The notes: generated by a model not told the origin, from the sequence alone. A stretch of 64,000 nt of DNA from Candidatus Bathyarchaeia archaeon (GCA_049515895.1 JBEKTQ010000005.1:32001-96000), one strand, 5' to 3'. Shown: positions 1 to 64,000, numbered from the stretch's first letter. Numbers and translations: made by a program.

Positions 1-463
1 ATCATCATTTTGACAACTGGTGTCTTGATGTTTTTGGTTACTCATACATTTATTACGGACCTAAATTAATTTCTTGCAGAACAACTAATTTCTTGGAGGA
101 AGTTGTGCGGGTGACATCTCCGCTTGGGGCAGGACTGAAATTCCATCGATTATATTTCTGCTAAATAATGGTATAAAACTGGTGACGAAGAAGCATTGTC
201 GCCTGCGTGCTAATACAGAAAAGGATTCAGCAGGCACCACAAGTAAATTATTGTATCAATATATAAATCTGGTTTAAATGCTTAAACTCGCCTAGTTGTT
301 ACTTGGGGAAGTAAGTTGGAAGTACAATATGCGTGCTTCAATGAATTCCTCGATCAGATGCCGCCTGCAATGGGCCAGAGAATACTCAAAACTGAATCAG
401 CGTCATTTGTTTGCAAACCCGCCTTATCGATGCTCACAAAACGTTTTCTTAATTGCCATGATT

Positions 464-2020
464 CTATGGGGCTTTCGAGACCTCAGCTTGATCAATGCTG
501 ATTCCTCGCCATTTAATCCTAAAGTTAAGTGCCACCAGCACATTGGCTGAATCATCTATTCCTTCTTCTTCGATGATTCTTGCTGCCTCCTTTAGTGACA
601 GCCTATCCGCTTGGCTAAGGGCTTCTTTGATTCTTCTTCCAATTTGGAAAAGCTTTTCATCACTAACCAAAACATCAGCCAACGCGACATAGCCGAAAGG
701 AGGATTAGCAATCAAGAAGGCTCTCGCAGCTTCTTCAGAGACGCCAATTCTCTTTGCGAAATCGCCAAAAGCAACTAGGGGTTCAGTAAATTTGATGGGC
801 AACCCCTCCAGAATCTTTATCTCCTGAGATTTGACTTCCTCGAACTTTGTTTCTAAATACCTCAGGATTGGAGCCAAAGGAATTTTGCGGCAATAATAAA
901 TCAAATCAAGCTGGGGGCGTTTTTCCAAGGCAGAGAGTTTTTCGCATGCCAAAGCCTCATTGACCAACAGAAGCATTTTTTCCTCCACTTGCTTTAGCTT
1001 TTCAATCTTCCTTAGCAGGTATTCTTTTGTCCAGAAACCAACAATTTCCAAGTAAATTCTGATGCCGGCTTTTTCAAGGGAGAAATCTGGGAGCATTATT
1101 TGTTTTCCAGCAGTTACAGGTTCAGGTTCCCTTTTCAACGTCCAGCCTGAAGATAGGGCTTGAAACTGGGAGGCGAAATCCGCTTCAATGGAACTATCGT
1201 AAGTTATAGTCGGAATGCACGGTTTTTTTAGCAGTGAAGCATGTTTTTGGCGTTCAATTTTAAAGTCGCAAATTTCATTTGTGAATCGCCAAAGAACTTT
1301 CGCTTTAACAATCCATTCGGAGTTTGCGACGATGACGGGTATAAGCTTGGCTATCCCCACTCCATACCTTCGAGTTAGCTTGAACAAGCTAGCCGGACCA
1401 TCTATTTTCACCCACACACCATTATCTTTGCTAACTTCATAGATTAACCCAAACTTTTTTACAGTGCGGAAGATGCCTTGCCAGTTGCCAGAGGCTGTAA
1501 AACTTAGTTCTGTGGCATCAAAAAGTAGCGTCTGGGTTAAACCCAAATTGTACTCTCCTATCAACTCAGAGGCTGAAGGCACTGTAAATTTTTCAAGAAC
1601 TAATTCGCCGTCCAAATCAGAATAAAAATCCTGCTCAACATCCTCCGCCGAGAGAGCCAACTCCGAAGCTACAAACTCTATTATTTTCTGTCGCTTCTGA
1701 GAAGTCGTAGGCAAGCCAAACCGTTCGGTAACTTGAAATATTCTTCTCCTTAGCTCAACTGGGTCAACTTTGCTGTGGCAGATGAAGGTGCTTTTTCGAT
1801 CAAGCAGCAAGGACAAAGCCCTAACAAAGCGGTACTCGTAACCTTTTTCTTCGAGCTCAGCCACCAAGGCTTTTAGGGTTTTCTTTTTTTCTCCAATATG
1901 CGTCTTATACGCTTCAATGAGGAAGTGCGCCGCCTTTTCGTTACTGCTGGAGGGTTTAGCGTAGCGAGGCGAAATCTCGCCTTTTCTCTTCCAGACTAAA
2001 AGCAAGTCACTTGGAAGCAT
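464..2020 (-). CDS. bax1: DUF790 family endonuclease (Bax1, XPB partner)
   Basis: 518 aa. Nuclease-like motifs REPEP..AG..MLPDF...YLEIVGFWT.EYL.RK and DGPASLFKLTRRYG. Directly downstream of an XPB helicase. Confidence 0.85.
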   Translation of the reverse strand: MLPSDLLLVWKRKGEISPRYAKPSSSNEKAAHFLIEAYKTHIGEKKKTLKALVAELEEKGYEYRFVRALSLLLDRKSTFICHSKVDPVELRRRIFQVTERFGLPTTSQKRQKIIEFVASELALSAEDVEQDFYSDLDGELVLEKFTVPSASELIGEYNLGLTQTLLFDATELSFTASGNWQGIFRTVKKFGLIYEVSKDNGVWVKIDGPASLFKLTRRYGVGIAKLIPVIVANSEWIVKAKVLWRFTNEICDFKIERQKHASLLKKPCIPTITYDSSIEADFASQFQALSSGWTLKREPEPVTAGKQIMLPDFSLEKAGIRIYLEIVGFWTKEYLLRKIEKLKQVEEKMLLLVNEALACEKLSALEKRPQLDLIYYCRKIPLAPILRYLETKFEEVKSQEIKILEGLPIKFTEPLVAFGDFAKRIGVSEEAARAFLIANPPFGYVALADVLVSDEKLFQIGRRIKEALSQADRLSLKEAARIIEEEGIDDSANVLVALNFRIKWRGISIDQAEVSKAP

Positions 2021-3370
2021 CTATGCTGCTCCTCCAATTTTTTGGTGACGCCTTCGACTCGTTCCCACTTCCATAGTTTCTTTGGAGATTAATTCTATTA
2101 GTCGGGCTATTTTGCCTTCTTTCTTTCTAAGCAGTCGTCCGAGTCTTTGAACATATTCTCTATTGCTCCCCGTTCCACCCAAAACTAAACCTACTGACGC
2201 ATCGGGCACATCGACACCCTCATCCAAAACCTGAGAAGTGACAACAACGGGGTATTTGCCGTTCCCAAAGTTTGATAATATTTCTCGCCGTTCTTCCCTG
2301 GGAGTCTGATGCGTTATCGCCGGAACCAAAAAGCGTAGACTAATCGTGTAAACTAGGTCGTTGTAAAGGGTGAAAATCAATATTCTCTCATTTTTGTAAG
2401 TCTCAAGCTGTTGGGCTAGCACATCTAATTTTGCCTCTGAGTTGACTGCAACTCTTATGGCTCGATTTCTTGCAAGTAGCGCTTCACGTGCTTTGGGATC
2501 TCTTCCCGTAATCATTATGAATTTTTGGAAGTCAGCCGGACTCTTCAGGGTAATTCTTCGCTGTCGAAGAAAACTTCTAAAGATCTCCATCTGGGAGTCG
2601 TAGATTTGCTGTTCTTGAGGTGTTAGTTCAACTGATATTTTCTCGTAAGTGTAGGGTGATAGGTGTTCTCCTGCAAGCTTTTCCACACCAACTGAATACA
2701 CCGGGTCTCCAATGAGTTGAGAAAGCAAAGAGTGTCTCTGATCGCTTCTTTCGTAAGTGGCCGTTAAGCCCATGCGGTATGGTGCAGTGAACATTTCGGC
2801 TATCTGCATATAACCTGTGGAAGCTAAATGATGTACTTCGTCGAAAACTAATAGCATGAACTTGTTGCCAAGCTGTTCCGCGTGTATGTAGGCTGAATCA
2901 TAAGTTGTAACAGTTACCATCCGCAAAGTGTTTTCGCCCCCACCGACAACACCCACTTCCAAGTTAAGGCAGTCCTTAACACGTTTTCTCCACTGATCAA
3001 TTAGATCCAATGTGGGAACCACAATCAACGTCTGCACTTTCAAGTGTTCAATTGCTTTTAATGCGATGAAAGTCTTTCCAGCTGCAGTAGGCAACACCAG
3101 AGCTCCTCGGTTGCGTGCTCGGTACCAATTGTCTAAAGCCTCATTTTGGTAATCTCTAAGCGCAACGCTACTTTTGAGCTGCTCAAGTGGAGGACGCACT
3201 GGAACATCATCTTGTAACTGAAATTTGCTTTCAGCCAAATACTCCAAAACGTCTCTGTAATGGTATGCCTTAATTCTGTAGCAGCCTACTCGTGGGTCCC
3301 ATTTTCCATATGGCGTCCCCACTTCGCCCTTCAAAAGAAGTGTACCTCTGTCAAACCATAAACGAAGCAT
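2021..3370 (-). CDS. xpb: XPB/Rad25-like SF2 DNA helicase
   Basis: LRDYQ, LPTAAGKT (Walker A), DEVHH, GLTAT, DEGVDVP and QRLGR motifs. ATG at 3370 preferred over the upstream start at 3394. Confidence 0.9.
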   Translation of the reverse strand: MLRLWFDRGTLLLKGEVGTPYGKWDPRVGCYRIKAYHYRDVLEYLAESKFQLQDDVPVRPPLEQLKSSVALRDYQNEALDNWYRARNRGALVLPTAAGKTFIALKAIEHLKVQTLIVVPTLDLIDQWRKRVKDCLNLEVGVVGGGENTLRMVTVTTYDSAYIHAEQLGNKFMLLVFDEVHHLASTGYMQIAEMFTAPYRMGLTATYERSDQRHSLLSQLIGDPVYSVGVEKLAGEHLSPYTYEKISVELTPQEQQIYDSQMEIFRSFLRQRRITLKSPADFQKFIMITGRDPKAREALLARNRAIRVAVNSEAKLDVLAQQLETYKNERILIFTLYNDLVYTISLRFLVPAITHQTPREERREILSNFGNGKYPVVVTSQVLDEGVDVPDASVGLVLGGTGSNREYVQRLGRLLRKKEGKIARLIELISKETMEVGTSRRRHQKIGGAA

Positions 3371-3675
3371 AACACTGAATCTAATTCTCACCAATTAAAC
3401 CTATATTAGAAACAGTAAGCAGTAGTGACGCAATTTTTATTCTACGTTTGCGACATTGTTTTTTGAATGCTAAAATCGCGTGTTTTCGTGTCTTTCTGAA
3501 TGCAATTATCCGCCTGTGGCGCAATTGCTCTTTGTCGCTTCATGAATTACTATCTCGACTGCTTCCTAGGGGAACGTCTAACTCTAAAAACTTTAGTTGT
3601 TCCTTCAGCAGTTTTTTTCTTGTTCTCATGGTTCGAATGGTTAATTTACTGCCTTGGGCATCGCTTGAATTGCAC

Positions 3676-4170
3676 TCAATTTATGCAGATGATTTCCAAG
3701 AGTTTGTTTTCTGTGAAGATGTCTCCATTGGCTTCTTTATTTGCTGAGTAAAGTACCCTTAGTTTAAATTGTTTATTTTTGCTTTTTATCTTAATTAGTG
3801 CCTTAAGCAAGGGCTTTTCTCTGTCTGTGAATTTCCTGATTCTTAATGCGTTTTTCAAACGTGTTTCTATTACATTTTGTTCAGTGGTTTGAATAATAAT
3901 CGAGACGAAAGCTAAGAAAATCACGGTGAGTGTCAAAAGTGTGAATACTTTATCTGTGTTGGTTGAGGTTATGAAGTTCAAAACCTCAACAATTGTAAAT
4001 GAGACTCCTACTGAGAACAATAAGGCTCCTTTCCAATTTGAGAAAATGTCTTGGGGTCTGATTACTTGTTTTTCATTTTCATCAATCCAATTAACAAGTT
4101 CAAGGATTTTATCCTCAGGTTGTTTAGGATTCTGTAACAAGTCCCTTTGCAGATTTTCTTTATCAGTCAT
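3676..4170 (-). CDS. Hypothetical membrane protein (2 TM)
   Basis: 164-aa ATG ORF with two hydrophobic segments in AT-rich DNA. Confidence 0.6.
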   Translation of the reverse strand: MTDKENLQRDLLQNPKQPEDKILELVNWIDENEKQVIRPQDIFSNWKGALLFSVGVSFTIVEVLNFITSTNTDKVFTLLTLTVIFLAFVSIIIQTTEQNVIETRLKNALRIRKFTDREKPLLKALIKIKSKNKQFKLRVLYSANKEANGDIFTENKLLEIICIN

Positions 4171-4244
4171 ATTTACCCCTGAGAAGCTATTCTATTCTGA
4201 ATGGCTTTAAGTTTTTGCGCGACGCTCCTGAACAAAGTCGGCCT

Positions 4245-4367
4245 ATATTTTTCCGTAGATTCTACAGTGAGGATGCTTCCTTTCTTAAATGGGCCGAAGA
4301 CGCATTCACGCATGAATGGGAGAAAGCAAACGCCTGCCCACCCACAAGGATTACCATAGAGTCATAA
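4245..4367 (+). pseudogene. Remnant resembling the C-terminus of an archaeal HTH/DUF1724-type regulator
   Basis: Manual translation IFFRRFYSEDASFLKWAEDAFTHEWEKA resembles the S.D..F..W..D.F...WE.A C-terminal pattern. No start or N-terminal part. Confidence 0.35.
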
Positions 4368-4791
4368 CTTTTGGTTGAACCCAACCTATAATTAGAGCAT
4401 GTTTATTCTGAACTACAATTGAAGTATGTGTATAAGATAAGCTGCGAAAATCGTTACCGATGAGGGCAAAACGACTGCATGACCATTTTGGCCCACACTG
4501 ATTCATTGAATGGCCATGTGCTGATCTACTGCAGATCTCGTCGAATGTTATCAATTGCAACCAGCTCGTTAACTAAGGAGGATTCTAAATGACTTTCACC
4601 TGTCGATTCAATCATTTCCATCACGCGGCTGTGCCTCTTCCTAACCCAGGTTAGCGCTCATTGTTTAGCAGTTGCCAGCTTAATCCTTAAGGCAAAGAGT
4701 GAACTTAGAAATATTTCTAGCCCAGTGAAACATCCTATGAAAGTGCAGGCTATGCGACAGCTATACGGTGTTGTCAATCCAAAATTGCCGT

Positions 4792-7700
4792 TTATTTAAC
4801 CGTAACCGAAGCAGTAGCAGCTGAAGTCACCTGAGCATTCGTAAGGTCAGTAACCACCAGCTTAAAGGTGAAGGAACCGGTTGCGGTGGTAACGTAGTCA
4901 AAGGCAGCCGTGGTCGCACCCGAGATGGCCGAGTAAGCGCCACCGGAGCTGATCATCCATTTGTAAGTGTACCCACCTGAACCAGTTGAAACGGCTGTGG
5001 AAGTCAAGTGAACCGTCTGCCCTAGATTTACCGTGACCGGAGAGGCTGAGGCAGTTGGAGCAACCAAGGCAGAATTCACAGTAACAGAAACCGCGTTAGA
5101 AGCGGAAGTTACCGGAGTAGAAGCACTATCAGTCACTTTACAAGTAATCGAATGCGAAGTTCCAGCAGCAGTATAAGAATAGCTTGCACTATTAGCGCCT
5201 GAAACTGCAGAGCCAGCCAGGTACCACTGATAACTCAGCGTTCCCGTGCCGCCACTAGCCGTAGCCGTAAATATCTGCACCTGACCAGCATCCATAGTAA
5301 GCGGACCTACAGGAGCGATACTCACAGTCGGCGAAGCAGCCACGGTAATTGTAACAGCGTTAGAAGCAGGAGAAGTAACCGGCATAGAAGCACTATCAGT
5401 CACCATGCAAGTAACCGAATATGAACCAACGGACCCGCTGAAAGAGTGAGTCGAAGCTGTTGCACCAGAAACAACAGACCCGGACAGATACCACTGATAA
5501 TGAATAGCACCTGAGCCGCCGCTGACAGTAGCCGTAAAAGTCTGAACCTGACCAACATCCAAAGTAAAAGGACCAACAGCGGCAACACTTACAGTCGGTA
5601 AAGCAGCCACTGTAACCAAAGGAGTATTTGATTGAACAGTAAACGGTGTGGAAGCACTGTCAGTCACCTTACAGTAAATTGTGGGTGAACCCGCTGAAGA
5701 TGTTGTAAAACTGTAACTTATGCCTGTTTGACCTGAAACAGCAGAACCATCAAGATACCATTGATAAGACAAGGAACCTGAACCGCCAGAAGCTGAAGCA
5801 GTAAACGTCTCAGATTGACCCACATCCATAGCCAAAGAAGAAGGCGACACACTCACAGTGGGAGCAGAATTCACCGTGACAGATGGCGCAGCGGACTGAG
5901 ACGAAAACCCACCCAAGCTATCAGAAACCGTCACAGTAATCGAGGGAGAACCAGCAGAGGAAGGAGAATAACTGAACGTTGAGGTAGTCTGGCCACTCTG
6001 AAGTGTAGAATCCACATACCATACATAAGACGAGTAAGTGCCTGAACCACCAGTGGGATTGGCAGTAAGCGTCTCAGATTGACCAACATCTATAGTCCAC
6101 GAAGACGGCGTTATCGAGACACTTGGACCAGAATTTACTACAATGGAAACCGCTGCAGACGTGACCACAGCTGGTGCGCCAGCGCTATCAGTCACTTTAA
6201 GCTCAAAACTCCAAGTTCCAGTTGCAGTAGAACTAGAAGTGACAAAAGAATAGGTAGATGAAATCGCACCACTAATCGACAAGTAAGAAACAGCACTAGG
6301 AGCCTCACTGAACCACTGATATGAGTAGGGCGAAGTACCTGTTGATACCGCGATAGAAGTCAAACTGGCAGTCTGACCCTGATCGACGGTACTTTTGGAG
6401 GCAGAAGCTGCCGGAGCAACCAAGGCAGAATTCACCGTAACCGAGACCACGTTAGAAGCAAGAGAAGTAACCGGAGTAGAAGCACTATCAGTCACTTTAC
6501 AAGTAATTGATGCAGAAGCTCCCGACGCAGTATAAGTATAACTTGAACTGTCAGTCCCGACCGTTGCAGAACCGACATACCACTGATAATGAATTGTACC
6601 AGAGCCACCAACAGAAGCGGCAGTATACTGCAAAGTCTGACCAGCATCCATTGTAAATGAACCTGCAGGTGCAATGCTCACAGTAGGCGAAGCGCTGACC
6701 ATAATTGTTACAATGTTGGAAACAGGAGAGGCAATCGGAGTAGGAGCACTGTCAGTCACTTTGCAGGCAACAGAATGCGAAGTTCCTGCAGCAGAATAAG
6801 AATAGTTTGGACTGTTTGTGCCAACCGCAGAGCCGTCTAAGTACCACTGATAAGATGGCGAACCTGAACCGCCGCTGACAGTAGCCGTAAACGTTTGAAC
6901 CTGACCAACATCCATCGTAAGCGGACCAAGGGGTGCGATACCCACAGTCGGAGATGCATTTACATTAACTGTCGCTGGAGAAGACAGGCTTGAAGTGCCA
7001 CCTAAACTGTCAGTGACAGCCACAGTAATCAAGTAAGAACCGAAGGAAGAAGCGACAAAATTAAACGTTGACGAAGTCCCAATAGACCGAGCAGACCCAT
7101 TCACAAACCACTGATAATCTGTGTAAGTACCCGAACCGCCCCCAGCAGTAGCTGTGAGAGTCTCGGACTGGCCAATATCCATAGTCCACGAAGCAGGAGA
7201 GACAGAAACAGTCGGAGCAGAGTTAACATTAACCACTAAAGCACTCGAGTTAATACATCCTCCATTACTATCGGTCACTTGAAGCTCAAAGCTCCAAGGC
7301 CCGATAGTCGTAGAACCTGAAGTAACAAAAGAATAGCTAGATGAAGTCGCACCACTAATCGACGAGTAAGAACCAGCGTTAGGAGCCTTCTGAAGCCACT
7401 GATAAGAGTAGGGAGAAGTTCCTGTCGTTACGGCGTTAGAAGTCAAACTTGAAGTCTGACCCCGATCAATCGCGTTTGGAGAATCTGACACAGTAAGAGC
7501 GCCCCAAGGCGGGTTTACTGTAATGTTGGTTTGAGAACCAGAAATAGATGACGACGGGGTATCTGTAGCCGTAATCGACTGAACGCCAATAGTGTTCAAA
7601 GTAACACCATTCGAAAACGTATGAACACCATTATCTGACAACTGGAACGTATAGTTAGAAGGCAACACAGCAGCTGCGTCCGACGAAGTAAAATGCATCA

Positions 7701-10113
7701 CACCACGATAACCGGTAGCCGTATTGTTGTATTGATCCTTAGCAACTACCGTAATATTGCCAGCAGAACCAGATAGGACGGGATTAGGAAAACCAGAAAC
7801 AACCAAAATTGAGGCTGAAGAAGGACTAACAGTAATAGCGCTACTTGTGTTTGATATGTTTCCATCAGTCGCTGTAAGTGTCTGCGATCTGGCGGTATAA
7901 AGCGTGAAACCTGAGAAGACATGAGTGCCATTATCCGCTGTTGTGAAGACATAGACATTGGTTAACGTGAAAGGCAAGGCAGCTTTGCTGTCACTTGAAG
8001 TGAAATAGATTTGGCCAGTATAATCATTTATGACGTTGTTATCAGCATCATACGCTGTCACTGTGACACCATCAAAACCCGAACCTGCAGTTTCAGAAGA
8101 TGGAACAGATATCGCGAAATGATCAAGAGCTACCAAATTGAAAGTGGTTGAACCAGAATTACCGCTTGAATCTGTCACATTAACTATCTTATGGCCTGTG
8201 GAGGATTGCGCAATAAATTTTGCGCCCGAAAATGAACCAGTCGAGTCGGTCGCAACATTTTGTGGAGAAGTAGATACTGTTGCTCCAGCAAATTGCACCA
8301 TTATGTTTGATTTCGCAGCAAAGCCTTCTCCAGATAGTGTCACTGAAGTGTTGTTGAGACCACGAATCGGAATAACACTGATTGAAGGGATAATAGCGAA
8401 ATTGATGTTTGCAAAGTTGACCCAATCGGTCGTCAATACCGTTTTTTCGCCTGCGGTGTCTGATGAAACATTAAAGGTTGCCTTGAAGCCGCCAGCCGCG
8501 TTCGTAGTCACATAGGAGGGATCTGTTGCTATTGGGCTCCCATCAAAGTTGATAGGTATGTTTGAATAAGAAATAAAGTTTGAACCCGTTACCGTGACCA
8601 ACGTTCCCACTGGACCGCTCGCAGGACTCAAAGTGATGCTAGAAGTCATGACAGTGAAAGTTGCAAAAGCAGAATTAGATGCACCATCCACGATAGTAAC
8701 AGTTTTGTCGCCTGCCGTTGAACCGGCGGGGATTATGAATGTGGTACCAGGAGGGATATTGCCCGACACATCAGTGGCGGCGGAACCGCTGAGGGATATC
8801 GGTGAGCCACTAAAAGTGGCTGAAAGCAAAGAGTTAGCGGCAAAACCGCTTCCAGAAACCCCAATTGTATCACCAGTTGGGCCACTTACGGCGGAAAGCG
8901 TGATGGCAGAACTACTCAGTTTCACAGCATCTGCCACAATAGCCCAAGCATAGTTTCCGTCAAAAGCGCAGTTTACTGACAAGCTGGTCAAGGGTCTAGT
9001 TGGATTACAGTATTCAGTCCAGACTGATCGTCCTTGGTCTTCAGGGGATGTATTGTCGAATGCACTTTGCACAGGCAACACCTGCGTGAAACCGGCTCCT
9101 GGTGTCACTGTAGGGTTTTGATTATCGACTTCTACGGCACCTATGACAAAATCATTTGCATTGGTAGTTGTTGTAAGAACGTTTGCTGTAGTTCCTGTAC
9201 CACGACTAGATTTGACAGATGTTTGAGGAGGCCCGTCAAAAGGCGAACGCGTGTTGACACCGCTAACTGCGAGTGCCACTACTGCCCAATTGTAATCAAA
9301 TACATCCTGCGGCGATGACAAACTATCAGTGATTGAAATTGTACCGCTAGAAGGCATAATGGCATACCAGGTTTCCAAGACTGCGTCACCTCCCGCATTG
9401 CCAGTTCCCGTGGATAGAGCTCTCTGACTCCAGGTTAAACTAGGAGTAGACCGAGGAGTAGTGGCTTTATCAGAATCATCGAATATTGCCGCCACATACA
9501 CCAAATCATTCGCTTTGGTTGTTGTAAGAGATAATGTCAAGCTACTAATACTACTATAAGTGGAGGCTTCCCCGTCTAATCCATTGGAATTTGAAGGACC
9601 TTTGTTAACCATTTGGGTAGTACTTGGGGAAGCCGCTATGGTGTTTCCTCTGGCTGTTAAGAACCAAAAAGTAAACTGGTCAGAAGATGACACGTTGGGG
9701 ATATTAACCGAATTGAAGTATTTAGTGATGCTTCCCGGCTGCAGGACGATCGATGAAGCTGAGTTGCCGACTGCGGAGTTCGTTAAGTCTTTAACCCATA
9801 ATCGAACTATTTGAGATGGAATGGGACCGTTATCTTCAATGGAGCAGCTTATGTAAACTATGTTGTTTCCCGGGAATGCCGCAGGTTTCACGATTGATAA
9901 AGTTGCCAGTTCTGTGCTCCGATCGGCCGCCATCTGCGCGACTTGACCCACGGTATCTTGATACGCAGTGTTTCTGTTATTATAAAAAGTGTAAACGTTG
10001 AAAAAGAGGAAAAGAATTACAAGAACTAGGAATATAGCAGATATTATGCCCGCATAGCCTTTTCGATTATTAATTAGTCTGTTGAAGGGTTTAGCACGAG
10101 AATGAATCATCAA
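4792..10113 (-). CDS. Giant pilin-like surface adhesin with class III signal peptide, IPT/TIG-like domains and 10 Ig/PKD-like repeats
   Basis: 1773 aa, S/T/G/A/V rich. N-terminal RKG|YAGIISAIFLVLVIL. Repeats of Y(Q/V/K)W...VTD(S). Last gene of the pilus operon. Confidence 0.85.
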   Translation of the reverse strand: MMIHSRAKPFNRLINNRKGYAGIISAIFLVLVILFLFFNVYTFYNNRNTAYQDTVGQVAQMAADRSTELATLSIVKPAAFPGNNIVYISCSIEDNGPIPSQIVRLWVKDLTNSAVGNSASSIVLQPGSITKYFNSVNIPNVSSSDQFTFWFLTARGNTIAASPSTTQMVNKGPSNSNGLDGEASTYSSISSLTLSLTTTKANDLVYVAAIFDDSDKATTPRSTPSLTWSQRALSTGTGNAGGDAVLETWYAIMPSSGTISITDSLSSPQDVFDYNWAVVALAVSGVNTRSPFDGPPQTSVKSSRGTGTTANVLTTTTNANDFVIGAVEVDNQNPTVTPGAGFTQVLPVQSAFDNTSPEDQGRSVWTEYCNPTRPLTSLSVNCAFDGNYAWAIVADAVKLSSSAITLSAVSGPTGDTIGVSGSGFAANSLLSATFSGSPISLSGSAATDVSGNIPPGTTFIIPAGSTAGDKTVTIVDGASNSAFATFTVMTSSITLSPASGPVGTLVTVTGSNFISYSNIPINFDGSPIATDPSYVTTNAAGGFKATFNVSSDTAGEKTVLTTDWVNFANINFAIIPSISVIPIRGLNNTSVTLSGEGFAAKSNIMVQFAGATVSTSPQNVATDSTGSFSGAKFIAQSSTGHKIVNVTDSSGNSGSTTFNLVALDHFAISVPSSETAGSGFDGVTVTAYDADNNVINDYTGQIYFTSSDSKAALPFTLTNVYVFTTADNGTHVFSGFTLYTARSQTLTATDGNISNTSSAITVSPSSASILVVSGFPNPVLSGSAGNITVVAKDQYNNTATGYRGVMHFTSSDAAAVLPSNYTFQLSDNGVHTFSNGVTLNTIGVQSITATDTPSSSISGSQTNITVNPPWGALTVSDSPNAIDRGQTSSLTSNAVTTGTSPYSYQWLQKAPNAGSYSSISGATSSSYSFVTSGSTTIGPWSFELQVTDSNGGCINSSALVVNVNSAPTVSVSPASWTMDIGQSETLTATAGGGSGTYTDYQWFVNGSARSIGTSSTFNFVASSFGSYLITVAVTDSLGGTSSLSSPATVNVNASPTVGIAPLGPLTMDVGQVQTFTATVSGGSGSPSYQWYLDGSAVGTNSPNYSYSAAGTSHSVACKVTDSAPTPIASPVSNIVTIMVSASPTVSIAPAGSFTMDAGQTLQYTAASVGGSGTIHYQWYVGSATVGTDSSSYTYTASGASASITCKVTDSASTPVTSLASNVVSVTVNSALVAPAASASKSTVDQGQTASLTSIAVSTGTSPYSYQWFSEAPSAVSYLSISGAISSTYSFVTSSSTATGTWSFELKVTDSAGAPAVVTSAAVSIVVNSGPSVSITPSSWTIDVGQSETLTANPTGGSGTYSSYVWYVDSTLQSGQTTSTFSYSPSSAGSPSITVTVSDSLGGFSSQSAAPSVTVNSAPTVSVSPSSLAMDVGQSETFTASASGGSGSLSYQWYLDGSAVSGQTGISYSFTTSSAGSPTIYCKVTDSASTPFTVQSNTPLVTVAALPTVSVAAVGPFTLDVGQVQTFTATVSGGSGAIHYQWYLSGSVVSGATASTHSFSGSVGSYSVTCMVTDSASMPVTSPASNAVTITVAASPTVSIAPVGPLTMDAGQVQIFTATASGGTGTLSYQWYLAGSAVSGANSASYSYTAAGTSHSITCKVTDSASTPVTSASNAVSVTVNSALVAPTASASPVTVNLGQTVHLTSTAVSTGSGGYTYKWMISSGGAYSAISGATTAAFDYVTTATGSFTFKLVVTDLTNAQVTSAATASVTVK
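4800..7500 (-). repeat. Intragenic tandem domain repeats (~260-290 bp units, 10 copies)
   Basis: Near-identical DNA blocks, e.g. ggagcaaccaaggcagaattcac...ccggagtagaagcactatcagtcactttacaagtaat near 5057 and near 6413. Confidence 0.85.
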
Positions 10114-10627
10114 AGTCCCTCCCGCTTCCTGTTATTATTCGAAGGGTATAGTAGCCAGAACTGAGGTTTGCCGAGGGTTTTACCGTGAAGTATCCTTCAT
10201 CGCCTTTGTTCAAGCTGTTCATCGATATGGCCGTTCTGTCGCTTATTCGGTAGAGCTGTCCGATATTATAGGTTCCAATGGGTTGGCTTGAACTGTTCCA
10301 CAAGTACAATCGATCCAATGTCACGCCGTTGCTTAGCCCAGAATTAACAACGTAAACTGTCAATTGATCGTTAGCACTTGAATAATTTACATATTCAAAA
10401 GCTATGCTTTCTTCAATTGAGTTTTGGCTGTTGCCTACTGTGTTGGCGTATTGTGTGTTGGCGATGTTGCCCCAAGAGTACGCCCAATACAGAACCGCGA
10501 TGCCGGCTGCTATTACTCCCGCGGTTATTATCATCGTTGTTAGGGCTACGCTTACCGCACGCTTGCCGAATAGGAAATTTCGTATAAATTTCGCTGGTTT
10601 TGAACGTCTGATTCTTTTTGTGTCCAT
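10091..10627 (-). CDS. Archaeal type IV pilin (minor)
   Basis: Class III signal KRA|VSVALTTMIITAGVIAAGIAVLYW. C-terminal YTLRIITGSG typical of archaeal pilins. Confidence 0.8.
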   Translation of the reverse strand: MDTKRIRRSKPAKFIRNFLFGKRAVSVALTTMIITAGVIAAGIAVLYWAYSWGNIANTQYANTVGNSQNSIEESIAFEYVNYSSANDQLTVYVVNSGLSNGVTLDRLYLWNSSSQPIGTYNIGQLYRISDRTAISMNSLNKGDEGYFTVKPSANLSSGYYTLRIITGSGRDFDDSFSC

Positions 10628-10628
10628 T

Positions 10629-12401
10629 TTATCTGAAACCTCCTGCTAGAGGTGCTATTAAGAGATTAGCTATGGGCAGCAGTATCAGGGCGACTGCGAT
10701 AAGGATTGCAGCGTGTTTGAAACCTGCAGATGTCTCGCCTGAACTTATTTTGCCTGTAACTAAACCTACGAAGAAAACTTGAAACATTAATGGCGGCAAA
10801 ATCAAAGTAGCCACCATCGAGAAAGGAATGGATTGGTTGCTGTAGGAACCCATAACAGTTCCGCTAAAGCCCAGAAAAATTATGGTTGAAAATAAAAGAA
10901 TGCCCGCACCAATGTAAGGCATGATAGCTAAGGGACGAAGACTTTGATTTTTTTCTTTTTCGAGTGAAGACAGTGTCTCGCTGAAGTGGGTCAAGGTTTC
11001 AAGGGTTTCGGGCGTTCCGCCTCCAACTGCAATAGCGTCTACCAAAAGGTAAACGTTAATGAGAGCAATCCAAGATTTTATTTTTTCCTTAAAAGTTGCA
11101 TAGATCACTCCAAACGGCAACCCCCAACGGATCTGTATTGTGGCTGTTTCTAGAATCGGAGTGAACTTTCCGTAGTTTCGACCCGATAGGTTTTCTATGC
11201 AGTTCTCGGGTGAAGCCCCTGTTTTGCGGGCTTCGGTGAGGTCTCTCATGAAGCTGGACACCTCATGCTCCACGCCTTTTCTTTTTTGTGCGTAATAACT
11301 ATTAGCTATAGCTGCAGGTATTGCTCCAACCAAGAGCGCTATTCCCATACCTAAAGCTGCATCATACCCGGCTGACAAACGGAGAACGTTACCGAGCCAT
11401 ACGATAAAGCCTGCGAAGGGTGCGGCAAATGAAAGAGTAAGCGAAGATGCAGCGAACGGAACAAACATGGTAATAATCAGAAAAAGAGTGAGAGGAAGTG
11501 TCGCTAAGAAGACCTTGTACGTTCTCCAATCATTTAGCGGGCGGCTTATCTGCTGAGAATCAGAGAGGTAAATGAAGAGCAGCGAGATTAAAGGCAAAAT
11601 TATGTACCCATAGAGTAGGAATGTGCTTGCGGATAAGTTGCCATGCCAGAATTGTTGGAGGGAGAGTGTAGTCATGAACATTATGGTGAGAGTTAACGTC
11701 ATAAGTATGGTTATGGTTATGTAGGTTTCCATTAGCGTACTGGCTCTTTCACCGAACGTCTTGACTTTTGCAGCCAGGTCTTTGAACATAGCTTCGGTGC
11801 GAACTACAAGATAGTGAATGACATCTCCCCCTGTTCTGAGCGTGGAAGTATAGCCGAGCATAAGATCTTTATAGTCTTTAGAAGGAAGATTTTGCGCTGA
11901 TTTTTCAATTGCAGAAACAGGATCCGAACCCTTCACTTGAACATCGATTTCTATGTCGTTAACCGCTTTTGAAAAGTTAGGAAGTAAATCGCAGTCCTTG
12001 AGTCTTTTCAAGCTCTCATAAGGCGACAAACCACCTGTCGCCATCACGCTGATATACGCCCCAGCGAAAGGAACCTCTAAATCAAGTTTTTGAGCCCGAT
12101 CTTGAGCAAGAATTTTCGGAATAGCATATCCAAGAAGTATTACCAAAAGAGGAGCCGGCGCGATGAAAATAAGGCCGGTGAGAATTATTATGGATGCTGT
12201 AAGGATTACTGAAAGGATAAATATGAACCCAGCAACAGAAAAGTATGCTTGAGGAAATATTTTGAGTCCAGTGTCTTCCAAGATTTTTTCCAGTTTGACG
12301 CGGCTATTAGAATAAAATGCCCTTGCTAATAATCTGCCCATCCAGCCGAAATATTGGTAACTGAAGCTAGCGAACGAAAACTCGTTTTTTGCCGTTTTCA
12401 C
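10629..12401 (-). CDS. Type II secretion F-family / TadC-PilC-like pilus platform protein
   Basis: 590 aa, multiple TM segments, two cytoplasmic T2SSF-like halves (ATGGLSPYE..., KTGASPE...). Overlaps the ATPase stop. Confidence 0.9.
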   Translation of the reverse strand: MKTAKNEFSFASFSYQYFGWMGRLLARAFYSNSRVKLEKILEDTGLKIFPQAYFSVAGFIFILSVILTASIIILTGLIFIAPAPLLVILLGYAIPKILAQDRAQKLDLEVPFAGAYISVMATGGLSPYESLKRLKDCDLLPNFSKAVNDIEIDVQVKGSDPVSAIEKSAQNLPSKDYKDLMLGYTSTLRTGGDVIHYLVVRTEAMFKDLAAKVKTFGERASTLMETYITITILMTLTLTIMFMTTLSLQQFWHGNLSASTFLLYGYIILPLISLLFIYLSDSQQISRPLNDWRTYKVFLATLPLTLFLIITMFVPFAASSLTLSFAAPFAGFIVWLGNVLRLSAGYDAALGMGIALLVGAIPAAIANSYYAQKRKGVEHEVSSFMRDLTEARKTGASPENCIENLSGRNYGKFTPILETATIQIRWGLPFGVIYATFKEKIKSWIALINVYLLVDAIAVGGGTPETLETLTHFSETLSSLEKEKNQSLRPLAIMPYIGAGILLFSTIIFLGFSGTVMGSYSNQSIPFSMVATLILPPLMFQVFFVGLVTGKISSGETSAGFKHAAILIAVALILLPIANLLIAPLAGGFR

Positions 12402-14362
12402 GCCGCCACCTTAATTTCTTTTTCGACCACTTTGGGGAATTGGTTTTCCAAATAGTAATTTGTGATGTGTTTGGCTAACTCGACATTTTTTCTGATGCCC
12501 TTGACTTTAAGATCCTGAATAAAATTGGCGCGTGCTTCGAGCTCCGACAAGACTTCATCCATGGATATATTATGCCTTGAGGCAATTTTCTTGAGCTGAT
12601 CGCTTTTTCTTAGATTCACGGCGAAGCTGTCGTTTGTTGGGTTCCAAGAACTTATCGTTTTATACTTCTCGTAATCGATCACTTCCATAATGGATTTGAT
12701 CCTTCTTCCGAATGTCATGCCTCCAACTGCTGAGTTGGGAAGTTGAACTCTTTCCACCATTGCGGCTACGTTTATCAGCGGAATATAGGTTGGAGCAACG
12801 TTCATAGGGGGACTTGTTAGTCTTTTAACTGTGTAGTCTAGGCTTTCAGCATGAAGTGTTGTTAACCCTCCATGACCTGTAGCTAATGCCTGAAAGAGTA
12901 CGAAAGCTTCTTCGCCCCTTATTTCACCGACAACTATGTAGTCTGGTCTGTATCTTAGAGAGGTTCTTACTAAATCGAAAAGGGGTACTTCTCCCGTCTT
13001 CATGATTCCTAAACCATAGCTTGCTCGCGCCACCAGTTGAACCCAATTTTCATGTTGAAGGTTTAACTCTGGAATTTCTTCCACTGTAACTATCTTCATT
13101 GAAGGCTTAATGAGGCTTGCCAGAGCGTTTAGAGTGCTTGTTTTTCCCGCGCCTGTGCCGCCCATCACCGCTATTGTCATTCTATTCTCGATGAGAAGCC
13201 AGAAATATGCTGCAATCTCCTCGTTCAAGGTGCCCATTTCCACTAAATCAACTATGGAGAATGGCTCTTCTCGAAATCTTCTTATGCTGAAAGAGCCGCC
13301 TTTAGGTGATACTTCACGTTTGAAGGTTGCAGCAATCCTGTCTTTTCCGGGAAGCATCGCGTCCAAAAGTGGAAAAGCTGTTGAGATATGCTTGTTCGCC
13401 ATGTGAGTTAATTTTACAATAAGATTATCCAACATGGTTTCGTTGGTGAAAATCAGATTTGTGGGCATGCTTTCGTATTTTCTGTGCCACACATATACTG
13501 GCAATCCAACGCCATTAACTGACAGGTCTTCTATCATCGGGTCGTTCATTATGACGTCGATATCCCCGAAGCCGATCAGGTTTCTATGAAGGTAATACAT
13601 AATTTTGGGCCATGATTCATCGCTTATTCTTTTGGTTAAACCGTATTTCTTAGCTAATCTTCGGGCCTCTGCTTCAACGTGAGACTTGGGATCAACTCCG
13701 TTTTTAGGAGGTGCCAGTTCCTTGCTTATGATTTCAAGGAGAGTGCGTAATGGTTCTTTCTCATTTTCTAAGGGTTCAACTTCATCTATGTAGTAGGCTT
13801 TCCCACTGCCTAGTTCCTTCAATGAAGCGATAATGACTTTTGAGAAGGGAGAGACTATATCGTATGTTTCTGTGGTTTGAGCATCAGATGGTAGTTTACC
13901 GAAAAAAGCGGTTGGCGTCTGAGGAAGTTGTGTCTTAGCGAACAAACCCGAAAACAGCTTCTTATGTACGGTTTTTCCAGGCTCTGGTTTTTCAACCTGA
14001 ACCTCAGCGTCAGTTGCAGGATTCACTGGAAGTTCAACGCTAACCGTCGGCTGTTCAGACGCTTTTGGCTCATCCAAACTTTCGGTCACAGATTTATCTT
14101 TTTCAGTTGTTTCAGGCTCGCCACTTTCGGCGTGTACCGCTTCATTAGATCCAAAAGACTGCGGGGAAAGGCCCTGAACTTCCTGGGAAGATTCAGTAGC
14201 TGAACTTGTAGTAGCAGTCTGGTGTTGTTCGGAACCTTCAGATTGGTAGCTCGCGATATCAGTTGCTTCGTCTTTCAACTCCGATTTTGGCCAGCGACCA
14301 AATCTAAATAGACGTTCCTTTAATCGAACAATTCCACTAATCTTTCCTTTCTCCTCATTCAT
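12398..14362 (-). CDS. Type II/IV secretion system assembly ATPase (VirB11/TadA/FlaI family)
   Basis: GGTGAGKT, TVEEIPEL, LRYRPDYIVVGEIRGEE, ATGHGGLTTLHA. Acidic low-complexity N-terminal extension. Confidence 0.95.
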   Translation of the reverse strand: MNEEKGKISGIVRLKERLFRFGRWPKSELKDEATDIASYQSEGSEQHQTATTSSATESSQEVQGLSPQSFGSNEAVHAESGEPETTEKDKSVTESLDEPKASEQPTVSVELPVNPATDAEVQVEKPEPGKTVHKKLFSGLFAKTQLPQTPTAFFGKLPSDAQTTETYDIVSPFSKVIIASLKELGSGKAYYIDEVEPLENEKEPLRTLLEIISKELAPPKNGVDPKSHVEAEARRLAKKYGLTKRISDESWPKIMYYLHRNLIGFGDIDVIMNDPMIEDLSVNGVGLPVYVWHRKYESMPTNLIFTNETMLDNLIVKLTHMANKHISTAFPLLDAMLPGKDRIAATFKREVSPKGGSFSIRRFREEPFSIVDLVEMGTLNEEIAAYFWLLIENRMTIAVMGGTGAGKTSTLNALASLIKPSMKIVTVEEIPELNLQHENWVQLVARASYGLGIMKTGEVPLFDLVRTSLRYRPDYIVVGEIRGEEAFVLFQALATGHGGLTTLHAESLDYTVKRLTSPPMNVAPTYIPLINVAAMVERVQLPNSAVGGMTFGRRIKSIMEVIDYEKYKTISSWNPTNDSFAVNLRKSDQLKKIASRHNISMDEVLSELEARANFIQDLKVKGIRKNVELAKHITNYYLENQFPKVVEKEIKVAA

Positions 14363-14435
14363 TCCATTTTTCTCCTTTGAATCCTAAATAATTTAAAACA
14401 AAAAACTCGAGGGAGTCATCAACGCAATGACACGG

Positions 14436-14885
14436 TTAAGGTAGCACCACCACCTCAGGATATTGATTTCCAGCGGCAGTTTGAACCATAAGGTTAACAT
14501 TCATTCCAGACACAAAGTTAGGAGCAGTTATGGCAATATTGCCACTGAGGGTTCCACCTGGCACAATTGGAGTTGCAGCAGTGATGCTCGAGACCGCGGT
14601 ATTGTATGATGACAAAGGTTGGCCATTAAGGAACATTGTGGCAGGATCAACTGTTGCAGTCGCAGTTCCTGTGTTTTTGAGCGCAAAGTTAATTTGGTAG
14701 TTTGTAGGTGCGCCCGTAACGTATGCACTTGTGAAGGTAAGTTTTTCGAATCGTGTGAATGACGTGCCAATTCCCATTGCCCAGTAGGCAACGGCGATAG
14801 CCATGACTATGGCAATAGCGACTATAATGATTGTAGCAATAACCGTGCTTATGCCCTTCCTACTCTTTCGGTAGTTTCTCTTCAC
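14436..14885 (-). CDS. Archaeal type IV pilin (probable major pilin)
   Basis: RKG|ISTVIATIIIVAIAIVMAIAVAYW class III signal. GGAGGTG RBS upstream. First gene of the locus. Confidence 0.88.
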   Translation of the reverse strand: MKRNYRKSRKGISTVIATIIIVAIAIVMAIAVAYWAMGIGTSFTRFEKLTFTSAYVTGAPTNYQINFALKNTGTATATVDPATMFLNGQPLSSYNTAVSSITAATPIVPGGTLSGNIAITAPNFVSGMNVNLMVQTAAGNQYPEVVVLP

Positions 14886-15194
14886 TCATTTCACCTCCAC
14901 TCAGCCAAAAGTTTTGAGCCCAATAGTCCGCACAGGTAATCTCACACTTTCTACAATAAAAGAACCCATGAAAAGAGATTATAGAACAATGTTATAGAAG
15001 AATAGTTCATTGCCAGTTTCTTTGTAGCGTTTGATGGGAAAGCTGCAAATAGCAAGTTAACAAATAATGAGAATCAAAAATCAAACCAATTTGTAGGAAA
15101 ACACAGCCATTGGGATAATGCTGATCCTGAATTTTGTTTTTGCATTCATAACTTAATTATTCTTTGAACCAACGCATTAGATCGAGGGAAAGCC

Positions 15195-15371
15195 ATGGTC
15201 GAAAAGAAAACCATAAAACGTTTGATAAAAATCTCATGCGCAGTCCAAGGCGTCAACGCTCTGATAGACGGTTTCTTATGGTTCACCTCAGGCTTTCACG
15301 TTCCTTCCCTAGCCATCTCCATCCTCATCTTGGGCTACTCAGTCATACTTCTAGCATATGATAAACTTTAA
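15195..15371 (+). CDS. Small membrane protein (58 aa)
   Basis: Manual translation MVEKKTIKRLIKISCAVQGVNALIDGFLWFTSGFHVPSLAISILILGYSVILLAYDKL*. GAGGG upstream. Not in the ORF track. Confidence 0.5.
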   Translation: MVEKKTIKRLIKISCAVQGVNALIDGFLWFTSGFHVPSLAISILILGYSVILLAYDKL

Positions 15372-15545
15372 CTAACTCTCGTCGACCCTATTTTAGGCAC
15401 ATAATCTTGGCTTGAAGCATTTCTCCTTAAGGCAGTCAGCATAACTCGTAATAGTTCACTTCAAAAGTCTACAAACACTTCAATTCACTCGGCGGCGCCC
15501 GAATAGCAGGAAGAAACGGGTATTTAGGCGCAAAGCTTTTAAGCA

Positions 15546-15599
15546 AATCTGTATAACAGATATACACTTGAGGGAATCTGTATAACAGATATACACTTG
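15546..15599. promoter_or_regulatory. Tandem duplicated palindromic operator candidate
   Basis: Two exact copies of AATCTGTATAACAGATATACACTTG (15546-15570, 15575-15599), each containing ATCTGT-ata-ACAGAT. Confidence 0.6.
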
Positions 15600-15718
15600 G
15601 GGATAAGGAGAAGGGCTAAAGCTAAAAGTCTGAAACCTGTCAGAATAAATGCCGCCGAAAAGCCATTGTCTGCGCCAATTTCAGAGAATATAAATTTTGA
15701 AGTCGTCAATGGGCAAGC

Positions 15719-16111
15719 ATGCGGGAAGCCATTATGACCGTAATAGAACTAAATAGACCTAAGCCAGAAAGACGGGACAAACTGGTCATAATGACTGAAA
15801 TCATAGGCATTGCTATTGAGGGCGCCTCGAAAACTCAAATAATGTACAAAGCCAACCTCAGTTTTAGCCAACTTAAACGATACCTAACGCTTCTTTCACA
15901 CCATAGTCTTTTGAAAAAATCTGCACACGCTGGAAGAGAAATTTATAAAGCTACACCAAAAGGGGTTGAGTTCATTGAAATACAACGACAATTAATAGGC
16001 CTAATAAGTGAAAAGCGACCCAGAAACGGCGTTAAGCCTGGCCCATTCGACCGTAAAGTAAGCGAGTGGTTTGTGTTTTCAAATCGGCATAAATGTTATT
16101 TAACGACCTGA
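15719..16111 (+). CDS. Winged helix-turn-helix transcriptional regulator (archaeal HTH_45-like)
   Basis: RRDKLVIMTEII...GASKTQIMYKANLSFSQLKRYL..L...Y..TPKG pattern. Confidence 0.85.
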   Translation: MREAIMTVIELNRPKPERRDKLVIMTEIIGIAIEGASKTQIMYKANLSFSQLKRYLTLLSHHSLLKKSAHAGREIYKATPKGVEFIEIQRQLIGLISEKRPRNGVKPGPFDRKVSEWFVFSNRHKCYLTT

Positions 16112-16137
16112 TGAAGCGGAAAAGGTTTAGGCGTAAA

Positions 16138-16356
16138 ATGGTCGGCCTGTCAAAGAAACAAAAGAAAATGATGGAGCTCCTGCAAATTAAGCCGGACATG
16201 ACGACGAAGGAAATCGCAGAATTGATTCTCGGTAGAATTGTGCAATACAAATCAAAAGAATATGCTTCAGTCCACCGCAGTTTGATTTCCCTAGAACGCA
16301 AAGGATGCATCCAGAGGGTTCACGTCGCGCTTAGATGGCGTTTAGCAAACAAATAG
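16138..16356 (+). CDS. Small winged-helix protein
   Basis: LSKKQKKMMELL..MTTKEIAE...SVHRSLISLERKGCIQR. Confidence 0.7.
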   Translation: MVGLSKKQKKMMELLQIKPDMTTKEIAELILGRIVQYKSKEYASVHRSLISLERKGCIQRVHVALRWRLANK

Positions 16357-16743
16357 AAAAATGAGGAAACTCCTCTTAAGGAACAATCTAACTCCCTTTA
16401 GCAGGCGCTAAAACTCGAAAGAGTAAGAATTGGGCTTCTTCTTGTTTCTGCTCTCGAATTCAAAACCCTACTGCCTAATATTTCATTCAAGGTAATACCT
16501 TCTTTGAAAAGCGATAAAGAAACTTGTGCTCAAGCAGAACCCCAAAAAATCCAAATAAACCCACATAATGCGAGCATAGCGAGAAGCGGCCTCTGCACGC
16601 ATGTAATCATACCCAAGGCAAATACTCCGCGGCCATAGCTGGTAAGGGATTATCAAAATACGCGTTCGTAAAGGAGTTAACGCGAACAAACTCCTTAATA
16701 ACTTAGTCCAATAACCTTACTGTTCAATGTAAAGTTGGCAAAT

Positions 16744-16941
16744 ATGTCAGAAGAACCAGCAAAGAAACATACAGGGAAATGCTTCGACTGCGAAGGACAA
16801 CTTGAGTTAATCGAACTTGACGTTGAGAAGGGAACAAGAATCATGATATGCCAAAAATGTGGTTTGTATCATTTTCTCAAGAAGGATTTTTTTAGTGGAT
16901 GGAAGCTTTCGAAAGTGAGCAAAAAACCAACCATAGAATAA
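16744..16941 (+). CDS. Small zinc-ribbon protein
   Basis: CFDC...CQKC motifs, about 65 aa. Confidence 0.7.
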   Translation: MSEEPAKKHTGKCFDCEGQLELIELDVEKGTRIMICQKCGLYHFLKKDFFSGWKLSKVSKKPTIE

Positions 16942-17066
16942 TAAATAGTTTGCACGGAAGGAAAACAGGTTTGTTCTCAGTATGTTTCAAACATGTTTTT
17001 CAAATGTGAATTATAGGTTCATAATCTTTTAGTTATTCTTAACATGTAATACGTTTCTGATTTCAA

Positions 17067-17189
17067 ATGAAGAGCGAAAAGAAGACTGAAACCAAAATGT
17101 CTGATGAAGAAGACATAGTTTCATGGGTTGTCGAGGAAGTATTGGTAAAGCACTCGACTAAAGCCAAAACAGCAAAAAAAGAAAAATAA
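17067..17189 (+). CDS. Small hypothetical protein (40 aa)
   Basis: Manual translation MKSEKKTETKMSDEEDIVSWVVEEVLVKHSTKAKTAKKEK*. Confidence 0.35.
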   Translation: MKSEKKTETKMSDEEDIVSWVVEEVLVKHSTKAKTAKKEK

Positions 17190-17302
17190 AATCTATTCAG
17201 GTTTTGGCGCGAGTGCTGTGGAATCAAACGAAAAGTAATCAAAACTGAAAAACTGAATTCCGCTTTTTAGGTGTGCAAACATCAGCTTCTCCTTACTGTC
17301 GC

Positions 17303-17773
17303 TTATTGGAGTTTTTTGCCTAGTTCCTGTGCCCAGGTTTCAACTCTAGCTAAATCTAAATTGTCAAAGACCATTTTTCCAAATATCTTTTGCCGCCCAC
17401 CAAACGCTTCCACAGCTACAGGTTTCACATTAGGATAATTGCTCAATACGTTTTCAACATATTTGATTTTGGCTTCTTGGTATTTCGCTGGGTCGCCGGC
17501 ATCGCCGGAACTGACAAAGAAAGCAACCGTTTTGCCAGCAAAGTCGTTTTCTAGACATTTCAACGCTTTACTGTAAACTTTACCGGCTCTCACGCCGCCG
17601 CCAATAATAATGTTCTTGTACTGAGAGCAATCCTTAATGTCTTGTTTTTTCAGGTCCACCAAGTCAACTTCCAACCCATACTTGGAGCGCAAGACTTCGG
17701 CTATTTTTCGCGCTGATTCCTCAGTCGCGCCGCCCTTGGTTTCATAAGCAATGAGTGTTTTGTTTTGTGCCAT
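17303..17773 (-). CDS. Flavodoxin-domain protein (HemG-like)
   Basis: IAYETKGGATEESARKIAE, IIIGGGVRAGK, VAFFVS, AFGG. GGAGGTG RBS before the ATG at 17773. Confidence 0.85.
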   Translation of the reverse strand: MAQNKTLIAYETKGGATEESARKIAEVLRSKYGLEVDLVDLKKQDIKDCSQYKNIIIGGGVRAGKVYSKALKCLENDFAGKTVAFFVSSGDAGDPAKYQEAKIKYVENVLSNYPNVKPVAVEAFGGRQKIFGKMVFDNLDLARVETWAQELGKKLQ

Positions 17774-18348
17774 TTTTTGTTTCACCTCCGAAAGTGCTTC
17801 AACTGACTTGTTTGCAAGCCTTTATCGGAGCTGGCTAAGATATATCGCAGGCTCATTCCTGTCATTCCTTGACGTATGTTCAAGTACTTCACCTTTTCCT
17901 TAAATCATACACAAAGACCCAACGTTCATCAAGTGGGTCAAAGATCCGTTCAATTGGGTTGGGAGTTGATTGCGTTTTAGTATACGTTTTTTTTAAGGAT
18001 TCCTTTCCATCAAAATTGGTTTCTTTCATTTCAGAGCACCTTATCGAATCGCCCACAAGGATCGGAAGCGTCGAAAGCAGGGCGTAGTAGACTCCAGTTC
18101 CTCGTCTGGCCCTAAACCTGAAGGTCGCTAAGGCAATATCTTTTGGATTCTGCAGCCGTTCCTCTCCTAAATCAGGCACGCTCATGATCCTCTAAGCTCT
18201 CAACAGCAAATTTGACGCGAAAGCCATAGCTTTCATTATGAAACACACTCTTAACCACTACTGACGTCTGTTCAGAAATTGAACAACTGTCCCTCTTTAT
18301 ATCCAACTTCAATCCCCTAATTAAAAAAGCGTTGAGAGGAGGACTGAC

Positions 18349-19269
18349 ATGATCGAGACTGAGAACCTTACGAGGAAGTTCGGCGACCTCACTGCCGTTG
18401 ACAACTTGACCCTTCGCGTAGACAAGGGCGAAGTCTTCGGGTTTCTCGGACCCAACGGGGCGGGAAAGACCACCACAGTGCGAATGCTCTGCTGCCTGAT
18501 ATCCAAAACTAGCGGCATGGCCAAAATTGGTGATTACGAGATCGGCAGCCAAGAAAATGCCCTGAAGATAAGGAAGATGATCGGGCTTGTCCCAGATAAC
18601 GTGGGCCTCTACGAGTCCCTCACCGCTTATGAGAACCTGGACTACTATGGCACCCTGTACAGGCGCACTGACGCCCAGCGCAAAGAGAGCAACGAGTACT
18701 TCCTCAAGCTGCTTGGACTCTGGGAGAAGAAAGATTCTCTGGCAGGGTCATTCTCAAAGGGAATGAAGCAGAAACTTGCAATAGCACGCGCACTTGTGCA
18801 TGACCCTGAGATTCTTTTCATGGACGAGCCGACGGCGAACTTGGATCCAGAGTCGGCGAAGACGGTTCGGGAATTCATTCTTGAATTAAAGAACCAGAAA
18901 AAAACGATTTTTCTAAATACACACAATCTAGATGAGGCACAAAGAATCTGCGACAGAATCGGCATCCTGAACACCAGGCTTATGGCAGTAGGCACCCCCG
19001 AAGAACTTGAACGTTCGATCCACGGCAGGAAGACTGTGATCCGGCTGAGACAGGTAAACGAACCAATATTGAATTCGCTGAAGAGACTTCAGGTCAAGAA
19101 CATGGTAAGGGAAGGCAACAAGCTCACGGTTGATGTCGTGAATCCCGAGGAGGAGAACCCTGACATAGTAAGCGCGATTGTCGCTGCAGGAGGAGGCGTC
19201 GAGACGGTTACGGTAACAAGTAGCTCGCTGGAAGACGCTTATCTGAAGCTAGTGAGGGAGAGTGCATAA
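18349..19269 (+). CDS. ABC transporter ATP-binding protein (exporter type)
   Basis: GPNGAGKT, FSKGMKQK, MDEPT and H-loop NTH. Confidence 0.95.
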   Translation: MIETENLTRKFGDLTAVDNLTLRVDKGEVFGFLGPNGAGKTTTVRMLCCLISKTSGMAKIGDYEIGSQENALKIRKMIGLVPDNVGLYESLTAYENLDYYGTLYRRTDAQRKESNEYFLKLLGLWEKKDSLAGSFSKGMKQKLAIARALVHDPEILFMDEPTANLDPESAKTVREFILELKNQKKTIFLNTHNLDEAQRICDRIGILNTRLMAVGTPEELERSIHGRKTVIRLRQVNEPILNSLKRLQVKNMVREGNKLTVDVVNPEEENPDIVSAIVAAGGGVETVTVTSSSLEDAYLKLVRESA

Positions 19270-20000
19270 TGACCACCTGGATGCCGTGGAAGATAGCGCG
19301 CAAAGAGTTGAAGGTGATCAGCAGAAAGAGAAGTATCATCTTCTATACTGTTGGGCTTCCACTTCTCATCGCCGCTGTTTTCTCAATCGTCGTCAAGAAT
19401 CAAATAGCCCATGGAATCTCTGCGACAATTTCACTTGGTTCAGAATCAATCATTTACCTCTTTGTTATTTTAGCAACTGTTCTTCCCAGTACGATTGCAG
19501 CTTATAGCATAGTGGGTGAAAAGATTGAGAAGACATTGGAACCGTTGCTTGCGACGCCGACGACTGATGGCGAGATTCTCCTCGGGAAAAGCATTGCAGC
19601 GTTCATACCCCCTATTTTATCCACGTGGATAGGAGCATCAATCTTCATGGCAGCAACGGACTATATCTTGTATAACGGGGGGTTAGGCTACTATTATTTT
19701 CCCAACTGGAACGCTGGCGTTATGCTTTTTCTCCTCGCTCCTCTTGCAGCAATTCTTAGTATTGAAGTAGCAGTGATTGCATCGTCGCGTGTAAGCGACG
19801 TTCGGGGTGCAAACCAGATCGCGGGTCTCATGTTTATCCCGTTTGTTGCTGTCTTCTTTGCAGGAGTGGAAGGAATTTTTACGTTCAGTATCGGTAACCT
19901 TCTGATATTCTCTGGCATTGTAACAATCGCCGATGTAGTTCTATTCTTCTTGAGCAAATCCACCTTCAAACGAGAAGAAATACTTACCAAGTGGAAATGA
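19269..20000 (+). CDS. ABC-2 type permease
   Basis: Six TM segments. SIVGEKIEKTLEPLLATP...EILLGK motif. Confidence 0.9.
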   Translation: MTTWMPWKIARKELKVISRKRSIIFYTVGLPLLIAAVFSIVVKNQIAHGISATISLGSESIIYLFVILATVLPSTIAAYSIVGEKIEKTLEPLLATPTTDGEILLGKSIAAFIPPILSTWIGASIFMAATDYILYNGGLGYYYFPNWNAGVMLFLLAPLAAILSIEVAVIASSRVSDVRGANQIAGLMFIPFVAVFFAGVEGIFTFSIGNLLIFSGIVTIADVVLFFLSKSTFKREEILTKWK

Positions 20001-20010
20001 GGGTCACCGA

Positions 20011-21150
20011 TTGGCAGCCGGCTTAATCAGCAGTGAAGCTGAGAATGCGAAGGACAGGCTACTTTACATTGACAATCTGAGGCTGCTTGTGATTGTGCTT
20101 GTAGTCACGATTCATTGGGCGGTGACTGTCAGCGGCTTTGGCAGTTGGTACTACGTTTACGGTACGCATCTTGACACGTTATCCACCGTTTGGTTCGCCT
20201 TCTACCAGTCGTTTACACAGGGATACTTCTTGGGGCTCTTGTTCATGATATCCGGCTATTTTGTCGCCGGGAGCTACGACCGGAAAGGCTTCAGCGGATT
20301 TGTTGGAGACAGGTTCAAGCGCTTGATAATTCCCACCGTGATCTTCATGATAGCGATAACGCCCTTCATCGAAATTGTGGAACTCGGCAGCAAGTCGACT
20401 CGCTTTAATTTGGTTGGTTTTCTCTCAGGTACTGGACCAATGTGGTTCGCAGCGGCGCTTTTCGCCTTCTCCCTGATTTACGGGTTGATGCGTCTGATAC
20501 CCCGTAGGTCCGCAACTGCCTCTAACTGGAAACAGCTCGAGCCCACATTGGGCTTTGCAGTCAGCCTTATCCTGATTATTGCTGTCTTTGCCTTCTTGAT
20601 TAGGATCGTCCAACCGATCGGGACAGACACCCTGAACTTTCAACTCTGCTATTTCGCCTCCTACATCGTCCTATTCATCGTGGGCATAATCGCTTACAGA
20701 AACAGTCTATTCGCCAAGATCAGCTATCGAACCGGAAAAAGATGGCTAATCGGCGCTATCGCCCTTGGTTTCCTCGCTTGGTTTGTGATGGTGGCCGTAG
20801 CTACCGCAACAGGAACCACGGCTGCCCTTGAAGGAGGGCTGGCTTGGCAGAGCGCGGCGTTTTCGGTGTGGGAAACCTTTGTGGCGGTTGCCATGAGTAT
20901 CGGATTGATCGCTGTCTTCAAGGAAAAATTCAATCGTCAAAGTAAGTTTGTCAAGACGCTGGCGGATAACTCGTTTGCCGTCTATATGTTTCATCCTATG
21001 ATCATCATCCCAGTCACAGTATTGTTTAGCCCGCTTGTGTTGTCCCCAGTCGCAAAGTGGGTCCTGCTTTGCGTCATTTGCGTTCCATTATGCTTTGCAG
21101 CGACACACTTTGTCTTCCGCAAAATACCGTTGCTGAAGAATGTCTTGTGA
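20011..21150 (+). CDS. Acyltransferase family 3 membrane protein (OpgC/MdoC-like)
   Basis: RLLYIDNLR...H, LLFMISGYF, RFKRLIIP, GPMWF and SFAVYMFH motifs. About 10 TM segments. Confidence 0.88.
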   Translation: MAAGLISSEAENAKDRLLYIDNLRLLVIVLVVTIHWAVTVSGFGSWYYVYGTHLDTLSTVWFAFYQSFTQGYFLGLLFMISGYFVAGSYDRKGFSGFVGDRFKRLIIPTVIFMIAITPFIEIVELGSKSTRFNLVGFLSGTGPMWFAAALFAFSLIYGLMRLIPRRSATASNWKQLEPTLGFAVSLILIIAVFAFLIRIVQPIGTDTLNFQLCYFASYIVLFIVGIIAYRNSLFAKISYRTGKRWLIGAIALGFLAWFVMVAVATATGTTAALEGGLAWQSAAFSVWETFVAVAMSIGLIAVFKEKFNRQSKFVKTLADNSFAVYMFHPMIIIPVTVLFSPLVLSPVAKWVLLCVICVPLCFAATHFVFRKIPLLKNVL

Positions 21151-21240
21151 CGCACGCATGCTAGATATTTTGGAAACAGAACTTAATAATCAGCGTTAAG
21201 GCAAACCAGTTGACCAAAATTTTTTTACAATCGCATCGGT

Positions 21241-22590
21241 TCAATTGTGCTTTTGCCGTTTTGAAAAAAAGTTCTCCAGGATTTCTGCGAGAGTTGGAGT
21301 TCCTATTTCTTGAAGCTCATAAGTGGCTCTGACGCTTGGTTTGGTAAAGTTGAGAAACCTTCGCAAATCAATCGGCGTTCCCACTAAAACTGTGTCACAT
21401 GGAATTGCGTTTATTGTTTGTTCCAGTTCGCGTATCTGTTCTGAACTGTAGCCCACTGCTGGAAGAACCGAGCTTAAGTGTGGATATTTCTCAAACGTTT
21501 TTGCGATTGAGCCTACTGCATAGGGACGTGGGTCTACTAGTTCTTTTGCTCCAAGCTTCTTTGCCGCTAAAGCTCCTGCTCCATAGGACATTTGTCCATG
21601 GGTCAACGTCGGACCATCTTCGACAACGAGTACCCGTTTTCCGACAACGAGTTCGGGCTTGTCAACTGTAATAGGAGACGCCGCTTCAACTATTGTAGCT
21701 TCAGAATTTACGCTCGTAACGTTTTTTCTGACTATCTTAACATTTTCGGGATCTGCTGTGTCCACTTTGTTAATGATAACTACATTGGCCATTCTCAGGT
21801 TTGTTTCGCCCGGGTGATATCTCAGTTCGTGACCAGGTCTGTGAGGGTCAGTCACTACTATACGTAAGTCTGACTGGTAGAAGGGAAGGTCGTTGTTGCC
21901 TCCGTCCCAAATTATGATGTCGGCTTCGTTTTCGGCTTCATTCAAGATTCTTTCGTAGTCGACCCCCGCGTAAACCGTGTTACCGCTCAGAATGTGTGGT
22001 TCGTACTCCTCTCGCTCCTCAATGGTACAGGCATACTTGTCCAAATCCTCGTAAGAGGCAAATCGTTGAACCGGTTCGGCAGAGAGATCACAGTATGGCA
22101 TGGGGTGTCTAACAACCACGATTCTGTAGCCAAGCTTTTTGAGAATTTCAGCAACTTTTCTGGAGGTTTGGCTCTTTCCTGCTCCAGTTCTTGTTGCGCA
22201 GACGGATATCACAGGAACTTTGGCTTTTAGCATAGTTGTCAAAGGTCCCATAAGCTTGAAATCTGGTCCATTAGAAAGCACCGTTGACGCTTCATGCATC
22301 ACGTACTCATGGGAAACGTCGCTGTAGGCGAATACAACTTCGTCAACTGCGTATTCCTTGATTAGGTCTTTCAGTTTTTCTTCCGGATAAATGGGTATGC
22401 CTTTTGGATAGTTTGGTCCCGCCAGAACCGTAGGATACTTTCTTGTTTCAATTCCAGGAATTTGAGCCGCGGTGAAAGCGACAACATCATATTGCTCGTT
22501 TTTCCGGTAGTAGACGTTAAAATTGTGAAAGTCTCGCCCTGCCGCTCCCATAATAAGTACTCTTGTTTTCTTCACAGCACAAAACCCCAT
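21241..22590 (-). CDS. COG2403 P-loop ligase (cyclic 2,3-DPG synthase homolog; likely arginine synthetase ArcE clade)
   Basis: MGAAGRDFHNFN, RTGAGKSQT, RHPMPY, TIEEREEYEPH, WDGGNNDLPF, EDGPTLTHG. Confidence 0.8.
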   Translation of the reverse strand: MGFCAVKKTRVLIMGAAGRDFHNFNVYYRKNEQYDVVAFTAAQIPGIETRKYPTVLAGPNYPKGIPIYPEEKLKDLIKEYAVDEVVFAYSDVSHEYVMHEASTVLSNGPDFKLMGPLTTMLKAKVPVISVCATRTGAGKSQTSRKVAEILKKLGYRIVVVRHPMPYCDLSAEPVQRFASYEDLDKYACTIEEREEYEPHILSGNTVYAGVDYERILNEAENEADIIIWDGGNNDLPFYQSDLRIVVTDPHRPGHELRYHPGETNLRMANVVIINKVDTADPENVKIVRKNVTSVNSEATIVEAASPITVDKPELVVGKRVLVVEDGPTLTHGQMSYGAGALAAKKLGAKELVDPRPYAVGSIAKTFEKYPHLSSVLPAVGYSSEQIRELEQTINAIPCDTVLVGTPIDLRRFLNFTKPSVRATYELQEIGTPTLAEILENFFSKRQKHN

Positions 22591-23479
22591 AGAAAACGCG
22601 TTGAAAATAAACTATCTCAAAGATAAATACCAATCGTTACGTAATCAGAGTCAAACAAAAAAAACACAAAAAGAGCTGGCTTATCCAGCGGATAAGGTTT
22701 TTCGAAATTAATTTACACAAACTCTTGTTTGAAGACGGCAGCCCCTTGCCGACCACCACGAATTGCAAACTCATAATCCCAAGCAATTTGTCATTAGCTG
22801 TTCAATTATAGAATCAAACAATTCGACCAACATTCGAAACGTCATAAATAAAAAGCACAAGGAAAATGGCATAAAGCTCACACACTTACCAGAGCAGATA
22901 TGAAAAGCATAGCATTGTTTCTGCAACCTTCCGTCTCTAAAGAAATAAGATTGTTATGGCAAGTTGGCTCCTCGTTTCTAATTCGCCCTTGTTTTTTGCG
23001 CGCTAAATTTCTTTGAACTTCGAAGTACAAAAAAACCATCAAAAAGATCTTTATCGATACATACAGGTACAAATTAAAACGGGAAGTATATTCCCTCAAT
23101 AGGAAAACGTTTGGTTGGGTCAACATTGGCAAGATGCGGAGGCTTCTTAGCCCAAACAGATTGAGACTCTTGCGTGTCTGGACCAAAACGTGCTTTGACC
23201 TCCAATCATCCTTACCTTCCTTTTTTTGGTCTTTTTCTATTATTAAAAAAGATAACTGCGTAAGCAATTGAGTCCAAAAAAATTAAGAAATGAATTATCT
23301 CTGCACAATTTAGTTTTCCTCATTAACTCTTGAAGCCTCATTTCTTGCCTGTAAGCTGTTCAAAGGCGTTTTGTAATAAGTTTTTCTCGGGATTTCTTGT
23401 GTACTGGCAAGCAACCGATAGTAATTCTTTTAAGGACTACGGGACATTCTTGTATGCTATTCGGCAAGGAGAGAAAAGG

Positions 23480-25090
23480 TTGGCTTCGGGTTCAGGCGTA
23501 AAGATAGTTTTGACGGCTTCAGCTACAGAAATGAGCGACTTTTATAATAATCCCTTTATAGCATTCACAGCAGGTTTCGCAAGAGGTCCATTCCCGCTCT
23601 CACTTGTAAGAAAAACCTTGTATCCCCCAGTTGATCGCAGGCCAGATGGGAGAGCTCGATTCGCACCTTATGGTCTCAGAAAAGTAGAAGCTATGCTACT
23701 CGAAAGCGGATTCACCGACAAAGAAGTGGTTGTAGTCCATCCTGATGACTTAGAGGACTTCGTCGGACCAGAAACGAGGGTTGTCGGCATTTCCTCAATG
23801 GATCCTACAGGCATGGGTTACGTAAGCAAGACGTACTCATCAATAATCGGCGGGGGCGAACCCATGAACGCCGTAGAATTCCAAAAACTCGTTAGCCACC
23901 CGAGCATCAAAAAGTATAAACCGAAAATCATTGTAGGCGGGTTCGGCGCTTGGCAACTAGAGCGTCAGCACGTATCCGACAGTTATGGTGTCAACTGCGT
24001 GCTTCTAGGCGGAAGACCCGAACCGATCGTTGACATTTTCAAAAAGGCAGTAGACGGCAAACCTCTCCCCCGTATTGTTAAAGCTGACGAGTCAATCAGC
24101 AACTGGGATTACAATACCATAATGCCGCTGACTAAACATGCAGGCATCCACGGGGCAGTGGAAATTTCGAAGGGCTGTGGAAGAAATTGCCAGTTTTGCA
24201 CGCCCACCATGCAGCATAAAATTGATGTACCACTTGAAAAAATCATGCGTGAAGTCGCGTTGACAACGGCGGAAGGCAGCGACCACATAACCCTTATCAC
24301 CGAAGATCTGTTCCTCTATGGGACAAAAGACAAAGATTTCGTACCTAATAGAGAAGCAGTAGTAAAACTAGTCAAAAACGTCGCAAAATATCCAGGCGTC
24401 AAAAGCATTCAAGCCTCTCACATGTCTTTGGCGCCAGCGGTTAACAACCCGCAGATGATTAAAGAACTTGCAGAAATCCTAATTGAACGCAGTTGGTATT
24501 CGTTTGGCAAAAGATCTATAATTACCGCCGAAACCGGAATTGAAACTGGCAGCGCAAGGTTGATGAAGAAGTATATGGCTGGCAAGATGTTGCCGTTCAA
24601 GCCTGAACAGTGGCAAGAGATTGTCGAAAACGCTTTCGGGATACTGAACGATAACAATTGGTATCCGCTTGCAACTTTGATTATTGGTTTGCCAGATGAG
24701 AAAGAGGAAGATGTGCTGCAGACGCTTGAGTTAATGGATAAGCTGAAAGATTACAATGCGTTTTACGTGCCTTTGTTCTTTGTTCCGTTAGAGAACTGTG
24801 TGCTGATGAATAAGAAGGGAGCTGAGCTCGATTCCTTGTCGCAGGTGCGTTGGGATTTCTTCATTAAATGCTGGGAATATAACGTTCGCATTTGGAAGCC
24901 TACTTTCCTTGAAAACCGCATCCGTAACCCATTTTTGTATAAGGCGGTTGAGCACATTCTCATCCCGTATGCTGGAAGAATCGCGGGCTTCTACTTTGGT
25001 TTGACAAGGGGCGAACAACTAAAACAAGCGTTGTGGGCTCTTAGCATGTCTGAGCCAGCCACAATTAAGGGTAGACAAAACTCAAGTTGA
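23480..25090 (+). CDS. B12-binding-domain radical SAM protein
   Basis: CGRNCQFC (CxxxCxxC), APYGLRKVEA, IVGGFGAWQ, GIETGS. TTG at 23480 follows an AGGAG RBS. Confidence 0.88.
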   Translation: MASGSGVKIVLTASATEMSDFYNNPFIAFTAGFARGPFPLSLVRKTLYPPVDRRPDGRARFAPYGLRKVEAMLLESGFTDKEVVVVHPDDLEDFVGPETRVVGISSMDPTGMGYVSKTYSSIIGGGEPMNAVEFQKLVSHPSIKKYKPKIIVGGFGAWQLERQHVSDSYGVNCVLLGGRPEPIVDIFKKAVDGKPLPRIVKADESISNWDYNTIMPLTKHAGIHGAVEISKGCGRNCQFCTPTMQHKIDVPLEKIMREVALTTAEGSDHITLITEDLFLYGTKDKDFVPNREAVVKLVKNVAKYPGVKSIQASHMSLAPAVNNPQMIKELAEILIERSWYSFGKRSIITAETGIETGSARLMKKYMAGKMLPFKPEQWQEIVENAFGILNDNNWYPLATLIIGLPDEKEEDVLQTLELMDKLKDYNAFYVPLFFVPLENCVLMNKKGAELDSLSQVRWDFFIKCWEYNVRIWKPTFLENRIRNPFLYKAVEHILIPYAGRIAGFYFGLTRGEQLKQALWALSMSEPATIKGRQNSS

Positions 25091-25949
25091 TCATAGGAGG
25101 CTCTACTGGCTCCTCAGCTGGGGTCTGCTTTTCTGCTTCTTTTTGGGGTTGTTCCTGGGCAGGTTGGGGTGGCATTTTGAGGATTTTTCTTGCATGAGTA
25201 ATGTAACCCGTGTGCCCTGTCATGAGTGTTTGAGGTCTGGTTTTTCCCCGTTCAACCTGCATTGCCCGCATCATGCACTCGACAGTTTCAATGAATACAA
25301 ATCCGTTTTCACTCAGCGCCTCGGTTGTTTTAACAACCTGGTCTATGGTTGGACTGAAAGAAACAATTATGCCTGAAGGCTTGAGTGCTTCGTACGCGTG
25401 GGGGACAACAAGCCATGGGACCGCCAAATCCAAAATCACCGCGTCTAAATCTCTCTCCTCGATGCCTAAGGTTACGTCGCCGCTTTTCATTTCAACGTAG
25501 TCTATGAGTTTTGAGCGTTGGAGGTTTTTGGCGGCGTTTTTCTGGAATTCGCTGCGCAACTCGTAGGTGTAGACTTTGCCTGTGGAACCAACGTAGTGGG
25601 CTAATGCGGTTGTTAACGCGCCCGTGCCTGTGCCTGATTCGACAACTCGGCTTCCCGGGCCGATTCCGCTGAACATGATGATTAGGGCTGCGTCTTTGGG
25701 GTAAGTGATTTGGGTGTTACGGGAAGACTTCATTATGTAATCAGTTAGAGCTGGTTTCAGTGTGGTGAAGAATATGCCCAGGCTGCTTTTGATTGGCTCG
25801 CCGTATGTTTTCCCAATTAACTCATCAAGTTTAAGGTAGCCTTTATGAGTGTGAAAAGTTTGGCCAGCCTGCATCTTAATCATGTAAGTTCTGCGTGCAT
25901 CCAGGTAAATGAGAACGTAGTCTCCTTCGCAAATCTTCTCGTTAACCAA
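25065..25949 (-). CDS. trmI: tRNA (adenine-57/58-N1)-methyltransferase
   Basis: FHTHKG, TQITYPKDAA, VVESGTGTGALT, VILDLAVPW, FSPTIDQV, HTGY. TTG start at 25949 preferred. Confidence 0.92.
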   Translation of the reverse strand: MVNEKICEGDYVLIYLDARRTYMIKMQAGQTFHTHKGYLKLDELIGKTYGEPIKSSLGIFFTTLKPALTDYIMKSSRNTQITYPKDAALIIMFSGIGPGSRVVESGTGTGALTTALAHYVGSTGKVYTYELRSEFQKNAAKNLQRSKLIDYVEMKSGDVTLGIEERDLDAVILDLAVPWLVVPHAYEALKPSGIIVSFSPTIDQVVKTTEALSENGFVFIETVECMMRAMQVERGKTRPQTLMTGHTGYITHARKILKMPPQPAQEQPQKEAEKQTPAEEPVEPPMINLSFVYP

Positions 25950-26055
25950 TTGCTGTTGCCTTCTTGGGAAAGTGAAAATGCAGATTGTGCCATTTAAGCT
26001 TTGAACTCCAAATCCCTTCGAGGTGGATAAGCCCTCATTGGGCAAATGATAGGTT

Positions 26056-26208
26056 GTTACAACTAGATCCAAAGGTCAAGGCTTAGGTTTGGCAGTCGCT
26101 AAGTGCCTCGTTGAAGGATTAAACGGCAAAGTGAGCTTTGTAAGCCAAGAAGGCAACGGAACAAAATTCACAATAGATTTGCCTTTGGAACCGAAGAGCG
26201 TTCGATGA
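26056..26208 (+). pseudogene. Histidine kinase HATPase_c C-terminal fragment
   Basis: Manual translation VTTRSKGQGLGLAVAKCLVEGLNGKVSFVSQEGNGTKFTIDLP. In-frame TAG just upstream and no start. Confidence 0.8.
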
Positions 26209-26375
26209 CTCTGCATGAAAAGCGCGGGCGCTTTTGCACCCTAAACTATGTTATTTCATATTTGGAGAAAATTAGAAAAATCCTGTGTTGAGAAAGAAGA
26301 ATGCAAGAACAAGTAGTATTGTGAAAAAGCGCGGCAACAAGCAAGAAAGCGGCTTAAACCAGAAATTTAGATTTG

Positions 26376-26660
26376 TTAGCTTGTTGTTTTGCTGTCGAAT
26401 TCTTCTACCATACGTTTTACTTTCTTTTCGAGTCGTCGCTCATAAACGTGTTCAGGTATAGGCGGCGGAAGGGTTTTTTTATCATGTAGCTCAGTAGCCA
26501 TTACTATGCGTCTTTCGCCCACTTTAACTGGGACCCGTGCACCATCAGCAAAATCATCAAAATCCTCGAGTGCTTCAACAATCCAGTAGCCTTCACTTTT
26601 CGTGACAACCTTAACCCTGTAGAGTCCCTTATAGTACAAAAAGTCGTTCATAAGAACCAT
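26376..26660 (-). CDS. Hypothetical protein
   Basis: MVLMNDFLYYKGLYRVKVVTKSEGYWIVEALEDF... Protein-like composition. Confidence 0.65.
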   Translation of the reverse strand: MVLMNDFLYYKGLYRVKVVTKSEGYWIVEALEDFDDFADGARVPVKVGERRIVMATELHDKKTLPPPIPEHVYERRLEKKVKRMVEEFDSKTTS

Positions 26661-27295
26661 GAATACCAATGCATTCAGCGCTAAATAAACTTCACTCAAG
26701 CATCTGCAATCAGCACAAGTCACTAACGCGACTAGCCGTCAATTTCATCGTGAAATCAACTGAGCGCCTTCTACGCGATACCAGATTTGGAAAATCGCTT
26801 GAGACTTTTTCCAGAACATTAAACAGATACTTCGAAACATCGAAAAAGCCGAAAAATCTTGTTTTTCCCCTCAACCGATCAACCAAATTGGTTACCGCCT
26901 TCAATTAATGCTTTCTTCGACTCTCGAACAGCACGTCGTAGCCGTCACCAACCAACGCAAGCCCCAAACAAAAGTGGCCGAGAAAAATATCTTAAGCAAA
27001 TACCCGCGCTTAGTGAAGCAACAAACAAGACTGACACTCCAAGGAATTCAGCAAAATCAGGTGTTGCGGCACTAAACGTCCAAATCCGAATACGAAGCAG
27101 TTCTATCCAATTTCGGTTCAGTACCAACCTATTTAGTAAATTGCGCCAGTAACGCAGTAATATTCAGGAAAGACAGAGTCTGTATTCCAGCTTCCTGAGA
27201 AGTCTCCAAAAATTCATCAGTCACCTGAGTTCCGAACGCCATCCTGGGCAATCACTGCATATTCATGATTTCGCAAACTCTTTCAATTAGGCTGT

Positions 27296-29008
27296 TCACG
27301 TTAGCGATTCCGCTTTTCTGCATATGTTTGCGATAACCGAGATAATGGACCACATTGTGAAGATGCCGAAAACCCTAGTGTACTTAGAAGCCCCGGCCTT
27401 ATGGATGTCGTTGATGTCTCCGCCAGCTTTCAAGTACCCGTTTATGAAAGCTTTGGTAAGGGATTCTGCTTTGACGTTGCCGGCATTTAATGGTTGCATG
27501 TAATGTCCCGAATAGTAAAGGAAAACAGCCACATCCCAAGCTTTGTCGCCTTTTTGAGTGACTTGAGATGCCTGCTCGAAATCTATAAGGTAAATGCTGC
27601 CATCGGATTTGACGAGCATGTTTTCCGGCTTTGTGTCCCCCAACGTAATGCCTCGAGAATGAACCTGGGCAAGGATTTCTCCAGCCTTGCTCATCATGGC
27701 TAATTCTCTCGTAACATCCCCATCTTTCTTCGCCGTAGCTATCTTCTTAACTGTTTGGTGAAGCCCTTCGCCGTCGATAAACTCCATAAAAACCAAGCGC
27801 TGCGCATTGCTTACATGAAAAATCTTCGGCACATTAAATCCCTCGCTCCTCAGCAACTCGTTCATCGCACATTCCTTGGCAAGTCTCGCCTGAGCTGAAA
27901 CAGAGAGGGACCTGACCCCCAACGACCACACTGTTAAAGGAAACCATTTGAACCCCGACAAATCCTTGTAGCGTTTCGCCACCACCCTTGTTTCAACGCC
28001 TTTCCCTTGGGCCTCAATCAAGTAAACGTCGTTCAGCATTCCACCGATGGGTTCAACTTTGATGTTTTCACTCTGACCGTTCAGGAGCATTTTCTGGGCA
28101 AACCCTTTGATGTCAATTTTGTCTGCCAGTGAAATCAAACCTTCTGAGGTTTGGAAAAAGACGTATTTTTGAGGATCTACGAACAAGTATGCTGGATCTG
28201 GGAGTCTTGGCCAGTTGATTTTTTGGGTTCTGAGGAAGATTTCAGTGTTCTGCGAGACTATGCTCATAAGTTGGGGCAAAAAACCAAAGAACGATGTGAA
28301 AAACGCACGAGGCGCATTCCTAGTCAAATTAGAAAGCCTAACTCGTGGGTTTTGGCATCGTACAATGAGCTCCTTTGAAATCTTTACGTAACCATTAAAA
28401 AAGTAGATTTTTCCTTCCGACTCAAGCACTTTTAACGCTTCATTGTAGCTGCCAAGAGATTGGGACTCATCAACCGAAAGACCAGCAATAACGTTCGAAG
28501 CATCATACGCAAGCAGGGGAAAAACCCGAATTCGACTCAAAACAACTTCATAAAGGAAATACTGAGGCTTAATCTGCATCAGACCGACAAGCTCTGGAAA
28601 GTTTAGAATCAAGTTCTCAAGCAATTCAAGAATCAAACGTTTCTTCAAAGCGATTTCTTGTTCGAGCAGGTAGTCACCGCCCATAATCGGTAAGTAGGGA
28701 AAAACAAGTTTGCTTGCAATTGCCTCTCCAAGGAAGCCTCTTTCGATGTCCCGCTCGAAAATCCACTGATCAACCGCCGAAACGAAAACAGGTCTTTCAT
28801 TTAACGTTCTAACGTAGCTCATGACTCTGGGTTGAAAATCCCGAATGATGACCATAACTTCTATTACTGCCCTGTCACCGGGAGACGCCGCCGAAAATCG
28901 GTCAACTTGAGCTACTGCAGTGATGACTGCCGACCCAGCGATACGTCTACAAAAATCTAGCAGTTGATTATTCAATTCTTTATTTGCCGTGCTGCTAATT
29001 TGTTTCAA
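27296..29008 (-). CDS. Protein-kinase-like (RIO/Bud32/Kdo-type) protein with N-terminal degenerate nucleotidyltransferase-like domain
   Basis: C-terminal VVAKRY, LVFMEFIDG, HSRGITLGDTKPENM, IDFEQA, WDVAVF. About 320-aa N-terminal extension. Confidence 0.75.
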   Translation of the reverse strand: MKQISSTANKELNNQLLDFCRRIAGSAVITAVAQVDRFSAASPGDRAVIEVMVIIRDFQPRVMSYVRTLNERPVFVSAVDQWIFERDIERGFLGEAIASKLVFPYLPIMGGDYLLEQEIALKKRLILELLENLILNFPELVGLMQIKPQYFLYEVVLSRIRVFPLLAYDASNVIAGLSVDESQSLGSYNEALKVLESEGKIYFFNGYVKISKELIVRCQNPRVRLSNLTRNAPRAFFTSFFGFLPQLMSIVSQNTEIFLRTQKINWPRLPDPAYLFVDPQKYVFFQTSEGLISLADKIDIKGFAQKMLLNGQSENIKVEPIGGMLNDVYLIEAQGKGVETRVVAKRYKDLSGFKWFPLTVWSLGVRSLSVSAQARLAKECAMNELLRSEGFNVPKIFHVSNAQRLVFMEFIDGEGLHQTVKKIATAKKDGDVTRELAMMSKAGEILAQVHSRGITLGDTKPENMLVKSDGSIYLIDFEQASQVTQKGDKAWDVAVFLYYSGHYMQPLNAGNVKAESLTKAFINGYLKAGGDINDIHKAGASKYTRVFGIFTMWSIISVIANICRKAESLT

Positions 29009-29132
29009 CCGAATCTTCCAATGCAGAATTAACCACACAAACAGTTAAAAAACGTTTGTCGTACAGCAAGTTTAGAAATACTTCTTCAATTAGACAAGAA
29101 AGGTAAGCCTAGGCTCAACCAGAACCCGAATT

Positions 29133-29558
29133 TTATTCTTTGGCGCATCTCACAGCTAAATTGGTTCGCTCGCTGGCTTCTTCGCCTGAAATAGCCAACG
29201 CAGACGAGGTTGATTGCTGTATGCTTGGTTGAGTTGACAGTTTCCGGCAAATCAAATTCAGCGACTCCTCGGTGAAGTTAAGCATATTTTGCCCGTTGCT
29301 TGTGAGGCTATAAATTTTCCTCGGTCTCTCAAAATTCATATTCCACTCGCTTTTCACAAAACCCTTCTTCTCCAACGTGTTAAGTAACGGATAGACAGTG
29401 CTTGGACCGAAGTACACGCCGAAGCTTTTCCGGATCTTGGTTATTATCTGGTACCCATGCATCGATTGAGCGCTTAGGAATTGCAGTATGATGAGGTCCA
29501 GTAGACCTTTCATTAATTTGGTTGAAACCTCTTTTTGTATGGTTAATGTTCTTAACAT
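29133..29558 (-). CDS. PadR family transcriptional regulator
   Basis: LDLIIL...MHGYQII...GPSTVYPLLNTLEKKGFV...RPRKIYSLT. Confidence 0.9.
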   Translation of the reverse strand: MLRTLTIQKEVSTKLMKGLLDLIILQFLSAQSMHGYQIITKIRKSFGVYFGPSTVYPLLNTLEKKGFVKSEWNMNFERPRKIYSLTSNGQNMLNFTEESLNLICRKLSTQPSIQQSTSSALAISGEEASERTNLAVRCAKE

Positions 29559-29794
29559 TTTTTCTCGACCTGTTTTCTTGTTGAACAGTTCGGCTGTTCT
29601 TCGTGGATACAATATGTCTTATTTCAGACATATCTTGAGTATTTAATATTAATAAACCCTAATATAAATCTTCATACATAATACAAGCATACAAAAACAT
29701 AGCAAGGCAATACACCCCCTCAACAAAATCTACATAAAACCTATAAACTGAAACGTCAAACAATTCATATCAGCCCATCGTAAGGAACAACCCC

Positions 29795-30136
29795 ATGTCA
29801 GAAACCTACAAAGAAGAAATTGTACAACACATAATCAGAAACCAACTAGACATCCAATTGCTCCGCATAGTACAAGACCAACCAACATGGGGGTACCACA
29901 TAAAAAAACAGGTAGAAAAGCAATTCAACATAAAGCTGAGGCACAGCGCACTCTACCCCGCGCTAAAAACTCTTGAAACAAGAGGCTTCCTGGAAAGCAA
30001 AAAACAACGAAAAAGCGGACGATCCCGCAAAGTCTACGTCATAACCGAACAAGGAAAAGATTACCTTCAAACCTACCGCAACCTAATCAAAGAATTGCTG
30101 GCCGAAAAAACAGAATCAACCGAAACGAGGCAGTAA
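29795..30136 (+). CDS. PadR family transcriptional regulator
   Basis: TWGYHIKK...HSALYPALKTLETRGFL...RSRKVYVITEQG. Confidence 0.9.
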   Translation: MSETYKEEIVQHIIRNQLDIQLLRIVQDQPTWGYHIKKQVEKQFNIKLRHSALYPALKTLETRGFLESKKQRKSGRSRKVYVITEQGKDYLQTYRNLIKELLAEKTESTETRQ

Positions 30137-30223
30137 GAAGTGAACCTTATTTACCAATTAGTCTAGAGATACAATTCTTAATTCAGCGACGCTTCATCGC
30201 CAAGTCAGCCCAAAGTAGACTGC

Positions 30224-30661
30224 TTAAGTGATGCTTACGTTCTGAATGTCGAAGTACCGTTTTGCTAAAAAGCGCAGACGCTCGGCGTTTTTGCCGTTTT
30301 TGCCTATTGCGACGCCCTTGTCTTTTGGGTTAACCGTGATGACTGCCATTTTTTTGCCGTCGGTTCGTTCAGTAACGCGCACTTCTCTTACCGCTGCGGG
30401 TTTCAAGGCGTTTTTCATGAATTGAACTGGGTCCTCACTGTACTCGATGATCTCGTGTTTTTTGCCTGTCATTCGTTCGAGTGTGTGGATGTTTCTGCCG
30501 CCTTTCCCTATTGCAACGCCTACTTGGCCTTGGTTGACGATGAATATTGCCCGTTCCTGTTCTTCGTCGATTATGCAGTCCTTCACGCTTGCGCCACTTA
30601 TGCTTTCAAACAGAGCTATGTAACGCATTTCGTCGCACGTGATTTTTATGCCAGTTGTCAG
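30224..30661 (-). CDS. nusA: Archaeal NusA transcription factor (KH domains)
   Basis: MRYIALFE..GA.VKDCI and two AIGK.G.N KH motifs. In-frame extension TTGIKITCDE to a CTG at 30661; first ATG at 30628. Confidence 0.95.
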   Translation of the reverse strand: MTTGIKITCDEMRYIALFESISGASVKDCIIDEEQERAIFIVNQGQVGVAIGKGGRNIHTLERMTGKKHEIIEYSEDPVQFMKNALKPAAVREVRVTERTDGKKMAVITVNPKDKGVAIGKNGKNAERLRFLAKRYFDIQNVSIT

Positions 30662-30678
30662 TTTTTTTCCTCCATTTT

Positions 30679-30993
30679 TTATTCTTCAGGTTGTTCCTCT
30701 GTTATTTTGAGAATGTCGGAGTCCCCAGTTTCGCGGATGCTCAATGCTGAAATAATAAAGAGTTTTTTACAGACTTCAGCAAGATCCATTGAGCCACCCT
30801 TGTAAGTCAATATTGGGACTTTAGAGATTTCTCCATAGTATTCTATCTGTTCTTTTATGTTTTTTGGGCAGTTTGCAGCTAAGACGATCATCTTGGCCTT
30901 GCCTGTCTTGGCGTTTTGCAACGCGGTGTTAGCTCCGAAAGATACTTTGCCAGTTTTACATGCTGAAGCTAATGCCTTATCGATATCTATCAT
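30679..30993 (-). CDS. rpl30e: 50S ribosomal protein L30e
   Basis: KTGKVSFG...KAKMIVLAANCP...GDSDIL. Canonical position after rpoA. Confidence 0.95.
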   Translation of the reverse strand: MIDIDKALASACKTGKVSFGANTALQNAKTGKAKMIVLAANCPKNIKEQIEYYGEISKVPILTYKGGSMDLAEVCKKLFIISALSIRETGDSDILKITEEQPEE

Positions 30994-33900
30994 GATTCGG
31001 TTTTTCCTCCCACTTTTTCTTGCTTTTCGAACGTTGACATGTACAGTTCAACTAAGCCAGTCCCGATTGGTATCGACTGCCCGACTATAACGTTTTCGGT
31101 TACTCCAGCCAAGGGGTCACTTTCGCCCTTCACGGCCGCTTCAATTATGTTAGGCACTGTAATTTCGAATGCGGCGCGCGCGAGGACACTTGCTTTCTTG
31201 CCGCTGATTCCGTGCCTTCCGATCTGCTGCACATCACCTGTTGTAGTCATCATGTCCGCTACGAGCATTACGTGCCGTACGTCTACGTCTAAGCCTTGGT
31301 CTTCTAGGACTCCTTTAGCTTCGTTGACCAGCGCGTTTCGCGAGGCTTCAACGCCCAAGGTTTTAGCTATTTCGTGAATGTTGTTGGTGGTTGTCCTTGA
31401 TGTGTCTACGCCTTCGATCTCAAGGACTTTTGACAGGTTCGAGCCGTCAGTACGTATTACCCACTCGCCGCTTTCTTCGGTGACAAGCACACGTTTGATG
31501 TCAGGTACACCTTTGACTTGGAAGCCCGGAATTTTGCCCAGCATACGTTTCAGCTGCTCAGCTTTCTTCGGCTTGACCTCAACTGTTGAATCTGTCACTG
31601 TGACGGTTGCGTTCTGTAATTGCAGTCGCTCATTCAGCAGATCCATGGTTATGCCTCTGTCATCCATCATTGATTTGCTTAATTCAATAATGATTGCTTC
31701 GCGTATGGGGTCCTCGTAAATTGCAGAAGCCAAGTTTTCGACGGATGTGTAAATTATGTTTCTCGCGATTTCAACGGCGCCTTCTTTGCTCTTTGCGTGT
31801 TCACCCATTAGGTAGATCGTCATGATTGGGGTCGAGGGAATTCTGCGGGCGTCAACAATTTCGATAAGTCTTGGCAAGCCTAAGGTTACGTTTTGTTCTT
31901 TGACACCAGCGTAGTGGAACGTTCTGAGAGTCATCTGAGTGCCTGGTTCACCGATTGATTGTGCAGCGACAATTCCCACTGCTTCACCCGGCTCCATTAG
32001 GGCACGTTTGTACTGGTCAGCAGTTACGTCCGCGGCTTTTTCGACACTTTTCGCGGTAAGCTTCCCCTTTGCAAAGTTCTGTTTAAGCTGGTTCAACAAA
32101 ATCGGCGTAAGTTGATTCTCGACTTTTTTCAGTTGCTTTTTGATTTCTTCGGTCGATGCAACTTCTCCTTTTTCTTGACCGATTCTTATTTGGTCAATGA
32201 GGCGGCTAACGTTTACGGCTTTTCCATGATCGCTTTTTGCAGGGTCAACTCCGTCTTCTCCATATCGGAACTGAATGATATCGCCTGCCGAATCGCGGAC
32301 TGTACTGTCGTATTCAAGGCGTATGTGTTCAAGTGCGTTAATTAGCCTACGTTGCATGTAACCGCTTTGTTGTGTGCGGACGGCTGTATCGACTAGTCCT
32401 TCTCTGCCGCCCATAGCGTGGAAGAAGAATTCAATCGCGTCCAAGCCGGTCTGGTATGAATTGTAGACGAAGCCTCGGGCTCTTGGAAGAGGATCGTTCG
32501 CCTTAAAGTGTGGCAGTGCCCGTCCTTGGTAGCCTCTTAAGATACGTTTGCCTCGCACTGACTGTTGGCCAACGCAAGCTGCCATCTGTCCAATGTTTAA
32601 GCTTGAGCCTCTCGCGCCTGTTCGGGTCATGACAATGCCAGCGTTTTCCAATGTAAAGTCCTCATCTGCTATTTTGCCTGATTCATCTCTGGCTACGGCA
32701 AGCTCATGCATTACGTAGATTTCAAAGGATTCCTCTAAGGTTTGACCTGGCAAGCGTGGAAGGGTACCGTTTTGGAAGTTTTGGATGTGTTCATCGATTT
32801 TCTTTTGAATGCGTTCCATAGTTTTTGCCATACGGTTGCGGGCTTTGGGTGAAAGAACGAGTTGTTCGTAAGTGTAACTGAAGCCTCGCATTGAAATGTA
32901 TAGTTTTAGCAGGTGTGTAATGTTGTTGAGGAATTGTCTTCCTGCTTGGGTGCCGTAATCCTTGATTATTCTGTGAAGCAAGCTTTCGGACTGCTCTGCA
33001 CCTATTGAACGCCTGTCGATGATTCCTGAAACCAACTGCCCGTTTCTCACAACGACATAGGCGTCGTGCTTGCATTCTTCCTCTTCGCATTTACTGCATC
33101 CCTGGCAAATGTTGGCTTTCAAAACGTAATTCAACGTTTTGGGCAGGAAAAGGCTGAAGATTTGTTTGCCTGACCACATGGGTTGGGGTTCCATTATTTC
33201 TGGTTCAGGAAGTTCCCCTGTGTAGCCTGTTGTCGTGAGCAGCCTGTCGACTTGTTCCCTAGGCATATAGTTGCCTTTTCTTGTGAAGTAATATGCGCTT
33301 GTGATGAAGTCTCTGATGGCCCCGATAATAGGTCCGCCGAATCTAGGTGAAAGGATTTGGTCTTGAACCTGCATCAAAAGCAGCGCTTCTGTGCGGGCTT
33401 CTTCGCTTTGTGGAACGTGAAGGTTCATTTCGTCTCCGTCAAAGTCAGCGTTGTAAGGAGGGCAAACACACAGGTGAAGCCGGAAAGTCTTGTAGGGTAA
33501 AACCCGAACGTAATGAGCCATGATTGACATGCGGTGAAGCGAAGGCTGCCGATTGAAGATTGCGATGTCCCCGTTTTTAAGGTGCCTTTCAACCACGAAG
33601 CCTAGCTCGACTGCTTCGGCGATTTTTGTTCGGTCAACGACAAACTCCAATCTTATGCGTTTGCCGTCTGGCCTGATAATATATAGAGCGCCAGGATAAG
33701 TTTCTGGACCGTTAACGACAAGTTTCTTCATTTCCTCGATGTTCCAAGCTGTGACTTTTTCCGGAACAGAAAGGCGCATGGCAACGTCAACAGGTACACC
33801 GACCTCGTTAATGTCAAGGTTGGGGTCTGGAGATATTACTGTTCGAGCGGAAAAGTCAACTCGTTTGCCTGAAAGGTTGCTTCTGAAACGTCCTTCTTTG

Positions 33901-34826
33901 CCTTTGAGCCGTTGCGAGAGAGTTTTCAATGCTCTACCGCTTCGATGTCTCGCCGGGGGAATGCCGGATGCTTCATTGTTAAAGTATGTCGTAACGTGGT
34001 ACTGCAGCAGTTCAGAGAGGTCCTGAATGATAAGTGTAGGTGCACCAGCCTCCATGTTTTCTTTCAGACGCTGGTTAATTCGGATGATGTCTACGAGTTT
34101 GTGGGTCAAATCATCTTCAGAACGAATGCCCGATTCAAGCGTGATTGATGGGCGAACGTAAACTGGCGGTACAGGCAAAACCTGCAGAACCATCCATTCC
34201 GGACGAGCGACTTTCGGGTTGAAGCCTAAGACCTCAAGGTCTTCATCCGAAATACGTTCAAGCCTTTCCCTAATCATGCTTGGAGTAAGAGGCTCAGAGC
34301 CAGCTTCAGTCTGTTCAATAAACTTTGTCGGCTTCTCAAAAGTAATCTTAAATTGAGCCGAAGCACAATAAGGGCACTGTTTAGCTTTTATTTCCGTCAT
34401 GATTTCCTTGTAGGTTTCATCAGGGATGGTTCCCAAGAGATCGTTGAGCCGTTCAATACGCTGTCGGGCCTTCTTTGCAGCGTCTTCGGTTAATAGTATT
34501 CGACCGCAGCTACGGCAGGTTGATTTTAAAAGGTCAAAGATGATTTTGGTGAATTCGATGTGTACTATTGGGACTGCAAGTTCGATGTGTCCAAAGTGTC
34601 CGGGGCATCGGATGGCTGTGTTGCCGCAGGTTTTGCAGCGTTGCCTTGGTTCAAGCGTGCCGAGTCTGCCGTCCATTAGTCCAGCGGTGATTGGAGCCCC
34701 GTCTTCATCGTAGGTGTCTGGAGTTTGGATTTCAACAACCGACTGTTTTCGCAGATCTTTAGGTGAAATTAAGCCGAATGAGATTTCGTCCACTATTTTG
34801 TGAATTAATTCTTCCTGTTGTGACAT
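30990..34826 (-). CDS. rpoA: DNA-directed RNA polymerase largest subunit, A' and A'' fused (Rpo1)
   Basis: CPGHFGH, FNRQPSLH and NADFDGD, continuing in frame into the A'' motifs AAQSIGEPGTQMTLRTFH and ARAAFE. 1278 aa. Confidence 0.98.
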   Translation of the reverse strand: MSQQEELIHKIVDEISFGLISPKDLRKQSVVEIQTPDTYDEDGAPITAGLMDGRLGTLEPRQRCKTCGNTAIRCPGHFGHIELAVPIVHIEFTKIIFDLLKSTCRSCGRILLTEDAAKKARQRIERLNDLLGTIPDETYKEIMTEIKAKQCPYCASAQFKITFEKPTKFIEQTEAGSEPLTPSMIRERLERISDEDLEVLGFNPKVARPEWMVLQVLPVPPVYVRPSITLESGIRSEDDLTHKLVDIIRINQRLKENMEAGAPTLIIQDLSELLQYHVTTYFNNEASGIPPARHRSGRALKTLSQRLKGKEGRFRSNLSGKRVDFSARTVISPDPNLDINEVGVPVDVAMRLSVPEKVTAWNIEEMKKLVVNGPETYPGALYIIRPDGKRIRLEFVVDRTKIAEAVELGFVVERHLKNGDIAIFNRQPSLHRMSIMAHYVRVLPYKTFRLHLCVCPPYNADFDGDEMNLHVPQSEEARTEALLLMQVQDQILSPRFGGPIIGAIRDFITSAYYFTRKGNYMPREQVDRLLTTTGYTGELPEPEIMEPQPMWSGKQIFSLFLPKTLNYVLKANICQGCSKCEEEECKHDAYVVVRNGQLVSGIIDRRSIGAEQSESLLHRIIKDYGTQAGRQFLNNITHLLKLYISMRGFSYTYEQLVLSPKARNRMAKTMERIQKKIDEHIQNFQNGTLPRLPGQTLEESFEIYVMHELAVARDESGKIADEDFTLENAGIVMTRTGARGSSLNIGQMAACVGQQSVRGKRILRGYQGRALPHFKANDPLPRARGFVYNSYQTGLDAIEFFFHAMGGREGLVDTAVRTQQSGYMQRRLINALEHIRLEYDSTVRDSAGDIIQFRYGEDGVDPAKSDHGKAVNVSRLIDQIRIGQEKGEVASTEEIKKQLKKVENQLTPILLNQLKQNFAKGKLTAKSVEKAADVTADQYKRALMEPGEAVGIVAAQSIGEPGTQMTLRTFHYAGVKEQNVTLGLPRLIEIVDARRIPSTPIMTIYLMGEHAKSKEGAVEIARNIIYTSVENLASAIYEDPIREAIIIELSKSMMDDRGITMDLLNERLQLQNATVTVTDSTVEVKPKKAEQLKRMLGKIPGFQVKGVPDIKRVLVTEESGEWVIRTDGSNLSKVLEIEGVDTSRTTTNNIHEIAKTLGVEASRNALVNEAKGVLEDQGLDVDVRHVMLVADMMTTTGDVQQIGRHGISGKKASVLARAAFEITVPNIIEAAVKGESDPLAGVTENVIVGQSIPIGTGLVELYMSTFEKQEKVGGKTES

Positions 34827-34828
34827 GA

Positions 34829-37800
34829 TTATGCTTTCTCCTTAAGCCTCAATTTAGGCGTAATACACAAGCTCTGAAGCTCCTGCAAGAGAAGCTTGAA
34901 AGCGTATGAGACAATAACTGGTGAAATCTTTGCTTTCTCGTCGCATATCCTGCAGACGTAGCGTCTCTGTTTCATGTCGAAGTAAGCGATTTGTCCGCAG
35001 TTCTCACATATGTACAGCGTATATTTGTCTGATTCTTCCAGCAGCCTGTCTCTGAGTAGCATGGCAGCGCCGTGTCCTATGAGGCAGTCTCGTTCCATTT
35101 CTCCGAATCTTAAGCCTCCGCCTCTGGCTCTGCCTTCAGTTGGCTGTCTTGTCAGCATTTGGACCTGACCACGTGCTCTGGCATGGATTTTGTCGGCGAC
35201 CATGTGGTGTAGTTTTTGGTAGTAAACGACGCCCACGAAAACGTCTGCGACGAATTTCTCGCCGGTGGTGCCGTTGTAGAAGACTTCTCCGCCTGTGTGG
35301 CTGAAACCTAATTTTACGAGACTCTTGCGTACTTCGTCTGGTCCTTCATTGCTAAATGGTGTGCCGTCTGCGGGTCTGCCTCTTGCTGATGCTGCTTTTC
35401 CAGCGAGTGATTCAATGAATTGGCCGATGGTCATTCTTGAGGGGATGGCGTGCGGGTTGATTATGAGGTCTGGAACGATGCCTTCAGCGGTGAAGGGCAA
35501 ATCTTCCTGCGGGACAATTAAGCCTATGACTCCTTTCTGTCCGTGTCGTGAAGCGAATTTGTCTCCAAGTTCGGGAACACGTTGATCGCGAACTCTTACT
35601 TTCACAAGTTGGCTGCCCTCACCTGACATTGTTATGAATATGCCGTCTACGATTCCTGTTTCGGAGGGGCGCATGTCAACGGATGTGTCACGCATCGATG
35701 GTCCTTTTACTTCGAATTCCTTGTATTCTTCAAGGAATCTTGGAGGGCTGATTCTTCCAATTAGCACATCTCCGCCGACAACTTGCGATTCAAGGCTGAT
35801 TATCCCGTCGGGCTCCAGAAGCCTGTAATACTGCTCGCCTCGGTAGCCTCGAGTTCCTGGTTCTGGAACAGTAAACTTATCCTTTAAACCTCCGAGGTAC
35901 TGACGGCATTCAGCTTCATAGATGCGGTAGAATGTGGATCTGGCTAAACCTCGTTCGATGGATGCTTTGTTGAAAATTAATGCGTCTTCCATGTTGTAGC
36001 CTTCGAAGCTTAGCACGGCGACGACGCAGTTTTGTCCTGTTGGGCGCTGTTTGTAACCCATGACTTCCATTAGTTCGGTTTCAACCATTGGAACCTGCGG
36101 GTAATGAAGTATGTGTGATCGCGAGTCGACACGGTGATGGAAGTTTGTGCCGTAAACTCCAAGAGCTTGTTTGGCCATGGCTGCTTGGTACGAGTTGCGT
36201 GGTGACTGGTTGTGTTCTGGATAGGGAATTGTCGAGGCGCATATGCCTAGAATCGTATAGGTGGCTATTTCCACGTGGGTGTTTTCGGGTTGAATTTGGT
36301 CAAAGGAAAGGGCAATGTAAGCATTTTCTTCTTCTTCAGCATCCAGATACTCGATCAGACCGTTTTTGACTAGGTCTTCCCAGGTCCACTCGCCTAAACC
36401 GATTTTTTCCATATGCTTGGGCTGAAGTTTAGGAATCCCGTTTTCAACAATTATAAGCGGACGCCTGACTCTGCCTTCGTCGCAGTTAGCGTGCAGTTCT
36501 TCGTTTTCAGTCTGTATCTTGGTGAAGTATGTTATGTTAGCTTCGGTTGAGATTTCGCCTGTTCTTCTTTTTTCTCGGAAAGACTTCACTATCTCGGCTG
36601 CATTGTTGCAGTAGCCAATGATGTTTCCGTCAACGAAAACTTTGGCTCCCGCAATGCGTAATTCGGTAGAGGATTCCGCGGCTGGAACGGTGCCCATTTC
36701 GAATAGTAATTGTTTAACTCTGTCTGGATTTACGCCTACTGCGATCGAGGCTGATAAGGCTAAGTTTTTGACGAGACCACAGTTAGAGCCTTCAGGGGTT
36801 TCGTTTGGGCATAAGCGTCCCCAGTGGGTTGGATGCAGGTCTCTAGCTTCGAAGTTAGGTTGGCTTCTGCTCAATGGTGATTGAAGCCTGCGTAAATGGC
36901 TCAACGTTGAAATGTAGTTTGTTCGGTCAAGCAGCTGGGTGATGCCGACTCTGCCTCTTCCCCAGTTGCCCGTTGCCAAAGCATGCTGGAATCGTTCTGT
37001 GATAATTCCTGGGCGAACGGCGGCGGAAACAGTTATGATTGGGCCTTTAACGCCTATGCGTTCAAGCTGGTACTTTATGTCTCTGGTTAAGTTTCTGAAT
37101 GATACGCGGAAGAGGTCTGCTAGAAGTGGACCACCGAGGCGAAGTCGCTTGTTCTTGAAGTGGTCTTTATCGTCAGGTTGCCTTCTCCCTGTTTTCAACT
37201 GTAAAACGCGGTAAGCCATTTCGCCGAGAAATATTGCCTTTTCCTTGCGGTTCTTTTCGCTTCTGCCAAGGTGTGGCAAAAAGTTTTTGTCAAGAGCTGT
37301 TTCAGCTTTTTGTAGTCTGTATTCTTCAACCTGGCCGTGTGCTACACGATTGCCGATGAACAGAACTGCATCGGCTGGCGTGTCGACCCCGATGGCTTTT
37401 TCAAATGAAGCTGCAAGTTGGCTTTGCATTTCGCTGTCAAGTGAAACTGCTTCTGCAATTTCCTTGTCTTTTTCCAAGCTGAGCGCGCGCATGATGACGA
37501 CGAAGGGGATTTCGGTAGGAACTCCAGGCATGGTGACGTAGATTGCGTCGTCTGATTTGAGTTTAAGCTCGATTCTTGCTCTGAAACCTACGGTTGTTGA
37601 GAAAATTTTTGCTTGATAAACGGGGGAGGTTCCTTTTTCATCTATGTCCACGATCACGCGGTTAGGAGCTAGATCTTCCATGGCGACGATGACGCGTTCG
37701 GAGCCGTTAACGATGAAGTATCCCCCTTGATCGTCGGGGTCTTCTCCTGCCGCTATAAGCTCTTCGCGAGAAAGTTGGGACAAGAAGCAAAGCTTAGACT

Positions 37801-38197
37801 TAAGCATGACAGGGATGTTGCCGATGTAAACCAGTTCAGTGTCCTGTTCTCTACCATCGATAACTGGAGTCATTTCCAGCGCAATCGGAGCCGAGTAAGC
37901 CAAGTTTCTTAGTCGGGCTTCCATTGGGTAAATTTCATGTTTTGTTCCATCGACCTCGGTCACATATGGACCGGTAATTCTTGATTGAGGGTCAATTACC
38001 CATATTTGCCCCAGTTTGACCTTGTAGGGGCTTTCTGGAACTTCAATGGGGATTTCACCGACTTCATCTGTGACTTCTTGCAAGCCGTGGTCGATGAATT
38101 CGTTATAGCTGTCAAGGTGCTGCCTGACAAGGCCTTTCTCTTTGAAAAAAGTTTTCAATAAATCATGGATATCTTCTTTCTGGATAGTTGCGGTCAA
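34829..38197 (-). CDS. rpoB: DNA-directed RNA polymerase subunit B (unsplit Rpo2)
   Basis: GYFIVNGSER, ETPEG, GDKFASRHGQKG, RFGEMERD. 1122 aa. Confidence 0.98.
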   Translation of the reverse strand: MTATIQKEDIHDLLKTFFKEKGLVRQHLDSYNEFIDHGLQEVTDEVGEIPIEVPESPYKVKLGQIWVIDPQSRITGPYVTEVDGTKHEIYPMEARLRNLAYSAPIALEMTPVIDGREQDTELVYIGNIPVMLKSKLCFLSQLSREELIAAGEDPDDQGGYFIVNGSERVIVAMEDLAPNRVIVDIDEKGTSPVYQAKIFSTTVGFRARIELKLKSDDAIYVTMPGVPTEIPFVVIMRALSLEKDKEIAEAVSLDSEMQSQLAASFEKAIGVDTPADAVLFIGNRVAHGQVEEYRLQKAETALDKNFLPHLGRSEKNRKEKAIFLGEMAYRVLQLKTGRRQPDDKDHFKNKRLRLGGPLLADLFRVSFRNLTRDIKYQLERIGVKGPIITVSAAVRPGIITERFQHALATGNWGRGRVGITQLLDRTNYISTLSHLRRLQSPLSRSQPNFEARDLHPTHWGRLCPNETPEGSNCGLVKNLALSASIAVGVNPDRVKQLLFEMGTVPAAESSTELRIAGAKVFVDGNIIGYCNNAAEIVKSFREKRRTGEISTEANITYFTKIQTENEELHANCDEGRVRRPLIIVENGIPKLQPKHMEKIGLGEWTWEDLVKNGLIEYLDAEEEENAYIALSFDQIQPENTHVEIATYTILGICASTIPYPEHNQSPRNSYQAAMAKQALGVYGTNFHHRVDSRSHILHYPQVPMVETELMEVMGYKQRPTGQNCVVAVLSFEGYNMEDALIFNKASIERGLARSTFYRIYEAECRQYLGGLKDKFTVPEPGTRGYRGEQYYRLLEPDGIISLESQVVGGDVLIGRISPPRFLEEYKEFEVKGPSMRDTSVDMRPSETGIVDGIFITMSGEGSQLVKVRVRDQRVPELGDKFASRHGQKGVIGLIVPQEDLPFTAEGIVPDLIINPHAIPSRMTIGQFIESLAGKAASARGRPADGTPFSNEGPDEVRKSLVKLGFSHTGGEVFYNGTTGEKFVADVFVGVVYYQKLHHMVADKIHARARGQVQMLTRQPTEGRARGGGLRFGEMERDCLIGHGAAMLLRDRLLEESDKYTLYICENCGQIAYFDMKQRRYVCRICDEKAKISPVIVSYAFKLLLQELQSLCITPKLRLKEKA

Positions 38198-38654
38198 TTC
38201 GACACTTCTCCAATAAGTTTAACATTCTGTGCCATAGTTAGGCGTGTTTTGTTCAAACTTTCAACTCCAAGGATGTAGGGATTATCCAACTTGAAAAAGG
38301 GTTCTCCTAACTTTTCTAAAGGCACAAAGAAGTGCTACGCAGCTTGCTAATAAACCTTGTCGTACATCTTGAACCTAAAATGAAGGACGCCCAGACTTTC
38401 ATAGAGCCATCACAACAATAATTTCTTCTGACCTGCCGTTGCATTAAGCAAATCACAAGAAACGAAAAAAAATCAACTTCAAATTGAAAATCGCCTAAGC
38501 AGACTTTTCTCTTGCAACGGAAAGTTCCAAAGAAACCGAACCGTCATCTAAAGAACGACGATTACTTTCGACAATATGAGCATCCGCGTTTTTGTAACAG
38601 TCATTGTATATTTCTTTCCTTATGACCGAAAGCAAGCTTGAGTCTATTTCATAT

Positions 38655-38832
38655 CCCATGCTGTGGTGTTCGTTTCGCATTGCTGCTTTTGTCGTTTTTT
38701 ATCCTTGCGGATTTGCCGTTTGAGAAGAAATGTTTTCCGCATTCTTTGCAATTGTAGACTTGTGTTCCTTTGATTGAACCGTTTTTGACGACTTTTTCTA
38801 AGTTACAATATTTGCAGTTAATCGGTTTTCAC
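38655..38832 (-). mobile_element. Degraded IS transposase N-terminal zinc ribbon (IS1/IS6-like)
   Basis: Manual translation KPINCKYCNLEKVVKNGSIKGTQVYNCKECGKHFFSNG. GTG start is out of frame by one base. No DDE domain follows. Confidence 0.6.
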
Positions 38833-38966
38833 GCTCTCGCTGGTATACTATAAGATACCCATAGTATAGCTTGTGGTATTATCCACAGGATACCAAAAGA
38901 ATGTAACAAACCGAAAAAGTAAAAGCTACTTCCGCTCACTAATAACGGAGCAAAAGAGGTGATAAA

Positions 38967-39320
38967 ATGGAACGAGATCAAAAACAGATGGATGATATTG
39001 AGGCAATTCTGATTAAGCGTGTTGGAAAAAAGAATGCAATCACAGCACGGGAGATCGCAAATACTGTAGGCATAAAGGACAATGACACATTCATTAACAC
39101 AAGAATGCTTATCAGAAAACTAATGAAAAATAAACAACTTCCGATTGGAGCGTTAGACAATGGTGGTTATTTCATAATTGAAAATGAAAAAGAGTTAAAT
39201 GATTACTCAAAAATGCTTGATAGACGAGCCAATGGTATAGTAACAAGGAAAGCGAGAGCTATAGTGTACTTTGAAAACTACTATAAACAAGATTTCACTG
39301 GGACAGAAGAGGAAATTTAA
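38967..39320 (+). CDS. Helix-turn-helix domain protein
   Basis: GKKNAITAREIA...RMLIRKL...PIGA..GGYFI. GAGGTG RBS. Confidence 0.7.
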   Translation: MERDQKQMDDIEAILIKRVGKKNAITAREIANTVGIKDNDTFINTRMLIRKLMKNKQLPIGALDNGGYFIIENEKELNDYSKMLDRRANGIVTRKARAIVYFENYYKQDFTGTEEEI

Positions 39321-39466
39321 ACCTGAAAAAAGTAAGCTTGATTAGACTTGTGAAGTCTGCGGTTCAAAAATGAAAAACAAAGGAGAATCAGCCGACTCAG
39401 CGTACTTGGTCATAGAATGTCCTATCTGTGGAGCCGCATTTTTGCTTTCAAAAGCTATTGTACGCT

Positions 39467-40420
39467 CTAAGACAGATTGGGAAAAACTTTTTCCCGCATT
39501 TCTATAGGAGTATTGTTGTAATGTATTTTTTCCTTAATGATATTTAATGTATCATCGATGCTTGGTGATTTAAAACCAATCTCGTAACCTATACTGTTGC
39601 GCCCAAGCTCCAAAGCTACTTTAGTTGTTGTGCCACTTCCTAGAAATGGGTCGAGAACCGTATCTCCTTCGTAAGTAAACATTTGCATCAGACGTTTTGG
39701 CAATTCATCTGGGAAGGTTGCTACATGGTTAACTTGTCTAGCTCCATTAAAACTCCAAATTACGTTAAAATCTTCTCCCTGTGAGTCGCTAAAATTCCAT
39801 ATTCCATTAAACAGCTCTCTCCATTTAGGAAGGTCAATTACTGCTTTTTGTTTTGCCTCTGGTTTTGGTTTAGGTTCAATATCGCCTTTGTTTTTTTTCT
39901 TCTTAAAAATAGCAATATATTCATAATTGTAACTCACGTATCCATTCCTGGGATAACCGTAAGAACCCATAACACTTGCACCCCCACTTGTCTTTGTCGT
40001 AGGAATCTTGTTCCAGATAATACTTCCTAAATAAACCAAATCATCCATGTGGTTTTGCATTATTCTATTCACTATATAGGCGTGTAACGGAATAATTTGG
40101 TACGGCTTGTCTTCGCTACTATTTGCTCTTAAGTATTGGTCACCTATGTTGATGCAAAGTCTACATGCTGGAGCAAGAACTCTTACGCATTCAGACCATA
40201 CATTTCCAAGTTTTTCTAGATAATCTTCCAAATCATCTCTATAACCTATTTGCTTTGGATGCCCATAATCTTTAATGTTCCAGTAAGGGGGAGAAGTAAC
40301 CACAAGGTGAACCGACTTATCGGCTACTTCCTTCATTTCCTGAGAGTCCTGAAAGTATATACGGTGAGATGTATCGAACTTTAATTCTTCAGATCGCCCT
40401 CTATCAGTTTCTTCTAGCAT
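39467..40420 (-). CDS. Site-specific DNA methyltransferase (N4-C/N6-A, beta class)
   Basis: VTSPPY catalytic motif precedes HVATFP and VLDPFLGSGTT (SAM-binding). Confidence 0.92.
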   Translation of the reverse strand: MLEETDRGRSEELKFDTSHRIYFQDSQEMKEVADKSVHLVVTSPPYWNIKDYGHPKQIGYRDDLEDYLEKLGNVWSECVRVLAPACRLCINIGDQYLRANSSEDKPYQIIPLHAYIVNRIMQNHMDDLVYLGSIIWNKIPTTKTSGGASVMGSYGYPRNGYVSYNYEYIAIFKKKKNKGDIEPKPKPEAKQKAVIDLPKWRELFNGIWNFSDSQGEDFNVIWSFNGARQVNHVATFPDELPKRLMQMFTYEGDTVLDPFLGSGTTTKVALELGRNSIGYEIGFKSPSIDDTLNIIKEKIHYNNTPIEMREKVFPNLS

Positions 40421-40505
40421 ATTAATTATTGTGATACAATCTAGTAATATGTTTTTCGGAATATGAACAATTAGTAGTCACTAGACCTTATGTGTAAATC
40501 AATTT

Positions 40506-41168
40506 TTAAGTCATGACAAAAGCCTTAACATTATCCTTTTGCCGAGAGACTTTTATCGCCCAGATTTGGCTAAACCATTCGTCACGTTGAGACTTCGTGA
40601 ACACACTACTGTGCCGCTGTGGGTCTTTGGGCGGGAATTTTCGCAGGTTACCCTTTCTAAAGATGAGGACGAATTCGCAGTCAAGCGTAACGTAAGCATT
40701 CGGCAGCAGGAAGCCTGAGCCTAAAAAAGCGCCTTTACCCTTGTATGTCCGCTTTGTCCAGGGCTTCTTCCACAGGATATACGGCAGAGTGGTGAAGCCG
40801 ATTTTTTCGCAAATTTCCATTATTCTGGCATATGGGGAAAGCTGGAATTTGTCGTTAACTGTGCGGGTCGCGTCGCCGATGTTTATGCATGCTATTCCGC
40901 CGTCAACGAGGACGCGGTAAGTTTCGCGCCAAACCTCGCCGAGATAATCATGCATCACATCGTAGATTTGCCCGACAATTTCCCCTTTGTCGTCCGTTTC
41001 CAGTTTTTGCCATAAGACCGCGATTTTTGGGTCCGCTTCGACGAAGAGGGTGTCCCACATTTTATTCATAGGGTTAGGCGGCGAGGTTACCATCAAATGG
41101 ACGATGCCGTCATCTATTTCAGGCATTTGCTGGCTATTGCCCATAATTATTTTGTGCTCAGTATGCAT
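40506..41168 (-). pseudogene. Truncated beta-class DNA methyltransferase
   Basis: VTSPPN (Y replaced by N), CINIGD, ILWKKP. Ends shortly after WFSQIW, with no FP or DPFxGxGT motif. Confidence 0.75.
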
Positions 41169-41295
41169 GCATGTTCCCTACTGTATCGTTGATACAACGC
41201 TTTGACTTTTGCGGTGTGAAAGCGTTAGCAGATTTGATTTAGTGGACAAAACCAAAATAACCCGCAGGCTTAATCTTGTTATAAAGTGTATCAAT

Positions 41296-43083
41296 ATGGT
41301 CAGCGCAAAAGAGGAAATCACTTGGGATCTCACAGAACTTTTTCCCAGTCTCGTGGACCCATCTATTGAAAAATCAATTAATGAATCAAAAGTTTGGGCC
41401 GATAACTTTGAGGAATTATACCGCGGAAAAATAGCATCTCTTAACCCAACCAGTCTATTGAAATGTATCCAAGAACTGGAGGCGTTCGATGTCAAGCTGG
41501 GCGACGTCTCACTTTTTGCAGGCCTGTCTTTTTCGGCTAATATGACATTGCCAGAGTCGCAGGCGCTTTATGACAGGGTTAGTAAGCTTGAGGCTCAGCT
41601 TGGTAAGCAGTTGGCTTTCTTTTCGCTGGAGTTGGGCACATCAGTGAAAGCTAAGCCAGAGTTAATTGCGGAGCCTGTTTTGGCTACGTATCGTCACATG
41701 CTTGAGCGAGTACAGCGTCGCGTCGCTCATCAGCTGAGCGAGGTGGAGGAGCAGCTCATTATCGAGAAGGACCAGTTCGGAGTGCAGGCTTGGGAGGAGT
41801 TGCAGAGCAAATGGCTCAACACCCGCATGTTCGACGTTATGGTCCTTGGAGAGAAGAAGACTCTAAGTTACGGTGAAGCCAACGGATTATTTCCTCATCC
41901 CGATAGAGCAACACGGGAATCCGCGAACCGTGCAATTTACGGTTTGCTTGGCAGAGACGGCGAAATCTTCGCTTCAGCCTTGCGTAGCATTTGCAACGAC
42001 TGGGTCACGGTTTCCAAGCGCAGGAAATACGCCTCACCAATGGATTCGAGCCTTTTGAACAATGATACCGAACAAGTAGTAATTGACAACCTGTTGCATG
42101 CAATAGAGGAAAACGCTCGCACATATCGCTATTACCTCAAACTGAAAGCTAACCTCATGGGACTGCCGCAGCTAGGTAACCATGACATTGTTGCACCCCT
42201 ACCAGATTCGCCTGAACAGAAATTCACCTTTGAAGAAGCCAAAAACCTAGTCATCGAAGCATACAGCCACTTTGACCCCCAATACTCAACCGCAGTAAAA
42301 GAAATGTTTACCCAAAGGCGAATCGACGGAACACCTAGGTTTGGGAAGCGAAACGGCGCTTTCTGTGCAAGCTGGTACAAGGGCAAATCTGCGTTCATGC
42401 TCCAAAGTTTCAACGGTGCCCTCACCGACGTTTACACGCTAGCACATGAACTGGGACACGCCACCCATGACTACTACATGTCGCGAAGCCAAACCCTCAT
42501 GAACACAAGTGTACCTTCGACTGTAGCTGAAACCGCCTCAATTTTCGGCGAGCTCCTGCTAACCGATCTGCTGCTTAATGAAGCAAAATCCGATGAGCAG
42601 CGTAAAGCGGTTCTTTGCTTGGTTCTGGATGAAGCTGGCATGACAGCGTTCCAAGTTACGGCGCGGGTGTGGTTTGAGCAGGCTCTTTACAATTCAATTC
42701 AGAACAGCGAATACCTCGACTACCCAACCATATGCAAACATTGGAGAGAGGCTCGGGACCGCATCTACGGGAACGCCGTCACGTGGTTCCCCGAGATGGA
42801 GGCGGAGTGGACCATGAAACCGCACTATTACATGGCAAACTACCGCTTTTACAACTATCCCTACGTATATGCTCAAATGTTCGTCTACTCTCTGTACGAG
42901 AGGTACCTGGAGGAAGGCAAGGCATTTGTGCCCAAACTTGTGGAGGCGTTGTCGGCGGGCAGCAGTATGTCCTCATTGCAAATCGGCAGAATCGTGGGCC
43001 TTGACGTGTCAGACCCCAGCTTCTGGAGCGGCGGTTTAAGAGTGTTCGAACGCTTCATCGTTGACTTAGAGAAAATCGTCTAA
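41296..43083 (+). CDS. pepF: M3 family oligoendopeptidase F
   Basis: WDLTELF, GKRNGAFC, TLAHELGHA (HExxH), AETASIFGE, FYNYPY. Confidence 0.93.
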   Translation: MVSAKEEITWDLTELFPSLVDPSIEKSINESKVWADNFEELYRGKIASLNPTSLLKCIQELEAFDVKLGDVSLFAGLSFSANMTLPESQALYDRVSKLEAQLGKQLAFFSLELGTSVKAKPELIAEPVLATYRHMLERVQRRVAHQLSEVEEQLIIEKDQFGVQAWEELQSKWLNTRMFDVMVLGEKKTLSYGEANGLFPHPDRATRESANRAIYGLLGRDGEIFASALRSICNDWVTVSKRRKYASPMDSSLLNNDTEQVVIDNLLHAIEENARTYRYYLKLKANLMGLPQLGNHDIVAPLPDSPEQKFTFEEAKNLVIEAYSHFDPQYSTAVKEMFTQRRIDGTPRFGKRNGAFCASWYKGKSAFMLQSFNGALTDVYTLAHELGHATHDYYMSRSQTLMNTSVPSTVAETASIFGELLLTDLLLNEAKSDEQRKAVLCLVLDEAGMTAFQVTARVWFEQALYNSIQNSEYLDYPTICKHWREARDRIYGNAVTWFPEMEAEWTMKPHYYMANYRFYNYPYVYAQMFVYSLYERYLEEGKAFVPKLVEALSAGSSMSSLQIGRIVGLDVSDPSFWSGGLRVFERFIVDLEKIV

Positions 43084-43136
43084 GCAAGCGGCAAATGATT
43101 AATAAGAAAGAGACGGAACATTTTTAGCTGCATTGT

Positions 43137-43260
43137 GCTGCGGTAACCAAGCCAGGTCAAAGGTGAAGGACTCAAGATCTAACATTTGGCCTATATGGGC
43201 TCCAGATGGGAAATCCTTTCCCGCAGGGGTTCGCAGGTTCGAATCCTGCCCGCAGCACCA
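43137..43260 (+). tRNA. tRNA-Leu(CAA) with 36-nt intron at canonical 37/38 position; CCA encoded
   Basis: Acceptor GCTGCGG/CCGCAGC, anticodon stem AAGGA/TCCTT, anticodon CAA at 43173-43175. Intron 43177-43212 forms a bulge-helix-bulge (CTCA/TGGG core, AGA and AAA bulges). Long variable arm; GGTTCGAATCC T-arm. Confidence 0.95.
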
Positions 43261-43502
43261 ATAAGATCTTGCCATTTCTTTGCTTAGAATTCAAATAAGT
43301 TAGTGAATAATTATACATTGGTGAGACCGGTGCATCTTGAAACCATTAAAGGCAGAAAAAATGCGTTCCTTGATGAAATGCTAGACGAACCAATTATAGT
43401 TGGTGTTAATTAATTCACCTACTTCGATGTATGTGTTTTTGGCTTAGAGAATAAAACAAACTTAATTATTTAATTGTGCAGTCTATTAATGAGGTTTAAC
43501 GT

Positions 43503-43712
43503 TTGGCAGAAACAGTCTCTATTCCATTGCCATTACTGAAAGAACTCTATGAGCATTTTGACCGTATCTAAGAAATTTGAGTCACTCTTGAAGAGCTTTC
43601 TGATAAGCAAGGATTAGAAAGAATCGAAAAAGGATTAGAGGAATGTAAGAAAAAAGAATACATTACTGTGGCAAGTCCTGACAAAATAAGAGACGCTCTC
43701 CTGAAGGACTAA
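43503..43712 (+). pseudogene. Antitoxin pseudogene (RelB/Phd-like)
   Basis: MAETVSIPLPLLKELYEHFDRI*EI*VTLEELSDKQGLERIEKGLEECKKKEY..., with two in-frame stops. Lies directly before the toxin. Confidence 0.7.
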
Positions 43713-43716
43713 ATTC

Positions 43717-43970
43717 TTGCCATATAAAATAATCTTCTTGCGCAATTTCACTAAGCAATTCGATAAGCTTCCGAAAACTGGGAAAGAGCAAGTCCTGAAA
43801 GGACTTGAAAAGGCTGCTTCTGACCTTACTCTGGAACAAGGCTGCAAGGAAAGCTAATAGGTTTATGAAGATGGCGCATGGGCAATTACCGAGCAATCTA
43901 TTCAGTGAGTGAGAAAGAAGGCTACTTAGTGTTCGTAGATGTTGGTTTGAGAAAATCTATATATGAATAA
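43717..43970 (+). pseudogene. relE: RelE/ParE family toxin pseudogene
   Basis: MPYKIIFLRNFTKQFDKLPK...ASD / frameshift / YSGTRLQGKLIGL*RWRMGNYRAIYSV...FVDVGLRKSIYE*. Confidence 0.8.
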
Positions 43971-44488
43971 ATGTTCGCAGGTTTGAATTCTGCCCGCAGC
44001 ACTTTTAGCCATATTCTGAGTTTATTTCACGCATATAAGCTAAAAAATAGGCTTAAGTTTCTTTAGGTAAGAAAGTTTTTCCCCAGATGGAACAGCTTAT
44101 CCCAATAAGTAAATAAGATCTCAAACTGAATTATTAACTGAAAAAATTTCCCTGAAATCCACTAACTTTATTTCTCCCCTCTCCTTTACTTTCCTAATGT
44201 TTCTTATGCCTAAGCTTAGCAAGAGGAAACAGATTCAACGTTTGCGGGAAGCTGTAAAAGAAATAGCACTGATAGTTGAACTTTAAGAAGCTCAACTACC
44301 TCTCTCACTTTATATTATTAAAGGGTTTTAAGCGAGCACGTATTTTGAGGCTGATTAAAAACGAATTTCACCTAGAAAAAGTGCCAAGTTTATGCCGAAA
44401 TACATAGAGTTTGTAGACAGATTTTCACATATGAGACCCCACTTTTTAAAACAGACTTTTCACACAATTTCGACAGGCCAGCGCATAT

Positions 44489-45427
44489 TCACGCGACAAT
44501 TGTCGTACCCGCCCTTCCAGCAAGGGCCTCTTCAGCCTTCTCCAGTGAGCTGATTATCACACGTTTTCCTCCAGACTCCAAGAATCTGACCGCACTCTCG
44601 ATTTTTGGACCCATATTTCCGCTAGGAAACTGTCCTGCCTCGAGGAACTTTCTGCATTCCTGCACGGTCATTCTATCGACGGGACGCTGGTTAGGTTTCT
44701 CGTAGTTGAGAAAAACTTTCTCGACATCAGTCAATATCAGCAACACGTCCGCCTCAACGATCTTCGCCAAGACCGCAGCGCAGAGATCCTTGTCTATTAC
44801 CGCTTCAACGCCTTGGGAATCATTGCCCGAAGTCACAGGAATACCGCCTCCTCCTGCTGCAATTACGATAACCCCAAGGTCCATCAACTCTCGAACAATC
44901 TGCCCCTGAATTATTGACAATGGAATCGGCGAGGGCACCGTTCTTCTATACCCACGTTCGCCCTCATTGATGAGATGCCACCCTTTCTCTTTCTTAAGCC
45001 GAGCCGCCTCACTTGCATTGCAAAATGACCCTATTGGCTTTGTTGGGTTTTTGAAAGCTGGATCGTTCACGTCGATGACCGTCTCCGTCAGTATCGTCGC
45101 GACCTGCAAGTCGAGCCCAATTCTTCTGAGTTCGTTCCGTAATGATTGCTGAATCATGTAGCCAATCATGCCTTGAGACTCGGCGACGCAGACATCGAGG
45201 GGCATGTAGGGAAGCTTGTCTTTGGCCAGTTCGCCTCTCAGAAGTATGTCACCGACTTGCGGACCATTGCCATGAGTGATTATTATCTTGTGCCCATGCC
45301 GTATTATGCACGCCAGGTGTTTGCAGGCTCTACGGACGTTATCGAACTGTTCTTCTGCTGTTCCTTCATTCTCTCGTGCCAAGATGGCGTTTCCTCCCAG
45401 CGCGACAAGTATCCTCAATGGTGCCAC
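44489..45427 (-). CDS. arcC: Carbamate kinase
   Basis: VALGGNA, THGNGPQVG, SQGMIGY, PTKPIG, RRTVPSP, GGGGIPV, EAVIDKD, GNMGPK. Confidence 0.95.
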   Translation of the reverse strand: MAPLRILVALGGNAILARENEGTAEEQFDNVRRACKHLACIIRHGHKIIITHGNGPQVGDILLRGELAKDKLPYMPLDVCVAESQGMIGYMIQQSLRNELRRIGLDLQVATILTETVIDVNDPAFKNPTKPIGSFCNASEAARLKKEKGWHLINEGERGYRRTVPSPIPLSIIQGQIVRELMDLGVIVIAAGGGGIPVTSGNDSQGVEAVIDKDLCAAVLAKIVEADVLLILTDVEKVFLNYEKPNQRPVDRMTVQECRKFLEAGQFPSGNMGPKIESAVRFLESGGKRVIISSLEKAEEALAGRAGTTIVA

Positions 45428-45429
45428 TG

Positions 45430-45618
45430 TTACAACCCCAATTTCGCAAGTAGCTTCAACATCTCGACGTCTCCTCCCGCTGGAGGCTTCCAGTCAACGT
45501 GAACCACATCTACGCCCTGAGAACGGAGATCATCGGCGAAGGTTGAAATCCCGATGTTTACGACCTTAAGCTTTTCTGTTAGAATGGTCTTATCCTTATT
45601 GCTCTTCTTTTCATCCAT
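45430..45618 (-). CDS. FdrA C-terminal-like small protein (62 aa)
   Basis: VVNIGISTFADDLRSQGVDVVHVDWKPPAGGD matches the segment that is normally the FdrA C-terminus or the DUF1116 protein N-terminus. Confidence 0.75.
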   Translation of the reverse strand: MDEKKSNKDKTILTEKLKVVNIGISTFADDLRSQGVDVVHVDWKPPAGGDVEMLKLLAKLGL

Positions 45619-45619
45619 A

Positions 45620-47197
45620 CTATTTAGACCTCCCAAAAGTTGCCTCTTCGATCTTTTCCCCGCATGCAATGAGGGCTGAGACCCACGTGGCTTGAGCATT
45701 GCTCGGCATAATTAGAACTCCAGCGTCTAACAGGGCTTTCTCTTGACTCGCGAGTCCCTGAAAGTCGCCTTCTGTGCCGACTACGGAAGCTACAATAGGA
45801 AGATGCCGGCCAGCCTCCTTTGCAAGAGCCTTGGCCTTTTGGATTGCAGGAACAAGCTGCCCTGCAGGATCGTTGTTTGAACCGTATCCCAATTCTACGT
45901 CGATCAGGATGACCGCCGTCTCTGGATCCCTGGCTTCTTGGAGAATCCTCAGATTCCTCAAGCTAAAATCAATCATGGGGTGTGCCCTTCCTTCGACGAA
46001 TTCTTCAGCCCCCATGTCTATACATGTATGTTTCTTGCTGGGGGCGCCGCCAAGTATCTTGTTCTCGGGTTTGATGGGAGCGTTTGAAAATACCTCTCCG
46101 AGCAAAGGCTGAAGAACTATCTCCGACTCATAGCATAAGGTTCCTCCGGAGAAAAGACCACGAACATATTGTTGATCCCTAGCAAGTTTCCTATGATTCT
46201 CCAGAGCGACGGAGATCGCCCCGTTGGAAATAATAGCGGAAGCCACCTCAGACTTCCCTCCAGCGAGTTCGCACGCAACCTTCGCGGCATCATCAAGAGT
46301 ATTCGCGGGCCTAAGCTTGCCGAGCAAGTGTGGACTAAGGTCTACTCCCAAAAAGTTTACCACGACAGGTTTTCTGCTTTGTCTCGCTACTTCAAGAACC
46401 TTTTCCATTGTGCTAGGGGCGGGCGGCTTCGAAATGAGCACTATCACTTTTGTGTGCTCGTCCTCCTCCAGCAACTTGAAACCCTGAATCATAGTGATCC
46501 CCCCAACCTCTTCGGAAAGGTCGCTTCCGCCGGTACCGATGGCCTGAGAAATACCAAGACCAGCTTTGTGAATTAGCGTTAATACCTCTTGAAGACCAGT
46601 CCCCGACGCTGAGACCAAACCAATCGTACCTTCTCGGATCGTATTTCCGAAACCGAGCACCTTATGATTAATTATCGATGTTCCACAATCAGGCCCCATC
46701 ATAAGTAGTCTCTTCTCCTTCGCTACCTTCTTCAGCTCCACTTCCTCTTCCCGCGAAACGTTACTGCTAAAGAGGAAAACATTCAGACCTCTATCCAACG
46801 CCCGCATTGCTTCCCTCTTCGCAAACTGACCCGGGACTGAAATGACCGCTAAATTTGCGTCTGGAACAAGCTCCAACGCTTCTTCCAGTGATGTAGGCGG
46901 TGCCTTTTCGCCAGCTGGTTTTTCGCCTTGAGTAAGCAACCTTTCCGTCTCTGTTAAGGCTGCCTCCAATGAAGAGGCGTCATTGGTCTCGATGGCCACT
47001 ATCATGTCACTAGTGGTCGCCGGAGCATTGGCTGCGTCCGCAAATCCAGCCTCTGAGAGAACTCGGCGGTTAAGCTCCGTCGCCATCACAACCGCAGCCT
47101 GAGTTACGCCCGGCAGTTTCGAAATATCGTTCGAAATTTTCATTAGACTAATGGAGTCCCTATAGGTCGATTTTCTTACAATCAGTCTTGTGTTCAT
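45620..47197 (-). CDS. fdrA: Acyl-CoA synthetase-like FdrA (AllF/YahF family)
   Basis: YRDSISLM, ANLAVISVPG, MMGPDCGT, ASGTGLQE, GTGGSDL, LISKPP, GLFSGGTLCYE, GRAHPMID. Confidence 0.92.
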   Translation of the reverse strand: MNTRLIVRKSTYRDSISLMKISNDISKLPGVTQAAVVMATELNRRVLSEAGFADAANAPATTSDMIVAIETNDASSLEAALTETERLLTQGEKPAGEKAPPTSLEEALELVPDANLAVISVPGQFAKREAMRALDRGLNVFLFSSNVSREEEVELKKVAKEKRLLMMGPDCGTSIINHKVLGFGNTIREGTIGLVSASGTGLQEVLTLIHKAGLGISQAIGTGGSDLSEEVGGITMIQGFKLLEEDEHTKVIVLISKPPAPSTMEKVLEVARQSRKPVVVNFLGVDLSPHLLGKLRPANTLDDAAKVACELAGGKSEVASAIISNGAISVALENHRKLARDQQYVRGLFSGGTLCYESEIVLQPLLGEVFSNAPIKPENKILGGAPSKKHTCIDMGAEEFVEGRAHPMIDFSLRNLRILQEARDPETAVILIDVELGYGSNNDPAGQLVPAIQKAKALAKEAGRHLPIVASVVGTEGDFQGLASQEKALLDAGVLIMPSNAQATWVSALIACGEKIEEATFGRSK

Positions 47198-48194
47198 TCG
47201 AATTCCCTCTGACCAAACTCGACTTTTTGCTCAAACAGAGCGTTGTTCCAATAACAATTCCCAAAACTGTGTCTGTGCCCGAAGATTCTCCTATCTCCAG
47301 CATACGTCTAGTCTCACGCTCAACCGATTTACCGCTTTCCGTTAACAATGCAGTGCAAAGCCGCATTGCCTGCTCGTTTCCTCTCCCTAAAGCTGCTTGC
47401 TTAAGGTACTCTTCGCTAAGAAGCGTCGTCCTGCCGTGAGCCTCTTCTGCCACCAGCTTCGCTGCAAGCCGGCTAGCGTGCTGCGCGCATCCGCTGTTCT
47501 TTTCATAAAGTACACAGAGAAGAACTAGACCCGCCAGCATATCGTCAGAAGAAGGGGTAAGTCCGGGACCAAGACCTATGAGTTCGCTGATAGACTCTTT
47601 TAACGGGTTCCTTTTCTCTGAACAGAAGGCTTGTTCAAACCGAACGATGCGACGAAGCGCCGAGGAGGCAAAAATGTTAAGATTTTTGACTGGAGTTTTT
47701 GCTGTTTCCTGAGGTATTATAGCAAGTAACTGCCCCAGGCCCGCCATGTTTCCAAAGAGTAGAGCAGTCTTCCTCATAACTTCTTTGTTCGCTTCAATTT
47801 CATCATTGCTCAGAATCGGTACCGTGAACGTTTGCTTAAATGAATAAATTCGAGCTGAGCCCAACAAGATTAGGATGTGATCGCTGAGTTCCAAAGCAAC
47901 CCCATGTACTTTGACCTTGTCTCCAACGCTTACTCCAAGACCAGACATCCGTGTCTGTCCAACTGGCATTCGCAATATTACGTTTAGAGGACCTTTTTGA
48001 ACAGACCCTGGAACCAAACTAACAAGGGCTCCCGAAAGAAGTATGTTGATTGCCTTATCAAACACTCCATGAACAGTCCCCTCTTCTCCATTCTTGAGAC
48101 GCGCGTAAGCTACGTTTCCGATGGAAGAAGCCTCTAGAATGGAGCAACTGAACTGGGAGGAAAACAAGTTCTGCGAACTTGCACTTTGTTTCAA
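47160..48194 (-). CDS. DUF2877 protein (YlbF/AllH/YahE family)
   Basis: LIGLGPGLTPSSDDMLAG, TTLLS and IGESSGTD motifs. Confidence 0.88.
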   Translation of the reverse strand: MKQSASSQNLFSSQFSCSILEASSIGNVAYARLKNGEEGTVHGVFDKAINILLSGALVSLVPGSVQKGPLNVILRMPVGQTRMSGLGVSVGDKVKVHGVALELSDHILILLGSARIYSFKQTFTVPILSNDEIEANKEVMRKTALLFGNMAGLGQLLAIIPQETAKTPVKNLNIFASSALRRIVRFEQAFCSEKRNPLKESISELIGLGPGLTPSSDDMLAGLVLLCVLYEKNSGCAQHASRLAAKLVAEEAHGRTTLLSEEYLKQAALGRGNEQAMRLCTALLTESGKSVERETRRMLEIGESSGTDTVLGIVIGTTLCLSKKSSLVRGNSNEHKTDCKKIDL

Positions 48195-49747
48195 CTCGCC
48201 GCCACGCCTCCCATCATCAACCCGATTTCCTCCAGCTTTGCAGTGGCAGCTGGCATGATTCCCATGATCTTTCCGCCATAGAAGACCGCTATTCTGTCGC
48301 TCAACGTCATGATTTCATTCAAATCTCCTGAAATCAAAAGGATTCCCACACCGAATCCTCTCCGCTCTTTGAGTTTTTCTTTGATGAACTCTGCTGCTCC
48401 AACGTCCAAGCCGGATGTCGGTTGAGCTGCAATCAGAACCTTGGGGTTTCTAGACAGAACTTTTGCAAGAATCGCTTTTAACATGTTTCCTCCTGATAAA
48501 GTTCTGGCGGAGGCTTCTACGCTGGGGCAGGTAATTGAGTACTCTTTCACCAAGCGCTCGGCATTCAGGTGGACTTGTTCATTGTCTACCATGTATTTCT
48601 TTTCGAATCTCGGATCGTTCCTAATCTCTAGAACGAGATTTTCTGCTATAGACATGTCAAGAAGGAGGCCGGAGCCCATTCTGTCCTCCGGTATGTGACC
48701 GACGCCATGCTCTATCATGTTCCTAGGTGAAGCATTAGTAAGGTCCAACCCTTGCACGAGCACTTTGCCGTTGGTGACCTTTCTCATTCCCGTTAAGATG
48801 TCCGCCAGCTCTGTTTGTCCATTCCCGGACACACCGGCTATTCCAAGAATTTCACCTGCTCTCAACGAGAGTGATATGTCGTTGAGGCCGAGTACTCCTT
48901 TGTCGTTTCGGGCAGAGACATGCTGGATTTCTAAAACTACCTTTTCAGACGGTTCCTCACCAGGCAGTTCCTTCTTGCCCGAAACCTCCTGGCCAACCAT
49001 CTTTTTAGCTAGCTCATTCGGATTCGTATCTTTGGTTAAGAGCCGGGCTACGACCTCGCCATGACGTAGCACTGTAACCCTGTCGCTTACAGCTATCACC
49101 TCGGGAAGTTTGTGTGTAATTATGACAACGGTTCTTCTTTCTGCTGCCATTGAACGCATGAAATTGAACAAACCCTTGACTTCATCGTCGGTCAGGATCG
49201 ATGTCGGCTCATCAAGAATCAGAATATGAGCCTCCCGATAGAGCGCCTTTATTATCTCAACTCTCTGCCTCTCACCAACAGAAAGTTGCTCTGCCTTCGC
49301 GCTCGGATTAACTAAGAGATCATAGTTTTTAGCTAGCTCGTTTATCCTCTTGATAACGGTATCGAGGTCCAGAATAGGCCAAGTTTTAGATTTAAGCCCT
49401 AGCCCCACGTTTTCCGCAACAGTCAGGGTCGGAACAAGTTCGAAGTGTTGGTGCACCATCGCTATTTTAAGGTCGATAGCATCTTTAGGAGACTTGATGC
49501 TAACTCGATTTCCATTTACAAAGATCTCCCCAGAGTCAGGCTTGTAGAGACCGTAGAGGATATTCATCAGGGTCGTCTTGCCAGCTCCATTCTCGCCGAG
49601 AAGCGCGTGAACCTCTCCCTCATAAAGGGAAAGATCTATTGAATTATTGGCAATGACGCTTGGAAACCTCTTTGAGATTCCTTTCATTTCCACAATGGGA
49701 GGATGGATAGATGAAATCGAAACCGCTGTGCTCAAACTTAATGTCAT
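48191..49747 (-). CDS. ABC transporter ATP-binding protein (nucleoside/CUT2 type, two NBDs)
   Basis: GENGAGKT, LSVGERQRVEI, DEPT; second domain GVSGNGQ, LSGGN, QPTSGLD. Confidence 0.93.
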   Translation of the reverse strand: MTLSLSTAVSISSIHPPIVEMKGISKRFPSVIANNSIDLSLYEGEVHALLGENGAGKTTLMNILYGLYKPDSGEIFVNGNRVSIKSPKDAIDLKIAMVHQHFELVPTLTVAENVGLGLKSKTWPILDLDTVIKRINELAKNYDLLVNPSAKAEQLSVGERQRVEIIKALYREAHILILDEPTSILTDDEVKGLFNFMRSMAAERRTVVIITHKLPEVIAVSDRVTVLRHGEVVARLLTKDTNPNELAKKMVGQEVSGKKELPGEEPSEKVVLEIQHVSARNDKGVLGLNDISLSLRAGEILGIAGVSGNGQTELADILTGMRKVTNGKVLVQGLDLTNASPRNMIEHGVGHIPEDRMGSGLLLDMSIAENLVLEIRNDPRFEKKYMVDNEQVHLNAERLVKEYSITCPSVEASARTLSGGNMLKAILAKVLSRNPKVLIAAQPTSGLDVGAAEFIKEKLKERRGFGVGILLISGDLNEIMTLSDRIAVFYGGKIMGIMPAATAKLEEIGLMMGGVAAS

Positions 49748-49801
49748 CCTTTAATGAAGCTTGAAAAAAAAGGTTAAAAAAATAGATTGGAGGAATACAA
49801 G

Positions 49802-50869
49802 TTATGGGGTGTTCGGTGGGTTCTGAGTATAAGTGAAGGGGACTTGTACTGTGCCATTTTCTATTCCCGTGGCAGTATCTGTCAGCAACGTTTTCACTGA
49901 TGTCGGTATTACACTGTCGTAGGCGTGGAAGGGTGCGAGGGAACCCAAGTTCATGTCGATTACTTTGCCGCCGATTTCGCTCCATGTATTACTCTGGAAG
50001 TGCTGAATCACATCCTGCATAAAGGCAGTCGTGTTCAATAGAACACTGGTCATCATATTGTTCGGTGCTAGTGAGACTTGGTCTTCGACTGTACCAACAA
50101 TCGATATGTTTGCTGCAGTGGCTGCTGAAATCACTCCTCTCCCCGTTGCGTCGGCTATCGGCACGATAATATCAACATGGTCGGACTGGATCATCGTCTG
50201 CGCGTCTGTGTAGCCAATGGTTGGGTCAGACCATGTTCCTGGAACTGTGAGGTAAACTTTCGCCGATGGATTCACGCTGTGCACACCTGCCTGGAACCCA
50301 TAGAACTCGAAGGACAGAGCTGCAAACCATTGGCCAATTATGACTCCGACTGCATTGGTTTTTGTCATCTTCCCTGCAAGGACTCCGGCTAGATAGTAAC
50401 CAGTGGCTTGGTATCCTGCTCCAACTGCAACGACGTTCGACGTGATATTATCGCCGTCATAAGTCGGGCTCATAACGAATTTGGTGTTAGGAAATTGCGC
50501 GGCGATCGGTTCTGTGGCCCCAATAAACTGGTTTCCATCTGTCCAGACCATGTTGTAGCCCTCTTGAGCATAGGTAGTTATTACTCTATTCTGGTCAGAA
50601 AAAGCGACATCCCGCGAGATTGAAACATTCCAACCATAAGTGGATTGGATCCACTGTGCAACGGCGACTCCGTTTGCATTCAAACCTAAGTCTGTTTCAT
50701 CGCCACCTAGGACGAGGGCGAGTTTGTATTTCGATGTTGGGGTGGGTGAAGAGGTTGGATGGACGGCGAATATTACTGCGACAATTGCAACTACAATTAT
50801 GACTATTAACACTATAGCTATAACCATCCTTGAGATAGCCTTCCTATTCTTTATGAACATAAAATTCAC
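49802..50869 (-). CDS. BMP family ABC substrate-binding protein (nucleoside/purine type)
   Basis: N-terminal anchor RKA|ISRMVIAIVLIVII (class III-like), GYYLAGVLAGKMTKTN, GTWSDP, SIVGTVEDQ. Confidence 0.88.
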   Translation of the reverse strand: MNFMFIKNRKAISRMVIAIVLIVIIVVAIVAVIFAVHPTSSPTPTSKYKLALVLGGDETDLGLNANGVAVAQWIQSTYGWNVSISRDVAFSDQNRVITTYAQEGYNMVWTDGNQFIGATEPIAAQFPNTKFVMSPTYDGDNITSNVVAVGAGYQATGYYLAGVLAGKMTKTNAVGVIIGQWFAALSFEFYGFQAGVHSVNPSAKVYLTVPGTWSDPTIGYTDAQTMIQSDHVDIIVPIADATGRGVISAATAANISIVGTVEDQVSLAPNNMMTSVLLNTTAFMQDVIQHFQSNTWSEIGGKVIDMNLGSLAPFHAYDSVIPTSVKTLLTDTATGIENGTVQVPFTYTQNPPNTP

Positions 50870-50894
50870 TCAATCAAGTATTCGCTGCTAGTGC

Positions 50895-50908
50895 TATTTA
50901 TAATTTTT
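50895..50908 (-). promoter_or_regulatory. Internal BRE/TATA promoter for the BMP gene
   Basis: Minus strand reads AAAAATTATAAATA about 25 nt upstream of the start. Confidence 0.55.
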
Positions 50909-50965
50909 CAGGACGCTTTGTATCCAAGAGTAGAAGACCAAAAAGGTGTTGACTTGATCATCCCA

Positions 50966-51922
50966 CTACTTGCGCTTATAAGGAATAGTGAGGGACGATG
51001 GGGATTTGGTTCCCCGGTGGAAGATTATTATGAAGATGATTGCGAAGATGTATGGTATCGCCAGAAGGAAATACCCTGCCCCCGGTCCAAGACTGGAGAA
51101 AACGCCTGAGCCTATAAAGGTCGCGGCTATTGAGTACCCGAGCCCAAACAGCCAGCTGCCTGCTATTGCCTTGTATGGGCTCCATCCTGCAAAGATCACA
51201 ACGACTATGGCAATCCACCCTCTTCCGGCTACTAGAGTGTCTCCTGCGTTGTAGAGGCCAAGATAACCAAGAACAAGTGATGCCCCCGCGACGCCGGCAA
51301 GGACAGCACCCAGGATTACACACAAGTACCTTACCCGATTGACGTTGATTCCAGCGGCATCAGATGCTTCAGGATTTTCGCCTACGGCCCTGATCTCTAA
51401 GCCCCATGTCGTTTTGTATAGGATAAGTCCAAATACTATGGCGACGGCGAATGAAGCGTACACGAGGATGTTCTGGCTGAATAAGATGGGTCCCACCGCT
51501 GGTAGGTCACTCAGAAATGGAATGTGTACTGGTGGTAGAGGGCGGACCACAGGGAACGAAGTCGCAGTCAGCGTTCGGTAGACGAAATCGGCAATACCGA
51601 TTGATAGGGAGTAAATCAGAAGCCCGGCGATGAGCTGGTTAATTCCTATCTTGACAGCTACAAATGAGTGCAGGACGCCCATGCTAGCGCCAGCAACCAT
51701 CGCGGCCAATAGCCCATAGAGATAGGAGCCGGTTGCAAAAGTGACCCACAGGGAGACGAGGGCCGACAAGCCCATGATGCCCTCTATTCCCATGTTTAGC
51801 ACACCTGATCTCTCAGCGTACACCTCTCCGATTGAAGCAAACAATATAGGCATCGTTAAAGTCAGACTGGAAGCCAGAATCGATATTACAAGATCTCCTA
51901 AAGCTAACATAATCCCATTCAT
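50966..51922 (-). CDS. ABC transporter permease (nucleoside type)
   Basis: ERSGVLNMGIEG, RAVGENPEASDAAGINV, GRGWIA. Confidence 0.92.
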   Translation of the reverse strand: MNGIMLALGDLVISILASSLTLTMPILFASIGEVYAERSGVLNMGIEGIMGLSALVSLWVTFATGSYLYGLLAAMVAGASMGVLHSFVAVKIGINQLIAGLLIYSLSIGIADFVYRTLTATSFPVVRPLPPVHIPFLSDLPAVGPILFSQNILVYASFAVAIVFGLILYKTTWGLEIRAVGENPEASDAAGINVNRVRYLCVILGAVLAGVAGASLVLGYLGLYNAGDTLVAGRGWIAIVVVIFAGWSPYKAIAGSWLFGLGYSIAATFIGSGVFSSLGPGAGYFLLAIPYIFAIIFIIIFHRGTKSPSSLTIPYKRK

Positions 51923-52992
51923 CGCCTCCTATTCTCTCTGTCGCCTAGCCACCTTTGAACAATTAGAACAGATAGCACTATTATAGCCTGTAATACGTAA
52001 ATCAGCTCGATTGGTATCGCTGCAGCGCTACTCTGCAGACTCTCGCCGCCGATTGAAAGTGCAGAGTAAAATACAGAAGCAATTAGTGAGCCCAATGGAT
52101 GAAACGCGCCTAATGCCGCCACAGCGATTCCTTGATAGCCGTACCCAGGGGAGAAGTTCTGCGCGAGCAGGTGCTCGGCACCGTTTACCACGACCATCCC
52201 GGCCAGCCCCGCCATACCCCCGCTAATTAGACCTACCGCGAGTATGCTCCTAGAGATACTGACTCCTCCACTTTTTGCTGCGCGGGGATTCACTCCAGTC
52301 GCCCTGATTTCATATCCTAAAACGGTCTTGTAGAGAACGAAGAAGACCCCAATTGCTACTATAACAGCGATTAGGATTCCAAGGTTAAATCTCGTGCCAG
52401 GGATAAGATCAGGGAGCCAAGTTGACCGCGGCAAGATTGGGGTCTGAAGGTTTCCCGAGTTTGGATCTTTGATTGGTCCCGCGGTAAGCCAGTTAACCAC
52501 GTCCAAAGCGACGAAGTTCATGACAAGCGTTGGGAATATTTCGTTTACCTGGAGCTTGATTCTCATTAAGAGCGGTAGCGCCAGCCAGAGTATTCCTCCA
52601 CCCGCTGCAGCGATTAGCACTAGTGGAATCGCAGCTACGCTGGGAAAACTTCCAAGTTTGGAACCTACTAAATATGCGAACAAGGCACCTATATAGATCT
52701 GGCCTTCGACACCGATGTTGTAGAATCTGGCCTTGAATGCCACAAGAAATGCAAGTGCAGCCAGCAGTAACGGCGCCATCAGCACGAAGGTCTCCGAAGC
52801 GAGGAACGTTGAACCAAATGATCCCGATACGAGTCCTGCGATACTTGTGATCGGGTTGTACCCGAAAGTCAAAAGGATGACAGAAAACACAGCAAGCGAG
52901 GCGGCTATTCCAATCAGGTAGGAAAGATACCTCCTCAAGTATGCAGCTACTCTAAGCAAGTAGGAAAGATACTTCCCTAGAGACAACTGCAT
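51919..52992 (-). CDS. ABC transporter permease (nucleoside type)
   Basis: FYNIGVEGQ, GYEIRATGVNPRAA, GYGYQGIAVA. Confidence 0.92.
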   Translation of the reverse strand: MQLSLGKYLSYLLRVAAYLRRYLSYLIGIAASLAVFSVILLTFGYNPITSIAGLVSGSFGSTFLASETFVLMAPLLLAALAFLVAFKARFYNIGVEGQIYIGALFAYLVGSKLGSFPSVAAIPLVLIAAAGGGILWLALPLLMRIKLQVNEIFPTLVMNFVALDVVNWLTAGPIKDPNSGNLQTPILPRSTWLPDLIPGTRFNLGILIAVIVAIGVFFVLYKTVLGYEIRATGVNPRAAKSGGVSISRSILAVGLISGGMAGLAGMVVVNGAEHLLAQNFSPGYGYQGIAVAALGAFHPLGSLIASVFYSALSIGGESLQSSAAAIPIELIYVLQAIIVLSVLIVQRWLGDRENRRR

Positions 52993-53019
52993 TGTGGCAC
53001 GTCCAGTAAATCTGACTGG

Positions 53020-54279
53020 TTAAGTGTATTCAGCCGCAAAAGATGCCACTGCTTTTTTGAAGGCTTCCATAGGGGCATTTGCGATGCCTGTACCTATGAT
53101 GCCGTGGCCGCCATCCTTGTGCGCGATTCCTGTATCTATTCTAGGCACGGTGTTCATCTCCACCACCTTGCGGATATCAATACCGACCGGGACCCCCACA
53201 AAATCCATGTACGGAATCCGAAAGAGGGGGTCTTCCATTATCGAAACCTTCCGCATAATCCTTGTGTGCTGCACCGCCTCTTGGAGTGCACCTCCGAACA
53301 ATCTTGCCTGGGATGGAGACGCCGAGAGCGCCGTTCCGCCGAAACCCCTCGATTCTGAGATAGCGCTGTCACCTATGTCCGGAGCTCCGTCGGCGGCTGT
53401 GAATCCTGGAAATAGGAAACCCTTAATCTCTCCTGCAGGACCGGTAAACCATCTGTCGCCTAAGGCGCTAACCTTGATGCCAAACTCAACCCCGTTTCTT
53501 GACATTGCAGTCACTACAGTGCTGTATTTTATCCCCTTGGCTGCGTCCATCATCACTTTGCAACCGCCCATCATAAGGTTGCCACAGAACCATCGACCTC
53601 CGTTTCCCATGAAATAGTCCCCGACCGCACCGAGTGTCTCCTTCGGAAAATCTGTCCTTACGATATGAGGAAGAATCCAATTCATGAACACTCCTCGAGT
53701 AGCATCAAACGACCCGTGGAGTTCGTCGCCCATTTGCAGTCCCTTGGCCAAAAGCTCCTTCACATTGAATCCGCCAGCATGCTTGATGGTGGCAGCCAAT
53801 ACAGGGGCAAGAGTTTCTCTCACAAACTTAACTTCCTTAATTCCCCTTTCATAAAGATCCCCGAACGAGGTCATGTCGGTCTGCATCCAGTTGGTGGAAG
53901 TATTACCGTGAACCTTATCATCGAAGACAAAGACAGGACTTGAGGCAGAAGTGACACCGCACATACCGCTCACGTTACCATAATTATGGTTAGACTCCAC
54001 ACGTACTTCCTGTCTCCTGACCAACTTTTCAGCTTGTTCAGCAGTGTCAGCAAGTCCCTCTGATCTTATCGCATTAATCACCGCTATCTTCTGGACCTTA
54101 ATCATCTTTTCCCATGATATCGGTGGTCCGGCATGAGTGATCAAATTGTCATTGAAGCCGGGAATGGCCCTTCGCGCTGGCTTCATATCCACCAGCGTAG
54201 GCTCAGCAGAAATAATATTATCTACAGCCTTTCTGTTCGCCTCATCAATCTCAGACGCAATCATCTTCAATTCCTTCAT
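53020..54279 (-). CDS. DUF1116 protein (YlbE/AllG/YahG family)
   Basis: IDEANRKAV, HAGPPI, LQMGDELH, MSRNGVEFGI, PDIGDSAISE, IDTGIAHK. Confidence 0.88.
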   Translation of the reverse strand: MKELKMIASEIDEANRKAVDNIISAEPTLVDMKPARRAIPGFNDNLITHAGPPISWEKMIKVQKIAVINAIRSEGLADTAEQAEKLVRRQEVRVESNHNYGNVSGMCGVTSASSPVFVFDDKVHGNTSTNWMQTDMTSFGDLYERGIKEVKFVRETLAPVLAATIKHAGGFNVKELLAKGLQMGDELHGSFDATRGVFMNWILPHIVRTDFPKETLGAVGDYFMGNGGRWFCGNLMMGGCKVMMDAAKGIKYSTVVTAMSRNGVEFGIKVSALGDRWFTGPAGEIKGFLFPGFTAADGAPDIGDSAISESRGFGGTALSASPSQARLFGGALQEAVQHTRIMRKVSIMEDPLFRIPYMDFVGVPVGIDIRKVVEMNTVPRIDTGIAHKDGGHGIIGTGIANAPMEAFKKAVASFAAEYT

Positions 54280-54300
54280 TCGAAATCTATGCGTAGAAGC

Positions 54301-54312
54301 TGTATAAATAAC
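54301..54312 (-). promoter_or_regulatory. TATA box of the DUF1116 operon
   Basis: Minus strand TTATTTATACA about 24 nt upstream of the ATG at 54279, suggesting a leaderless transcript. Confidence 0.55.
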
Positions 54313-54727
54313 GCACGCTGTTACTAAAGCAAGATGTGAATTTCACAAAACTTGGCAAGATATCAGTTGCAAGACCATTTAAATGCTAACATGGCCTGCT
54401 AACACAGCTATGCTGAGAAAATGCTGGCATAGATTCCCGTAGTTGCTCTGTTTATTTTGTTTCTTATGAATACAACTTTGCACTTGATTAAGTCCAATAG
54501 CTGAGAGTTTCTCCAGAAACTCAAAGATGCCAATTACGCGCAAATCTAGAGAATATAGGCTGGTGGGGAAATGCTGAACGACAAGTGTAGCTTCGAGATC
54601 CTAATCTCCTTGTTCATTTAATTCTACGCAACAATTTTTCATTGCTGACAAATACCTTGAAATTATGAAATAAAATCGTGACAATCCTGCGTTGCGTCCT
54701 TCTCCAATTTAACCTCAAAAAACCAAA

Positions 54728-55192
54728 CTAGAACTGTTGCAAAATATCCCTCTTCTCCAAAAGGTTACTACAGTAATGGCATTTCATGACCAGAGGGGCT
54801 TCATTCACAACATAGAATTTTGTGCACAGAGGCTCATTACTGTTGGTGATGCACATAGGATTGATACACTTAATGATGTTCTCAATGACATGAGGTAAGG
54901 TTACTTCCACTTTTTCCACAACCGCATAATTCCGGATTATATTAATGGTAGCATGAGGCGCAATCAAGGCAATCTTGTTGACTTCTTGGGAATCAAGTGA
55001 ACGCCCTTCAATCTTTATTATGTCTTTTACCTTTAAGCGCTTGCTCGGAACATTGATTGCGATTGACATAATCCCTTTCTCCCGTCCAGTAATCCCCAAC
55101 ATCTTGATAACTTCCAAAGCGTAGCCTCCTCTAATATGATCGATGACAGTTCCATCTTTGATCTTCGAAACCCGCACTTCGTAGTCGCTCAT
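54728..55192 (-). CDS. pyrI: Aspartate carbamoyltransferase regulatory subunit
   Basis: VSKIKDGTVIDHI, KDIIKIE, IALIAPHATINII, CINPMC...CHYC zinc site. ATG at 55192. Confidence 0.93.
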   Translation of the reverse strand: MSDYEVRVSKIKDGTVIDHIRGGYALEVIKMLGITGREKGIMSIAINVPSKRLKVKDIIKIEGRSLDSQEVNKIALIAPHATINIIRNYAVVEKVEVTLPHVIENIIKCINPMCITNSNEPLCTKFYVVNEAPLVMKCHYCSNLLEKRDILQQF

Positions 55193-55572
55193 TCTAAAAC
55201 ATCTCCTTCGTTGATTCTTGACATTGCCTGTCTTCAGGTCCAATTCTGATATACTGAGTGTGACGAGGGTATTTAGACCCATCGTGTATATCTGTTGTGA
55301 AAAATTCACCAGTAAATTAACACAAAAGTGTACTTATAAAAACAATATTCAGCCATAGTAGTAAATGAGAACAGCGTAAATTCATGCGTTTGAGGTTTGA
55401 ACGCGGTTTAAACGACGGTGAGTAGCTAGCCGTAGCCTTTTTTCCTTATTCTGAGCTTTGAGACAAATAGGCTAACAGCAGGTTTTCAAATACTCTTGCG
55501 CCTAAGACTAATATGCTATGATAGACTTACGTTTCAGTTAGAGACAAAACAATTTTCGCGAGTGAAAATAAA

Positions 55573-56138
55573 ATGAAAATGGACCTTGGAGCAAAAAACT
55601 GTTTGTATCCGATGCCAACCACATTGGTGGAGCCTTGGTGAATGGAAACCCGAATTATACCACCATAGCTCATGTTGGCATAATGGATTTTGAATCGGTT
55701 TCGTTAGGAATGAACAAGCTTCACTATACCAACATAGGCATAAAAGCAAACAAGACCTTCAGCATCAACATTCCCTCAACAAAAATGGTTAAAGAAACCG
55801 ACTATTGCGGTTTAGTATCAGGAAAAGACAAAAACAAGGCGGGCATATTCAAGACGTTTTATGGAAAACTCAAAAGTGCTCCAATGATCGAACAATGCAG
55901 CATCAACATGGAATGCGAACTCACAAAAACTGTCGATTTTCCAAATCACGACATATTCATAGGCAAAATAGTAGCCACACACTGCGACGATACTGTTCTT
56001 ACCGACGGAGCAGTAGATTTTACAAAAGTGCAACCAATCTTGTTTGTTATGAATGACCGAAGTTATTGGACTCTTGGCAAAAGAATCGCCAAAGCCTGGG
56101 ACATAGGAAAGGAATTCGCAAAAGAGATATCTTGCTAA
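55573..56138 (+). pseudogene. Flavin reductase (DIM6/NTAB) family protein with a frameshift near the 5' end
   Basis: MKMDLGAKNCLYPMPTTLV (from 55573) joins GALVNGNPNY...SAPMIEQC..NMEC...HDIFIGKI only via a 1-nt frameshift at about 55628. Confidence 0.8.
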
Positions 56139-56282
56139 CACAAACAAAAGCTCAATTTGAGCAGATTATTTAACGAAACATCGTCGGCCAAACCGGAATA
56201 TAAAGGGCAAAACATTCTCTGTCAATTTTAGCTCTAAAAAAATGAAATGTGAATTTAATAGTCAGGCATTCTTGCTCTTTCT

Positions 56283-56702
56283 CTACTTCCATTCCCAGAT
56301 AGCAACATCGAATTCCATCCAGGAAGGATCACCTTCTAAGGTGACCAAGGCAACTGCAGTGTTCATCCAAGCCAGCTTAGGAGACATAGACATGAAACTC
56401 CAGACTCCAACGCTCTTGCTCTTGCCCATTTCGACTTTGCCGACACCAGAACCCTTAACGACTGCCATGTCGCCGCTCATGAAATTAAGCATTCCTGTTC
56501 CCATGCTTTCGCCAACTCCGCTAGGTGCCATCATAGTTTTTCCCGTGAAAATGATAGAACCATCCCATCCTTTGGCTTTTCCCATGCCCATAAGCTGCGC
56601 CATCCAAGTAGCCTCAATGGTGACACCGCCCGCGTCTGCGCCCTTAATTGCCATCATCGTACTTTTTGCTTTACCTTCCCACAGTTTTTCGCCAATCGCC
56701 AT
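56283..56702 (-). CDS. Conserved-looking hypothetical beta-rich protein
   Basis: 139 aa, Gly/Met rich, ends in WEWK. GGAGGTG RBS. Confidence 0.8.
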   Translation of the reverse strand: MAIGEKLWEGKAKSTMMAIKGADAGGVTIEATWMAQLMGMGKAKGWDGSIIFTGKTMMAPSGVGESMGTGMLNFMSGDMAVVKGSGVGKVEMGKSKSVGVWSFMSMSPKLAWMNTAVALVTLEGDPSWMEFDVAIWEWK

Positions 56703-57024
56703 TTTACATTCACCTCCAAAAAAAATTCAGCAAAATACTAGAAAACTCGTATCCATTTATCGCTATGTGGCAGTCGTGCAACAATCACAACGGCTTAAAT
56801 TGTCTATTCTCAGAAAGGGCCACAAAGAGCCTCGCACCGTTCGGGTAATCCCTGTCCGATTTTCCTCGTCTCCAAATTTATGTGCGAACGCCGTTTCAAA
56901 TAGTCAGGCACTAGTTCGTCGAAATACCCCAAATTGTTGTTGTTAGTTGCAGCCGCGAAATTTCTTGTAGAGTCCAGCCAAAAAGAGGCTAAACCTACTA
57001 GCTTTCGCAACATACGAGTCTATT

Positions 57025-58107
57025 CTAGCCTGATGAAAGCCAGTTAACTGTAAATCCTGAGCCGTCAGGGGAAAGGTCAGAGACGTCGGCTAGCTGCACG
57101 GAAGAGCCGCCCGAAGTCGCCGAGGAATACATATCTGTTGCTTCCCAGGGGAAGCTCCCTATATCGCCACTAGCTGACCCAACAGTCGCATTACAACCCG
57201 TAAAAGTTACGTTTCCGAAATCCGTCAACTGAGAAATGGCATGGTTAACAGTGGGTCTTTCAACTATCCACTCTGCTGTCAACTGGCTGGAATTGTAGGT
57301 GACAGTTGTCTGGAACGATCGTGTTGTTGTCGTATCAGTTAAGTTGATGACCCATTGACTGGTTGTTACGTTTGCAAGCTGGATTGAAGCCTGAATTTGG
57401 TCTCCTGGCGAAATGAACATGAAAGGAATGGTGGTTGCTGGATTTGGCAAAAGCTCATACCACGCATAGTATAATGCGTTTCCAAACCTTGAATCTTGCT
57501 CAGTTCCACATTGGATCAGTGAGCTGTCATTATTGAACTGCCCGCCAATGCCTATCCAGGTGGCTGAATACGTATTGTTCGTGGAAGTTGTAACTGTAGG
57601 AACCACCCATGACGCGTTGACGCCAGTCACGGAGGGTTGAGGATTTTGTAGGTCAGAGGAGATTACGTACCCTGTCCAGTTTATGGCCGCAGTTGCATTT
57701 GTAGGAGGCGTGGGTGTTGGCGTCGGTGTTGGAGTTGCCGTGGGTGTTGGAGACGAAGTCGGTTGAGGAGATGGAGTCGGTGTGGGAGTCGGATTCGATG
57801 TGGGCGTTGGAGTTGGTGAGGGGGTTGGTGTGGGGTTTGGCGTAGGTGAAGGCATAGGCGCCAGAGTTGGGGTTGGCAGAGGTGCCTGCGTCGGCGTTGG
57901 AGAAGCAGTGGGCGTGGGAGTTGGAGTTGGTAAAGGGGGGAATGTTGGTGTCGGCGTCGGGTTTGCCGTAGCCAGAGGCGTCGGTGAAGGTTGATCGTTC
58001 CTTTTCACAAATGTGGATTGTAACGTTGCGTATGCTCCCAAGGCGACAGCAACTGCAATCACGATTAGTAAAATGGCAAGAACATTGACTACAGTTTTCT
58101 CTTTCAC
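57025..58107 (-). CDS. G1 family glutamic endopeptidase with membrane anchor and Pro/Thr linker
   Basis: NWTGY, ASWVVP, WIGIGG, LIQCGTEQD (catalytic Q), AWYELLP, TAEWIVERP (catalytic E). Confidence 0.88.
   Translation of the reverse strand: MKEKTVVNVLAILLIVIAVAVALGAYATLQSTFVKRNDQPSPTPLATANPTPTPTFPPLPTPTPTPTASPTPTQAPLPTPTLAPMPSPTPNPTPTPSPTPTPTSNPTPTPTPSPQPTSSPTPTATPTPTPTPTPPTNATAAINWTGYVISSDLQNPQPSVTGVNASWVVPTVTTSTNNTYSATWIGIGGQFNNDSSLIQCGTEQDSRFGNALYYAWYELLPNPATTIPFMFISPGDQIQASIQLANVTTSQWVINLTDTTTTRSFQTTVTYNSSQLTAEWIVERPTVNHAISQLTDFGNVTFTGCNATVGSASGDIGSFPWEATDMYSSATSGGSSVQLADVSDLSPDGSGFTVNWLSSG
57705..57990 (-). repeat. Pro-Thr dipeptide repeat linker
   Basis: About 95 aa of (PT)n/(PS)n, with degenerate 6-bp periodicity in the DNA. 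Confidence 0.9.
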
Positions 58108-58584
58108 TTTGCAAGCCTCAGATTTATCTCATGTTTTTTCAAACAGCGAAATTCAACGATTAAGAGGGGCGATATTTGCCTGAATATTCCTGAAATGTTG
58201 CCATCCACTTTCCTGCCAAAGGTATTTCTGCTAAGTCTCCACCGCGCTTTTTTTAAAGCAGTAAGAGATTTCGTTAACCATTCGTCAAGCTGTTAATGAT
58301 TAATCTTGGAAGGATTTAATCTTGATGTGGAATTTTTCCTTAATGCTTCCACGAAAGGCGTCGAGGGATTATTGTCCTTAAATGTTGCATTATGCAACTG
58401 ATGGATCCTTGGTAGTGCCTGCATTTCCATGTTCAATAGATCCCCTTTCAGGTCAATTTAGTGGCACTTAAATTGGAGGCTGCTATTTCTGGAAAGACGA
58501 TTTTGAAATGGTTCGGTATTGATTTTGAAAAAAAGCTTTATACTACAAAGTTGTTAGGAGTCTAATTCGGATGAAGGGAGTTTC

Positions 58585-59580
58585 ATGGGGAAAAGGATGG
58601 TTTACTTCTGTATCGCAGTGTTACTGTTGTCTTTAGGTTTGACTGCGGTCCCGAAAACGTTTAGTCAAACACAAGACATCAAAGTCATAAACTACAGCTG
58701 GTATATTGACCCCGAGGGTTATCTAGACGTAGTTGGTCTTGTCCAGAATGTGGGTCCTAACACGATTTCATCCATTGCCTTAACTGGAACAATTGTCGGT
58801 CCTGGCCAAGCGGATGTAGCAGATTCAGGCACCCAAGTCTGGGTGTCAGATTTATTGCCGAAACAGGAAGCACCCTTTTATATGGAATTTATTTCTCCTC
58901 GCACTAGCTCGCAGACCTCTTGGTATGAAGTTGTCCAAGCCGGAGAACTAGCCAGTATTCTCCTCACCCCTGCTTCAGCTAACGCGACAAGCAGCTACCA
59001 ATACCAAGGCCTAACCATAACAAGCTCCAAACCATCGATAGGCACAACTGCAGGATACACAGGCGCCTACGTGGTCAACGGCGTAATAAAAAATACAGGC
59101 GACCAGACGGCTACAAATTTAACGGTTGTCGGAGCCTTTTTCAACTCAACAGGATCAGTGGTCGGGGTAGGATTCACAACTTACCTTGATCCCAGAGCTT
59201 TAGTTGCAGGCAACACAACAACCTTCCAAATCGCCGCCTTGGACTTGAACCAGTCGGTTGTCCCAGCCGCCTTGCAGATTAAAAGTTATCAATTACTAGT
59301 CCAGACGCAAGGGCCGATTCTTCAGGGAACAGCACCCATAGCTTCTCCCCAAGCCACAGGAACCACAGGACCAACTGACAACCCAAGCTCAACACCATCT
59401 TCATCTTCACATGCAAAATCCGACATTACATCTATTTTCCCGATAGTCCTTGCATTAGTAATAGCAGTAATTGTTATAGCAGCAGCAATAGTTGTAGTCA
59501 AACAGATAATGAGTAGGAATCCAAGATCTCATACAACAGTAAAGGAAGCGAGAAGAGCGAAGAAGCAAAAAGCCCGCTAA
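58585..59580 (+). CDS. Secreted, C-terminally anchored FxLYD-like (Ig-fold) protein
   Basis: Signal peptide, two V.G.V/I.N.G repeats (LDVVGLVQNVG, VVNGVIKNTG, AFFNSTG), S/T linker, C-terminal TM plus basic tail. Confidence 0.75.
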   Translation: MGKRMVYFCIAVLLLSLGLTAVPKTFSQTQDIKVINYSWYIDPEGYLDVVGLVQNVGPNTISSIALTGTIVGPGQADVADSGTQVWVSDLLPKQEAPFYMEFISPRTSSQTSWYEVVQAGELASILLTPASANATSSYQYQGLTITSSKPSIGTTAGYTGAYVVNGVIKNTGDQTATNLTVVGAFFNSTGSVVGVGFTTYLDPRALVAGNTTTFQIAALDLNQSVVPAALQIKSYQLLVQTQGPILQGTAPIASPQATGTTGPTDNPSSTPSSSSHAKSDITSIFPIVLALVIAVIVIAAAIVVVKQIMSRNPRSHTTVKEARRAKKQKAR

Positions 59581-59746
59581 ATCACAAATAGCCTTCCAAA
59601 GAGACGACGAGAAAAGCTCGCATCTGCGAAACCGCTTGCTAGAGCAAATAGTTTTTTTCACTTCCTGTTTAACGAAACTGGCTTTAATTTTGTTGCAAAA
59701 CTTAAATATGACGCGCGTCATGTTTTATATACCCCGTCCGACCCAA

Positions 59747-60577
59747 ATGAACAAAAGACACACCTTGATAATTGCAATCCTTATTATTTCGTCTTTATCC
59801 CTTACATTCTTCAATTCAAAACTCTATCCAGCCCAAGCTCAAACATCCAATACAACAGCACAACTCACGATCACGGGACTAGTAGAAAACCCTCTGACCC
59901 TAACCCTCCACGACATCCAAACTATGCCACAAACCACTGAATACGCCGAAATGTACTGCGTAGATGATCCTAGAACGCCTTTAGAACAGGGCGCCTGGAC
60001 GGGTGTCGAACTCTCTTACTTACTTCAACAAGCTGGTGTGTCCCCCGATGCGATTAAGGTCGCATTTCTCGCGTCTGATGACTACAGTACCGATTTAACG
60101 GTTCAAATGGCGATGCAAGCAAACATTTTAGTTGCTTACCAAAAAGATAATTCATCATTAGGCGCACTGCAGTTGGTCGTGCCAGGCAACTGGGGCTACA
60201 AATGGATAACTAATCCCACTCAAATCCAGCTTGTGAACTATGACTTTTTGGGTACCACGGAAAGCGAAGGGTACTCAGATGACGCCACAGTGTCTAATGT
60301 TGGAGGAACCCTTCCGGTGACGCAGCCAAATCCGATTACAATTCCAGCCCAAAATTCAACCCTTGTACCGACGAGCTCGTCCCCTTCAGTGCCAACTTTT
60401 TCCCCTACAGCATCGCCAGTTGCTTCAAACCCTGAGCACCAATCAACAGGGACACATTTTGCCTATGCCACTACGGCCTCGGCAATAATCGCAGGATCAG
60501 CAGCAGTAGCTTTAGTCTTCATTTTAACAAAGCGAAAGAGAAAACCTGAGTCAGAAGACTCGCTCGCAACCGTATAG
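59747..60577 (+). CDS. Molybdopterin-dependent oxidoreductase (sulfite oxidase family) domain, membrane-anchored
   Basis: LTITGLVENPLTLT, MYCVD (Mo-ligating Cys), WTGVEL..LL..AG, LVVPGNWGYKWI. C-terminal TM. Confidence 0.8.
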   Translation: MNKRHTLIIAILIISSLSLTFFNSKLYPAQAQTSNTTAQLTITGLVENPLTLTLHDIQTMPQTTEYAEMYCVDDPRTPLEQGAWTGVELSYLLQQAGVSPDAIKVAFLASDDYSTDLTVQMAMQANILVAYQKDNSSLGALQLVVPGNWGYKWITNPTQIQLVNYDFLGTTESEGYSDDATVSNVGGTLPVTQPNPITIPAQNSTLVPTSSSPSVPTFSPTASPVASNPEHQSTGTHFAYATTASAIIAGSAAVALVFILTKRKRKPESEDSLATV

Positions 60578-61287
60578 AAATAAGTCCTCATGCGCTTAAC
60601 TTTGAAGGCTTCGGAGATACGGTTTCTTTCAAGAGCGCGAATACGGCAGATTTAAAGAGAAATGATCATGATGATTGTCAGTATGATTGGTTCTGACTCA
60701 GCGTTTGGGAGAGAGGCTGCAAACAAAGAGATGCTTGCAAAAGTTTCGGTGCGCAGCGTTGTTCACAATTCCAATTAAAGAAGCGAGCATTCAGTCTAAG
60801 CAGCTTTTCGCGTCGCTAGTTTTAATCAATGTATTTTTCCCTTAAGAACAATCTTTTTCACTACCCAAAGCGTAGGGTATGATATTTATTGATAAGAAAT
60901 ATTCACAAAAAGCAAACAAGAATGCTAATGTCCGCCCTAAAACAAAAAGGTAGCCTGAAAACAATTGCGAACTATCCTTCTCATGCTCTGTTCTTTTGAA
61001 CAAATAAATAACGAAGAAATGGTAAGAATGACTGTCCCAGAAAATGTTAAATGGCTGAGGATAAATCGATTTTGCTAAAAAGGGTTTCCAGAGCCTCGTG
61101 TCTCTTCATTGCTAACGCAATGAGAATACAGGATCTACTTTACGAATTTGGGGATAACATGCACACTACTACATTATCTGTGCCGATAGGTAAGTTATAT
61201 AAGTTTAAACATGACAAACTGGCAGTGGTTAAGAAGTATTTCCCATTCTTCTTTGAACCAAAAAACAAAATTAAGGAAGAAAACAAA

Positions 61288-64000
61288 ATGAAAACACTAA
61301 AAAACAAAATTGCAGCTATTACGATTTCTATGTTCTTTATACTTTCAATGGCAGCTTCAACGATGCTGATACCAAACGCAAGCGCACACACACCGGCATG
61401 GAGCATCCCAACGTACGCCTACATCGTCGCGGCACCCAGCCCTATAGGCGTCGGTCAAAGCGCACACATTTACATGTGGCTTGATTGCGTCTACGGAGCG
61501 GCAGGCGGCACAACCGCAGCAGTTGGAACTAACGGTTTCACGGCAAGCGCGGCATTATTATCAAATACCTACAGGTTCCACAACTACAAGCTTACCATCA
61601 CTGCACCCGACAACACAGTAACAACCCAGACTTTTCCAGTCATCACGGACACAACATCGTCACAGTACACGATCTTTACTCCCACCCAAACTGGAACATA
61701 CACCTTCGACTTTACCTTCCCAGGACAAGTATACGGCGCAGATGGTAACGGCTACTCCGGGTCACCATTGATAGGTGATACCTATTTGCCTAGCAACGCA
61801 TCAACAACTCTTATCGTCCAGCAAACACCGATTTCTGCGCCCATTAATAGCTATCCGCTTCCAACAGCTTACTGGACACATCCGGTATACGGTGAAAACA
61901 CTGACTGGTGGTCAATCTCGTCAAACTGGCTAGGTTCAGGTTCAGCACCTCCAGGAGGATACAGCAGCAGCGGTTCATTCTCTACATTGTACCATAATGA
62001 TGCCGTCGGACCTCAAACGTCTCACCTTATGTGGACAAAGGATCTTCAATTTGGAGGAGTTGCAGGAGGAAACCAGTTTCTTGCGGGTGGCTCAAATCCA
62101 AACGGAGCTATTCCAGGAGCACAGTATTTCGAAGGGTCCTCCTACGCGCCAAGATTCTACAATCCAATAATAATCAACGGAGTCATCTTCTACACTGAAG
62201 TGGCATCATTCACAGGCTCACCAATTATGGGCGGCAGCGCTACTGGACCAACCGATGCGGTTGACCTCCGCACGGGACAGCTTCTCTGGTCGCGTATGGA
62301 TGTACCGCAGCTATCATTCGGTTACATATACAATCTTTATGATCCCGACCAGCACGGAGTTTATCCACCAGTACTAGTGGCAACTGTAGGAAGCCAATGG
62401 AACTTGTACGATGCATACACAGGAGATTCACTATTCAACGTAACTAATGTTCCATCTGGGACAGCAGTCATGGGTCCAAGCGGTGAACAGCTGAGATACG
62501 TCGCGTTAAACACCGGTACAACTGCAAATCCACAATGGTACTTATCTGAATGGAACATGTCCAAGCTATGGCAGTACGACATTAACCCATACACTGGCGG
62601 CGGAAGCTTATCACCATCGATTATAAATGCAACCAATGGAGCCCTAATTCAACAACTTCCTATTCCGATTACGGGAGAGTCAGGCACTTTACCGCCTGGT
62701 CATCCAACCTCTGCAAGCTCAGCTTGTCCCTACGGTTCTTGGCTGACAGTCAATGCTAACGTTCCTATGAACTCAAATGCACTCCTTCCAGGATCAACAA
62801 CAACTGCCATCAAAAATATCAACCAGGATTCTTTGACGACATACGACTGGAACATCTCGATACCCTTCGCCAACACTATGCCCGTCGGACCACCCAGTAT
62901 CTTTGGACCAGCGAGTCCCTTTACAATAGTCGCAGCTAACTACAACGATATCTTGTTATGCAGAAACGGCTCATTACCTAGTGGTTTTGAGGCAACCGGC
63001 ACAGGCACTTCACAAGGTCCTTATACATACTTCGCTGTTAACCTCAATTCATCTAGGGGCACCGTCGGCTCGATACTTTGGATGAAAACATATAATCCGC
63101 CAGCAGGCAACATCACTCTTAACGCTGAGCCAGTTGACTTCCAGACCCGCGTCTTCACATTTGATTATGGAGAAACTCTACAATGGGTAGGATACAGTCT
63201 GGACACAGGCAACATGCTATGGGGTCCAACTGCGCCTCAAAAGTCATTTGACTACTATGGTTACCCAGGAACAGTCTCTTTACCTGCTACAATCGCTTAC
63301 GGCCACCTATACTGCAGTTCATTCTCAGGAATATGTTACGCGTATAACGATTTGACTGGCCACGTAGATTGGACTTGGGGTAACGGAGCACCAGGATCAG
63401 ACAACAGCACTTATGGCGGCTTGCAAATCTTCTACGGTGATTACCCAACCATGATTCAGTCTATTGCTAACGGAGTAATATACTTAGCAACTAACGAGCA
63501 CACTATACCTAACCCGATTTACAAGGGCGCAGTGGCAACAGCTCTCAATGCTACAACAGGGAAATTAATATGGCAACTCTCTGATTACCCAAGCGAATGG
63601 TCCAGCCCTGGCAGTGAATGGGCTACAGCAGATGGCTATATAGCATGTATAAACGGTTATTCCAGCCAAATTTACAGTATTGGCAGGGGACCAAGCGCTA
63701 CTACTGCTGAGGTAGAACCCTTTGGTGCATCCGTAGTGATTAGCGGTACGGTGATGGATGTTTCTTCTGGTACAAAACAAAACCAACAGGCTGCTGACTT
63801 TCCAAACGGCGTTCCTTGCTCTTCTGATGCTAGCATGAAAGACTGGATGGGCTACGTCTACCAGCAGAAGCCGGTTCCGACCAACTTTACAGGCGTTCCC
63901 GTTAACGTGTACGTATTAGACTCTAACCACAACTACAGACAAATAGGCACCGCAACCACTGACGCAACTGGTACGTACAGCCTAACATGGACACCAGACA
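61288..64000 (+). CDS. Large secreted PQQ-like beta-propeller surface protein (partial, runs off the window end)
   Basis: Open from ATG 61288: MKTLKNKIAAITISMFFILSMAAS...PTYAYIVAAPSPIGVGQ...YPLPTAYWTHPVYGEN...AVDLRTGQLLW...ALNATTGKLIW. No stop seen before 64000, which explains its absence from the ORF track. Confidence 0.85.
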   Translation, partial: MKTLKNKIAAITISMFFILSMAASTMLIPNASAHTPAWSIPTYAYIVAAPSPIGVGQSAHIYMWLDCVYGAAGGTTAAVGTNGFTASAALLSNTYRFHNYKLTITAPDNTVTTQTFPVITDTTSSQYTIFTPTQTGTYTFDFTFPGQVYGADGNGYSGSPLIGDTYLPSNASTTLIVQQTPISAPINSYPLPTAYWTHPVYGENTDWWSISSNWLGSGSAPPGGYSSSGSFSTLYHNDAVGPQTSHLMWTKDLQFGGVAGGNQFLAGGSNPNGAIPGAQYFEGSSYAPRFYNPIIINGVIFYTEVASFTGSPIMGGSATGPTDAVDLRTGQLLWSRMDVPQLSFGYIYNLYDPDQHGVYPPVLVATVGSQWNLYDAYTGDSLFNVTNVPSGTAVMGPSGEQLRYVALNTGTTANPQWYLSEWNMSKLWQYDINPYTGGGSLSPSIINATNGALIQQLPIPITGESGTLPPGHPTSASSACPYGSWLTVNANVPMNSNALLPGSTTTAIKNINQDSLTTYDWNISIPFANTMPVGPPSIFGPASPFTIVAANYNDILLCRNGSLPSGFEATGTGTSQGPYTYFAVNLNSSRGTVGSILWMKTYNPPAGNITLNAEPVDFQTRVFTFDYGETLQWVGYSLDTGNMLWGPTAPQKSFDYYGYPGTVSLPATIAYGHLYCSSFSGICYAYNDLTGHVDWTWGNGAPGSDNSTYGGLQIFYGDYPTMIQSIANGVIYLATNEHTIPNPIYKGAVATALNATTGKLIWQLSDYPSEWSSPGSEWATADGYIACINGYSSQIYSIGRGPSATTAEVEPFGASVVISGTVMDVSSGTKQNQQAADFPNGVPCSSDASMKDWMGYVYQQKPVPTNFTGVPVNVYVLDSNHNYRQIGTATTDATGTYSLTWTPD

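Follow-up and report, generated by a model that had tools for sequence, protein, structure and literature searches.

The window analysed here, a stretch of 64,000 nucleotides, comes from a peat Bathyarchaeon. Between positions 44489 and 54279 its minus strand carries nine abutting open reading frames, which encode in this order a DUF1116/AllG subunit, two ABC permeases, a BMP-family substrate-binding protein, an ABC ATPase, a DUF2877/AllH subunit, an FdrA subunit, a small tail protein and a carbamate kinase. The archaeal origin that a first-pass annotation had read from the DNA is upheld by the Rpb1/Rpb2-type RNA polymerase subunits, by XPB/DUF790 and by the RpoB homologues, which are named Bathyarchaeia. 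An independent peat metagenome from a different study (X2) covers 30 of 30 bins of the interval 41000-58000 with no listed differences, and its contigs span both borders of the cassette as well as the FdrA/tail junction.

The AllG subunit (53020-54279, 419 aa) matches PF06545 with 196 bits against a cut-off of 27 and is devoid of an N-terminal tail domain. It is followed by permease 2 (51919-52992, 357 aa) and permease 1 (50966-51922, 318 aa), both with 121 bits for PF02653, by the BMP protein (49802-50869, 355 aa; PF02608, 153 bits) and by the ATPase with its two nucleotide-binding domains (48191-49747, 518 aa; PF00005 in two stretches, 184 bits). The enzyme genes then resume with AllH (47160-48194, 344 aa; PF11392, 89 bits over residues 205-316, cut-off 25), the FdrA/AllF-like subunit (45620-47197, 525 aa; NF004760/PRK06091, 471 bits, cut-off 433; Pfam CoA_binding and Ligase_CoA), the free-standing tail protein (45430-45618, 62 aa; positions 494-554 of the FdrA model PRK06091, no Pfam match) and the carbamate kinase (44489-45427, 312 aa; TIGR00746, 397 bits, cut-off 358; Pfam AA_kinase). 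All three subunit families (PF06545, PF11392, NF004760) thus score above their curated cut-offs and are co-encoded with a carbamate kinase whose start lies 2 nt after the tail gene. The ORF, Pfam and NCBIfam calls confirm the nine co-oriented, mostly abutting genes and their order as first annotated, and the scores bear out the assignment of the enzyme families made at that stage. From AllG to the carbamate kinase, the spacings are 27, -4, 96, 54, -4, -38, 1 and 2 nt, the start of permease 1 overlapping the stop of permease 2 by 4 nt, which is an operon-like packing. As read from the sequence, a TTTATA box on the same strand (54303-54308), about 26 nt upstream of the AllG ATG, is a candidate archaeal promoter from which a leaderless operon transcript could start.

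Compared with YahF and AllF of E. coli, FdrA shows identities of 44.5% and 38.7%. It is related to the alpha subunit of succinyl-CoA synthetase deprived of its phosphohistidine loop: the GHAGA motif was looked for in the window FdrA and is absent, and the hhalign alignment with SucD is limited to SucD 52-240. AllH aligns over 132 aa with E. coli YlbF at 33% identity and shows 25% identity to YahE. For the tail gene, the most probable start is the ATG at 45618, a single base beyond the TAG of FdrA (45622-45620), which would yield 62 aa instead of the 89 aa of the longest frame (45430-45699); the FdrA C-terminal peptide of the first-pass annotation is indeed a homologue of the FdrA tail, with a start that probably differs from the longest-frame one. 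The protein is homologous to two E. coli segments, the C-terminal end of AllF (507-554) and the N-terminal end of YahG (3-50), and its sequence is conserved over 15 free-standing copies. Related loci yield 75 matches to the tail: 53 are joined to the N-terminus of AllG, 20 stand alone and 2 occur in other arrangements. The tail protein is probably a fourth subunit of the AllFGH-like enzyme.

AllG has 36-38% identity with YlbE and YahG of E. coli (38% with YahG) and matches the structure 3clq with an E-value of 1.8e-83. It retains 88 family-conserved positions and displays 16 clade-specific switches at otherwise conserved positions. In the maximum-likelihood trees, AllG and FdrA each branch within an archaeal clade that excludes both E. 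coli sets; the AllG clade counts 11 members (SH-aLRT 100) and is borne by a stem of 1.28, tenfold longer than that of FdrA (0.11). Because of this long stem and of the 16 switches, the chemistry of AllG may have changed. The AU tests, in the presence of such long branches, reject neither the sistership of the archaeal AllG clade with YahG (delta lnL 3.9, p 0.41) nor that with YlbE (delta lnL 20.9, p 0.14), and they cannot place the clade relative to either protein. The membership of the AllFGH/Yah clades considered at the outset is not seen in the ML trees and is not rejected, for AllG, by the AU tests. An alternative reading, a direct orthologue of E. coli AllFGHK that would import oxalurate made by neighbours, act as an oxamate carbamoyltransferase and excrete oxamate, can invoke the sistership to YlbE, which the AU test does not reject, the Pfam names of AllG and AllH, the FdrA score above the NCBIfam cut-off, and a reaction that is proven for the E. 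coli enzyme according to excerpts from PMC11326118. Against this reading stand the strong clade-specific divergence of AllG and an identity to AllG and AllF of only 36-39%, slightly below that to the Yah paralogues.

The binding protein, the sole strong Bmp match in the genome, possesses an N-terminal membrane anchor and a Ser/Thr/Pro linker. Its best PDB matches are Lbp (7x0r, profile E-value 7e-38), BmpA (9q1u, 1e-31), AtzT (6pi5) and BmpD (6shu). In BmpA, the ribose is contacted by Asp98, Asp225 and Lys242 (PMC13325309). On alignments at 22-30% identity, on which the residue mapping rests, Asp98 is without counterpart in the window protein, and Asp225 and Lys242 correspond to Val261 and Leu278. 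Val261 does not vary among the clade members (10 of 10), and none of the 18 BMPs found beside AllG loci has an Asp or a Lys at the BmpA 225/242 positions. Asp19 of BmpA becomes Gly55; of the aromatic sandwich, Phe176 is replaced by Trp213, an aromatic residue that is kept and invariant, and Phe27 by Leu63, with Phe at this position in 5 of 10 clade members. The window protein therefore has in common with the PnrA/TmpC/BMP nucleoside binders (PMC13325309, PMC7093131) the Bmp fold and one aromatic platform, Trp213, but it is deprived of all three ribose-contacting residues, which speaks against the import of a nucleoside or purine nucleoside put forward in the first-pass annotation. The best-scoring models for the transporter are those of a 'putative B6 ABC transporter' (NF047927-NF047930), all below cut-off, with 86 bits against 400, 163 against 465 for permease 1 (NF047928), 187 against 400 for permease 2 (whose best NCBIfam match is 'putative B6 ABC permease 2') and 467 against 670 for the ATPase (NF047930).

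BMP transporters are usually nucleoside importers, and the locus could on this ground be regarded as two unrelated adjacent units, an ordinary BMP-type nucleoside/nucleobase importer and a separate carbamoyltransferase set, all the more as one aromatic stacking position is retained; excerpts from PMC12625717 likewise label such genes bmpA-nupABC, an 'ABC-type nucleoside transporter'. The gene arrangement makes this very improbable. The transporter genes lie between AllG and AllH, they are interleaved with the enzyme genes in 12 of 12 archaeal-clade loci, and they remain so through three rearrangements in three archaeal phyla, the shuffled orders being those of L011 and L012 (Bathyarchaeia), L015 and L016 (Promethearchaeota) and L017 (Desulfurococcaceae). 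Such an interleaving, kept through shuffled orders, argues for a functional coupling rather than a chance adjacency. The loss of the ribose contacts in all 18 BMPs found beside AllG loci and the lack of any nucleoside-processing gene in the cassette point the same way.

The order found in the window recurs identically in seven loci of distant archaeal MAGs (L007, L008, L009, L010, L013, L014 and L018), which puts the arrangement far beyond chance. Between these MAGs and the window, the cassette proteins are 54-90% identical (AllH 32-62%), and the flanking housekeeping genes 29-57%; for L007, L008, L013 and L018, the cassette proteins are 54-90% identical and AllH 43-62%, with values of 41% for the BMP protein and 56% for the carbamate kinase of L007. 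AllG itself is rare: no copy was detected in 88 genus mates, and it occurs in 3 of 401 members of the order (the genome of the window counted in), above 52% identity in 1 of the 401 genomes sampled, and in a count over 41 genomes in 1 of them. This rarity and the identity gap between cassette and flanks point to an acquisition by horizontal transfer, as do the GC content of the cassette (0.490, which ranks among the top 0.5% of windows, the genome-wide value being 0.442 +/- 0.023) and the tRNA gene beside it, which is accompanied by an att-like repeat of its own 3' end.

What the genome lacks is equally instructive. No tblastn match to AllC, AllD, AllE or AllW was obtained in the genome, and its only AllB-like gene is the dihydroorotase PyrC (376 bits for TIGR00857, cut-off 279, against 320 bits for the allantoinase model, below its cut-off of 358); the absence of allantoin genes first noted in the window thus holds genome-wide for allB, allC and allD. 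Neither a urease nor an amidase or amidase-signature enzyme was found in the genome. BiuH was not found there either, two isochorismatase-family genes being present elsewhere, of which the one scanned (C27) reaches 49.7 bits against a cut-off of 370, and the AtzD of L017 has no tblastn match in it. Since the allantoin pathway, BiuH, amidase-signature enzymes and urease are all missing, the imported molecule would be the direct substrate of the enzyme. Among the 80 AllG loci most similar to that of the window, at least 23 contain BiuH/TrtA-like isochorismatases and at least 13 AtzD/TrzD ring-opening amidohydrolases, and homologues of AllB, AllC, AllD and AllE occur in 1, 1, 1 and 0 of them, all these counts being minima because many of the loci end at contig ends. 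One of the archaeal loci, L017, combines AtzD, a BiuH homologue (E-value 2e-64 against solved BiuH), a transporter and two enzyme sets. The idea of a urea-chain substrate rests on these more distant loci, because neither BiuH nor AtzD occurs in the window or in its seven syntenic relatives. Moreover, without a urease, the urea released if biuret were split into carbamoyl phosphate and urea would be unusable; oxalurate would be fully usable, a point in favour of the orthologue of E. coli AllFGHK. In view of the missing allantoin-pathway genes and of the scarcity of AllC, AllD and AllE relative to BiuH/TrtA-like and AtzD genes in the related loci, we nevertheless hold this orthologue to be rather unlikely, and oxalurate is only one candidate substrate among several.

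The carbamate kinase is the only true one of the genome, being the only match to TIGR00746 above the cut-off, and it groups in its tree with those of L014, L018 and L009 (SH-aLRT 99). The genome also contains carB, so that the kinase is not needed for making carbamoyl phosphate. Could the cassette mainly feed carbamoyl phosphate from salvaged carbamoyl groups to pyrimidine and arginine synthesis, sparing the ATP-costly carbamoyl-phosphate synthetase, with the kinase as an overflow valve? The cassette lies directly downstream of the only pyrI of the genome, that of L007 neighbours pyrB-pyrI and a pyrC-like gene, though the L007 PyrI is only 36% identical, and the kinase is missing from the cassette end in three of the seven syntenic loci (L008, L010 and L013). 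Against such a role, carB is present, pyrB is on other contigs, the other six syntenic loci have no pyr neighbours, and the kinase is adjacent in 59 of 80 loci of the wider family; we regard it as improbable. The three loci with no kinase at the cassette end indicate that the recovery of ATP is dispensable. A yield of one ATP per carbamoyl group must also be weighed against the cost of an ATP-driven ABC importer. Of the gain in ATP and nitrogen announced by the first-pass annotation, nitrogen is accordingly the surer part, and ATP has to be qualified.

The model we favour, with a probability of about 0.65, is that the nine genes make up a single catabolic cassette, complete in itself and acquired by horizontal transfer, for the import of a ureide or acylurea and its phosphorolysis to NH3 and ATP. 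The membrane-anchored extracellular BMP protein, the two permeases and the double ATPase would import a small, probably planar, N-carbamoyl acylurea or ureide compound that would not be a nucleoside. By homology to E. coli AllFGH (36-44% identity), a four-part carbamoyltransferase composed of FdrA, the 62-aa tail, the divergent AllG and AllH would use phosphate to release carbamoyl phosphate and a leaving amide. From carbamoyl phosphate and ADP, the carbamate kinase would then generate ATP, NH3 and CO2; nitrogen would be the chief benefit, with the ATP offsetting the cost of import. Our best guess for the substrate is a compound of the biuret, triuret, carboxybiuret or allophanate type, or else oxalurate or malonurate, derived from other peat organisms; the evidence favours the initial caveat that a different carbamoylated compound may be involved. 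The same proteins could in principle run in the synthetic direction, the kinase making carbamoyl phosphate with which the AllFGH-like enzyme would carbamoylate an imported amide, and excerpts from PMC11326118 describe assays of E. coli AllFGH in the carbamoylating direction. We give this hardly any credence: no tailoring, export or biosynthetic genes lie alongside, related loci combine the same modules with hydrolases of degradative pathways, and a binding-protein-dependent importer is in keeping with the uptake of nutrients.

A more specific proposal, which we advance only tentatively, is that the catabolic cassette constitutes a hitherto undescribed, urease- and amidase-independent route to the nitrogen of urea-chain compounds and acylureas, in which a non-nucleoside BMP protein is combined with a divergent AllG phosphorylase replacing allophanate hydrolase. 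The carbamoyl units of, for example, biuret, triuret, carboxybiuret or allophanate would leave as carbamoyl phosphate. If so, an anaerobic peat archaeon would obtain both NH3 and ATP from urea-chain compounds, and the cassette would have moved, as a mobile trait, among Bathyarchaeia, Nitrososphaerales-labelled, Promethearchaeota and Desulfurococcaceae MAGs. The cleavage of oxalurate in E. coli would then represent a particular instance within a broader 'acylurea phosphorylase' family.

Several known systems can be compared with the cassette. E. coli AllFGH was shown biochemically to catalyse oxalurate + Pi <-> carbamoyl phosphate + oxamate and shares its operon with AllK, a catabolic carbamate kinase, as described in excerpts from PMC11326118. 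It comprises the same three families and a carbamate kinase, with AllF 507-554 as the homologue of the tail, but the identity is 36-39%, the tail is fused to FdrA in E. coli and a separate gene in the window, the gene order is another, AllG lying here beyond an ABC importer embedded in the operon, no allantoin genes are found nearby or in the genome, and the window falls in a separate long-stemmed archaeal clade of the ML tree (AU p 0.14 for sistership). The YahE-YahF-YahG-YahI set of E. coli is slightly closer (YahF 44.5%, YahG 38%); being functionally uncharacterised, it gives no hint of the substrate. Its tail is fused to the N-terminus of the DUF1116 protein YahG, whereas that of the window is free-standing with DUF1116 elsewhere, and the yah locus has the YahJ amidohydrolase and YahD in place of an ABC importer.

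The occurrence of allFGHK beside bmpA-nupABC is already published: excerpts from PMC12625717 (mSystems 2025) describe these genes, with biuH in some cases, in ammonia-oxidising archaea, comammox Nitrospira and one non-AOA Nitrososphaerales MAG, and interpret them as a nucleoside transporter and an oxalurate-specific enzyme for the use of purine or urea-derived nitrogen compounds. In so far as these excerpts describe them, the nitrifier loci share with the window the enzyme set, the carbamate kinase and a BMP-type ABC transporter on one contig. The AllG of the ammonia-oxidising archaea (L020, L021) and of Nitrospira, however, belong to the general clade, at 38-44% identity and outside the clade of the window; the Nitrospira transporters are 22-37% identical and follow the enzyme genes instead of being interleaved with them, and the Bathyarchaeon is devoid of biuH, of a gatA-like amidase and of a urease. 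The window thus represents a distinct archaeal version, and the locus of the non-AOA Nitrososphaerales MAG, as far as the excerpts go, may be of the same type. In the pathways for cyanuric acid, biuret and triuret (AtzD, BiuH, TrtA, AtzF), finally, the hydrolases were not found in the window or its genome, whereas AllFGH-like sets stand beside AtzD/TrzD in 13 and beside BiuH/TrtA-like genes in 23 of the 80 related loci (both minima); the AllFGH-like enzyme could conceivably stand in for allophanate hydrolase.

The nine co-oriented genes described in the first-pass annotation are borne out by the ORF listing, which places them in the same order on the minus strand between 44489 and 54279, with overlaps or gaps of 1-96 nt from one to the next. 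By their Pfam matches they encode AllG (YlbE/DUF1116, 53020-54279), two BPD_transp_2 permeases (51919-52992 and 50966-51922), a Bmp-type substrate-binding protein (BMP, 49802-50869), a two-domain ABC ATPase (48191-49747), AllH (YlbF/DUF2877, 47160-48194), FdrA (the AllF counterpart, with CoA_binding and Ligase_CoA domains, 45620-47197) and a carbamate kinase of the AA_kinase family (CK, 44489-45427), with a small ORF between the last two. FdrA scores 471 bits against the NCBIfam FdrA model (cut-off 433) and CK 397 bits against TIGR00746 (cut-off 358), and a TTTATA box is found on the same strand at 54303-54308, about 26 nt ahead of the AllG ATG. The arrangement is not an artefact of assembly, since the cassette, its FdrA/tail junction included, and the DNA on either side are evenly covered, without listed differences, by an independent peat metagenome of a different study.

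The small ORF corresponds, in a profile match, to positions 494-554 of the NCBIfam FdrA model, and its product, a 62-aa tail, is homologous to residues 507-554 of E. coli AllF and 3-50 of YahG. Because the FdrA frame stops at a TAG (45622-45620) and the next ATG follows directly at 45618 in another frame, the gene most likely encodes these 62 residues and not the 89 of the longest frame. A stop or a change of frame separates FdrA from the tail in 71 of the 72 junctions examined. The 80 loci of other genomes whose AllG is most similar to that of the window gave 75 tail matches: 53 continue into AllG, which is the YahG architecture, 20 are free-standing and two are odd, one of the latter belonging to L018, an assembly with several frameshifts. 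Twelve of these loci (L007-L018), hereafter the archaeal clade, have transporter genes interleaved among the enzyme genes; 10 of them contribute 11 tail copies, all free-standing, while in the remaining two the contig ends before the tail (L011) or the tail reads into CK (L018). A conserved core is common to 15 free-standing copies. The tail is thus a module fused to either neighbour depending on the lineage, which argues for its being a fourth part of the enzyme; the AllG of the archaeal clade would have shed it on moving across the transporter genes.

The likeness of the subunits to the AllFGH and YahEFG sets of E. coli was considered in trees of AllG and FdrA, and in both the sequences of the window and these loci form a clade of their own. 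The AllG tree comprises 82 rows: the window, two E. coli proteins and 79 sequences drawn from the 80 loci, with the exception of the partial second copy in L017 and of AllG in L014 and L018, where frameshifts split the gene. In it the window joins L007-L013 and L015-L017 in an 11-row clade (SH-aLRT 100) whose stem measures 1.28 changes per column; all Nitrospira fall outside it, as do the two E. coli proteins and two AOA-labelled loci. The same clade is recovered with FdrA (12 of 68 rows, SH-aLRT 97) on a stem of merely 0.11, and the window CK groups with those of L014, L018 and L009. The AllG proteins of the clade retain 88 family-conserved positions and carry 16 clade-specific switches and small indels. 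On this comparative evidence we are firm in regarding them as a distinct, fast-evolved archaeal lineage. A position outside both the AllG and the Yah groups is not established, AU tests having rejected sistership neither with YahG (p 0.41) nor with YlbE (p 0.14). Locus L012 (2456-11245), from a Bathyarchaeota MAG, contains two AllG paralogues, a general-type copy after FdrA-tail and an archaeal-clade copy ahead of the permeases, and this pair hints at a duplication as the origin of the divergent AllG. As for catalysis, a phosphohistidine chemistry of the succinyl-CoA synthetase kind is not indicated for FdrA, since its likeness to the alpha subunit is limited to SucD 52-240 and ends before the GHAGA phosphohistidine loop, a motif found in none of the three proteins compared, the window FdrA, AllF and YahF.

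The distribution of the cassette points to an accessory, horizontally acquired element. AllG was found in one of 41 relatives, namely the window's own genome, and in none of 88 genus mates; of 401 genomes sampled from the order 3 have it, the window's own among them. A class-level sample gave a homologue in 31 of 401 genomes, none of which, the window's genome apart, exceeds 52% identity, full-length matches reaching 44% at most. Public collections nevertheless contain many proteins at 64-91% identity, and seven MAG loci (L007-L010, L013, L014 and L018) have the identical gene order, with identities to the window of 75-90% for AllG, 56-80% for FdrA, 63-77% for the permeases and 57-80% for the ATPase; the housekeeping neighbours of the cassette in L007, L008, L013 and L018 share just 29-57% identity with the orthologous genes of the window's genome. 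Furthermore, the GC content of the cassette (0.490) lies in the top 0.5% of all 10-kb windows of the genome (0.442 +/- 0.023). The borders of the island cannot be set by synteny, because none of the window's flanking genes other than PyrI itself was found within about 10 kb of PyrI in the five genus mates, all of which possess it.

On the plus strand at 43137-43260 lies a tRNA gene whose anticodon region is interrupted by a 39-nt intron; ARAGORN missed it, and Rfam RF00005 recognises it at 44 bits. Its last 30 nt (43229-43258) are copied, with two mismatches and where no copy is expected by chance, in an att-like repeat at 43973-44002 (+), some 0.5 kb beyond the CK end of the cassette. This repeat is in all likelihood an integration scar. 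It does not mark the boundaries of the cassette, the pair enclosing about 0.7 kb beside it, and no third copy occurs in the window at up to three mismatches. By eye, small ORFs between the repeats (43635-43896) resemble decayed toxin-antitoxin genes.

The association of the enzyme with its transporter is close. Both permeases are present in all 12 archaeal-clade loci, against 12 of the 68 others, and the interleaving survives rearrangements in L011 and L012 (Bathyarchaeia), L015 and L016 (Promethearchaeota) and L017 (a Desulfurococcaceae MAG), AllG remaining immediately ahead of the permease pair throughout. In the Nitrospira loci, on the other hand, the BMP transporter is sited after the enzyme genes and is just 22-37% identical to that of the window, so BMP transporters seem to have joined the enzyme set more than once. 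The binding protein of the cassette is anchored in the membrane by its N-terminus and has a Ser/Thr/Pro linker; no other protein of the genome matches Bmp strongly. PMC13325309, on the structure of BmpA, describes pocket residues conserved across nucleoside-binding BMPs, with Asp98, Asp225 and Lys242 as the ribose contacts. We mapped these positions through HMMER alignments to BmpA chain 9q1u (chain index = paper number + 6, hand-checked at five residues), alignments which are of low identity and anchored on the G-x-x-x-D-Q motif. By this mapping Asp98 has no counterpart in the window protein, Asp225 is replaced by Val261 and Lys242 by Leu278; elsewhere in the pocket Phe176 corresponds to Trp213, Phe27 to Leu63 and Asp19 to Gly55. 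Each of 10 clade members has Val261, Trp213 and Gly55 unchanged, and in a MAFFT alignment, likewise of low identity, the 18 BMPs adjoining AllG loci all lack both Asp at the position of 225 and Lys at that of 242. The first-pass annotation had proposed the import of a nucleoside, purine or ureide; with the ribose contacts missing, a canonical nucleoside becomes an unlikely ligand, and a small planar molecule would fit better. The bmpA-nupABC genes that stand beside AllFGH-like sets should accordingly be annotated as nucleoside transporters with caution.

The host appears as a Bathyarchaeia member of peat and wetland. Among the genes of the window are those for archaeal RNA polymerase subunits, for XPB with DUF790 and for pili; the best 120 RpoB homologues are 84-93% identical, the named ones being mostly Bathyarchaeota or Bathyarchaeia, and metagenomes from peat and wetland contain near-identical DNA. 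A Peptidase_A4 gene (57025-58107, -), of an acid-active glutamic peptidase family, agrees with an acidic peat habitat. Subunit A of the RNA polymerase, split into A' and A'' in many archaea, is here a single 1278-aa ORF with Rpb1 domains 1-5 (30990-34826, -). Two neighbouring N6_N4_Mtase DNA methylase ORFs of 317 and 220 aa lie at 39467-41168 (-), the second possibly a truncated duplicate since its match spans just profile positions 1-151 of 221, and a 1773-aa Ig/PKD-rich protein beside T2SSF- and T2SSE-type genes (4792-14362, -) suggests that this is a locus for an archaeal pilus or for secretion which includes a giant surface protein.

The genome, estimated to be 100% complete, has the cassette CK as its only true carbamate kinase. 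A lack of carbamoyl-phosphate synthetase is ruled out by the presence of carB. PyrI, the aspartate carbamoyltransferase regulatory chain (54728-55309, -), probably starts near 55198, since genus-mate homologues align from residue 38; as the only copy in the genome, and 61-72% identical to those of genus mates, it is not a regulatory paralogue specific to the cassette. It does not stand beside pyrB, pyrB-like genes being on contigs C3 and C4 of the genome; in L007 the cassette adjoins pyrB-pyrI and a pyrC-like gene. The absence of allantoin genes noted at first in the window extends to the genome, where no homologue of AllC, AllD, AllE or AllW was found and the candidate allantoinase is a dihydroorotase. 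Urease alpha was not found, and Pfam Amidase (PF01425) had no match genome-wide, hence none to a GatA-type amidotransferase subunit. The one isochorismatase-family gene scanned falls far below the BiuH cut-off, and tblastn gave no match to the AtzD of L017 or to the creatininase of L011. Profile searches for AtzD (PF09663) and archaeal AmoA (PF12942) returned no match, but as their controls were silent too they say nothing by themselves, and for AtzD the absence stands on the tblastn. Since amidase, urease, AllC/D/E/W and allantoinase are all lacking, the isochorismatase-family gene scanned is far from BiuH and tblastn gave no AtzD, the imported molecule would have to serve the enzyme directly as its substrate.

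The neighbourhoods of the wider family indicate what this substrate may resemble. Tblastn over the 80 loci gave BiuH/TrtA-like proteins in 23, AtzD in 13, a conserved protein of about 400 aa in 9 and CK in 59; AllB, AllC and AllD homologues occur in one locus each and AllE in none, and all these counts are minima because many loci stop at contig borders. In the archaeal clade, 68 of 126 unassigned flanking ORFs were put to Pfam. Between their permeases and CK, L011 and L012 have a gene of the isochorismatase family. Its product in L011 is closer to RutB, the cysteine hydrolase 3irv and proteins related to carbamoylsarcosine amidase; solved biuret hydrolases are matched by the L017 isochorismatase, at E 2e-64. 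A single L017 contig (1-14251) combines the transporter, two FdrA-tail-AllG sets, this BiuH homologue, an AtzD/TrzD ring-opening amidohydrolase, CK and a conserved uncharacterised 410-aa protein that also stands alongside AtzD in 8 bacterial loci; it may represent a complete archaeal pathway of the cyanuric-acid or barbiturate type without allophanate hydrolase. Judged by its neighbours, this part of the family is tied to cyanuric-acid, biuret or triuret-type chemistry far more than to allantoin. Transporters without a ribose site, BiuH and AtzD neighbours and the near absence of allantoin genes together suggest that the family substrates are wider than oxalurate.

The model we propose is that the BMP/ABC system would import an N-acylurea, which the four-part enzyme would phosphorolyse to carbamoyl phosphate and an amide, CK then yielding ATP, NH3 and CO2. 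We infer the type of reaction from E. coli AllFGH and its catabolic direction from the importer and the catabolic neighbours of related loci. ABC import itself consumes ATP, so nitrogen would be a surer benefit than energy, a substrate with several carbamoyl units paying in energy too. Urea as a product would be wasted in a host where no urease was found, which favours leaving groups that are usable or unstable (carbamate, allophanate-type) or harmless (oxamate, malonamate). We know of few nitrogen sources for the abundant archaea of peat and soil; the cassette would show how they scavenge organic nitrogen by a trait that passes horizontally between archaeal phyla. Being compact, self-sufficient and equipped with its own binding protein, it offers a handle on the substrate, which a ligand screen of one soluble protein could name.

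In conclusion, the cassette joins a family in which, to our knowledge, E. coli AllFGH is the sole member assayed. According to PMC11326118, this enzyme (FdrA-YlbE-YlbF) interconverts oxalurate and Pi with carbamoyl phosphate and oxamate and shares its operon with the catabolic carbamate kinase AllK. The window AllG and FdrA are 36% and 39% identical to YlbE and AllF of the All set, and 38% and 44.5% identical to YahG and YahF of the Yah set; CK shares 43% identity with each of the two E. coli carbamate kinases. The main text of PMC12625717, published in 2025, already reports allFGHK, bmpA-nupABC and biuH together in AOA and comammox, and allFGHK with bmpA-nupABC in one non-AOA Nitrososphaerales MAG. 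Within the full texts searched, that main text and the titles and abstract openings of papers on Bathyarchaeia CK, the archaeal clade and its interleaved order are undescribed, as are the passage of the cassette from one archaeal phylum to another, the tail as a gene on its own and the BMPs that lack a ribose site; relative to this literature, it is these features that are new here, added to a pairing of allFGHK with bmpA-nupABC that was already known.
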